The notes under the pieces are model-generated. The model had not been told where the DNA came from, ran no database searches, and worked only from the letters and a program-made list of their open reading frames with translations. Made by a program: the position numbers and the translations under genes. From Pecten maximus (lineage: Eukaryota), in NCBI RefSeq assembly GCF_902652985.1, contig NC_047023.1:33480001-33544000 (forward strand): a DNA stretch of 64,000 bases, given 5' to 3'. Shown one piece after another: positions 1 through 64,000 of this stretch. Within the stretch, counting starts at the first letter, position 1. Each line of letters opens with the position of its first letter.

Positions 1-1
1 A

Positions 2-3000
2 ATGGCGGATTTAGAAGACGGTGAAATACCAGATTCGGATGAAGAGGTTTGTAATGTAAAACACAACCCTATCATGCAAAACAATGGACCATCAAAAACA
101 ACCATTTTTCGTTACATTAATTTCCCATTCAAAGCAACCATACATAAACGCATTCGTGCCTATATTTACAAATGCATTTTTGAAGTGCGTATATTATTCG
201 TATTCACTTCGGAGGTCTTAGTCCGTCCGGTTGTAGGCCTTATTGGCGAGTCTCTTATAAAAGATACGACTGTCAAAATATTCTCGCCGTGTTGACCCCC
301 TAACATTGTTGAAATGTTGAAGTACGAATATGGTATGGAGTATCTATATAGGCCTTTTAATTTCACCACATTGTCCCACACATAGACCTACTATGGATAT
401 ATCATGAAGTCATAATACCACACACAGTCACACCACTGACACTGTACAGTACGTATACCCCGCAGGGACCACATGTACACTAGTCCGAATTTTCTAACGA
501 TCTTACTACGTAAGGCAGCGTTAAAGGCGATATTGACATCAGAGCCCTTAAGATTAGGACCACACCTGCATATACTTCCACAAAACACGACATATGATCT
601 TATCAAAAGATAACGTCTGAAACATTGGTTTTATGGTACAATGATTATGATGACATTTTTAAATGGGGATGGACCAGACAAGGAACCAAATTACAGCATA
701 AAATCACTTTTATCAGGTTTGGTAATATGATTTGTAATTGTATGCCATAGTATAATGTGTATATATCAGGTTTGGGTCCTTTGTCCAGTCCTTTCCTAGT
801 CATAATCTGGTCCGAAATTATCAAGATCATTTCCACTTTCATTTTAAATTATAGCATTAATTCAACATTTTACAAAATATACTGTGGGATACATGGTAAA
901 TATGTAATAGGAAGGAGTAATGAAAGATACCATGCCCATTGCCCACGATGGAGCTCAAACTATCGACATCTTGCCCTCAAGGCCAGGGCCAGAGGAAACT
1001 AGGGATAGTACTGCAAGATGAGCTATACTGCACTTTCACAATTGCAAGTTACTAACCCCTAGTTTTTACACTATGACGTACAGGGGCCTGTATCTGGTAA
1101 GTACATAGAAAATGATGATCTCGACCTACTTTATAGTAGTGCGCTGCAATATAGAGTGCTGGTGAGATAATATTTTCACCAACAGGATGCATGCATGCAA
1201 CTCTGGTTACATGTGTGGCATGATCAGTGTTAGACTTAGTTTAATAGCTATAGTTTCCTGTTTTAATCTTCCCTGATCCAAATGAGAGCTTACAAATTAA
1301 AAAATTGGAAAATTAAGTCACACAACGTAAGAAAAAAAACCACTAGGTCTTTTATTAAATCCTTGAGAGCATATTTTTGACTTTTGACATTTGAAAGCTT
1401 TACATTGGAAGTATACACTCTTACTATACATAGATTAATATGATGCACCTTCAGCTACATCATGTCATAGTGGAAATATGTTAATGTATTTAAATAAAAT
1501 GATTTTAAAGAATCAAAGTGATGTCCTTTTTTCAATTTTCAGGTTCCTTCATCTTTACCCAATAGTAAGCCAGATGATGTGTCGATGAACTATCCTCATG
1601 CAGGTGGTGATGTTCCATCCTCCTTCAGTGTAAGACAGCCTTCAACTAAAACCACATTATCGTACAATAACCATACATACCGCAGCAGACCTTCAAATCC
1701 TCCAGTGGACAGTGAGGATGATTCTTCAGGCACTAGTGATGAAGACACAGATCTCTGGCAGTGTAAAAAAGCCAAGTACTTTTCTAAACCAAGGGTTCAG
1801 AGTATGGATCTTGCTCATGAAATTACCTCCCCTCCTCGAGGAATGAAGCCACCTTCGAATGACACAGGATGAAGATCCATTGGAGAGCCCACAAAAGAAA
1901 CGGAAGGTGAACAATGTTTGGGGTACAGTCATTACAGAACAGACCATTACCCATTCATTCAAAACAGGTGCAAATGTTGATAAAAATGAGGATTGTTTGG
2001 AGGAACGAGATGTTGAGTCATATGATTACACAAAGGCTTATGATGACGATAGACCATGTCTTGTAGAACAGCGAACAATTCAATCACGAGAAAGCAATGA
2101 CCCATTTGAAAATGTTATTGATTCAATTGAGGAATTATATGATGTTGAGACAAAAAAATCTGATGTAGAAAGTAGAAAGCGGAAAAGATCTGTGAAAGAC
2201 CGAGTAGGCAGAAAAGAACATCAAAGTATGAAAGACAGAATAGGGGAGAAGGAACGACAAAGTGTTAAAGAAAGATTAGGTAAAAATGAAGAAAAAAATG
2301 TGAAGGACAGGCTAGGTCAGATAGATCCAAACATAAGCAGAATCGAAGATGTGAATGAAAGAGATCCAGAGGAAAAAGTGACCAAGGCCATATTGGATAT
2401 GTTGGATGAACCCAACACAGACTTAATTGGTGAGTAATGTTTGAAATTGTGGTATTAACAAGTTTTACAATGGACATGTGTGCAGCCAAGTTAAAGTCTT
2501 TGGTTTTGAAAGTTGTAGATTTTCTATTAATGATAGTTTACAGTGTACCCTTTGTTTGCCTTAGATTTGTTATTTACTGCATGATGATTACAGGAAAACA
2601 ATTTAAAAGAAAAAGAAATTACTTCATAAGCTGAAAAAGTGAGAAAAAAAAAATCATGGTCAACAAATCTATGCATTAAATTTTTATGAATTATATTGAT
2701 GTGCTGATTATCAAGATAATTGAAAATTAGTGGAAAAACTATAGGGAACCAATTAATGGATATGCTAAACTGAAAAGGCAATTAATCAGTAGTTTACAAA
2801 TGACAAAGTAAGATTGTGAATTTTCTTTTTATTATTGATATTGTAGGAAGGATTGTCAGTGTTATTGGGAGAACTTTGGCCCTGAAATTTGCTCATCAGA
2901 CGGAGGATGTGGAGTCAGCTGGTGGATTGTTGACGAATGTATGATCTTTTGAGCTGTGTGCAATCTTAATGATATATCTTTGGGCTGTTCAAGTAAAATA

Positions 3001-5842
3001 GATATAACCCCAAGGAAGGAAATCAATGCCAGAAATAAAATTCTGTGTATGGTGGAAGTGAGCGAAAATTTGGCTCATTCCATGATGTAGTATATATAGC
3101 TATAGGAAAGCATCTGCGTTTGGTTAGCACCAGTTTTCATAGAAAAACATTAGCCCCTACTCCTACTACATGTATATCAATCAGGTGTAACAATTAAAGA
3201 TCGGACTATGCATCGACTGTCGAACGAAAGTCAGTCAGCTTTCTATATATATCCAAGAGCTGTATATATATAACGGACAGTCTAATCGGTCAACAATTAT
3301 AGTTAGTATTGCTTACAGAGCTGGTCAGCAATCTAGATTGCCCAGGCCATTGCAAAACCGCTCTTAAACATATAGCCTTCTTCCATTACACTGTTGGTCC
3401 ATCGTGGGCTATCACATCTGCTTTTCGTCCATTTTCTCATCTTAAAATCATTGTTACATGACAAAAGGATATCGCACATTAATATTTAAAGATTATGAAC
3501 CAAGGTAGATCACAAAAATGTATTTGCATTTGATATTTTATCTGGATTGAACTTAACTTCAAAGTGAGCTGAAGCTCACCCCCACTTCCTATACTTTTCA
3601 AGTGTTACGCCTTGTTAATATATTAGGAGTATAGGGTGTTTATATATAAATACTAATTAGAAGCACATGTCTGTTGTATAGTTTGAATTAAATAATTTCT
3701 TTTGGTGGTTCCCGTCTGGCAAACAAGCTGGATTCCTCCCATTTGGTAGATATTTTACTAGAATAGCCCCTATGGATTTCACCACATATCGTGTTCACTA
3801 ATGAAAATATTCAAACAAGGCATATATATTAAAGTACATAATTTACACGCTGAAATAGAGTTATAGTACATAAGAATGCAAACAATTTGGTATTGGTGCT
3901 GGTGTATATATATTGACCCTTGACTTTTAGCAATTTCTGAAGTCAAATAACTATTTCTGAGAAATCTGAAGGGTCAAAACATATGTCAAATAGACATATC
4001 CCTTCAAACCCAAGAATCAGATCTCAATTTGGGGAGTCAAAAACATACTCTCAAGGGTCTACTGGATGCCCTGTTATATCTATAATTTTCACATTGTCCG
4101 GTTTAAAATACATATAAAAAAAAGATTGACAAAACAAAGTCTTCATTAGGCATTAGCGCACGCGCATATATACATATACATGTATATATTTTGTCAAATA
4201 TTGGAGGGAATGTGCCCCTTTATCTAGACAAGTAAATTACAAATAATCTTATACAGACATAAAACATAGAACAATTATAAAAGTTTAGTAGATAAAAAAC
4301 AAACAATATTGTTATGTTTGTGTTTATGCTCCCTTCAGTTGATAAATTTATTCACAGAAGGCCTATTGTAATTATTTAGAATAAATCTTGGGTAAAGTAC
4401 AGATGTTTAAATAAATACCTAGTAAAAAAAAAGATTTAAAAAGTAACAGCAAGTTGAAGCAATGTGATGGGAGCACATGCTATGTGCATATACTGTATAT
4501 AAAAATGATATTAAAAACACATTTATATAATATGTAGTAAAGAATGCAGAAAAAGGTGAGACAATTGTCAGGAGTATTAATAAGTAAGGCATGTACTGTT
4601 GTAGGATGGTGCACGGCGACGGACTCCAGGTGGTGTTTATTTACAGCTGTTAAAGAACAGTAAGGATATCACTAAGGAACAGACAAAGGAAATATTCGCA
4701 GAAGAAGAATTGAAATATAAAAGGGAACAACGAAAGATTAAACGAGCAAAGAGAAAGAGGTGAATTGTTGAAATTTACCAAATAAAGTGCAGAAATTTAA
4801 AGGCATTTTAACTTATACCCATTTTGAAAAGATTCCTTTAACTCTGTACCATGCATTATGAGTGTTCTAGCAACACAGCAGTGTTTGATGGGATTTATTA
4901 TACTCTATCATGCCAAAAAATGTACACATATATTGATCCTTTCTGTCTGAATTTTTATGATGTTAATATACTGATACATGTATTATTAAATCTTTTTTTG
5001 TTTAAATTTGAGTCAAAATATGGATCTTAAACAAAACATTTAAAATAAAGGTAGAAGTTTTGTCAAAAATTGCCATCAATACAAAGACTCACTCCAAAGT
5101 AAGGTGTATTGGTAAGTGTGTGATTTCAAATTGAACATATTCCCTAGCCTGTTTATAGTTACAGTATATATAAACATGCCCTATAGCTTCTTGTCTTTTT
5201 ATAAGCACATAACACTTCTGTAGGTCCAACAGGATATGGGAAATGTGAGTGAGGGATATATAAGTAATAAATAATTAATAAACATGATGAAATGTATGAA
5301 AAATAGATTGTCCTCAATATATGTTTGCATGTTATTGAAGTATATATGATACAGTAACATTAAGTGGAATACAATTTGTTTACAACACAAGTCTGATATG
5401 TTGCCCTTCTTCTTGGTTTATAAAAGTGACACCTTGAAGATATTTACAAATATACAAGAAATGTAGTGTTGGTATGTAACATATTTAGAGCTTGAATTAA
5501 AATATGGGATTTTAATGATTCTAACATAAATCTTTTAATATCTTTTTTTTCAATCACAGACAAAATCAGCTGAGAAAAATGTTACCACAGTCAAACTACG
5601 CATCCCAGAAGTCCAAAGGAGGTCGAAAACAGGATGTGGAGATGCGTAATGAGAATATGCCAGAGGTAGATGACTGTAACGATGACAGTGATGAGGAGGA
5701 TGGTCAACAGGACATTGCTCAAGAAATTGAGGCAGCTAAACAACAGCAGGTTGAGGCACGGAAAATGGACGATTCTGAATTTTCTTTAAATGATTCTGAT
5801 GTTGTTGATATTGAGCTTGGCGAGTTTGAGAGTTTTGAGTGA
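2..5842 (+). CDS. PHAX: Phosphorylated adapter RNA export protein; exons 2-46, 1543-2429 (frame break near 1847-1869), 2847-2938, 4605-4759, 5560-5842
   Basis: N-terminus MADLEDGEIPDSDEE; LWQCKKAKYF and RKVNNVWG motifs; spliced RNA-binding domain G-RIVSVIGRTLALKFAHQTEDVESAGGLLTN-DGARRRTPGGVYLQLLKN matches the PHAX RBD signature (RRTPGGVF/Y). All introns are GT-AG with compatible phases (0,1,0,2). Confidence 0.93.
2982..3769. mobile_element. Putative MITE in PHAX intron 3
   Basis: Imperfect terminal inverted repeats gggctgttcaagtaaaat / attttactagaatagccc (2 mismatches in 18); no coding capacity. Confidence 0.45.
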
Positions 5843-6134
5843 TTGAATGAACACACTAATACATGTATGGAAATCCAGCCAGTATTACAGAAGGGTTTCT
5901 GTGATTTTCTTTATATTTTTAGAATAATTTTTGCACTTGTATTGAGTGTATTATGAAATTAAATAATAACAGGGGTATCGACATTTTATTAAACAAATAT
6001 AGTATTTTCACTTAGTTTTGTTTCATTTTTGTTCTGTTTATGTTAAATTAGGGTATAATTATTTGTTTTGGTCTTTTTTTTAACATAGACTTTTTTGTTC
6101 TGTTACTATGTGTTCAGTTTCCCTTCGTTTGTAA

Positions 6135-6967
6135 GGGCGCACTTGATTTACTGCTCGGATCACCACTCTGATCCTATTCCGATCAAAATTAAATCAAGTA
6201 GGTTACACAATACAGAACCGGAGGTTACATGGCAGACACGAAAGCAGTGGTCTCCTATCTCGTTGTTGATGAAATTTTAGATGAACAACGAGATAGGAGG
6301 AAAGACGAAACAGAGCTTATGGCCATCTTCATTCCAGCTATTGGTGCTGTAATGTGAGTCTCTGATTATGTTTAACGCCATTATTACTTATTACGCTGTG
6401 GTTTTATATTTAAATGCTAGACTACTGTCTGTGAACTTAGTTTTGTTTGACGAAAAATCGATGTTAAATTTGTTTAACTCCCTCGGAAACATAATTCGTA
6501 TTTTTGAACAGCACTTGCTTTGTTGTAACTGAAATTTCTAAACTTTTTATTTATCTTGATTCCGATAATGAAAAAAAATTCCTTCTTCAAGACTAGCGAA
6601 AATCTGCTGAGATTTTACTATGGAGAGTAACGTAATGACATTACGCATTACGGCCGTTTTTCTTACTAGTCTCAAAGAAGGAAAAAATTTATTCAGAAAA
6701 ATTTCATGAATATTTGTTCAATTCCTATAACGACAAAGAGTCTTTCTAGAAAAAACAATTTTCATAAAAATGGAGCTATCACAGCAAATTTAATGCGGAC
6801 ATTGTTCATCTGTTAATATCATCCGCCATTTTGAATTGTGGTTTGCTCCATGTGCACCACCTCGCGAGAAAGAGCAGACTGAACAGTGATCGGAGCAGTG
6901 ATCCAGACACTTGATTTGAGATGTCAGCGATCAGCTGTGTACTCCAGTAGCTAAATCAAGTGCGCTC
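6135..6967. mobile_element. Non-autonomous DNA transposon (MITE, Harbinger-like)
   Basis: TIRs gggcgcacttgattta / taaatcaagtgcgctc (1 mismatch), subterminal inverted matches (ctgctcggatcac / gtgatcggagcag), flanks TAA/TAT, internal perfect 16-bp hairpin at 6252-6299. Confidence 0.7.
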
Positions 6968-7457
6968 TATATATGTTCTTTCTATTTCACTTTGTCCTAT
7001 CATTCACTTCCGACTTTGTTCCGTTTCATTCCATAAAAGGGGTTCAGAATGCTGTTGAGCAAACTAAGGAGTATTGCCATTTAAATGTATTCAATAATGA
7101 CATTTTAACTGAACAATAAGAGAAACAATCTCAAAATTTCATTGTTATATGTATTGTTGCTTTGCACTATTAGATTGTATGAAAATCATTTCGTCTTCAA
7201 TCTTTGCATTTTGTTTTGTTTCATTTTGGTGGAATTGTTGCGTTTCGTTCCATCATACACATGTTTCTTCATTTCTGTTCTACTGCAAATAGGTGTTTCG
7301 TTTGTTACTTACTCTGGAAATCTTGTTTAAGAAGTCTGTTTAAGGTTTATTACTTTTTGTTCCATTTCAACACTGTTTTTTGTTTTTATTCTGTTCCATT
7401 TGTCAACTAAAATGTTGACACCTCTGTATGTGATAGGTGATAAAATTATGGAATTTG

Positions 7458-7675
7458 ATTTGATTGTCCCTCAGTCAAGACACGAGAGACAAGTGTTGTA
7501 TGAAAACCAATAAAATCATAAATCAGAATTGGATTTGACTTATCTATTAATTATAAAATGTTTTTTATTTGATTGTCCCTCAGTCAAGACACGAGAGACA
7601 AGTGTTGTATGAAAACCAATAAAATCATAAATCAGAATTGGATTTGACTTATCTATTAATTATAAAATGTTTTTT
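7458..7675. repeat. Near-perfect tandem duplication, 109-bp unit x2
   Basis: gattgtccctcagtcaagacacgagag...tataaaatgtttttt starts at both 7462 and 7571. Confidence 0.9.
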
Positions 7676-9314
7676 CCTACATAAGTTTTGGACAGTACAT
7701 GTTCTTGTGCCACCAGAATATGTTGCCCCATACAGATTTTTGAAGCATTGGTTATTATTCCCCATTCTACATAAGGGGGAGGAATTACGAATTGGTCACC
7801 TTCCATTTTTCAGTCTCTGAGGTAACCTTTATTATAAGACCAATTTTCATGAGGTGCTGTAGAACAAGCACCCATAGCTATCGTAACCAACTTTCGTGAC
7901 GACAAATTCATTCAGAACTCTTGGAATTAAAATTCCTTCAAATGACATAGGATATTCATCAGCAATACATCCAGGAATGCACTTCTGTCTTCTGAATCTG
8001 TCTTATTTTGATTTTGTATTAATATACTACTTGCTTTTCTCCTTTATTTTTACCCCTCATACACAGCACATTTGAGTGAATGTTTCTTGGGTTGTACGTG
8101 TTTTAATGATTACCATGGTCTACATACAGATCTTTGACATATTTAACTCTTACATGCATTGTAGGTCATCGTCATTTTATCACAGTACAGCTGTAAACTT
8201 GGTTGTTTCGTTAAGATTTCATTAATTATTTAATAATTTAAGGTCATGGCGACCTTGGGACTTACTATGATGAAGGGCATATTGATGTCTGCCCAGTCCT
8301 TTGTTGTGAACTCCCCATCTGTGTGTAGAAGGGGTGTATTATGCTATTGTACACTGTGTTCGTCTGTATATCGATAAAAGTTCACACGTTTGCATTAGAT
8401 ATACTCTTTTGAGAAAGAGCCATAAACTTCACCTATTAGAATCAAAGATGGCCACCTGTAAGTCATTTTCACTGTTGGATTAGCCTTAAAGTCAGATATG
8501 CACATGAAATATAAAGACAGTCCCTGAAGGACAAAGATTTTCAGAGAAATTGAGATAACAAACTTCAACTCACAAAATCCAAGTAAATGTGTAGCTCCTG
8601 AAAGCATGAGGATTGACAGCTAAAATTGGTCCAAAACACTACAGTGCTTATAGTTTCAACAATACACCTGCAGTAGTTCTTGACAATTTGAGGCAACAAT
8701 TTTCAAATGTGAAATGGTTGCTGCATAGTGGCAATCTTGAATATCTGATCACACTCATGATCAACATAAACGCATTTGAAAAAAAGACATTCATTAGAGC
8801 TTAGAAATATAGAAGTTTTAACAAAATAATGTTTACCTGATCAGAATGACAAAAAGCAATTTGAAAGCTCTGAACATCTGATAATGATGGATTGAAAATG
8901 TGTTGAGGTATAGTGCCACAAATATAAAGAAAACCTTTTTCGATTCATGCACCATAAAATGACAAACAAGAGTTAGATTAATATGAGCATTTAATTTCAT
9001 ACATCACATACATATTTCATGCTGGCAGGAAATATTTCAAACCTGAGAAAGATTAAAATAATTTGTATCAAATCATTGGTAATGAGGCATCATTGTAAAC
9101 ATATCTAGTCTGCAATGTTTATACAAAATCTGTGTTTTTTAAAAAGTAGCATGATCAAGTTGCACTCTCAGTAAACTGGTGTTGTCATCAGTTGACAGAA
9201 AATCTACCAGCAGCAGAAACATTTGCATCAAATGCAACAAAAAATACATACAGCTGCTACAGTACTGCATTAGTCAGTAAAATACCAATAGGTCAGTTTT
9301 ATGCACATATATTA

Positions 9315-9496
9315 ATACAAAGGACAATAACTCTGTAAGAAATTGTTGAATATATGGCTGCATACAAAGTTTCATCAAACTTGGTTGATATATACTCAAG
9401 TTTCTCATGTTTACAAGGTTTTGTTAATGGAAGGTCAGACATCGGACACTAGGTATGGCATAAGCTCACCTTGTTACTTCAGACCAGATGAGCTTA
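9315..9496 (-). mobile_element. Degenerate Helentron/HINE-like fragment
   Basis: aaggacaataactc...aagtttcatcaa...taagctcacc-N-gatgagcttaa terminal hairpin, typical of the end of mollusc non-autonomous Helentron elements. Confidence 0.45.
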
Positions 9497-10510
9497 AAAC
9501 AAATAAAAAGGTAAAGGGAATTAAACTGTAAAAGGCAAGGGACAAGTTTCAGAATGAGGTAGTCCCCTAATCTAAGTTTCCCTGTGTACAACGTTAACTT
9601 ACCCATTTGTTTAATTATGACACTAACAAGAGAAAAAATGCTGCGACTCTTCAAAGAAAGGGGCATGATAGCAGATCTCTATATATTATGCAACACCAGG
9701 CTTCCCATGATGATATATATAATTATCATACTTTTTATACATGTATGTACATACTCGTGTTGAGGTGAAATAGTAATTAAATTACTTATTGTTCAAGTAG
9801 TCTAGGCGAGGAAACAAAAGGGCAATAACTATGCAAGTTTTTAGGAAATGCAGTTTATGGTTTACCCCCATCTAAAGGTATATATATATGTACAAAGTAC
9901 ACTAAATTAAGAATCAAACTGTCCAAATTATAGTATGAACAAGAAAGAAAAGAGTGGAAAGTCCAATATAGACAGCGAATTTCCATATGTGACACTCGAT
10001 CCATCTTCCACAATCATACATAGTGTGACAAGTTAAATGAAATAGCAATGCAATTATGCCCTTGAAAAATATTGTTACACTGTAATACCATCTTTCTGTA
10101 AGCCAATACCATACCAAAATATCTTAATAGATTGTAAAAAAAAAATGAACTACTCGCAGTAATCATGTCATTATTTTGATCAGCACAATGATTTAATTAA
10201 GCTACAAAATTGCTTTAAAAAAACCAACAAATAACAGCTAGATATAAGATATTTCAAATTACCTAGGTTTTTTTTGAAGGACACGATTGAACCCATTTTG
10301 AAATTTGTAATTTTCCTAAAAAAATGTTTCGAAAAGCTGTTAAATTACATTACCCTCCCATATAGTTGAGGCAAAAAGTTTTAAATAATATAGTAGGCAT
10401 GTACTCGCATATTGTCACACAATTATCTCCCTTTCTACAGGGAAAATCTACAGTAACAAATTGATTAATGCTTTATCAGACATGTTTCCTTGCTGCAGTT
10501 AAGACACACA

Positions 10511-12018
10511 CTATTCATCAGCTTTATCTTTGGACATTCTCAATTTCTTCTTTTGTATATCACTGTCTATCACCTCGATAAGAGATTCACTGTAGCGTTT
10601 CAGCACGGCTGGGACCACATATGGAACACCCATTAGAAAACTGTATGTAAGCCAACAATTTGGATTTGCTGCCACACCATATTCTCCTTTTGGATTACGC
10701 CGTAACAAGTTCACAATGCGAATCTGACCTTCATTGGGAAACAAATTATTTTGGAATGGAATTGTTTGAAGCTTCCTGGCAGCTTCAAAGTCATACACTG
10801 GCTTGTTCAACTTCTTCCTCTCTCTTGCCTCCTGAAATTTTTATAGAAAAATCATAATTAATTAAAAAAAATATGCTTCTTTTACAATGACCTCATATTA
10901 TATGGCAACATTTTAAAGTATTTTCATTCAAGTAAGTCAAGTGATACTGATGGTAGGATCAGGAGTGGTATATGTTCTGGTATTTGAAGTTGTTCAATGC
11001 TTAATACCAATCTATCATTTTATAATGTAGAGCGACATGAAATTTCATACCAGTAATTAAACTTGACCGCTTATCTCTTGTACGAGTTTGTGTCTCAATC
11101 GTCAATCTTAGAGTAGTGCCTTTAATAGGTACTTTCATGTTTCATGCATCAAAAGTATATATACATGTATGCTTTTGGTTTGTATTTATAAATTATAGCA
11201 AAAAAATAGATATATATACATACCTGGTTTTAGCTCCTACTCCTACTAAAGATATGATGGGAGTAGGGGCTAATATTTCTTTTTCTATTATATGAAAAAT
11301 TACTGTCATCAACCTTTCTGTAATTTTTGTTTATATCAACAGAAAGCTGTCCCTGAACATAATAATGATAATAATATCCATACATGTATAATCTAATTAC
11401 CTTAAGTGTATGGCAGAATGAACTAAGACATGAGGAGATATGCATCCAATATGAAGGCTGGTAATAGACACGTTTGAGGAGAACCTCTTTAGTTTTGGTG
11501 CACACTGCCATGAAATCACACCATGGTACTCCTGCCATGTACATCTGTCCCTGAATCTGTGCCATGTAATACCTTGGAATTCTTCCCCACTTTTCACCAT
11601 AGCCAAACAAGTTATGTATTGGAGCTTTGAATTCACAAACACCAATGGTTTTGCCCATTTTGTTTGTCACAACTGCATCTGGTGTGGCACCTACCAATCC
11701 TTTCAACATGTCACTTTCCCGTGGAACCCAGAAGCCAGATTCTCGAATTTGGTGTGCTTCATTATTTCCCATTAACAACTGGTAAGCTTCAAATATAACA
11801 GCCTCTGTATCTATTCCATGCTTTTTATTAGCCATTTCTTCAGATTCCTCCTCGTCAGCTTGGACATCTTCTGACTCTGAGTTAACAAGATAACAGAGGA
11901 AATCAAATGGTCGTCCTCTGCCAACCCCTAAGGCTTCCCCAAATCGTGATGCTGTCAGAGCCACCTTTTTTCTCTCTTGAAACCATTCTTTGGATCTTTG
12001 TTTCACATCTATCTCCAT
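10511..12018 (-). CDS. YqaJ-like viral recombinase / lambda exonuclease family nuclease, ~312 aa; coding exons 12018-11401 and 10831-10511
   Basis: Motifs QRSKEWFQER..LTASRFG, HGIDTE, ESGF, GATPD, EFKAP, YYMAQIQGQM, WCDF in the correct order. Donor AAG|gtaatt after 11401 and acceptor tttcag|GAG at 10831 join in phase 0 (CHTLK-EARERKKLNKPVYDF). An upstream acceptor near 12114 suggests a 5' UTR intron. Confidence 0.88.
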
Positions 12019-12713
12019 TGTATGATAGAGAGGAATTTTACAATCTCCAAATTATTATTTTTTGACTGGTTCACATCTGGGATTCCTTCTGTGTACCTTT
12101 CACTTCATTAGATCTAGAAACAAAGATAAAAAGTCAGTGATTGCAAAGTAAATTAAATGTACTGTCTGAACTAAAAATCAATAGTACCACAACAACAAAG
12201 AATTTTCTATTAATTTTTTGGGGAAAATCACTGAAAAAAAGCAACATTTTATGAACTGAAACACCCTTCTGATCCATCAGAGTCACTGCCCTTTATCTCA
12301 CTCGGTCAGTGGTATAGCAGTAGCTTGACAGTTGATGTGGGCAGAAAACATAAAACTTATTCTCTGAACAAATAGGAAAAAAATCTTCTAGGCACATTCC
12401 AGCAAAGCCCAACTCATCCATACATTAATGCTGAATTAGCCCTTTTTATGTATATTTCTAAAACTTGGTTTGTAGGTTCCCCTTTGTCCCTATTTAAATT
12501 CATTCCATATGGAGTCTGATGGGGGAAATGCACAGTCACAGGCAGCCATCTTTGATTTTGGTTGTTGAAAATTGTTATGATAAATAGATAATTTGAATTG
12601 GAGTTTTATATACAGCTGTATATCAAAGCAACATAGCCACGTTTCGAAGCGATTCACAAATTACTATCAGTGGCTATTGGGCCTTAAGCACCCAGCCAAT
12701 GTCTTTCTCAACT

Positions 12714-13135
12714 CTCACCCATCCAACAGCTGACCAACCTCAACATTGCTTAACTTCGGTACAGACATGCCACTCAACCGCACAACCAAAAAAGCTAGCT
12801 ATTGGACTATGCAGCTGAAATGACCATATCCATGAACCCTGGCATCCTCAGCAAACACAACTGTTGCCTCATGACCAGACCCCCTAGTCATGCACCAACA
12901 AGTCTCCAGGAACATAGTGCTGCCCATGCTGTCCAAAGGCACCATACAGGATACCAGGCCTGCTTGCTGCCACCAAATGTAACGTGCACCGGGGGGAACA
13001 ATGAGAGGTCACCCATCCAAGAGCTGACCAAGCTCGACGTTGCTTAACTTCGGTACACAGACAGGACACTCAACCGCACAGCCACAAAAGCTAGCTATTG
13101 GACTATGTAGCTGAAATTCCCATATCAATGAACCA
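12714..13135 (-). mobile_element. Two 5S rRNA-derived (SINE3-like) segments within ~125-bp direct repeats 294 bp apart
   Basis: Minus strand of 13007-13054 reads accgaagttaagcaacgtcgagcttggtcagctcttggatgggtgacc, matching the 5S rRNA internal control region (box A to box C). A more diverged copy lies at 12715-12760. Confidence 0.7.
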
Positions 13136-14401
13136 TCACATTACAAGTGTGGCAGGTTTTGATTTTAAATAGTGTACATACTATATGGTCACCTTCTTGC
13201 TTTGGTCTTGGAGGGGGGATTTCTCTAGGCTAAGTCAGTAGAATGCATATGGCAGGTCATGGCCAGTAGCGGGGATTGCAGGTTCAATCCTACTCCAACA
13301 ATGTTAGAGGTTTTACACGGCGAGATCTGCAAAATAATATCCGATAGAAAAAGAGCCGACCAGCGGCCTCTTATGTTATAGGAGTAGTTCAATCCCTAGA
13401 ACGAATAATCATACCCTGCCTTCACTCCGTTCTGACGACGACAATCTGTCAGAAATCTTCCGTCCGTCGTTCAGAGCTACGTCATCGCAGCTATTCAATC
13501 CCTGGTAGAGGCACTCTACTCTTTCCTATTACTAAAAATTTGGTACCATTGACCAATCCAAGTGCAAGGTACTATAGGAGAATGATCAGTTTCGTTGGAG
13601 ATAGAACCGACTTGATATGTGTTCGGGGGCGAACACATTTGAAAAGTTAGGAGTATATAGGGTGGCAGGTTTTCATTTTAAATGTGATACTACAAAATGA
13701 TACAGTTGCCTTCTAGCTTCACTAAGCAAATTATCAATGGAAAGAAACAGTATTAGTTATTTTTATTTAGCACATTCCTTCAATTTACAATTTTTGTTTT
13801 CGTCACTGAATGACAGCCTTACGTACCAACCAATGTTTGTGTGGTAATGTGGAGTTACAGAAATTATAATAACTATACTTCAGAATGTTATATTGTAAGG
13901 GTTGTCCCCCTTGTTCTGATTTTACCTCTGAACTAAATTTATATTTAAATTAAATTAGTTACGTCGTAGGTACCAATAATGGCATGACGGGAGACGTTTC
14001 AAAATTGACCTCAGAAAATATGAAGTGTTCATAACATGGTATTGTGTAGGAACTAAGAAAATCTAGCTGACTGACACAAATAAACAGAAACCTGGTGTTT
14101 CTGCTATACTGTATGCGTGTGGAGATTTTCCCATCAGACCTTAAAACAAATCAGATGTTGACTTTTTTTTAGCTTTGAATAACTTTCTTCTATGTTTTAA
14201 ATGTTTGCAATTAACCTGATGGCCATAGTTGTTTACCTCAACAAATTCGTTCTTTCTGGCAGAAATTACAATTGCCTTTTCTACCTCCGGAACTAGAGAG
14301 TCAAAAGGGGTCTGACGACTTAACAGGATCGGTCAGGATCAGGAGACAACAGAATCGGAATAGTACGGAATCTTGTATCACTATAGTGGTTGTGTATGGG
14401 A

Positions 14402-14719
14402 GGTCGGTCTTATATTCCGAATGCTCTTTAGCCGACAGTCCGAAGACTCGACAGTCCGAATATAGGTAAATATAGGGGGCGGGGGGGGGGGGGGGGGGGG
14501 GGGGGGCTTTTTGGCACAACGATTTTTTTTCTTTTGGTTTTTAATTTCCTTTTTTTTCCGTATACATAATGTAAATATGTTTAATATACTCCATGGGAAA
14601 CCTTCATACCATACCTGTATATAACCACTCGACTACGTTACAATATTACATATTTTCGCACTCCCGGGCTTTAAGGCTTTCAGACTATAGGGCATTCGGA
14701 ATATATAAGGCGGTCACCG
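14402..14719. mobile_element. Putative degenerate MITE containing a poly-G tract
   Basis: Inverted repeats cttatattccgaatgc / gcattcggaatatataag; short acagtccgaa repeats inside. Confidence 0.45.
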
Positions 14720-16126
14720 TTTGTAAGCTGCATGAATGCCTTGGATAAAGTTTACATGGGTCGTAATTTAGAGTAAAAGGGCTGATGACTGACAACTTTT
14801 ACTTTTTCGTGTTTTAGGGTACAAGTCAGTGTACATGCGCACGACATAATAAAAATTTGATTATATCGTGCAGAAACGGCTTTGATAAAAAAAAGATTTA
14901 TAGAATAATAAATAGTTTCTGTGACATCCTTCTTGAAATTACATAATTATACAGATTTTCGATCTTGGGGTCTATATTAGAAAATGAAGTTAAATTCTGT
15001 CATAATTTTATCAGTTATGTTCTAATTCACCAGTTCAAACGAACATAAATTATTTATCAAATAAAACTCAACACACTGTGTTCAGAATACCGCTTACTGC
15101 AGCTGACGCTATTTACTGGGCACTCATTTTCATAAAAAAAAATCACGACGATGTCCATAATCACACGCGATACCGCCATAATAGTCCTTGCTCTTCGACC
15201 TCTTTACCACATCCTTGTCTGGCTTACAGACCTGTAACAAAGAAAACAAAACAAGAACAACTTCTCTTTCCAAGATATATTTGGTAGGCGGGGGATAGGG
15301 GGGGGGGGGGGGGGGTGGGGGTAAACTATAGCGTCTGTCGAGGTGCGCTGCAAAAGCTCGAATGACCCACGTACCTAGTACACCTGTAGAACTCACCTGT
15401 ACCACAGGTAAAGCACGTGCATCGTTACCCAATACACTCAATGCCCCATAGTCACCCCACGGGTGCCCCTCACTGTAAACACAGTGCAAACGTAATTCAA
15501 CTATAGACCGCATGCAGTGACTTGTGATCAGCTAGGGCTCCTGTCTAGCTGTGACCTTCTTTATGACAGGATCACTCGCCACCGCATCATCGGAGACATC
15601 ACCCGATGATAAGTGTAGCGTGGGTCTCCGATGAAGCGAACACGCTTCGAGTGCTAACGTCATCAACGTAAGAACACACAAAACAAGAAATATCTTTAAA
15701 AAGATAAACGGCATAGTTTTAATGCTTATTGTTATAATGTAAAACTGCTGGTGAAATAAATTAACGAACTCATGCGTTTCAGCACGGATACCAAAATTAT
15801 ATCAGTTTGAATCATTTTTGATGATAATATGACTGCATTTGTATCAGGAATATGATTTTATGAATGTGTCTATGAAAAGATACAGCCACTTATTCAGCTT
15901 GCATTCAGTCTTAACTGTTTCGTTTTTAACTGCATATCTCTTTAAAGAGAAACGGATATTCAAGGCAGTAAGGAGTGAAAGGAGAACGAAACATTGGCAT
16001 GGGAAGTGATGAACATTAGTATCAGCATCAAGCTTTGAAAAGTGCTTTGTGTATACTTCTGTTGTCGGCATCGGTGAAGATTAGCTCTTATCTAAATTGC
16101 TTGGGTGGATATATATATAGATATGT

Positions 16127-16128
<2 letters not shown>

Positions 16129-16172
<44 letters not shown>
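16129..16172. repeat. (CT)n microsatellite
   Basis: About 22 uninterrupted CT units. Confidence 0.95.
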
Positions 16173-16178
<6 letters not shown>

Positions 16179-17821
16179 AAATATGTAAATATGTGTAAAT
16201 ATGCCATCTTGTTGTAATGAGTATGTATAATTATATCGGGAAAGGGCTTTATATAAGTTGTATAACTTGTGCCCAATCCCTTTGTAAAGTTCAGTTACAA
16301 ATGTAGTGTTGATAAAAACAACAACATTGAATTCGTTGACTCCGGCATCATTCCCTAACCCGCGGTAGGCTGTAAACATAACATGTAGAGCGATGCTGGA
16401 TTTTATTCTATCTCAAATGAATTTACTTGTATGTTAACATGTTTTACCTGTGGAAAGTAAGAAACTGACTATAATTGGTTTGCATTGGTCATGCAAAATC
16501 TTTCTTTCTTTGTTCTCCTAAAGGTGCGGAAACACTCCCACGGCCACAGGGGCTTGGCACGATTTTCCAAACACGGCTACGTCATGTACATATATGTAAT
16601 TATATATGATGCATATAATGAAAGCTCCATTTTTGTTTATTTCATACGGGTTAAAATTTAATACACAATTTATATTACGATTGAAATCTATATAAATTTG
16701 ATATGGCTCATTCCGTATACTAGTAGATTCTAGTTGATTCTTTCGAAACCGCACATTTGTGCGGATAGTGACGCACGATGTGCATGCTGTACATTGTGGA
16801 CACGATGGTGCGTCCTTTTACACTGGATCGTATTTCATGACGACTTTATTGGAGGGATTTGTTGGTGAATAAGACAGAAATCACAACACGACACCATCAT
16901 TTTTGCTTCCTGGCGCGAAACTGTTTTTCTTTTATTCCGGAAAACACCAAGACAAACTAATTTTTGGAACCATCCGGAAATAAGACATTTAATGGTAACC
17001 TAAAAAAATATATTTTACATAATTTTCATAATAGTAGCTACATATTAAATTAAAGTCACACGGAAAATTTCACATCGCCCAGGGCGACACTCATCAACAG
17101 TTGTATAGAAATATTACCATCGTGTTTACATCGACAAATAATTTAATTTAAAATCAGGTACAGGTGAAACCACAATGCGACGCCCGAGACATCACTTGAC
17201 GTCACACGAGGCTCTCGCCGACACCCACGTGACGTAATCACGAGCGATATTAATTATGTACAATTACATTACATATGATTTTCCCTATTTATATTGTACA
17301 AATCCTGGAAGGAGACGCATTATGTCTGAATAAAATGCATAAAACTAAATGTATACAAACGAGTCTTACACCTATACTAGAAAAAAATAATTATATTTTC
17401 GAATTTTCTACTTGCTAAAAGACATTAAGTGATATCGGTTTCCCCATTATTTTGCCATCTCTGTGTCCACTTTGATCACTACCTTCACTTTATGAAATCA
17501 GAATAATTGTTTTATGGGTGACATATCTGCGATAGCATAAACATATATCGCACCACCTAATTCACGTCGTACAAATCCGTCTGCATGAACACTCCACCAT
17601 TTAAGCTTGTTCATTTGGATCTAGCTCAGACAAAAATGCACGAAGACATGCAATCATCAAGGATTTTGTCGATTTTGATTCAAAATGAGCAGTTGCCAGT
17701 ATCACAATGTCGGATGTTATTAATCAAAACATAAAATGTATCACCACGTCTAATAAGGTAAAATGATTCATGTACGTTTTTATGTATTGTATAAAAATAT
17801 TAATGTACAATCTGGATCGAT

Positions 17822-20800
17822 AACATAGAATGTTGGGATTATAGAATGTGGGGATTACATAGAATGTGGGGATTACATAGAATGTGGGGATTATATACAA
17901 TGTGGGGATTATATACAATGTGGGGGTTATATACAATGTGGGGATTACATAGAATGTGGGGATTACATAGAATGTGGGGATTATATACAATGTGGGGATT
18001 ATATACAATGTGGGGATTATATACAATGTGGGGATTACATACAATGTGGGGATTACATAGAATGTGGGGATTACATAGAATATGGGAATTACATAGAATG
18101 TGGGGATTATATACAATGTGGGGATTACATACAATGTGGGGATTACATAGAATGTGGGGATTATATACAATGTGGGGATTACATAGAATGTGGGGATTAT
18201 ATACAATGTGGGGGTTATATACAATGTGGGGATTACATAGAATGTGGGGATTACATAGAATGTGGGGATTATATACAATGTGGGGATTATATACAATGTG
18301 GGGATTATATACAATGTGGGGATTACATACAATGTGGGGATTACATAGAATGTGGGGTTACATAGAATATGGGAATTACATAGAATGTGAGGATTACATA
18401 GAATGTGAAGATTACATAGAATGTGGGAATTACCTACAATGTGGGGATTAAATAGAATGTGGGGATTACCTACAATGTGGGGATTACATAGAATGTGGGG
18501 ATTACATAGAAAGTGGGGATTACATAGAAAGTGGGGATTACATAGAATGTGGGGGTTACATAGAATGTGGGAATTACATAGATAATAGAATTGTGACATT
18601 ACATAGAATGTGGGAATTACCTTACAATGTGGGATTAAATAGAATGTGGGGATTACCTTACAATGTTGGATTACATAGAATGTGGCGGATTATATAGCAA
18701 TGGGGGATTACATAGAACTGTGGGGATTACATAGACTGGTGGGGATTACATAGAATGTGGGGCAATTACATAGTGAATGTGCGGGATTAATATTTAACCA
18801 TGTTGGGGATTACATAGAATGTGGGATTACCTCGAATGTGGGGGATTACATAGAATGTGGGGATTAATACGAATGTGGGCTTACAATAGAATGTGGGGAA
18901 TTATCTAGAATTTGTGGGGAGTTACATACAGAATCGCCTGGGGGTTACAATAGAATGTGGGGATTAACATAGAATGTGGGGATTACATAGAATGTGAGGA
19001 TTACCATAGTAATGTGGGGGTTGGTACATAGAATGTGGAATTACATAGATGTGGGATTACATAGAATGTGGGAATTACATAGAATGTGAGGATTACATAG
19101 AATGTGGGGATTACATAGAATGTGGGGATTACATAGAATGTGGGGATTACATAGAATGTGGGATTACATAGAATGTGGGGATTACATAGAATGTGGGGAT
19201 TACATAGAATGTGGGAATTACATAGAATGTGGGGATTACATACAATGTGGGGATTACATAGAATGTGGGGATTACATAGAATGTGGGGATTACATAGAAT
19301 GTGGGGATTACATAGAATGTGGGGTTTACATACAATGTGGGGATTACATACAATGTGGGGATTACATAGAATGTGGGGATTACATAGAATGTGGGGATTA
19401 CATAGAATGTGGGGATTACATAGAATGTGGGGATTACATAGAATGTGGGGATTACATAGAATGTGGGGATTACATAGAATGTGGGATTACATAGAATGTG
19501 AGGATTACATAGAATGTGGGATTACATAGAATGTGGGGATTACATAGAATGTGGGGATTACATAGAATGTGGGGATTACATACAATGTGGGGATTAAATA
19601 GAATGTGGGGATTATAGAATGTGGGGATTGCATAGAATGTGGGGATTACATAGAATGTGGGGAATTACATAGAATGTGGGGATTATAGAATGTGGGGATT
19701 ACATAGAATGTGGGGATTACATAGAATGTGGGGATTATATAGAATGTGGGGATTACATAGAATGTGGGGATTATAAACAATGTGGGGATTACATACAATG
19801 TGGGGATTACATAGAATGTGGGGATTACATACAATGTGGGGATTACATAGAATGTGGGGATTACATACAATGTGGGGATTACATAGAATGTGGGGATTAC
19901 ATAGAATGTGGGGATTACATAGAATGTGGGGGTTACATAGAATGTGGGGATTAAATAGAATGTGAGGATTACATAGAATGTGGGGATTACATAGAATGTG
20001 GGGGTTACATAGAATGTGGAGATTACATAGAATGTGGGGGTTACATAGAATGTGGGGATTACATAGAATGTGAGGATTACATAGAATGGGGGGATTACAT
20101 AGAATGTGGGGATTACATACAATGTGGGGATTACATAGAATGTGGGGATTATAGAATGTGGGGTTTACATACAATGTGGGGATTATATAGAATGTGGGGA
20201 TTACATAGAATGTGAGGATTACATAGAATGTGGGAATTACATAGAATGTGGGAATTACATAGAATGTGGGGATTATAGAATGTGGGGATTACATAGAATG
20301 TGGGGATTACCTACAATGTGGGGATTACATAGAATGTGGGGATTATAGAATGTGGGGTTTACATACAATGTGGGGATTACATACAATGTGGGGATTACAT
20401 AGAATGAGGGGATTACATAGAATGTGGGGATTATATAGAATGTGGGAATTACATAGAATGTGAGGATTACATACAATGTGGGGATTACATAGAATGTGGG
20501 GATTATATACAATGTGGGGATTATATAGAATGTGGGGATTACATAGAATGTGGGGATTACCTACAATGTGGGGATTACATAGAATGTGGGGATTATATAC
20601 AATGTGGGGATTACATGGAATGTGGGGATTATAGAATGTGGGGTTTACATACAATGTGGGGATTACATACAATGTGGGGATTACATAGAATGTGGGGATT
20701 ACATAGAATGTGGGGATTATAGAATGTGGGGTTTACATACAATGTGGGGATTACATACAATGTGGGGATTACATAGAATGTGGGGATTACCTACAATGTG

Positions 20801-21757
20801 GGGATTACATAGAATGTGGGGATTATAGAATGTGGGGTTTACATACAATGTGGGGATTACATACAATGTGGGGATTACATAGAATGTGGGGATTACCTAC
20901 AATGTGGGGATTACATAGAATGTGGGGTTTACATACAATGTGGGGATTACATACAATGTGGGGATTACATACAATGTGGGGATTACCTACAATGTGGGGA
21001 TTACATAGAATGGGGGGATTATAGAATGTGGGGATTACATAGAATGTGGGGATTACATAGAATGTGGGGATTACATAGAATGTGGGGATTACATACAATG
21101 TGAGGATTACATACAATGTGGGGATACATAGAATGTGGGGATTATATACAATGTGGGGATACATAGAATGTGGGGATTATATACAATGTGGGGATTACAT
21201 AGAATGTGGGGATTACATAGAATGTGGGGATTACATACAATGTGGGGATTATATAGAATGTGGGAATTACATAGAATGTGGGGATTACATAGAATGTGAG
21301 GATTACATAAAATGTGGGGATTAAATAGAATGTGGGGATTACATAGAATGTGGGGATTATATAGAATGTGGGGATTAAATAGAATGTGGGGATTACATAC
21401 AATGTGGGGATTACATAGAATGTGGGGATTACATAGAATGTGGGGATTACATAGAATGTGAGGATTACATACAATGTGGGGATTATATAGAATGTGAGGA
21501 TTACATACAATGTGGGGATTACATACAATGTGGGGATTATATACAATGTGGGGTTTACATACAATGTGGGGTTTATATAGAATGTGGGGTTTACACACAA
21601 TGTGGGGATTATATACAATGTGGGGATTACATAGAATGTGGGGATTATAGAATGTGGTGTTTACATACAATGTGGGGATTACATAGAATGTGGGGTTTAC
21701 ATACAATGTGGGGTTTACATACAATGTGGGGATTACATACAATGTGGGGATTATATA
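17822..21757. repeat. 18-bp minisatellite, consensus TACATAGAATGTGGGGAT, >200 copies
   Basis: Directly visible tandem array. It generates the MWGLHR / CGDYIE / NPHILC / PTFYVI ORFs in all frames. Confidence 0.98.
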
Positions 21758-21933
21758 ACACGTGTACCACATTACGGTCTCTCAAGCTGTGCGGTCTTAT
21801 ATTGTACCGTTATATGTCCCGTCATGTGGGGGAGTACATATGTAATTTACAACGATGTAACGGCATTATACTAAATTATACATGTACAGGTAAGGCCGAT
21901 TTACAGAAGTAATTTTGGGTATAAACCGTTCTG

Positions 21934-22174
21934 GGCCCAGTTGTTCAAAATGTGATTAGGCTCATAACATTTTAACAACATTTTTCAAATCATGATATAA
22001 TAATTTCTGGTAGAACTAACTTGACAAAACTTTAAGAAATTCTGTAATTCTATATTCTCTTCCAACTGGCATAATTTAAAGATGATATCCTCACAGGTTT
22101 TGCAACAAATGAGAAATCAAATTTGCACTAATTAAGTGCATGATTAAGCTAATCACCTATTAAACAACTGTGCC
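21934..22174. mobile_element. 241-bp MITE, PIF/Harbinger-like
   Basis: TIRs ggcccagttgtt / aacaactgtgcc, extended by gtgattag / ctaatcac; 3-bp TSD CTG at 21931-21933 and 22175-22177. Confidence 0.75.
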
Positions 22175-23574
22175 CTGGACACAAAATCGGTAATGGGAAA
22201 GGTTTTTTTATCACTATAACAAAGAAGGGCCGATTCCGTAGATCGCCATTTCGATCGGTGTCAAGAGGTAATCGGTTTTCGGAAGTTGCGCCGTACAAAG
22301 AAACACAGTAGACGGAGTGGGCCTGTGTTGATCACCTGCTTTTGTTAAGAATTAGCAAAGTTTACTTATTTGACAAAATATGTAGTAGTCCATTCTATCA
22401 TTCTACTGGCCATATATATCATGACCCAGGCTCTTTTGGGTATTGTAACATAATCGTCTGTTGTCCAGAATGTAGGCTAATATTCATTTGAACAATCTCC
22501 GTTGTCCTTTATCCGTGCATACGGGTACAACTGACCAGATTTTATAACACAGGGCCTCTCAGGTTATGGCAATTGTTTTGTGTTTGAAGCATTCAACACA
22601 TTTCACTCCTGTGACATTGAAAGAATGTCAATGTCATTTATTTAAACACACTTTGTATTACTTTAATTTATCATGCAATAAGTCCCATATCATGCCTCTG
22701 GACCTCTCGGTTAGTGAGGAGCCGTTTCAGATTTTAACATATTTGACCACTGTGATCTTAAAAGTAAGTAATTGTCATTCACTTGAACCAACTTGCTAGT
22801 ACTCCATCCCAGTATGCTACTGATACAATATCTGGGCCTTAGCTGTTGATAGGACATTAAACCATAACCAATCAGTCAATAACAAGTCGTTTGCACATTT
22901 GATACCTTTGACCTTGACAGTAGTTCAAGGTCGTTTATTTTAACAAATTTGGTAGTGTTTTGTAATAACACTGGGTCTTTTGGTAACTGTGATAAATCAT
23001 TTAAAGATTTTAACATATTTGACCCCAGTAGGTTATAGACGGTCAATGCCACTCCCATTTTGCTATATGCACGATATCAGGCTTTTTGGCATTTGGGTTA
23101 ATGACAAGTCATTTCATTTCTTTTTTTTTCATATTTGACCCGTGTCGTTAAGACGGTCAAGTTTATTCATTTGAACAAATTTGACAGCCTTTCATCTCGG
23201 CATGGTATTGGTCCAATCTCATGCCTCTCGGACTTAAATTTCAGTTAACGAGCGGAGAGTTCGGCATATAAATAATTAAATATGCCCATAATATATAAAG
23301 CGATAAACGAACTTTGCTACATTGTTAACTTCCACTTCGGCCGTTACTTGTAAGCATGGTCATGCCGAAGAAAGCCGAATCGGTCACATTGTCCAAGTAA
23401 CGAGGTCATGATCATTTCTTTCAGTGAAAAGAAAACATGTTTTTTCCCGCAGATATGACGGAAAGGCCCAGAGTGGTTGAGCGATTTGGTTACGATCGGT
23501 TATATATTAATTATATCAAGACCGCTCTGTTTACATTTGAATTTTTTTTTTTTATATAAATCTACCAGGAATTG

Positions 23575-23912
23575 TTGCAGTCACTTTTATTTTTAGTCAT
23601 GAAATTCACAATTTTGGTAAAGCACCTTAATACCCTTCCATATATGAAGTGTTTGATTCCACCATATCTGAGAGAATTTTGAAGTTCTAGTCAATTTGAC
23701 CCTTTTTTAGCCCTGCCCCTCAGGCCCTTTGGGGTCGGGGACCATATAATTCACAATTTAGGTTGACCTTTAGTCATGCATAGAAGCTTCCTGCCAAATT
23801 TCATTGAATTTGCTTCAGCGATTTTGGAGAAGTCAAAAATGTAATTGCTTATGGACAGACGGACAAAAGGCGATTAGAATAGTCACTTCATCAAAGCTCA
23901 GGTGACCTAATA
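23575..23912 (-). mobile_element. Helentron/HINE-like non-autonomous element fragment
   Basis: Ends in gacagacggaca...tagtcacttcatcaaagctcaggtgacctaataa (terminal hairpin plus GACG/GACA microsatellite remnant); repeated internal aattcacaattt blocks. Confidence 0.6.
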
Positions 23913-26010
23913 AAAAGTCAAAGAAGTAACGCATTAGCATACTACTGTACAGTTTTGTGTAGTTTTTATTTAATTTTACTATAATAACAGTGTTTGTAAG
24001 CAGACAAATTACAAAGAACATGTACTTACATAGTAATCCTGTTACCATTCATGTTGAATTCATGAAATATTTACCAAAATGCTTACAATCAATGAAATAT
24101 TTATCAGAATACTTATCATTAATGAAATATTTATCAAAATATTCACAATGTAACATTACTGCAAGATATTTACTGCAAAATATAATTAAATGTGTGTGTA
24201 TTTAAACGAACATTATAGATAAAGTTGTAATACTACATATATACCAGTTATCCAATAAACAATCTCCCTTTCATTCCTGCCTTCTCAGTTGTAATTCTGA
24301 ATTACACAAAGTACATTCTTGTATGGCACTATCAAATATGTACTAAATAAATCAAACACTTGAACAGTATTAGAATTAACAAGGTCCTTTACATATTCTT
24401 TTCAGGGCAGAACTCTTCTGGAGGGGAGATGACTTTGTAGAAAGGTAGTATACATCCTTAAGTGTAAAACAGACTTTCTTCAGTCAAATATCTCTTGTAC
24501 ATGTTTTACTTAATCATCTGAGGCATGTAAATTGAATTTCATTATAGGTACAATTATTGTACATGAACACAAAATACCCATACGGCTAGTGATATCAACA
24601 TACATGTACATCTAGTATATCAATGAAAAATTATATATATTAAATAACAGCCATTTAATAGCTAAGCACTTATGTCTGATATTAATTGTTGCAATGCTTC
24701 ATAAAATACCAACTTCTACCGTCAATTATTAAACAACAGAAATATATCTCGCCTGGAGCTCTGTCTTATTTCAAATGATAAATAATTTAAACAAAGTTTT
24801 TACCATCAAGTTCATCTACCAAATATTAGTACTGTGTTGACATTTCGATTTTCTTGGCTGGAAAATATTCTTCTATATTGCTCGGTATGACCTCCAAAAT
24901 GGGTCAAGGTCATATATGTACCTTAAGATCTTCACACCAGCCAACTACAGGCCAAATGTATATCATATATATTGTCTCTCTAGATACAACTGAAGGTCTC
25001 CAAAAATAAAAATACCAATACCTATAATAAGTACAGTGTAACTACATGTACCTCAGATTTTTTTCTTTTTACAAAACTTAAAAAAAAATATGACAACAGA
25101 CACTAGGTCATCACATCTGCTCACAAACATTCCATGCTGTATGAGCTTAAGTCTTTATCACTGACAATGTGACTCTAAATGACAAATTATCAATGGGATG
25201 TAATATAAAAACCATACAAAACCAATGACATCATTAACTAAATGCATACCAACCAGGTAATATGAGTTAATGCCATTTCATACATTGATGAAAACAAATG
25301 TTTTAAAAATAGGTGAATATCAAAATACAGTAATCCACCAGAAAATGTAACAACAGGACTATCCTGTAAAATTTCTGGTGATTTTTTGCTAAACTTTTGA
25401 TTCTCTACTGATTATGTACAGACCAAATAGGTTTATAAATATGGAACTTTATAAGTATGAAGGGTGTGAGCAAATAGTTGGCAAATCTGAGTCAATCACT
25501 GAATCAGAATGTTTACCTGAACTGGCTGTACCATTAGGTTGTCGCCTGTAGGCCTATATATATACATGTATATAGCTAGGTATATGGCAGTTTTGCATGT
25601 CTTCACAACAACCAATAGGATCATATCAAATCAATGTTTATTATATGTACATCAAATTACAACTTCCATCAATAGAAATTTATTTGTCTACTTGATTTTT
25701 TTAAACACATTTTCAAATCTGCAGAAATAACAAGGGAATGTCTAAGACAAAGAAGCAAGCCCACTGCCATTTAAAATTAATGAAAATATAACTAGAAATG
25801 TCAAAGTATATGCAACTTTGACCCGTGATACCAAATACATGTACTTAGCACAAGATTGTTCAAATCACATTGGTTGTATACTTCATCTCTGCATGAAGGT
25901 CAACGAAAATCAAACCACAAATGAACAGAGGACTTGAATAAGGATTCCTATCCAACCTTGCCTTTAAAAACTTGTGATGAAACATTCAAGCTTGATGAAT
26001 GATGATCACT

Positions 26011-26225
26011 TTGGTTTGGTTTGTTTTTGTTTAACGTCCTATTAAAAGCCAGGGTCATTTAAGGACGTGCCAGGTTTTGGAGGTGGAGGAAAGCCGGAGT
26101 ACCCGGAGAAAAACCACCGGCTTACAGTCAGTACCTGGCAACTGCCCCACGTAGGTTTCGAACTCGCAACCCAGAGGTGGAGGGCTAGTGGTAAAGTGTC
26201 GGGACACCTTAACCACTCGGCCACC
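26011..26225 (-). mobile_element. tRNA-derived V-domain SINE
   Basis: Minus strand has A box tggccgagtgg, B box gttcgaaac, V-like core ggtttttctccgggtactccggctttcctccacc and an (AAACC)-type tail; 14-bp TSD gaatgatgatcact at 25997-26010 and 26226-26239. Confidence 0.9.
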
Positions 26226-26674
26226 GAATGATGATCACTACAAGCCTGATGACATATTGATACCATAAATATCATACAATCGTCAATTCCGTCAATGTCT
26301 GACAGGCATATAAAAAAATATGATATTCTGCTCAATTCAGCAACTGCAAGTTTTAATCTATAGCTCTGTAGGCTTATACTATCCATAATCAAAATGTTTC
26401 TAAGACATTTTTTGTTCCATGTCAAAACTCACAGTAAACAGTACTTTTGGTTTTTACAATAAATGCAATTTTCATCCGACAATAAACCCATGCCTAATGG
26501 GTAATAAGCTCGCAGATAAATATACTAATTTTAAATAAACAGAATACTGAACCAACTGCTTTTTCATTGGTCAATAATAAGCCAATGCATCAACTAAATA
26601 ATGCTTTAGATGTAATGTGTTACTCCCTGGGTTTATTGAATGATACATAATACCAGGTTTGCTAAAATTTAACA

Positions 26675-26897
26675 TTTGGTTTGGTTTGTTTTTAACGTCC
26701 TATTAACAGCCAGGGTCATTTAAGGACGTGCCAGGTTTTGAAGGTGGAGGAGAGCCGGAGTACCCAGAGAAAAACCACCGGCCTATGGTCAGTACCTGGC
26801 AACTGCCCCACGTAGGTTTCGAACTCGCAACCCAGAGGTGGAGGGCTAGTGATAAAGTGTCGTGACACCTTAACCACACAGCCACCGCAGCCCCTAT
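26675..26897 (-). mobile_element. tRNA-derived V-domain SINE, full length
   Basis: Same family as 26011-26225; imperfect TSD ctaaaatttaaca / ctaaaatttatca. Confidence 0.9.
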
Positions 26898-29179
26898 CTA
26901 AAATTTATCAAACACAATGAACCAGTATATAGAGATCTATAATAACTGAGCCAGAACTTGCACTAAAGAACTATGAAACGCCATCAGAAAATAGTTTTAA
27001 AATATAAGAACCTAGTGTAATAGCAGACAGCTCAGTCCATCCATCAAATATACAAAATATACATATATGTACACAAATATATTGACACAGTCAACACATC
27101 TTATTAAAACTGTGCCATTTAAATACACCCAGAAATTCACTATACTACAGAATCGACTTATTCACAGGGACTTTCCACAATTCCCAATCCACAGTCCATA
27201 CATTAATCTTTATATACACTTACATGTACATACCAAGTATGTATGGAGTGTGGGTTAAGAATTGTCCCTATGGTCTTATCTGATCCTCTAATAGTGCCAT
27301 CACACTATATGTATTTTTTAGGTGACAGATTTTGGCCCTTTAATTTTTTCTTCTCTTAGCAATCCTTTTCTCCTAAATATATGATAAAATGTTGTTTTTC
27401 CAAACAAATACATCATCATAACCATTTGTTTATAAATATGCATATAAAATGTTTATAAAATATATATCTTACAAAAACAAGCCATACAATAACAGTGATT
27501 TTCTCTAAAATTTATCTATAAACAAATAAAAACAATAACAGACTGAAATGGTAAAATTGTAAACTATTGACAAATGATTTCTGTATCAATTCTTTTAAAC
27601 TTTTTGCATGAAAAGCCAGACATTTGTTGATTTTCTAGTATATCTACATGTATTGAGAAAAATAGTATAAAATCTAAATGCTGAAGTAAAAAAAAAATAT
27701 TGCAAATATGGGAAACTTTGGTCTTTAATATCCTGCATCAATACTATCAATATTATGCTTTCACTTTCAAAGAAGATATAAATTAAGTTGTTAGTTAATA
27801 TGAACAGCATCAACCCTACTTTATCTACTAGGGTATAATAGTCCAAATTGAAGAAATCCACGACTGACACAAGTATATATTAACATGACTTCTAATACTA
27901 AAACTGATTCACTAATTCTACACTACTGCATGTCAAAAGGTTTATATATTATTATGTTTGGAACATTCAAAATTTTTCCTTAAGTAGGGAACAAAAAGAA
28001 AGATTGTAAGTTACAACCAATCATTCACTGCATTGAACAGGCACAAGAAACAATAAGTTATCACTGATAACTGCATTTTCGATAACAAACTTTAAAGTAC
28101 GTAAAACATTTAACAAAATTGTACAACCATTATAGAAAATATTTAACGGTTTCTCGTCAAATATTAAAAATAAATACCAATTCAAAAGTATGTCATAATA
28201 TCAATATCTCGGCAACTGTGAAAAGTACCAACATATTCATTCTGAGATATATAAAGAAGTTAAAGATATTTATTGATAATTCAATGACAAACCATTAAGT
28301 TTCCTTTTTATTCCATTATGATGTACATTATGATGTACTTGCTTCAACAAAAGAAAAAATGTTACTACATCAAAAGAGTTACAGAATTAATGACATATGC
28401 AAATGAATTCGAGAAAAAAAAACCAAACCAAAACCAAATACACTTAATTATATTAGGCCAAATAAGGTATGATTTGTGTTAGCCTGGCTAGTAAAGGATC
28501 AGTTGATGTAATTTAGATGTACATGAATTGGATACTATGTAGTATATGCTGATATGATACAGTGTAAACATGTTCTTAGAAGAATAAACACCGATATGCT
28601 GGACCAAAATGAGTTTCCATAAATATCCTCTTTGAAAGAAACTACCAAGGCCTTAGCAGGAACATGCATGCTGCCTGTATTATAAAATCCAACCGTCAGA
28701 GATAGCAGGAACATTCAGTCTGTATGACACTAAGAATCCAAAACTTTAGAGATAGCAGAAACATGCAGCCTGTATAACAGAATCAAAAACTTCAGAGCAA
28801 ATGTGTAATATTTCTTGTAATGGAGAACTTTTAAGAAAGAATGAATACAAATAGCTACAAAGAGATTTTCAATCTTGAGGCAGGAGAAAAGGAATGAATG
28901 CTGAATGTTCCAAATGTGAATGTACATATGGTATTTGGTGACTTAAAAGCGTAAACAAAGAAAATAAAATTATGTTAATAGCTACATGCACATTGTATAC
29001 CGATATGTTCATCTTCATATTGTGTGTGGAACCTGATTCATAACATACATACACGTCATGTAACAAATACCAAAGTAGTGTTCCTAAGACAGTAAACTGA
29101 GAATGGCCCAGTCAATGCTGAAAAGGGCCGGAACTCCAAGAAATAAGCAATGATGGGGTAATGGACTGCACAATATGTG

Positions 29180-29430
29180 CATCCCCATAGTGTGTCTAAA
29201 TATACAGTTAGTTTGGATAACATCCCCATAGTGTGTCTAAATATACAGTTAGTTTGGATAACATCCCCATAGTGTGTCTAAATATACAGTTAGTTTGGAT
29301 AACATATAATTTAAACCTTTGGAGAAATTACCATACTTTGGAGAAATTACCATACCTTTGGAGAAATTACCATACTTTGGAGAAATTACCATATCTTTGG
29401 AGAAATAATGACACTTTGGAAAAATTATCT
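29180..29430. repeat. 41-bp unit x3 followed by a 19/20-bp unit x~6
   Basis: catccccatagtgtgtctaaatatacagttagtttggataa x3; then ctttggagaaattaccata repeats. Confidence 0.9.
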
Positions 29431-32400
29431 TTAGAAGTGATTGGTATAGAGAGCTGGTGGACAGTAAAACAGAGTTAAACTATAAAGGGAGATAAGTGAG
29501 AGTTTACTCAGTAAAAAAAAATCAGAAACATATGATCGGAATATACATGAAAGACTTATTGTCCAGATATAGATATTTTCAGTTATTTTGTATGATGTCG
29601 AGGGAGCAAGTAACATGCAAAACAGCAATGTGGTTAATCTTCATGTGATATCTATCAGTAATCACACATACTTTGTATCTTGTAATCATTGGCATGAGAG
29701 GTAGTATTTATACACTTTGTATGTAATGGAGTGTCAAAATAATCTTATATTCCAACAAAATACTATTCATGTATTAAATTTATATCTTAGCACACAGCTT
29801 AATTGTTTTGTTATAGGGTTGTGAATCATTATTTTTTACACTGGCAAAATCTGTATAAATTGACATACAACAAACTAGAAAAGATTTACTTTAAATTTCT
29901 GAATGGAATGTTATACAATTCTGATTTTCTACTTAACTTTTTAATTTGTGTAAACTCCAAGTCTGAGGCTATAATCTGTATGAATCCTATAGCTATATAT
30001 ACAGGAGGTGAAAACACCATTGTATTGTGTTTAAATTTCATAAACATATCAATACTTTTTATTTCTCTACTTGATTAAATTAGTTAATGATTATATTAAA
30101 TGTCAATGTGAAGGAGAGCAATACTTCTAAAACAATATTTTCAAAACTGTTAGGATGCCAATAAATGTGTCAATCACTATGATATCAATATATGATACTC
30201 AACAACATGTCTATAAACAAAAACGGGAAAAAGCAAATGGCATCAATGCCATATAATATATCCAAGTACAGATCTTGCTTTTCGGGTGATAATACTTAAC
30301 TGATAGTAACGGGCATCACAAAATGTATAATATAAATCAACTGATACCCAAGTACTGTACAGTGTACATGTATCCTGCTGGAATTGGCCTAGCTATAAAT
30401 AGAAAACAAAGTGAAATACACCGATAATATTTAGAAATGGTCATATATATATTCTACATTGATCAACCTAGATACAATATCCTGTAGTACAGACCTGTAA
30501 CTGCGGAGAAAAAAATCCTATAAATAAAAAGAACAGAATTTTGTCTCAAATCAAAATTCTTGTTCAAGTTGGATGGTGTCGGCTGATGCAATACAAACCA
30601 CCTATCTAAAAGCTCTGTGCATCTGTCATCTACATATAAATCATTTTTAAAAATCACAAATGTACGAAATAGCTGATGTTATAAAGAGGGTTTCTTTTTA
30701 ATCTTCCTTGACTAGTTCACAGTTTGAAGTAAGGCTTATTGATTGATGAACTATATACTGCAGTTGTATATTGTTGAAAGATTTTCTCATTGCTTGCCTC
30801 TGGAATCCACTAGAAAGTGTTTAGTCAAATATTTCAAAAGACTGACCCCAGGGCTTATTGCAGGATAAACATTATTATAAGGTACCAGTTAACATTTTTC
30901 AAAATATAAAGAACATTACAAATTTACAGAGAAATCTATTATATCGGTCACAAGACTTGAGCTCTAGAATCAGAATCATGTCAAAATACAGGTGATCTGA
31001 TCTATGCCTATAGCTATGGCATATAAAATTTTTTCAGAGTTTTTTGCTTGGTACATGATTACCATGTTTTTGTTAACAAATTTTGAAAGCATGTATTATT
31101 GTTGGTCAAGATTTTGTCATTCACTACCGAGCTGTAAACACTTACTATGACTGAAAATGTTGTGAATCTTCATGGAGACAAATCAATTCAGTGGTATATA
31201 GATAGATATATATGAAACAATCAATCTCTATCTAAATTTGCTACAAATCTTCATGAAGCATGACGATTGACCAAGTAGGTGCCTTATCTACATAAATATA
31301 AATTTAGATTAACAATACATTTTTTTTTTCATGTGAAAAGCCAAGTCCAAAAATAGCTTATTAAAGGTAATGAATCAAATGAATATAATTCAATGGTAAT
31401 TGACAACAATGACAGAAATAGCTACATTAAACATAATTAATCTAACTTGACTTATTTGACCAAATAAAATTTCAAATTCAGTCGGTAGCATCTAAAAAAT
31501 GTAAAACCTAACTATGTATGATGTAGATAATATAATATCTGCATACATATATACAGTCATTGTTGAAACTGATATAGACTGTCTGTATCTTCTCTATGGC
31601 CACATACTAAGTGTGTTATTTTCCCATATGAAAAAAGTCACAAATAATATTTCTCTAATATTTATGAAAATACATTGTATTAATATATTCCACTTTGTTT
31701 TTAAAATAAGGTCTACTAAACAATTATGATTTGGTAATTGTAACATATAAAGGACAAAAAAGATAAACCATTAATGCATATTAATTCAACAAGGCAGATT
31801 ATTTCTATTGTAAGCAGTCCATAACCGTTGACATCTAGCCACACTTTGGTATAACATATATCAACAAAGGGCCACAACTCTGTATAGTGGAACAATTTCA
31901 GAATCAATACAATATTTTACCAAATCATGATCAGTGCTCTGTGCCCTGCAAGGGCACAATACCTTTTCTTCTGGTAAAAAAAAGATGAAAATATTTAAAC
32001 GTAAAGATAAAATGCTTTAACTCTCTAATCAGCCAATAAAATCTTTCTGTATGAAATGAACATGACAAGATACATTGTACTACAAATCTCCATCATATTA
32101 ATAACCATCACTCTCATTAATTGAACAAGAAAATTTTCCGTGATCAGTGTATTTAAGTCTTATTGTTGGAATTACTCAAAGCCTTTTGGGGTTTATTTCT
32201 GTTAACAATGTGTTTATTTGACCAAATAGGGTAAATTCTTAGTATCATTACACATAAAGACCTAGGTCTATCCTTGAAATTGGACTATTCCAATTACCAG
32301 CTATATATACACGATACAAAATGATGTCCAGATAAAGTGACAAATGCTAACTCTGTATCGAGTTGGGTATCAGACCAAAATGTAGTAATTAGTAATTCGG

Positions 32401-32643
32401 TAAATGCTACATTTACTTAAACCAAGAGGTAATATATGTGTAAAATTTGGCAGCTATATTAGACCAGATACACTAAAGATAAAATGATATACCAGGGTAT
32501 ATAATTATAGATTGCCAAATATATATATACATGTATATAGAGTTCCAACAGTAAAAGCAAGAGATAAATTGATTTCTGTTTTTACTTCCCTTACAGGTAC
32601 CTAAGTTTAGATTAAATACAAATTAAATCTATTTTCACAATAT

Positions 32644-34101
32644 TTAAGAAAATGTACTGCTCCTTGGTTTTCCACGCCCAAGATGAAATCCAAGGGTCCC
32701 ATCAGGACCTTTGGGTTGTCGCATCACACCTTCCATATCCAGCATGTGGTGTCTCCCATTTGGACTGCGTCCAGGAGTTGTTTGATTGGCTAGTGGACTG
32801 ATTTCCTGAGCAGCCTTGAGCCTCCGTTGTACCCAAGGACTAGAAGGGGTACTATCTCCCCCAGAGGAGTAATCATAAGTCTTTCTACTCATTTCTGGAC
32901 TGCTTCTTGGACTATTCCTTGGACTGTTGCCAGGACTTCCGTGTGTCAGTGGGGATTTAGTATGCTGATTTCTGCGGCGGGACCGAGGGCTGGTCAATGG
33001 ACTAGATCTTGGACTAGAACGGGGTGAGTTTGATGGGCTTAGTTTATTGGGGTCCAAATGATTTGGACTGAGCGATTTTTGATGGTGAGCGATAGAATGC
33101 TTTGAAGGAGTAGGAGTATCAGCCTCAGACCCACTACTGGCATAAGACGAGTCATTCTCACGTGCAAGTTCATCAACTCTGTTTTTCTTCCTTCTTTCCC
33201 TCCTTTTCTTTTTCTTTTCATGATTTTCCTCTCCGTCATCACCATCGTTTTCTTCATTTCCATCCTTATCCTTCTTTTTTTCTTTCCTTTTTTGAGGAGC
33301 AAGAAGCATGACTCGCATACCTTTTCTCCAATCCTCAGTATCTGTCATTGTATCACAGGCAAGTTTAGCAGACTCATGCTTTTCGAATTCTACAACACAA
33401 CAGATAGTGGTACCAATTTCAGTGTGTTTAGCAGCATATTTTTTTACATCCTGTGGTATACTCTTGCCAGGACGCAGGATACGAATCAATGAAACCTCAC
33501 CACACTTTGAAAAAAGTTCAGCTACATTTTCAATTGACGGTGTCTCCATAGGGAGATTAACCGCAACAACAGAACGTGATGGTGTTGTTTCGTCATATTC
33601 AGGCAGTGGATCTGTCCGTCTCACCTTCTTGCCTTCTTCATTCACTTCAAGATGATCAGAATTTCTCAAACTGTAGGCTACAGCTCTGTAATCTTTTGTT
33701 AAAGACTTCACTTTCTTAAAAGAAGTAATAAGTTTTATGCTTACATACCCCTGCCTATTTCTCCGAACGTGTTTTAACAAAAACGCGTCCTTCAATATGT
33801 TGACATCAGAGAAATAGAATTCAACCTGTTTGATTATCTTGTCACGCAATTCGTCGGTAGGAGGATGAAACTCCGGTTCGGGAGACTTATCCCTGTCACC
33901 GTCACCCTCCTCTTCGCTCGTGTACACTGAGCTCGTGCCGTCTTCATCTTTGATTTGCTCTACACGAAGAAACGGGGCCACAAGGGACGGAGAGGCGGCC
34001 ACGTTGTTTACCTCTTCTACCGTCTGTTCAGGTGGACTACCGTCGTCAGCCGGTACTTCATGAATGACAGGGACGTTTTCGTTCACAACAGACTCACTCA
34101 T
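32644..34101 (-). CDS. LARP6: La-related protein 6 (Acheron), 485 aa, uninterrupted CDS
   Basis: La motif (KIIKQVEFYFSDVNILKDAFLLKHVRRNRQGYVSIKLITSFKKVK), adjacent RRM (SVVAVNLP...CGEVSLIRILRPGK...VVEFE), basic NLS-like tract, SP-rich region, SPWVQRR motif and C-terminal LSA/SUZ-C motif (VMRQPKGPDGTLGF). Confidence 0.95.
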   Translation of the reverse strand: MSESVVNENVPVIHEVPADDGSPPEQTVEEVNNVAASPSLVAPFLRVEQIKDEDGTSSVYTSEEEGDGDRDKSPEPEFHPPTDELRDKIIKQVEFYFSDVNILKDAFLLKHVRRNRQGYVSIKLITSFKKVKSLTKDYRAVAYSLRNSDHLEVNEEGKKVRRTDPLPEYDETTPSRSVVAVNLPMETPSIENVAELFSKCGEVSLIRILRPGKSIPQDVKKYAAKHTEIGTTICCVVEFEKHESAKLACDTMTDTEDWRKGMRVMLLAPQKRKEKKKDKDGNEENDGDDGEENHEKKKKRRERRKKNRVDELARENDSSYASSGSEADTPTPSKHSIAHHQKSLSPNHLDPNKLSPSNSPRSSPRSSPLTSPRSRRRNQHTKSPLTHGSPGNSPRNSPRSSPEMSRKTYDYSSGGDSTPSSPWVQRRLKAAQEISPLANQTTPGRSPNGRHHMLDMEGVMRQPKGPDGTLGFHLGRGKPRSSTFS

Positions 34102-34238
34102 TGTCTCCAGGTATAATTATTGTACCTGTAACTTGTCCAAAACAAACAGCTTTCAGTCTATAAGGCAGTAAAATTGTAAGGAATCCCCCACAAAACTGCG
34201 TGCCTTCTTGACTTGCTGCCGTGTGTACGTCCTTGTGA

Positions 34239-34274
34239 TGACGTCAAGTTTTATTTCAATTTCCGTTTCCGGAA
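34239..34274. promoter_or_regulatory. Candidate LARP6 proximal promoter: palindromic CRE and TTCCGGAA ETS-like site
   Basis: TGACGTCA at 34239-34246 and TTCCGGAA at 34267-34274, 140-170 bp upstream of the ATG in a CpG-retaining patch. Confidence 0.4.
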
Positions 34275-35173
34275 TGTTGTAAGGGGTCATCTCAACCTTT
34301 AATCTTCGATGTTACCGCCCTTCATTCTGTGCGGTTATCACTGAAAAACAGTGGGATGTAGCCAAAGTTTAAAATGCATATAATTTATATTAAAACAAGT
34401 TGGCGCGTACAAATACTGCATGCAATTCCATGCGTTACATTTAGGACAGACTCGATAAAATGGTTAAGAGCAGTAAATCTAGATTAGAATCTGGGCATGG
34501 GTAATTTATTTTTTATTCCTTTTTTTTTTTTAATTTTTCGTTTAAGAATTATTCCGGTTTTCAAATTTAAGATACGGAATCTGGCTTTTATAGGACCAAA
34601 ATTGAAAGTAACAAAGAATATATTCTGTAAACTAATGTGCGAAAATGTAGCTAAAGCCAGCAGTACTAGAGGTTCAGTTGATAACAGCTGTTTCATATTG
34701 TTTAATTGTTTGTTCTTGGTGGGTTTTTTTCCTCCCCCCGGGATATTCTATGGTTAATTGTGTTTGTATATTTGATATACGTATGGTAAATAATGTTATT
34801 ATAACTTCATTCTAATGCGTCCAACGAATAACTTTAATTAACATTATTTCATCTGTTTTGTTTAAAATTCACAAACAATATAATTGAATAACCTTATAAT
34901 CACAATTACAAGTTAAGACACTTTTAATATATATGTAATGCTCTATTTTATAGCCATACCTCTGTATTTTCCGCGTCCATCATTTATTGTTAACTTATAT
35001 CTTTTCTAAGATTTTACCAGAGACTTGTATATACGTCTTGATTTTATCAACCGAATAAAGTCATTACAATGATGAATATGATAATGAATTCAAAATGAAA
35101 TAGGCGTTATGGCAAAACAAACTGGTGCACAACAATATGATAATGACATGTAGGAAGTAATCAGTGTGGGAAC

Positions 35174-35694
35174 AGTTCATACGGGTAATATGATTAATTA
35201 TGTTCACAAAGGTAACATGATTAATAATGTTCACAAAGGTAACATGATTAATAATGTTCACAAAGGTAACATGATTAATAATGTTCATACAGGTAACATG
35301 ATTAATAATGTTCACTAAGGTAACATGATTAGTAATGTTTACAAAGGTAATATGATTAATAATGTTCACAAAGGTAACATGATTAATAATGTTCATACAG
35401 GTAACATGATTGATAGTGTTCATACAGGTAACATGATTAATAATGTTTACAATGGTAATATGATTAATAATGTTCACAAAGGTAATATGATTAATAATGT
35501 TCATACAGGTAATATGATTAATAATGTTCACAAAAGTAACATGATTAATAATGTTCACAAAGGTAACATGATTAATAATGTTCACAAAGGTAACATGATT
35601 AATAATGTTCATACAGGTAACATGATTAATAATGTTCACAAAGGTAACATGATTAATAATGTTCACAAAGGTAACATGATTAATAATGTTCACA
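35174..35694. repeat. 27-bp minisatellite, ~19 copies
   Basis: Unit atgattaataatgttcacaaaggtaac; explains the NIINHVTFV and NMINNVHKG ORFs. Confidence 0.95.
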
Positions 35695-37448
35695 ATGAAA
35701 GGGAGTGTCTCGCTAGATCATACACAGTTGTACACGTATTTAAACCATTCAAAGTACATGTATACCATTAGCATTTTTGAAATACGATTGACTGATAACA
35801 GACGAAATTTTGTTAGCTCGGTGTTCGTATGCATGTTTGTCTGGCTAATAGGTACTTGCTCATTACCATTTATCTGTTTTCTTTTTGCTTTAGATATTTG
35901 TGTATCTATCTACTTATTTATTTATGTATGTACTTACTGTTAGTACTTACTTACTTTTTTACTTACTCATGCATATCCCCCCCCCCCCCCTTTTTTTTTA
36001 TTTATCTCTTTCCTGCATTGAAAATTCTTGATAATGTTAATGAAATCTTTGAAGATGCTAATATCAACCAAATATCAATGTACCTTCTATTTAATTGAGA
36101 ATGTGTGAGTGTCTGAAAGATGTTTATCTGTCATTTACGTTTATCATGCTAAAGTTTGAAAATAAAATAATTAGTCATGTATTCAGCTCATTTTTTGTCA
36201 CCTATCAGTTGAACTGTGGAATGATTTTAATTGTGAGTGTCAATATACACTAAACATAATTTCACATGTATTGACACCGTAATTATTCCCGCATATCTTC
36301 GCACAACCACATGGTAAAACTATATGGGTATACGTCGTCATACATTTTCCCGCACTTATGCCATAATTCCATTTTTCTGGGTATCTTTGAGATACGCTCA
36401 ATTTCATATATACTTTGTATGGCAGTCTCTGTGTTGGGTAAATTTTATTAACGATTTCCACACCATGTGAGGAGCCAAATTATCCTGAATCAATGTAACA
36501 TCTGCAGAAATCACGGTCACCACTCATTCTCTCATTTCATTTTTTTTTCATTACTATGTTTTTAAAAAAAATGTTCATTATGCTTTACTCTCGCTTTTCA
36601 TTTACCTATCACTGGAAATACTTCATTTGATAATCATTCTCGTACTAATTTGTATATTACTTTCAAATAATAGTTAATTCGTAAAATCCATTATTATTTT
36701 ATACAAGATGCTCCCTATATTTGCCATAAAAGCACGGGTAAAAATATAAGACATGATAGACAGTTTTATATAGGCTATGTAATCTTATAAAACAATATAC
36801 ATGACTTCTAAAAAAAACTATAACTATCCCGAGAGGTTAAAAGTTGGCATATCTGTACGAGTTCTTCTATAAAATCCTCAAATTGATTTTGAAATAAACT
36901 GTTCTTATTTGAGAAAGTATATGATAAGACTGCACATGAAGCTATGATCTGGTTATGTTTCCTATTTTCATATGCATGTACATGTGGTATTGTTTAGTAT
37001 TTTGACATTTGTAATTATATACAGATTATAAACAATATGTACTAGCATTGTTGGAATCGGTTAAAACATCTGCTGTAGGTAAGTCTGTGGTTTTAGTATA
37101 CAAATGTCACTAATTCAGAGATCACGAACGTAGATATTCAAATTATTTTGTTAAAATATGTCACATAATTATGTATGTTACTTCACTGTAGAATAGAGAT
37201 TTCATAAAAAAGGGGGGTTTTGAGACCTTCCCTTATTTAATATAATAACGAGGGAGTTACCTCCCATGTTAAGAAATGAAACGCTATGGATTTATTCTGA
37301 TAATTTATGTAATCTTCTAAATTTCTTTGTTACTTGCAGCTATTATGAAAAAAATATATCTATTTCAGACTGTTTTTAATTACTATATATTCTAGTGTAT
37401 TAAACTGATACAAATAGGAATTCTTCTCTAGTACATCACGTAAGCAAT

Positions 37449-40400
37449 ATGGCTGACGACCAACTGGACCAGCTTGAGAATCGCATAACTTTACTTGAAA
37501 GTCTGGTATTTGGGAGTTCCGATAAAGATGCCCTTTACCCGAAGGTGTTTAAAGATAACATTCATCACTAGAATATTGTTTCCATACAGATATTTTTTTC
37601 CTTTTGCACTCGTGTAAATTATGACGATCATTTGTTGACATTGGTTGGTATAATTGGATAACTGAAAAATATTACTGATTATTGATATGGGAAAACCCCC
37701 TTCCTGCCTCAATCACCAAATAGTCCATGACTGGAACCAAATAATACTTAAAATTAATTTCTATGACTGCTTATTGATTAAAAAGTTTAACTAGCGGAAG
37801 TTTATATTGCATGCAGTCACGAAATCTTTATAAATTTATTAAATGTGGTATTCTTTTGAAGGCAGATCTAGACAAAAAGTAGCTAGAGTTTCCTTTGGCC
37901 CTGACACCAGACTTGGACATTCTGACAGCTAAATGTCTGATGTAGCTAGGCATGGTGGCAGGGCCATAGGAAAATCGGAGTAGAAACATGCAAATATTGG
38001 CCAAGTTATAGATGTTTAGAAGGAGGCAGTTCCTGTTGGATATTTATGCTATATATATATATATCATTCAAGGGAAAAAATTAAGACATATATACAGGAA
38101 AACCAATGTGGCTTTTACATGCCTTTTAATTTTGATGCATCCCTCTTCAAACTGGACTGGATATATGTAGTCCTAGGATATTTGTCACCATTAATTATAT
38201 GACTGAATTAATGCATATATGCAAACTTCAATTTTAATGTGGTTCAACATCACAAAACAAGTAGATAATGTTTAGGTTTGGAGGATTATAACCTGTAGAA
38301 AATAATTGAAAAAAACATGGTTTTATTGGTTACTTTTTCAGGAACATAATTATATTCTCATTAGGAATTAACCATTTATATTAACTGAACTTGAAGATTT
38401 GGCCAACATATATAGCATGAACCAGTATACATGTGTACCATATATGCTCATACTTTTATTAGACTTATTCAAGTGACATATATGGTCTCTACAGATTTAG
38501 CTTGACAGAAATTTTTGACCATCCAATCCTTCTGAAATTATTTTTGACCATTCATGATCAGTCCTCCTGAAATTAATTTTTATATATTTGAAAATTGCAG
38601 TACATATCCTTTCTTCCAACCAGTGACAACAAGGCAATGTGCATGCATCAACTTACTAAAGTAGACATACTCAGTTAAAATTTGTCCCTACAAAAGTTAA
38701 ACTATGGTCACCTAATGACTGCAAGTTTTGTTTTTAAAATATAAATACATGTGTATAAGCATTAAACTGTTTTCAGATGGTGATTATAAATTATGGAATA
38801 ACTGCATGGTTATAAAATAGACTGTTTGTTTTCATGAGATTTATGCTGTTGAATTGGTATCAATTCATGATGAATTATTTGTTATCAATGAAAATGAGAT
38901 TATTTAATCTTCATCACAAATGGGTATGAATGAAGAAATTAAAGGTAGATAACAGGTATTTTAGCTGCTGAATTTCATCAGTTAACTGCTTTGTATCTAT
39001 CTGTAGAGCAGACATAGCTTGATCTGTTTAAGAGGGATTTCTCCCTCACATTTTATGCTTACAACAATTGCCATCTGAATGCTGTTAATTGCTTAAACAA
39101 AAAAAAAATGTATCGAATGCTTTTGGTATTGTGTTGATTTTGTGAAATTTTGAATTTATTTGACCCTGCATCGAGCATTGCATGTATATGATTGACAGCA
39201 TTAGATATATATATGTGTGTTTTCCTGAAGTGTAATATATCCTACAAATTACTAGGTACATGTACATTGTTTATCTACATGTGTTGATTATACTTTAAGT
39301 TGATTTTGTTGCATAAAAACTAATATGTTGTTTTGTATTTTTGATGTTTCTGAAAACAGGGTTGCAAGCAAAGAGAAGAGGTAACAATAATTTTAGGACA
39401 CTTACACGAAGTGTAGACACAAACAGCAGCACAGCACTAACAAATTCAGTGTCCAGTACTTCACATTCAAAATTAATCACAACAAATCAAAGACTTGATC
39501 ATGAGTAATTATATAATACCAATACATATTTAATGCCCACGGGCATGGTGTGCTTGGGCAATCTGATTAAAATAAAGATCATCATTAATATATTAAACAC
39601 TATGTTATGAAAATCTGGTTGGCATTGGCTGGTACTTAAGGGGTCCTTAACAGATGATCTTTCAATCAACCAATCATAACTCAAATGGCAAAATTTTGTC
39701 AAGAGTCTACAAGCTTCCCCTGTGCAACTTCATGGTTGGTCCTTATATTTTTTAAATAGATAATATCGGAGAGTTCCGAATGTCAACCAAATGTCATCCA
39801 AAACAATGTATTTGGTGAAAAAACTATGCATAGTTTGTGGATTTTCCATTGTTGTAACGAAACAATACATTGAAAGAAAAAGCAAAACAACAGATAGATC
39901 AGAGGCTAAACTGCTTCCATATACGTAGTCTGCTCAATTTGTACATACCACTGACAAACAGACATACAGTGTATATGAGACGCTTTTTGATGATCTGTAT
40001 GTTGATCAGATTGTTCTTGGCATATATATGTTCCTTTGTGACATATCTCACTTGTCGCTGCAACTTCATACTCTGGACATAATGCTCTCCTATAGGTGAT
40101 GAGGCGATGTGTCATGTATAAAAAGTAGGTCACTGATGATGCATGACCTTCATTTTGACTTTTGATCTTTGACTTACATCAGGTAGGGGACTGTAATTGC
40201 CTTGTTTTAGCAGTTTTACAAATCACTTTCAGATATTTTAAAAACAAAATATGAATTGCAATTTTTAATGTATACTGGACACTGAATCTTACTACTTATC
40301 CTGTGCAGAGGGCACTTAGACACATAGTGACAACAGCAATACCTTATACACTAGTACAAAACTGAATTTATAATCCAGATGATACCTCTGCTAATGATTG

Positions 40401-43400
40401 AGATATATGTCTAAAATTCATCAAATCTTTTATTTTGGAAAACTGCAGAGAACTTTATATCTGGATAATGAATTTTATTGATTTTTTTTATCGTGATGTT
40501 TTGGCCTATATCTAATAGAAGCTGCTAAATTACTTTACTAATTCATTAACCAAACTAACCAAACAGAGGCTATATATATACATTATTACTGTAGTGTAGC
40601 CTGTAGAACAATGTAATATTTGGACCATTCTAAAGTGTCCCAATTCAAGCGTTTCAAATTTTCTCACAAAAGTCTATATAATTGAACTACCGAGGTACGC
40701 CCTCCGCACCCCTGATCTCGGACACTGAGTCCTGAGATTCTTATATTATTTAGTGTCCAAAGTCAGCGAGTCAATGTTTTTGAAATCTCATATTTCTGCC
40801 TTTTTCTTGTATTTTCTTATATTCAATGTTTACATATAACTATTCAAAATTAGTTTTTGAGCCTGCAGGTTTATTACAAAAAAATATCGCTACAAATTTC
40901 TGTTCATGCTGTGTTTTTGTCATCTTGAAAGCATGGATGATATTTTACTTTATTGCATGTTTATAGTCAAATATTGGTATTTGACATCTAGCTCTTATCT
41001 TACAAATGAACTTAGTGTCTCTGCTGAAGTCTAACATATTGAATCAAACATATCTGAAAGGTCGATAACAATAGAAATCCTGCCTTGGTATAGGTCTTTA
41101 AAAGTGCAGCAGAACTGGACTGGGCTGAACGTTTAACGCTGGTGGCCAGGTAGCAGAAATGGTTAGAGGGACTCTGTCTTGAGTTTGGAGGTCCAAGGTT
41201 CGAATCCCAGCCTGGTCGCTGCATTTTCCCTCTCCTGTTCATGTTACAAAAGAAATTTTGTTTGACGTGGTACAGGCTACACTTAACTGTGCATATGATG
41301 TACTGATATGCTAGTACAGCAATTTAAATCAATTAACTGTAACAAGTATCTCAATGTAACTAGACTCCATCTACAATACTTAATGTACTTATATTAATGT
41401 ATAAGTCCTTTGTGGATTATGTTAGAATATGGTGTTAAAATGTGTTAAAATAAACATCAGTTGTGAATAGACATTAATGCATCACAGCCAGTATTGAATT
41501 GTATTGTGATATTTCAATGATTTTACTCTGTCAACTTCATCAGACAAGTGCTCAGTACTGATTGTATCAAATTGACAGGTCTTTTCATCTTCAGAGATAT
41601 GAGTTGATTTTGCTATGCTTTCTTTGCGTGAAATCAAAGTTCACTGCTCATCTGGACATCAGTTTTGTATATTAGTTTAGACTTTTTCCCTTCCTTTTGA
41701 AAAATAACTTTTGATAACTTTTAGATTTAGAGATCAGGGTGGTGTAATTTCATGGTGATTTGGTTTGTTTATCTATATTAACACTATTTGATTATGAGTT
41801 ACTACATTTTTCAGCAAGAAATAGTCTTAAATTCTGTTTCGATATACAATCTATATACATATATGTGTTAATTGAAATCTTGAGTAATAAGAATCACTCA
41901 TTTCAAAACTTTTTCCTACTTTAATTGAATATTTGAACTGTTATTTGGGAATTCGAATTACAATTTAAATTTTTGTATAATTTTTTTAAGTTGGACAATA
42001 AAGAAAGGTGTACAGGAACTTGGCACAAATGCCCAATCAGTATGTGTCATTGTGGGTATTGAATTACATGTGTTGTTATATAGCTTTAATTATATAGATG
42101 TTGGGGTGGGGAGTTACACACAGTGCAAAAGCTTGTGGACTTTATTGGTAAAGTATATAAAGTGGTGTATGTAAATAAAGATTGGTAATTAACTTAAGCT
42201 TCAAACACGTCTTCGTTTTGAATTGAAGCTTATGAAATCGTAGAACAGCTTTACGAAATGAAGGAACAAATTATACTCTTTTACAACTATTTTCTTTTTC
42301 AATTGATATTTTAATTTTATAGATAGCATTTAGAACAAACTTTGTATATATATATATACAGATTAGAATGCCAGATACTGACCATAGGCCGGTGGTTTTC
42401 TCCAGGTACTCTGGCTTTCCTCCACCTCCAAAACCTGGCACGTCCTTAAATGACCTTGGTTGTATACAATGGACGTTAAACAAAATAAAACTAAACCAAA
42501 ACAAATTATACAGAACATGGGACCGGTCTTTAGTTAGCTTTTAGATACTAATACCTGTATAACAACATGTACAATGCTGCTAATATATATATATATACAT
42601 GTATAAAATTCCTCTGCTCAGTCGCTGTTTACTGGTTTAGGCCACACTGGGACATTGTTTTAACCTTTCTTCACAGATCGTGATGATAGTAAAATTGTAC
42701 ATGTGTCTGTAATGAAAAGAAGTATGAAGTAACTGAAATTAACATAATGTAAAAACTTTTTTTATATATATATATAAACAAATTATGTATAAGTTAATTT
42801 GTACCAGTAATTAAGAAGTAAGTACTGTAATATTGTGTTGATAAAATCTGGTGTTTATAATTTAAAATTTCATATTCTTACATGACATTGTATTTGTTAT
42901 TAATACTGGTATGTATATGTTGATATATATATTATATATTGTACATTAATATGTTTGTGCTAGCTAACAAGTTGTATTGTCTGTTTGGACCCAGCTACTA
43001 TAGTGCAGTGTTGTAAGTCACTGGTGTTAATACAGTCAATTGATTCCGTGATTCAGACCTAATCAAGATGCAAGTAAAAGTGTACTGATGGTTTGTGTAT
43101 GTATATGAAGGATATATCAAGTCACACAAATCTGTTGACTGACAACGTGTTTAGCTTGAAGCTATAATGTACCATTCTGAGGACTCCACTTCTGTGTAGA
43201 GTACGATATACAGCCTTGGGGATCCGGAGAAGTCTTTGGATTGTGATGAAACCTTATATAAAATTTTAGCAGAATACCTGTTCTGTTAGCATGATACATA
43301 TTCTATTGAAACTGAGATGCATATTGTAGTAATTAATAAGACAGCTTGGTTATTTTCATTAGCTGGTTAATGTTGGATCCTGTGTATTTAACACTGGCTT

Positions 43401-46400
43401 TTTCAGTTGTATGCTTGATTAGAGTTTTGTCTGCCAGATGCTATTTATTTTTCCCTCACCAATATATATATATACTACCAAAGAGTTTGCACTTAATCTG
43501 TCAGTTTATGTGACACCTTGTCGACTGTGCCTCTCGTTTACTCAGAATTTGCTTTCACTTTACATACTGGTATACGAAAAGTTTTTCTTGTCAGAATGTG
43601 AATTGTTCTTCAGATGTTGAATGTCTGATATCAAATCAGTCTTAACACACTTTTATTAGCACTATGTATAGCTTATAGATGTATTGTTCACCATGCCTAA
43701 CTCAAGGGACTGCATACATATCTGATAATTATATCTGCAAGTCTGCATGTGAGTTATGATTAAAATGTGCCTCTATGAAGGGCAATGCGATTATATGTAC
43801 AGTTAATATAACAATACCTTCTAAAGTTCTCCCTCTAATAAAAAAACATGTTTTTGACTAGTTAAAAGTTTGCCTTAATGACAATGACAATATGTGAGAT
43901 GTTTTGCTACATTGTTATATTCATTCTCTACTCACTCTGTGAAAATGATTAAAGTTATAAACCGTAGCAGATGTTTTGTTAAATGCCTGGCCAGATTTCA
44001 TATGACTTTGCATGTAATACAGGTTTATATAAATCAGTTATAGATTAGTTATCATATGATGATGAACAGGACTATATTTCTATAACTCCTGTTTTATATC
44101 CTTAGTCTTAAGGGAAGGTGTATTTCATTATTACTTGATCAGTTTATTTGATTACCTGAGTTAGTGTAGCTTCACACCTTGATTACCTGAGTAAGTGTAG
44201 CTTCACACCTTGATTACCTGAGTTAATGTAGTTCCACACCTTAATTAACTGAGTTAGTGTAGTTCCACACCTTGATTACCTGAGTTAGTGTAGCTTCACA
44301 CCTTGATTACCTGAGTAAGTGTAGCTTCACACCTTGATTACCTGAGCTAGTGTAGTTTCACACCTTGATTACCTGAGTTAGTGTAGTTCCACAACTTGAT
44401 TACCTGAGTTAGTGTAGTTCCACACCTTGATTACCTGAGTTAGTGTAACTTCACACCTTGATTACCTGAGTTAGTGTAGTTCCACACCTTGATTACCTGA
44501 GTTATTTCATTAATTTTCAATTTTACATTGGTTTCCAGTGCATAGATAGCCTGCAAAATGTCCAGGCAAAGACCAATGGTGCAGTTCAGGGCAAAAAGCG
44601 GATAACCCAGACCTACAGTAAATGTAAGTACAAAAAATGTGTTGGCTCTGTAATACAGCCACTAGTACTTCTTAATTCCATTCCAGCAGCAACAAGATGG
44701 TTGCTGAGGATTTGAAAAAAGAAATCTGTTTCCACTGACATGGCAAAAAATGGGGAAGGACCATCTTTTATTTGCGAAATAGCTTTTACTAAGGTTAAAG
44801 AGAAAAACAAATCTTGACTTTCATAATTTCATAATTCTTCCATGTCAAAAGCACTGTTCAATCCCTAAACTGATATGGTATACATGTTTATGTATTGAAG
44901 GCTGACTTTGAAGACTTATACAGTGTAGTGATGGAGTACATAAAGGGAGATGTACATGAGTTTGGGTGTGACTATATAGTTACTGTAATAGTTCAACTAA
45001 AATATATATAATTTAAAGTGTGTTGATTGAGGTAGGTAATTAATCGCTATCATTATATAAAAAGATAAAAAAAGAATTCACATTAACTTACTTCACATGA
45101 TCAGCTGAAAGATGAACTGGTGCCCTATTGGTTATATCAGTAACCTTAGTAGGTAAAGGTAAGTCCAGAAATATGTAACCTACACCTGTCCTATTTCGCA
45201 TATACCCTATACAATCATAGGACATACTATCATTAGAGTTCTATATAAGTGCAGTTGTTAAGGATATTTTGAATGATATTTTGACTGAATACCACTAAGC
45301 CTGTCGCCTATTAGTAGAGTTGAAGAAATCTGCTGGACAGCAGGCAAAATCTACCATGTTTATAATAGATATTTTTTTTATTTTTTGAAGTATGGACTTG
45401 TGTGTGAAATCTTTGGCCTTGTTTCCATGTTTTTTGTTGTTGTACAGTGATGGACATTCAGCAGTACCTTGACCCATCTTATACCGACGAGATGACTGTG
45501 TCAGACTCTGCCAAGGCCGATACACTTATTGCAGGTTAGTATCCACAGAACCACTTCTGTATACCACGGTATCCTGTCAAAAATATTTTATCAGAGTACC
45601 TCTTCATCACACATGCATGTTGTCGTCAAGTTCTTTACTGCTTGAAAATCTTCTGGCTCAGGTCTCGACCTATCTCTTTGGATAGCATTTATTATCTTCA
45701 GCAGCATCTCGATTCAGTCTCCAATTTACACACCATAGTATTAAGCATCAGCTTCAACACCAGATAAAATTTTGGTGATTATCAGTCAAGGTTAAGGGGC
45801 CCAGGTCAAAGGTTACCCATTACAATTTTTGAAATGAAAAGCATCATACAAAATGTATTCGTAATTCATATGCAGTACCATAACACCAACTTCAGAAACC
45901 TACACCTGATTAATTTTCAGGTAAGGTTATGGGGTGGAAGGCTATGTATTATAACTTTTGAAATAAAAAGCATTTGAAAAGTACAAACTTAATCAAACCT
46001 TAAACACATGTTGTTAATATTCATGCCCTAGTATAACTTTAAACATATAGTTCATATTCCTACTATATACTAATCAAAGTAACAGGACATCAAGTTCTGT
46101 ACACCTGATGATATATTAATGGTCATCACTTATGGTTGAAAGGTTAAAGGTCACGCTTGCCCTCATTTGAAATATTTCAGGCAGTTATATAATTACATAC
46201 CAGTAGACCATGGCCACCTGCTGCTGATGAAGTAGCTATAGGGATACATTTTGTATATTGATGATGGAGTAAAGATATATTGATGATGGAGTAGAGATAT
46301 ATTGATGATGGAGTAGAGATATATTGATGATGGAGTAGAGATATATTGATGATGGAGTAGAGATATATTGATGGAGTAGGGATATATTGATGATGGAGTA

Positions 46401-49400
46401 GAGATATATTGATGATGGAGTAGAGATATATTGATGATGGAGTAGAGATATATTGATGATGGAGTGGAAATCATGTAAGAGTTTGGCTGGCCAGCACTCG
46501 GCAAGCCTCGTGCTGACTGGCCAAACTCTTACACTCGGGTTGAGATATCCCTGTCCACGGAACAGACCGGTGATAGATTCTATTAATCCCCACTTGCTAA
46601 TTTTGTTTTCATTTTCAGATGAGGATTTTATCCGCCAGCAGACTGTTCGACTGGAAACAATGGAAACACTTAAGGATTGTATAAACAGTGAACATTTGAA
46701 AGGTATAAACATATAAACTGGAAGGTTAATCAAGTCAACTATTCTTTAGACTTGCCGAGGTTATAAACCAAATTCTTTACCATGTCTGAGGATATACATT
46801 GACTGTATCCATTTCCCTTTTGCCTACATAATGGTTGGCCATTTTCTTCCACCATTAACCAGCATTTTTAGTTCACATGGCACAGATCTAGAGCGCCATT
46901 GAGCTGAAACTATATGGCCAGGAGTGGTCATCAAGAATCATCTTGCTTTCCAGAAGATTGAGAGCCCTATAGCTATACATGTATATTGTCAGTGGGTCTC
47001 AAACACGGAGTGCTATAAAGTTTCCTCGTCTAATTTACCTTGACCTATTTTCAAGGTCACCAGAATCATGTAGAGAATAGTCCTCCGAGAATCTTTTTCA
47101 CAAGTTCTAGAAGACCAAGATGCCTGTTATTTATCTAGTAGGTACCTTGGTTAGAGAGCTAGCTATAAAGTTTCTGAATACAATGCAGTGACCTTGACCT
47201 ATTATAAAGGTCACAGTAGTGAAATATGTTAAAAACTTCAATAATTTTTTCCGAAACATCACTAACACAGTCAAGTTGAAATAGATATATTGCCATTATT
47301 CCTTGTAATTACTTAAAGCCATGAGAAAGATTCGGGCCCTCTGGGCCTCTTTTTGATGAAACATGACAATTGCAATGTAAAACAATTTTTGTTGTACATT
47401 TACACCATCATCTTTGCCTTTCAGTTGTAATTGTTTTGTCCATTTTTAGCCCACCATCATCAGATGGTGGGCTATTCAAATCGCCCTGCGTCCGTGGTCC
47501 GTCGTCCGTCCGTCCGTCCGTCCGTCCGTCCGTCCCTCCGTCCGTAAACAATTCTTGTTATCGCTATTTCTCAGAAAGTACTGAAGGGATCTTTCTCAAA
47601 TTTCATATTTAGGTTCCCCTTGGTGCCTAGTTATGCATATTGCATTTTGAGACCAATCTGAAAACAACATGGCCGACAGGCAGCCATCTTGGATTTTGAC
47701 AATTGAAGTTTGTTATCGCTATTTCTCAGAAACTAATTAGGGGATCTTTCTGAAATTTCATATGTAGGTTCCCCTTGGTGCCTAGTTATGCATATTGCAT
47801 TTTGAGACCAATCTGAAAACAACATGGCCGACAGTCAGCCATCTTGGATTTTGACAATTGAAGTTTGTTATCGCTATTTCTCAGAAACTAATAAGGGGAT
47901 CTTTCTGAAATTTCATATGTAGGTCCCCTTCAGTGCCTAGTTATGCATATTGTATTTTGAGACTAATCGGAAAACAACATGGCCGACAGGCAGCCATCTT
48001 GGATTTTGACAATTGAAGTTTGTTATCGCTATTTCTGAGAAAGCACTGAAGGGATCTTTCTCAAATTTCATATAAAGGTTCCTCTTGGTGCCTAGTTATG
48101 CATATTGCATTTTGAGACCAATTGGAAAACAACATGGCCGACAGGCAGCCATCTTGGATTTTGACAATTGAAGTTTGTTATCGCTATTTCTCAGAAACTA
48201 ATGAAGGGATCTTTCTGAAATTTGATATGTAGGTTCCTCTCAGTGACTAGTTATGCACTTTGAATTTTGAGACTAATCGGAAAACAACATGGCCGACAGG
48301 CAGCCATCTTGGATTTTGACAATTGAAGTTTGTTATCGCTATTTCTCAGAAACTTATGAAGGGATCTTTCTGAAATTTCATATAAAGGTTTCTCTTGGTG
48401 CCTAGTTATACATATTGCATTTTGAGACCAATTGGAAAACAACATGGCCGACAGGCAGCCATCTTGGATTTTGACAATTGAAGTTTGTTATAGCTATTTC
48501 TCAGAAACTTATGAAAGGATCTTTCTGAAATTTCATATGTAGGTTTCCCTCGGTACCTAGTTATGCATATTGCATTTTGAGACTAATCTGAAAACAACAT
48601 GGCCGACAGGCAGCCATCTTGGATTTTGACAATTGAAGTTTGTTATAGCTATTTCTCAGAAACTTATGAAGGGATCTTTCTGAAATTTCAATTGTAGGTT
48701 TCCCTCGGTGCCTAGTTATGCATATTGCATTTTGAGACTATTCGGAAAACAACAACATGGCCGACAGGCAGTCATCTTGGATTTTGACAATTGAAGTTTG
48801 TTATCGCTATTTCTCAGAAACTTATGAAGGGATCTTTCTCAAATTTCATATGTAGGTTTCCCTCAGTGCGTAGTTATGCATATTGCATTTTGAGACCAAT
48901 CGAAAAACAACATGGCCGACAGGCAGCCATCTTGGATTTTGACAATTGAAGATTGTTATCGCTATTTATCAGAAATTGCTGAAAGGATCTTTCTGAATTT
49001 CATTTGTAGGTTGCCCTCTGTGTCTAGTTATGCATATTGGATATTGAGACCAGTCAGAAAACAACCTGGCTGACAGGCAGCCATCTTGTATTTTGAAAAT
49101 TGAAGTTTGTTATCGCTATTGTACAGAAGGTACTGGAGGGATTTTTCTCAAATTTCATATGTAGGTTCCCCTTGGTCCCTGGTATTGCATCTTGGGACCA
49201 GTCGGAAAACAACATGGCCGACAGACAGCCATTATTGCTAAATCTTAAATTTTATATATAGGTTGCCCTTGTTTGAAAAGCACTAGAGGGCTGTTTCTGA
49301 ATTTACACAGATTAGTAAGACTTAGAGGAAGGGAAAAGTAGAGAAAAGATCAATCTGACATGGAACCTATAAAGATCATTCAATGGTGGGCGCCAAGATC

Positions 49401-52103
49401 CCTCTGGGATCTCTTGTTCTATATACAATTATCATAATCGCTAGTTCTGAGAAATTTCTGACAATGTTTTGTCATACATCAACAGAGTTTTCTCTATTGA
49501 TATCCTGATTTTGCAAGGTAATTTTTAGTGAAAAGAAAGAAAAACATGGCAATCAGGTGTCCATATTGAATTTCAGGGAAAAAGTTGTTTTCATTATGCA
49601 TCACGAAGAAATGATTCAGAAAGTACAGTAAAATATTTGTCATGTATAATTGTTTTCCTATTTTCATCATTTTATAAGTTCTTCCTTTTACTTTTATTTG
49701 AAGCATTACCAAAGAATACAAGTAAATTTCAGGAACTTAGCCGGGCCCAGCTGAACCAGCAGGTAATGACCATGTTAGCAATGCCTGGTAGGAAGTTTTG
49801 ACAATAACATAATCTATTTTATGCTGCTATTATTTACTAAGCAGAAGATATAGGTGTTATAATGGGGTTGGCGATATTTATGTATATTCCATGTGATTTG
49901 TAACACATTGTCAAATTCAATGTTAGTTTTTTGGGTGCTCTTGTGACAATAGTTGAGTAAGAGTTATTGACCTTAGACTGAGTGGCTTGGTAACAAGTCA
50001 TTGGTCTTAATGCAGAACATAAGATACACAAAAAGACATTTGGGTCTTCAAGCAATTAGTGAAAGGAATAGTGTTAGATTGATATTTTACTGTCAGCTTA
50101 CCGTTTATTAAAACCAAACTACATGTATATTTCAGTATTTTGATGAATATTTAAGTATTCAATCTTTAATAGATTAAGAAATAACTAAGACATGTTAAAG
50201 ATAACTGTTTTCAATGTCAATTAAAATTTTAAGATTTTCTTATTAATGTTTCATCTCAATTTCTTTAAACTCAGGACAAGACAGCCGAGATAACGGATGA
50301 TGTGAGGAATATACTCTCCGCATATAACAATATTGTATCCTTAACCAATTCTGCTTCTGCTACTTAAGTGAGAAGACATGTAATTTGACATGTATTTCTC
50401 CCATCATTCACAGATCTGTCTCTCGTTTTAACCAGTCAACCCCTAGGGTGGGATTTCTGTGTCTCTCCCAAGGGTATGACAGATAGCAGATGTTGGCAAC
50501 AATTCAATGACATCATGGCAACAATGCAATAATGTCGCTTCGACAATTTCACAAAAAAAAAAAAAATTATTTACCTTGGGGACTTGTGTAAGTTTCCCCC
50601 TAGGTCCTTAGCTATGCATATTGCATTTTGGGACCAATCGAAAAACAACATGGCCGACAGGCAGCCATTCTTGATTTTGACAATTGAAGTTTGTTATCGC
50701 TATTTCTCAGAAACAACTGAAGGGATCTTTCTTAAATTTATATGCAAGTTCCCCTTGGTCCCTAGTTATGCATATTGCATTTCGGGACCGATTGGACAAC
50801 AACATGGCAGACAGGTGGTCATCTTGGATTTTGACAATTGAAGTTTGTTATCGTTATTTCTCAGAATGTTTTTAAGGGATCTTTCTCATATTTCATATGT
50901 AGGTTCCCCTTGGTCCCTAGTTGTGCTTATTGCATTTTGGGACTGATCAGAAAACAACATGGCTGACAGGCTGCCATCTTGGATTTTGAAAATTGCTGGT
51001 TGTTCCTGCTATGTCGTGTTATATAAAGTTATTAAATGATTTGAAAGAAGAGTGAAAGAATGGGAAAAGAAGAGAAAAAGATCAGTCTTTCATTTGACTG
51101 ATGTGGATTGTTCAATAGTGGGCAGCAAGATCCCCCTGGGATCTCTTGTTAGGTCATCAAAAAAAATTTGACCCAATCAAAAACAATTTGGTCAGGATGA
51201 CCTATACTGATCGAGTTTCGTCTGTTGCCATGCACCCTGCATAAACTTTTCACTTTTCAAACTTCTCGAATTCCACTGGTGGGAATGAGCTGAATCTTGC
51301 CTGTTATGATCCTGAGATGGTCCTGACCAAGTGTTGTTATTTCTCGGGTCAGTCTGAAATCCAAGATGACCACCATGGCAAAACATATTTTAAACTTCTT
51401 CTCCAGTTCCACTTGTGCCATAGAGCTGGAAATTGGTGAGGATATTAAGGAAGGGGAGCCAACAAAGTGTTGTTATTTTTCAGCCTGGTAAGAACATGGC
51501 AGTGACTACAACCATTTTGTAACATGATTGCACAATCATGGTTTTCCAGAACAACACATATTTTAAACTTCTTCTTAAGTTCCACCAGTGACATTCAACT
51601 CAAACTTAGCTACAATGATCTTGAGATGGTCCTGACGAAGTGTTATTTTTCTTGTAAGTGCAAAATCCAAGATGGCTGCCATGACCCACAGTACCACTAT
51701 ACTTGCTACTGAGTATGTATACTATAATAGTACAAGGGTCTTTAGAGTCAGATGACCATTAAGGCCCATGGGCCCTCTTGTTGAAAGGTTTAGAATGTTA
51801 AATCCAAACCATAATTCCTAGAACAATGCTATTGGTGATGTGTTTTGATGTACACTTTAATTTTCTTTATCATCAAAGATTCTTAAAGATTTTTTTTTCT
51901 AAACGCAACAGACCATAAAGTCTGAAGTAAGAGTACATATATCTTAACATGAAGAGCTGTTGGTTGAAATGAGAGTGAAACAGGCTCTATGGGACACCTG
52001 TTTATCCTTAACTAGCCTTCAGGTTTCTATGGTATCCAAGCAGTTCGTACAATGGGATGAAACTGTGACCAAATTAGAAATGGCAAAACTTTCCAGAAAG
52101 TGA
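37449..52103 (+). CDS. DCTN3: Dynactin subunit 3 (p22/p24), 183 aa; exons 37449-37544, 44539-44623, 45448-45534, 46619-46702, 49704-49762, 50275-50334, 52023-52103
   Basis: Spliced product MADDQLDQLENRITLLESLVFG...QYLDPSYTDE...AKADTLIADEDFIRQQ...INSEHLKALP...SKQFVQWDE matches DCTN3 hallmarks (YLDP, EEQFI-like, SKQFVQWDE). Exons of 96, 85, 87, 84, 59, 60 and 81 nt join in frame at GT-AG sites. Confidence 0.92.
41144..41248 (+). mobile_element. tRNA-like SINE head / tRNA pseudogene in DCTN3 intron 1
   Basis: A box tagcagaaatgg, B box ggttcgaatcc, acceptor stem ggccagg/cctggtc; D and T stems are disrupted, so it is not called a functional tRNA. Confidence 0.55.
42369..42499 (+). mobile_element. 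5'-truncated V-domain SINE
   Basis: tgccagatactgaccataggccggtggttttctccaggtactctggctttcctccacc...ggacgttaaacaaaataaaactaaacc matches the 3' half of the family. Confidence 0.85.
44148..44503. repeat. 31-bp minisatellite, ~11.5 copies
   Basis: Unit ttgattacctgagttagtgtagttccacacc, ending 35 bp before the DCTN3 exon 2 acceptor. Confidence 0.95.
46254..46465. repeat. 22-bp minisatellite, ~9.5 copies
   Basis: Unit gatatattgatgatggagtaga. Confidence 0.95.
46866..47352 (+). mobile_element. Degenerate HINE-like element
   Basis: Starts ttttagttcac, has internal gaccttgacctatt blocks, ends with the palindrome gggccctctgggcctctt. Confidence 0.5.
47445..49418 (+). mobile_element. Full-length non-autonomous Helentron (HINE) carrying ~11 x 155-bp internal tandem repeats
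   Basis: 5' TT plus hairpin agcccaccatc-atca-gatggtgggct, (GTCC)n microsatellite, 155-bp units (aattgaagtt at 47701, 47856, 48011...), 3' subterminal IR atggtgggc and palindrome agatccctctgggatct followed by cttgtt. Confidence 0.88.
50585..51150 (+). mobile_element. 5'-truncated copy of the same HINE family (~2.7 repeat units)
   Basis: 155-bp-type units and 3' end caagatccccctgggatctcttgtt. Confidence 0.85.
51149..51782 (+). mobile_element. Second HINE family element, directly abutting the previous one
   Basis: 5' ttaggtcatc...gatgacctat inverted repeat, internal aaatccaagatgg blocks, 3' agatgacc plus palindrome aggcccatgggccct followed by cttgtt. Confidence 0.65.
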
Positions 52104-52256
52104 CTGGCCATTGTTTCCAGGAAGTGACTGGCCAATGTTTCCAGGAAGTGATTTGTCAATGTTCCCAGGAAGTGACTGACCTAGTCATTGTTTCCAGGAA
52201 ATGACTGGCCAATAGTTCAAGGAAGTGACTGACTTAGTCATTAATTCGCGAAAGTG
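52090..52256. repeat. ~24-bp minisatellite overlapping the DCTN3 stop codon
   Basis: Unit tttccaggaagtgactggccattg x~6; the first unit supplies the final codons and the TGA. Confidence 0.85.
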
Positions 52257-53708
52257 GCTTGGACTATTTAATTTAATTATCTGAACTGTATAGTCAGCAA
52301 CTAGTGCAATATGAAGTGGGGGAGTGACCGGTGGTCAGCAATTTTAAGTTGAAAGATGGATGGATGTACAGCTAACTAGTGGTCATTTTGAATAATGTTT
52401 TTTTTCTTCAAATTTTAAGTCTCTTTAATGCAACCCTGGAATGTAGCTGTATTCTATTCTGTAACCTGACTTTCTTTACTTAAATAGCCTTCAACATAAT
52501 TTGAATCAATAATCCAATCCCTTATATTTTAGAATTCATTAGTGCTTGCTTGGAAGATATACATACTGCTAAGTCGTGTTGTTTAGTTCCAGTATATTCA
52601 TCTGAAATCATGTTATAACTATGAGGAAGGTAAATTCAAGATGTGAGTATTTAAGTCTTTGATACAAGGAAGTCCTTAGGAGATCTGATTGTCACTTGAT
52701 TATTTCCAGTTCCATATTGTCTGTAAATTTTGGTGATAACCCAAACTTAGTCCAATTAATTATTTAGTCATTCCAATGAAAAGCCTGTGTTATGTGGCTA
52801 ATTGAAAGATTGGTGGTTTATGAGGATCTCTATAACATGATCTGTATTGTATTAATGTAAAGAGTATATGTTGAACTTATAATTCTGAGAGTGGTGTCCC
52901 ACCACTTTCCTTCCATTTAAACTTTAATTCTTTCCTAAGTTACTTTCGTGTTTAACTCCTTTTTGGGTTCTTTATGTTCATAAAAGACTTATCATAGGTT
53001 TGTGGGTCCTTTTAGGGAGCTAGACATCTTGAAATTATTCTAATAGTAAGGAACAACAATGAAATAAAAAGTATCATGATCTGTAGCCTAATGGATAGGA
53101 GCTCCATTTTATCATCTGAAGACCATGTGATGGAATCCCGGTTGTGATGCTCTGTTGTTTGGGGACAAGGAAACATTTAGTGAACATATAACTCTTTGCT
53201 TTGGTAAACAAGGAAGAAACTCTAGCCTCGAAAATTAGAACTCTTCAATGTACGAGGTTGTATGGAAAGTGTAGGGAGACCTTAATTGATGGACCTGTGT
53301 CAGTATACACAGCTATTGGTGGTACATCAACAGTATTTTGTACATTGTAAGAACTATGGAGGTGTATGACATGTATTGTTCATTTCTACTATAAATTCAT
53401 GGCTCATTTCTTTGATGATATGTACTGCTTTTATTGACAGACTTTGGTGTATACAACAATGGAAAGAAGGCAATTTTCATTTTGTTTTCACAAAAATAAA
53501 TATTAATAAAAGTCGGTATGAAGAATGTAAATACATAGTCTGTTGTTATTTTCTCCATTATTTTATGGATGGATCTTTTTAAATAAGATAATGTACCGGT
53601 ATTCAGCTAAAACGAAAAAATAGATCACAGACATTTGTAGTTAAAAATTGAATATCAATAATAAAATGCCTAGTATGGGTCTTGACTCTTTATAGAATAA
53701 GTCTTTTA

Positions 53709-53871
53709 GCGGGCCGCGGTGGGCGAGTGGAAACCTACGTGGGGCAGTTGTCTGGTATTGACCGTAGGCCGATGGTTTTCTCGGAGTACTCTGGCTTTCA
53801 TCCACCTCCAAAACCTGGAACGTCCTCAAATGATCCTGGCTGTTAATATGAGGTTAAACAAAAACAAACCA
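53709..53871 (+). mobile_element. V-domain SINE with an internal deletion of the tRNA region
   Basis: gggccgcggtgggcgagtgg is joined directly to aaacctacgtggggcag; V core and aaacaaaaacaaacc tail are present. Confidence 0.85.
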
Positions 53872-53873
53872 AA

Positions 53874-54399
53874 TTTTAGCCCACATCATCATTATCTAAT
53901 TGTCCTAAGCTGAGGTCAAGCCCTGTCTGTTGCAAGGTAATCTTAGTTATATGGACATTCCTCAAACTCCAGATGTTGGTCCGTGTTTGTACCCAATCAA
54001 TTATGAGCATGATCGGGAAAACAAAATGGCTGATAGGTGTCCATCTTGGATTTTAATAGGTTAAGTTTGTGGTCGATATTACTTAAATACAGGAGGGATA
54101 TTTCCCAACCTTCACATGTAGGTTCCCATTGGTCCCTAGTTGAGCCCATTCAATTTTGGGTCTGATTGAGAAAATAAAATCGCTAACAAGAATTTTATGG
54201 TGAAAATTTGTTATTGATACATTTTAGAAAGTTCTTCTTAGATCTTTCTTATACTTCATATGTAAGTTCACTTTGTTATCAAATGATTAAGAGGAATCTT
54301 GAGAATCTTGGAACGCAGAGAAAAGATCAGTACGTCTTTCATAGGACTGATAAAGATTATTCAATCGTGGTCGCCAAGATCCCTCAAGGATCTCTTGTT
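53874..54399 (+). mobile_element. Degenerate HINE copy (same family as 47445-49418)
   Basis: Starts ttttagcccacatcatca, has 1-2 diverged units (ccatcttggatttt), ends cgccaagatccctcaaggatctcttgtt. Confidence 0.75.
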
Positions 54400-55347
54400 T
54401 TTATTCTATAAAAAGCCATACTAGGTACAAAGTATTTTATTATTGATCAATTTATAACTAAAAATGCCTGTGAATATAAATATCAGTAACGTTAACCCTA
54501 TTAGTAATTTTTCATAGATATATTCGGAGAATTCGCCCACACGAACGTTCGGTTCACAGGAGATGACATGAGTGGTATCGGGTAAACCCTTCTGAAACAA
54601 TAGGTTTTCACTCTTTTTACTTCCTGAGTAAAACTGGGGCGTTAATTATTATATAAGTGCACTTCTGTCTAATCTATATTTATATGTACGTTCCCGGTAC
54701 TTCTGGAGAAATCTCCCACTTACAATGTGTACATATATATACAATTGACTGATTTTGGTTAATACAAGGAATTAAGGCCATGCCCAGTGATAAACGGTAA
54801 TATATTCCGCGATCGAACGAGACAAGGTACGAGGTTCACCTGCCCGATCACGTTTTTTTCCCCTGGTGTTCCGGTTTCCTCACACAGTTAGACCTATCGC
54901 CCGCTTCTATTCGGGTAAAACAATCAATATATGTTGTTTCGCAATTGTTGTAAAATCAGTAAAGTTTCTGTTTTTATGCTTGTTATGGTGTTACACATTT
55001 ATCATATTAGATTTCACAATTTGCATAATATCACGAAGTGCGGGAGTGACTTACTAAAATAGTATGATCCTTTTTTTGTGTGTGTAACGATATCAGAATG
55101 GACTGAACCGATACAGTTTATTAAAAGTATCATAATTTGTCCTTCATATGCATTATTGAAAACTGTAAATATGGGTTTTTTCTTCTTTATAACGTCCATG
55201 TGTTTTTTAAACACAGAGACTTCTATGCACCCTTTCAGTACGGGGTGATATATCGCTTGGATTACCTCCCTTATCACACAACTCGGGTCTCCACCAAAAA
55301 TTGTGTCCACGTTCAGTCGACCAAGGGTACAGGATTACCCCTTCACT

Positions 55348-56738
55348 GATTCACCAAGGGGACAGGGACCACACCTCTCCTGATCGACCGAGGGGTAGGG
55401 ACCACACCCCTCCTGATCGACCGAGGGACAGGGACCACACCTCTCCTGATCGACCGAGGGGTATGGACCACACCTCTTCTGATCGACCGAGGGTAGGGAC
55501 CACAACTCTCCTGATCGACCAAGGGGTAGGGACTACACCTCTCCTGAACGACCGATGGGCAGGGACCACACCTCTCCTGGTCGACAGAGGGGTAGGGACT
55601 ACACCTCTCCTGATCGACCGAGGGGCAGGGACCACACCTCTTCTGGTCGACCGAGTGGCAGGGACCACACCTCTCCTGATCGACCGAGGGGTAGGGACTA
55701 CACCTCTCCTGATCGACCGAGGGGTAGGGACCATACCTCTCCTGATCGTCCGAGGGGTAGGGACCACACCCCTCCTGATCGACCGAGGGTAAGGGACCAC
55801 ACCTCTCCTGATCGACCGAGGGGTAGGGACCACACCTATCCTGATCGACCGAGGGGTAGGGACCACAACTCTCCTGATCGACCGAGGGGTAGGGACCACA
55901 CCCCTCCTGATCGACCGAGGGGTAGGGACCACACCTCTCCTGATCGACCGAGGGGTAGGGACCACACCCCTCCTGATCGACCGATGGGACAGGGTTAACA
56001 CATAGAGTGATCGACCCAGGGACAGGGTTAACACACGGACTGATCGACCCGGGGACAGGGTTAACACATAGAGTGATCGACCCAGGGACAGGGTTAACAC
56101 ATAGAGTGATCGACCCAGGGACAGGGTTAACACATGGACTGATCAACCCAGGGACAGGGTCAACACACGGACTGATCGACCTAGGGGACAGGGTTAACAC
56201 ATGGAATGATCAACCTAGGGGACAGGGTCAACACATGGACTGATCAACCCAGGGGACAGGGTTAACACATGGAATGATCAACCTAGGGGACAGGGTCAAC
56301 ACATGGACTGATCGACCTAGGGGACAGGGTTAACCCATTCACTGATCGACCCAGGGGAGAGGGTCAACACATAGACTGATCGACCCAGGGACAGGGTCAA
56401 CACATGGACTGATCGACCTAGGGGACAGGGTTAACCCATTCACTGATCGACCCAGGGGAGAGGGTCAACACATAGACTGATCGACCCAGGGACAGGGTCA
56501 ACACATGGACTGATCGACCTTGGGGACAGGGGTCAACACATGGACTGATCGACCCCGGGGACAGGGTTAACACCTGAACTGATCAATTTAGGGGACAGGG
56601 GTCAACACATGGACTGATTGATCCAAGGGGACAGGGTCAACACATGGACTGATTGATCCAAGGGGACAGGGTCAACACTTGGACTGATCAACTTAGGGGA
56701 CAGGGGTCAACATATGGACTGATCGACTCGGGGACAGT
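55348..56738. repeat. GC-rich 33-bp minisatellite in two sub-arrays (55348-55985 and 55986-56738)
   Basis: Unit A ggggtagggaccacacctctcctgatcgaccga; unit B gggacagggttaacacatggactgatcgaccca(g); shared tgatcgacc core. Confidence 0.95.
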
Positions 56739-58320
56739 TATTAGTACTTGATTGGTCAATATCTCATCAGGCTGATGATGAGGCATGTGAGGAAAGCATC
56801 GAGGAGAACAATGGTACATTGTTTCAAAGACGAGCTAATTTGCAAAACTGCGGGTGTCATTTTACGTTTTGGAAACTAGACCTGGGCCCATTGGGAACGA
56901 AACCCGCTTGATCACGCGAGAGATTACGAGAAAATGTACAATTTGATTAATATCCAATGGAACAAGAAATTGCATCTTATTCTTTATTTAATCGAAGGCA
57001 AGATAGAAGCGAAACGCTTGTCACAAACATTTAAACGTGACTGATTGGTCATTTGTAGTGATTCAAGCGCTTCAGGGAATTGGATGAGATGAATTGCTGA
57101 AACTACAAAAGGTTGTTGGGGTTTAGATTTAAAAGAGCACAATAGCATTACCATGTGAACGAATGGGTACTTAATCTGTTGTCAATGTCGGCGAACAAAT
57201 GGATGTGCACGAAATCATCCGTATAATGCCGGAATCGAGATATTGGCGCCACAGCAAGCAGACGGTTCCGGAAAATTGTAGATTGTTGAAACACTCAACT
57301 CCAAACAAATGACCCGTTTATGCCGTTAATCTTGTTTTAAAAATGCATTTCGAGACGGGAAATTGTCCCAAGACATGCAAAACCTAATGTCAATGAAAAC
57401 ATTTATTTAGCATGTCCATATATGGAAATTTCATCTTAAACATTTTGTTGGAATATGTACATGTACCATTGGAGCGCTGAGTAGTTCATTTCTGCGAGTT
57501 GGTGCAGGTCATCAATGGAAGGAAGTGGAAAGTCACTCACCAGTTTCATAGGAAAGTCAGTAACCTATTGCTGACAGTAAGAAATCTTAATTTTACATAT
57601 AATAAAAATATCTCTTAAGAAATAGTTAGACTTCTACTGGTTAATGGCCAAGATCAGCATATGACGGTATGGTATTAGTGTGTACTATGAAGGAACGAGA
57701 ACATGACCCAGGGAGTTGGCACGAATTCCCTACAATGTCAGGTCCAAATTGCTAATATAATACATATATAGCCGTGGGATGCCAATTTCTGCCAAATCCC
57801 TGTGGAACATGATATACTAATGTTGATGTACAGAAATGACTGATTTGAAGGAAAGTAAGAGACAGGGGAGATAATTTCGGTAGTAGGCCATTCCAATCTT
57901 TGATTGTCAAAGGAAAGACGGATCTTTCCTAACCGACGTCCGACATGGTTCGAAATGAAACCTGATGGATGTGCCTGGTTTTCATGCTGTAGGGGATGTT
58001 TAGAAGGAATGATCACTTTATAGAGAACCTCTGTTAGAATTGAAGATATCTTAAATGATTTTTAACAAGTAAAGATACCTTTAAATGTAACTTGAGATGT
58101 TTTGTTCAATCTACTTGAGATATAAAGATGTAGTAGTATATTTTGAATATGCATTTTAACATTTCTCTAATAATTTTCAACTCTTTGGAACATTAACTTG
58201 GACTGGGTTTGAGAATAAACTACTCTTGATTGATTTGTTATGACATATATAGTCCATATATCCTTATTCTTAGCGGCCATGTCTCTTAAAGGGACTTAAT
58301 GGTTAGACTTTTATTTAATA

Positions 58321-58530
58321 TTTGGTTTATTTAGTTTAACGTCCTATTAACAGCCAGGGTCATTTAAGGACGTTCCAGGTTTGGAGGTGGAGGAAAGCCG
58401 GAGTACCCGGAGAAAAACCACCGGCCTACGGTCAGTACCTGGCAACTGCCCCACGTAGGTTTCGAACTCGCAACCCAGAGGTGGAGGGCTAGTGATGAAG
58501 TGTCGGGACACCTTAACCACTCGGCCAACG
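58321..58530 (-). mobile_element. tRNA-derived V-domain SINE
   Basis: Near-identical to 26011-26225; 10-bp TSD ttatttaata at 58311-58320 and 58531-58540. Confidence 0.9.
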
Positions 58531-58849
58531 TTATTTAATAACGTACACTGTATAATAATTAAAAGTATGTAAACAGTTATGCACTTTGTTTTAATTATGA
58601 AATTTTAAAGTGTCCGTAACATTTTTTTTAAATCATAAAAAATTGAAATAAAATAGAAACGACCTAGTCACTCTTTCATATCATTATAGTTTTGTTCAGC
58701 GATATTTTGAAGTTGATAAAAATATATGCCAATATTTCACAAAAAGTGCCTTAATTGTGTAAACAGTCTCATTTCAAGTATCACAACGCTTTCCGGAAAT
58801 CAAATGCATGAAGAAAATTGATGAAATCTGATCATTTAGTCCCTTTAAC

Positions 58850-61800
58850 TTAGGAATGCTTTATGGGCGTAGACCGTAACGCCATACAGCCTATTTAGAA
58901 ACGATGTCTGTTTCAAACTTAGGAACGGTGTATGGGAGTCGATCCTATCGTCCTACATCACAAAGTTAAAATGTATAAGTGTCATCATCGTGTCGAACAT
59001 CATTAACTTTGAAATGGTGGTCCTAGCGTCCTACATCTTTAAATGAGAAATGGTGGTCCTAGCGTCATAGATCTTTAACTTAGAAATAATGATCCTAGCG
59101 TTCTAGATCTTTAACTTAGAAATAGTGATCCTAGCGTCCTAGATATTTATCTGTATTGGGGAGGATCCTAGAGTCTTACATCATTAACTTATGATGTATG
59201 GGTGATGATCCTAGAGTCAAACATCCTTAACTTATATGATGTATGGTGATGATCCTAGAGGCTTACATCCTTAACCTATATGATGTATTGGTGATGATCC
59301 TAGCGTCAAACATCCTTAACTTGTATGATGTATGGGTGATAATCCTAGTCAAACATCCTTATCTTATATGATGTATGGTGATGATCCTAGAGGCTTACAT
59401 CCTTAACCTATATGATGTATTGGTGATGATCCTAGCGTCAAACATCCTTAACTTATATGATATATTCGTGATGATCCTAGAGGCTTACATCCTTAATTTA
59501 TATGATGTAGTGGTGATGATCCTGGAGTCTTGAATCCTTAACCTGGCGCCCTACGTCATAAACTGTTGATGTACGGATGATCATCCTAGTCATACATTCT
59601 TAACGTATAGTGTATTGATGGTGATCCTATATTAGTCTTAACTTAGATAATTAATTGTGACCCTAGTGTCCTAATATCTTAAGACTAAGAAACAGTGTAT
59701 CGGTGGCGATCCTAGCGTCCTACATCCTTTATTTATAAATGGTGGTCCTAACGTCTTACATACTTACCTTAGAAATGGTCACCCTAACGTCTTAGATTTT
59801 TTGTTTAGAAAATGTGATCCTAGAGTCCTACATCCTTAATTTATGTGATATGAGTGGTGATTCTAGCGCCCTTTACTCTAGCGTCCTGACCTAAAACTTA
59901 TGATGTATGGGTGGTGAACCTAGCGTCCTACATCTAAAGTTAGAAATGGTGATTCTAGCGTCCTGACTAAAACTAATGATGAGTGGGTGATGGTCCTAGC
60001 GTCCTACATCTAAACTTAGAAATGGTGATTCTAGCGTCCTGACCTAAACCTTATGATGTATTGGTGATGATCCTAGCGTCCTACATCTAAACTTAGAAAT
60101 GGTGATTCTAGCGTCCTGACCTCAACCTTATGATGTATGGATGGTGATCCTAGCGTCCTACATCTAAACTTAGAAATGGTAATTCTAGCGTCCTGACTAA
60201 AACTAATGATGAGTGGGTGATGGTCCTAGCGTCCTACATCTAAACTTAGAAATGGTGATTCTAGCGTCCTGACCTAAACCTTATGATGTATGGGTGGTGA
60301 TCCTAGCGTCCTGACCTAAAACTTATGATGTATTGGTGGTGATCTTAGCGTCCTACATCTAAACTTAGAAATGGTGATTCTAGCGTCCTGACCTCAACTT
60401 TACGATGTATGGGTGGTGATCTTAGCGTCCTACATCTAAACTTAGAAATGGTGATTCTAGCTTCCTGACCTAAACCTTACGATGTATGGGTGGTGATCCT
60501 AGCGTCCTGACCTAAAACTTATGATGTATTGGTGATGATCCTAGCGTCCTGACTAAAACTAATGATGAGTGGGTGGTGATCCTAGCGTCCTACATCCAAA
60601 CTTAGAAATGATGATTCTAGCATCCTGACCTAAACATTATGATGTATTGGTGATGATCCTAGCGTCCTACATCTAAACTTAGAAATGGTGATTCTAGCGT
60701 CCTGACCTAAACCTTATGATGTATTGGTGATGATCCTAGCGTCCTACATCTAAACTTAGAAATGGTGATTCTATAGCGTCCTGACCTAAACCTTATGATG
60801 TTTTGGTGATGATCCTAGCGTCCTACATCTAAACTTAGAAATGGTGATTCTATAGCGTCCTGACCTAAACCTTATGATGTATGGGTGGTGATCCTAGCGT
60901 CCTACATCTAAACTTAGAAATGGTGATTCTAGCGTCCTGACCTCAACCTTATGATGTATGGGTGATGATCCTAGCGTCCTACATCTAAACTTAGAAATGG
61001 TGATTCTAGCTTCCTGACCTAAACCTTACGATGTATGGGTGGTGATCCTAGGGTCCTGACCTAAAACTTATGATGTATTGGTGATGATCCTAGCGTCCTA
61101 CATCTAAACTTAGGAATGGTGATTCTAGCGTCCTGACCTAAACCTTATGATGTATGGGTGGTGATCCTATCGTCCTACATCTAAACTTAGAAATGGTGAT
61201 TCTAGCGTCCCAACCTAAACCTTATGATGTATGGGTGGTGATCCTAGCGTCCTACATCTAAACTTAGAAATGGTGATTCTAGCTTCCTGAACTAAACCTT
61301 ATGATGTATGGGTGGTGATCCTAGCGTCCTACATCTAAACTTTGAAATGGTGATTCTAGCGTCCTGACCTAAACCTTATGATGTATGGGTGATGATCCTA
61401 GTGTCCTACATCTAAACTTAGAAATGGTGATTCTATAGCGTCCTGACCTAAACCTTATGATGTATTGGTGATGATCTTAGCGTCCTACATCTAAACTTAG
61501 AAATGGTGATTCTATAGCGTCCTGACCTAAACCTTATGATGTATTGGTGATGATCCTAGCGTCCTACATCTAAACTTAGAAATGGTGATTCTATAGCGTC
61601 CTGACCTAAACCTTATGATGTATTGGTGATTATCCTAACGTCCTACATCTAAACTTAGAAATGGTGTTTCTAGCGTCCTGACCTAAACCTTATGATGTAT
61701 TGGTGATGATCCTAGCGTCCTATTCTAAACTTAGAAATGGTGATTCTAGCGTCCTGACCTAAACCTTATGATGTATTGGTGATTATCCTAACGTCCTACA

Positions 61801-64000
61801 TCTAAACTTAGAAATGGTGTTTCTAGCGTCCTGACCTAAACCTTATGATGTATTGGTGATGATCCTAGCGTCCTATTCTAAACTTAGAAATGGTGATTCT
61901 AGCGTCCTGACCTAAACCTTACGATGTATGGGTGGTGATCCTAGCGTCCTGGCCTTAATCTTATGATGTATTGGTGATGATCTTAGCGTCCTACATCTAA
62001 ACTTAGAAATGGTGATTCTAGCGTCCTGACCTAAACCTTATGATGTATTGGTGATGATCCTAGCGTCCTACATCTAAACTTAGAAATGGTGATTCTATAG
62101 CGTCCTGACCTAAACCTTATGATGTTTTGGTGATGATCCTAGCGTCCTACATCTAAACTTAGAAATGGTGATTCTATAGCGTCCTGACCTAAACCTTATG
62201 ATGTATGGGTGGTGATCCTAGCGTCCTACATCTAAACTTAGAAATGGTGATTCTAGCGTCCTGACCTCAACCTTATGATGTATGGGTGATGATCCTAGCG
62301 TCCTACATCTAAACTTAGAAATGGTGATTCTAGCTTCCTGACCTAAACCTTACGATGTATGGGTGGTGATCCTAGGGTCCTGACCTAAAACTTATGATGT
62401 ATTGGTGATGATCCTAGCGTCCTACATCTAAACTTAGAAATGGTGATTCTAGCGTCCTGACCTAAACCTTATGATGTATGGGTGGTGATCCTAGCGTCCT
62501 ACATCTAAACTTAGAAATGGTGATTCTAGCGTCCCAACCTAAACCTTATGATGTATGGGTGGTGATCCTAGCGTCCTACATCTAAACTTAGAAATGGTGA
62601 TTCTAGCTTCCTGAACTAAACCTTATGATGTATGGGTGGTGATCCTAGCGTCCTACATCTAAACTTTGAAATGGTGATTCTAGCGTCCTGACCTAAACCT
62701 TATGATGTATGGGTGATGATCCTAGTGTCCTACATCTAAACTTAGAAATGGTGATTCTATAGCGTCCTGACCTAAACCTTATGATGTATTGGTGATGATC
62801 CTAGCGTCCTACATCTAAACTTAGAAATGGTGATTCTATAGCGTCCTGACCTAAACCTTATGATGTATTGGTGATGATCCTAGCGTCCTACATCTAAACT
62901 TAGAAATGGTGATTCTATAGCGTCCTGACCTAAACCTTATGATGTATTGGTGATGATCCTAACGTCCTACATCTAAACTTAGAAATGGTGTTTCTAGCGT
63001 CCTGACCTAAACCTTATGATGTATTGGTGATGATCCTAGCGTCCTATTCTAAACTTAGAAATGGTGATTCTAGCGTCCTGACCTAAACCTTATGATGTAT
63101 TGGTGATTATCCTAACGTCCTACATCTAAACTTAGAAATGGTGTTTCTAGCGTCCTGACCTAAACCTTATGATGTATTGGTGATGATCCTAGCGTCCTAT
63201 TCTAAACTTAGAAATGGTGATTCTAGCGTCCTGACCTAAACCTTACGATGTATGGGTGGTGATCCTAGCGTCCTGGCCTTAATCTTATGATGTATTGGTG
63301 ATGATCTTAGCGTCCTACATCTAAACTTAGAAATGGTGATTCTAGCGTCCTGACCTAAACCTTATGATGTATGGGTGATGATCCTAACGTCCTACATCTA
63401 AACTTAGAAATGGTGATTCTAGCGTCCTGACCTAAACCTTATGATGTATTGGTGATTATCCTAACGTCCTACATCTAAACTTAGAAATGGTGTTTCTAGC
63501 GTCCTGACCTTAACCTTATGATGTATTGGTGATGATCCTAGCGTCCTATTCTAAACTTAGAAATGGTGATTCTAGCGTCCTGACCTAAACCTTACGATGT
63601 ATGGGTGGTGATCCTAGCGTCCTGGCCTAAACCTTATGATGTATTGGTGATGATCTTAGCGTCCTACATCTTAACTTAGAAATGGTGATTCTAGCGTCCC
63701 AACCTAAACCTTATGATGTATTGGTGATGATCCTAGCGTCCTACATCTAAACTTAGAAATGGTGATTCTAGCATCCTGACCTAAACCTTATGATGTATTC
63801 GTGATGATCCTAGCGTCCTACATCTAAACTTAGAAATGGTGATTCTAGCGTCCTGAACTAAACCTTATGATGTATTGGTGATCCTAGCGCCCTACATCTA
63901 AACTTAGAAATGGTGATTCTATAGCGTCCTGACCTAAAACTTATGATGTATAAGTGATCCTAGCGTCCTACATCTCAACTTAGAAATGGTGATTCTAGCG
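58850..64000. repeat. Satellite array with a 77-bp dimeric unit (~35 + ~42 bp related subunits), runs off the window end
   Basis: Alternating ctagcgtcctacatctaaacttagaaatggtgatt and ctagcgtcctgacctaaaccttatgatgtattggtgatgatc; degenerate from 58850 to ~59900 and homogeneous afterwards. Confidence 0.97.

Follow-up and report, generated by a model that had tools for sequence, protein, structure and literature searches.

The intron-containing YqaJ gene in the window, i.e. the whole 64-kb stretch of Pecten maximus DNA that was analyzed, is very probably an ancient host gene encoding an active nuclease. It appears to represent a conserved choanozoan host subfamily of lambda-type exonucleases that is apparently undescribed; no title or abstract describing the animal and choanoflagellate subfamily was found in partial listings of the literature, in which supplementary gene-family tables might list members. 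With relatives reaching to a sponge and to choanoflagellates, the gene is older and more wide-ranging than a preliminary description of the same DNA had guessed.

The gene is encoded on the minus strand. Its first coding exon (11401..12018, 206 codons, residues 1-206) starts with the ATG at 12018 and contains the whole YqaJ / lambda-exonuclease PD-(D/E)XK domain, with residues W12, R16, T22, S24, E72, D114, E129, K131, Y151 and Q154. A phase-0 GT-AG intron of 569 nt (10832..11400), at a position common to the family, separates it from coding exon 2 (10511..10831, 106 codons and a stop, residues 207-312), which encodes a C-terminal extension. The joined exons form a 939-nt frame with one terminal stop, and the 312-aa product (P0001) is identical to 'uncharacterized protein LOC117334751 [Pecten maximus]' at NCBI. 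All of the YqaJ family motifs listed in the preliminary description were present in the sequence, and the Pfam comparison proposed there gave 57.1 bits for exon 1 against YqaJ (PF09588), the cut-off being 22. The intron and the 106-aa second exon, also predicted there, turned out to be exact in frame. Contigs from three out of four runs (X2, X8 and X1, from three studies; one recorded as RNA, two guessed to be RNA) bridged the coding-exon junction 11401/10831 exactly, and the intron had no depth in two of these three. No contig of run X6 crossed the junction.

Upstream, the first coding exon continues into a 5'-UTR part (12019..12113, minus strand), which starts at splice acceptor 12113 according to the contigs. 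The 5'-UTR intron was seen on the same strand in a long form (12114..13414, 1301 nt, GT-AG, donor 13415; one contig of run X6) and in a short form (donor 13182, acceptor 12113, 1068 nt; one contig of run X1). The former leads to a 5' non-coding exon at 13415..13460 (minus strand, 46 letters past the joint in run X6, upstream end approximate), and the latter to an alternative one at 13182..13306 (minus strand, run X1, at a low depth of 2.6). This alternative exon is overlapped by a high-copy dispersed repeat at 13289-13387 and is possibly an exonised repeat. Two diverged copies of another repeat, of about 130 nt and very high contig depth, are situated in the 5'-UTR intron (12715-12845 and 13009-13141) and may resemble a 5S-derived SINE. 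The 3' UTR (9500..10510, minus strand) exceeds 1 kb; two contigs go about 138 letters further, which would take it to about 9360 if they are colinear. An Rfam scan of 9000-14500 gave no match. The gene stretch was present in 20 of the 24 runs listed (7 studies), four of the 20 being recorded as RNA. Among the variants listed from contigs, substitutions numbered 3 in the coding sequence versus 19 in the 3' UTR (p = 0.0008; five further rows fall outside this listing), and two of the three coding variants altered the amino acid.

When the 918-Mb genome was searched with exon 1, one 100% match and nine weak ones (32-34% identity) were obtained from 88 scored candidates, and exon 2 had a single match. 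At each of the nine weak YqaJ loci (9/9) the opposite strand has an ORF for a DDE_Tnp_4 transposase, and the loci form three groups with 92-99% DNA identity within groups. At locus L102 (G000:C18:8716139-8724858; L102 1140-9859), THAP, HTH, DDE and YqaJ ORFs lie between terminal inverted repeats; locus L101 had no clear ones among its 25 longest pairs. We read loci L002-L010, L101 and L102 as ISL2EU-type DNA transposons, whose near-identical copies make up at least three families. A YqaJ ORF is part of ISL2EU elements, and their layout, as given in an excerpt of PMC4482050, matches that of the weak scallop loci. The YqaJ ORF of ISL2EU (PHIS superfamily) and the scallop gene have in common a YqaJ domain in an animal genome, here even the same genome, and the same catalytic motifs. 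However, the ISL2EU copies are multicopy, start with a long N-terminal part and are accompanied by THAP/HTH/DDE transposase genes, all features absent from the scallop gene, to which they are only 32-34% identical and from which they differ in clade. Terminal inverted repeats likewise occurred in one of the two ISL2EU loci examined and not at the scallop gene.

The nearest identified neighbor of the YqaJ gene is PHAX (1-5842, plus strand, PF10258 split over two exons), which is convergent to it, just as first described. A La/RRM/SUZ-C (LARP6-type) gene is found at 32644-34116 on the minus strand. Between PHAX and the YqaJ gene lies a MITE-like structure (6134-6968) with 17-nt inverted arms (94%) that are 801 nt apart and enclose inner hairpins, and upstream of the YqaJ gene there is a short ORF (15532-15801, minus strand) with a hydrophobic, signal-peptide-like start. 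Long low-complexity tandem arrays with spurious periodic ORFs occupy 17800-21900 (with strong GC skew), 35060-35770 and 55200-56200.

No transposase was detected in the 64-kb window by tblastn with nine transposase ORFs as queries (best E 0.66), and no specific terminal inverted repeats were found around the gene (6000-17500, among the 25 longest of 88 inverted pairs), in line with the preliminary description, which had seen neither nearby. One inverted pair (8428-8459 / 12538-12569, 32 nt, 78%) flanks the coding exons; it was rejected as terminal repeats, as its motif occurs 11 times in the window, and it leaves the first exon outside. A recent transposon or endogenous-virus copy was rejected as well, the gene being single copy and lacking both a transposase and specific terminal repeats. 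Dispersed copies inside a transposon and missing spliced transcripts had been named beforehand as signs against a host gene; what was found is one copy, and it is spliced. These searches gave no close viral or prokaryotic donor: identity was at most 30% in the best 80 of 136 IMG/VR loci (viruses, pattern-seeded scan), 26-28% at 2 loci in GTDB genomes (prokaryotes, pattern-seeded scan), and up to 27% among the 50 listed viral predicted structures.

Two AlphaFold models of the full-length protein had pLDDT values of 87.9 and 90.6, with disorder only in an acidic loop near residues 49-58. The best solved fold was LHK-Exo (Z 19.0, rmsd 3.0, 186 aligned), followed by lambda Exo (Z 16.4, rmsd 3.3, 190 aligned; both Foldseek and VIA-align); mimivirus R354 was also among the top solved structures, and weaker matches included EXO5 (Z 9.1), MGME1 (Z 9.0) and DXO/Rai1 (about 5). 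Lambda exonuclease (Red-alpha; PDB 1avq, 3slp, 3sm4, 6m9k) and LHK-Exo (3syy) share the fold, the PD-ExK site and the 5'-phosphate pocket with the scallop protein. They differ from it in that the scallop gene is eukaryotic, host-encoded and equipped with introns and a C-terminal extension of about 100 residues. Residues W12, R16, T22, S24, E72, D114, E129 and K131 align to lambda W24, R28, T33, S35, E85, D119, E129 and K131. Of these, the metal ligands E72, D114, E129 and K131 are invariant in 35/35 rows; T22 and S24, together with H67, G68 and Q154, are invariant in all 30 animal-set and choanoflagellate rows, and W12 and R16 are kept in 29 of the 30. An ExKAP motif stands in place of the commoner ExKCP in 107 of 112 family rows. 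Since the phosphate pocket and the metal ligands are kept, homology gives good support to the prediction that the protein is a nuclease acting on 5'-phosphorylated ends.

In lambda Exo, as described in part of PMC11611040, three subunits form a ring; the 5' phosphate is held by Arg-28 and two Mg2+ by acidic residues, Leu-78 acts as a wedge in the duplex, and Arg-45 follows the minor groove. The latter two features have no clear equivalents in the scallop protein. At the Leu-78 site, located by profile alignment rather than superposition, it has a lysine (K65), and T, L, K, M, I, A and Q occur over 25 animal-set rows, i.e. there is no conserved wedge. The Gly-rich rim loop at the Arg-45 site is shorter than in lambda Exo, position 34 being R or K in 22 of the 25 animal-set rows and in none of five choanoflagellates. 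Most animals have an acidic loop ahead of the HG motif. With wedge and rim loop not clearly preserved, the enzyme could have lower processivity, might not assemble into a ring or might act on another substrate; it is uncertain whether it forms a ring or is processive in the manner of lambda Exo.

The search for relatives proposed in the preliminary description led to molluscs and beyond. Molluscan members were found in bivalves (scallops, mussel, oysters, clams and freshwater mussels), in abalones and limpets, and in octopus and argonaut. Other animal members came from the tube worm Lamellibrachia, sea stars and a brittle star, two acorn worms and the sponge Corticium, and choanoflagellate ones from Salpingoeca macrocollata, S. 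punica, Hartaetosiga, Choanoeca and Codosiga. Identity among scallop genera is 82-84%, and metagenome orthologues have 41-58% protein identity. A profile search of 1.84 billion representatives returned 34 proteins at E up to 1e-30 and 6,986 at 0.001. An animal profile was made from 24 rows, leaving out the sponge and the choanoflagellates and including seven rows without species label that were assumed to be animal. It gave 233 bits for the sponge and 199-216 for the five choanoflagellates. Of the seven printed stand-alone YqaJ proteins from outside the clade, in comparison, six reached 105-115 bits and the seventh 96; an ISL2EU copy had 75, and viral ORFs did not exceed 79. Its C-terminal half matched the sponge at E 1e-14 and two of the five choanoflagellates at E < 0.001; the choanoflagellate proteins stop short of the last helix. 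The matches of these word-seeded searches included no named vertebrate, arthropod, nematode or cnidarian; the searches were incomplete, missed known members between runs and returned many unlabelled matches, and loss from these four groups is accordingly a lead only.

The intron site and the C-terminal extension are shared within the family. A GT donor stands at the same codon boundary in loci L013, L014 and L016, in the last of which the acceptor and the second exon are in frame too, and additional introns interrupt the nuclease domain at loci L017 and L020. Gene calls that read into the GT donor are expected to leave a valine right after the intron boundary in C-terminally short proteins. 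Among the 97 scorable of 115 family proteins, such a valine was found in 42 of 48 without the C-terminal part versus 0 of 49 with it (p = 2e-21, many rows being related and not independent). The extension itself consists of a helix end, strands, a W/F-x-x-Y/F-D-F-L-M-G motif and a long terminal helix with a basic stretch. This stretch, possibly a nuclear signal, was located near the C-terminus of the scallop, oyster-like and octopus rows by visual reading. In a search of 1,020 sequences, the 106-residue extension was confined to the family. The second exon had been described as not recognisable, and Pfam indeed gave no match over cut-off for it; ESM Atlas feature scores were below 0.9 and TM at most 0.40. 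The two AlphaFold models cover the extension only within the full-length protein, so that it may still have a known fold.

In a tree of 58 rows, chosen from 140 dereplicated ones, one clade with support 96/92 comprised 26 rows: 14 from the animal set, 5 from choanoflagellates and 7 unlabelled metagenomic proteins (P0054, P0056, P0057, P0063, P0064, P0065 and P0071). The unlabelled members may come from protists or viruses; pattern-seeded scans of IMG/VR gave no close match for P0054, P0064, P0071 and P0063. Relationships within the clade are poorly resolved, and neither animals nor choanoflagellates were recovered as a single group. Five ISL2EU-like rows branch apart from the host clade (98/97), and the viral rows did not group with the scallop family. 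The supported clade, the private C-terminal extension and the shared intron site together argue for an old host subfamily, one that probably arose before animals did, and vertical inheritance since the last ancestor shared by animals and choanoflagellates is likely. As the clade mixes animals and choanoflagellates with seven unlabelled rows, transfer among lineages is possible. An AU test with the family and ISL2EU as one clade, groups chosen after the first tree, gave p = 0.267; this arrangement is thus not rejected, and the family could have originated from a virus or a transposon. Such a mobile-element origin would have to be very ancient, a recent one being largely refuted. With regard to the 'domesticated host nuclease' first suggested, the host nuclease stands, as an expressed single-copy host gene with an intact active site. 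'Domesticated' may or may not hold: the family grouped with neither ISL2EU nor viral rows, and no viral relative exceeded 30% identity in the best 80 IMG/VR loci, but the joint ISL2EU clade is not rejected (p = 0.267).

Stand-alone YqaJ proteins are not exclusive to this subfamily; plants have host genes of this kind, known as annotations. PF09588 is listed as present in eukaryotes in an excerpt of PMC3424549, and the plant protein At1g67660, a 'phage-related exonuclease', is listed in a chloroplast stromal proteome in part of PMC10493611. The plant and algal proteins of this kind resemble the scallop one in being host-encoded eukaryotic YqaJ, and the best ESM Atlas structural match was a Streptophyta cluster (TM 0.65 over residues 1-261). 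In contrast, stand-alone YqaJ rows, which have no species label, reached only about half of the family score and lacked the C-terminal motif. With no named land plant in the tree, the plant proteins are at most candidate orthologues. Viral counterparts, i.e. mimivirus R354 and other giant-virus YqaJ proteins as well as herpes and baculovirus alkaline nucleases, have the same fold (Z 14.5 and 10.4), but they differ in architecture, and identity was at most 30% in the best 80 IMG/VR loci. The human proteins MGME1 and EXO5 are host PD-(D/E)XK 5' exonucleases whose core fold is the same (Z about 9); they are not of the YqaJ family, with 7-11% identity in structural alignments. 'Novel system', as the preliminary description had it, is too strong a term for a single gene beside which no linked partner was found, the more so as plants have stand-alone host YqaJ proteins.

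As regards function, we consider it an evenly balanced proposition that the protein is a host enzyme resecting DNA ends for repair or recombination. As a predicted Mg-dependent 5'-to-3' exonuclease, it would resect free DNA ends for these purposes. By analogy with lambda exonuclease, a 5'-phosphorylated DNA end would be bound in the R16/T22/S24 pocket, cutting would be performed by two Mg2+ held by E72, D114, E129 and K131, and mononucleotides would be released, leaving a 3' single strand. At the level of guesses, the enzyme might act in the nucleus as a ring trimer and pass the 3' tail on to proteins of the host, e.g. RAD52, for annealing or recombination, and the C-terminal extension might replace the partner-binding surface of the phage enzyme. 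Indirect hints of a repair role are the single copy, the strong conservation, the presence in many libraries and the lower number of coding than UTR variants. One copy without expansion would also fit housekeeping better than an immune arms race. A further indirect hint may be repair-type fusions in distant relatives outside the scallop clade, namely a YqaJ-uracil-DNA-glycosylase fusion in a Chlorophyta cluster of 54 members (ESM Atlas) and a GRF zinc-finger fusion in one of 44 YqaJ proteins scanned. P0169 and P0130, also outside the clade, account for the GRF fusion and for a weak match to ARMET_C. The plant 'phage-related exonuclease' of the chloroplast stromal list is a further distant family member that hints indirectly at repair.

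A RAD52-family search found no annealase beside the YqaJ gene, which is on contig C9; the matches were only on contig C7. With RAD52 in the genome an exonuclease-annealase pairing is possible, and the presence says nothing about partnership. That a lambda-type ring exonuclease and RAD52 form a cellular counterpart of Red-alpha/beta, i.e. an ancestral single-strand annealing pathway kept in molluscs, echinoderms and sponges and lost from vertebrates, flies and nematodes, seems quite improbable to us.

Less probable than end resection, though still deserving attention, is that the same ancient host exonuclease serves in defence or clean-up, degrading linear foreign DNA from e.g. large DNA viruses, excised transposons or engulfed prey in filter-feeding and marine holozoans. 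Every named carrier is an aquatic invertebrate or a choanoflagellate, and the range, as seen in incomplete searches, looks patchy, which is also typical of defence genes. The genome carries many near-identical ISL2EU-type copies, and the structural relative mimivirus R354 is, by the title of a source, part of a virophage resistance system. Nevertheless, the gene is single copy and strongly conserved (82-84% identity among scallop genera), and no fusion to a sensor domain occurred in the family members scanned. Bivalve defence genes, on the other hand, are often expanded and fast-evolving.

Somewhat less likely again is a host nuclease whose substrate or compartment has shifted, either a 5'-phosphate-dependent enzyme acting on ssDNA, flaps or RNA, or one for organellar maintenance like MGME1 and EXO5. 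Lambda Exo's wedge and rudder residues lack clear counterparts here, and MGME1, EXO5 and DXO/Rai1 have the same fold, albeit at lower Z; both fold and sequence are much nearer to the dsDNA exonucleases LHK-Exo and lambda Exo. The plant homolog in the excerpted chloroplast stromal proteome list would agree with an organellar role, but the scallop protein starts at the nuclease domain, and most rows of the alignment lack an N-terminal extension for a transit peptide.

Finally, it is very improbable that the gene is carried by, or recently came from, an ISL2EU transposon or an endogenous virus and has no host function: even with YqaJ-encoding ISL2EU elements in the scallop genome, excerpts of two bivalve genome papers that mention YqaJ only as transposon-related or viral families, i.e. 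as mobile-element or viral cargo (PMC10225492, PMC7826175), a joint ISL2EU clade that was not rejected and the inverted pair flanking the coding exons, this is countered by a single copy spliced with UTR exons in a window without transposase, an intron site and C-terminal extension conserved across phyla, the 32-34% identity to the genome's element copies, and the recurrence of the inverted-pair motif, which moreover excludes the first exon.

Lambda-type exonucleases are usually treated as enzymes of phages, giant viruses or transposons, and here one subfamily turns out to be a host gene, single copy and conserved all the way from choanoflagellates to sea stars and scallops. Should it be a dispensable housekeeping nuclease, the value of the finding would be a correction of annotation. 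A RAD52-partnered annealing pathway, if true, would have been missed by DNA-repair biology due to its loss from vertebrates, flies and nematodes. If the protein is an active end-resecting enzyme, it could serve as a eukaryote-adapted exonuclease for genome editing, and it would add to the ancestral animal toolkit for DNA repair or DNA defence a component that model organisms may have lost.
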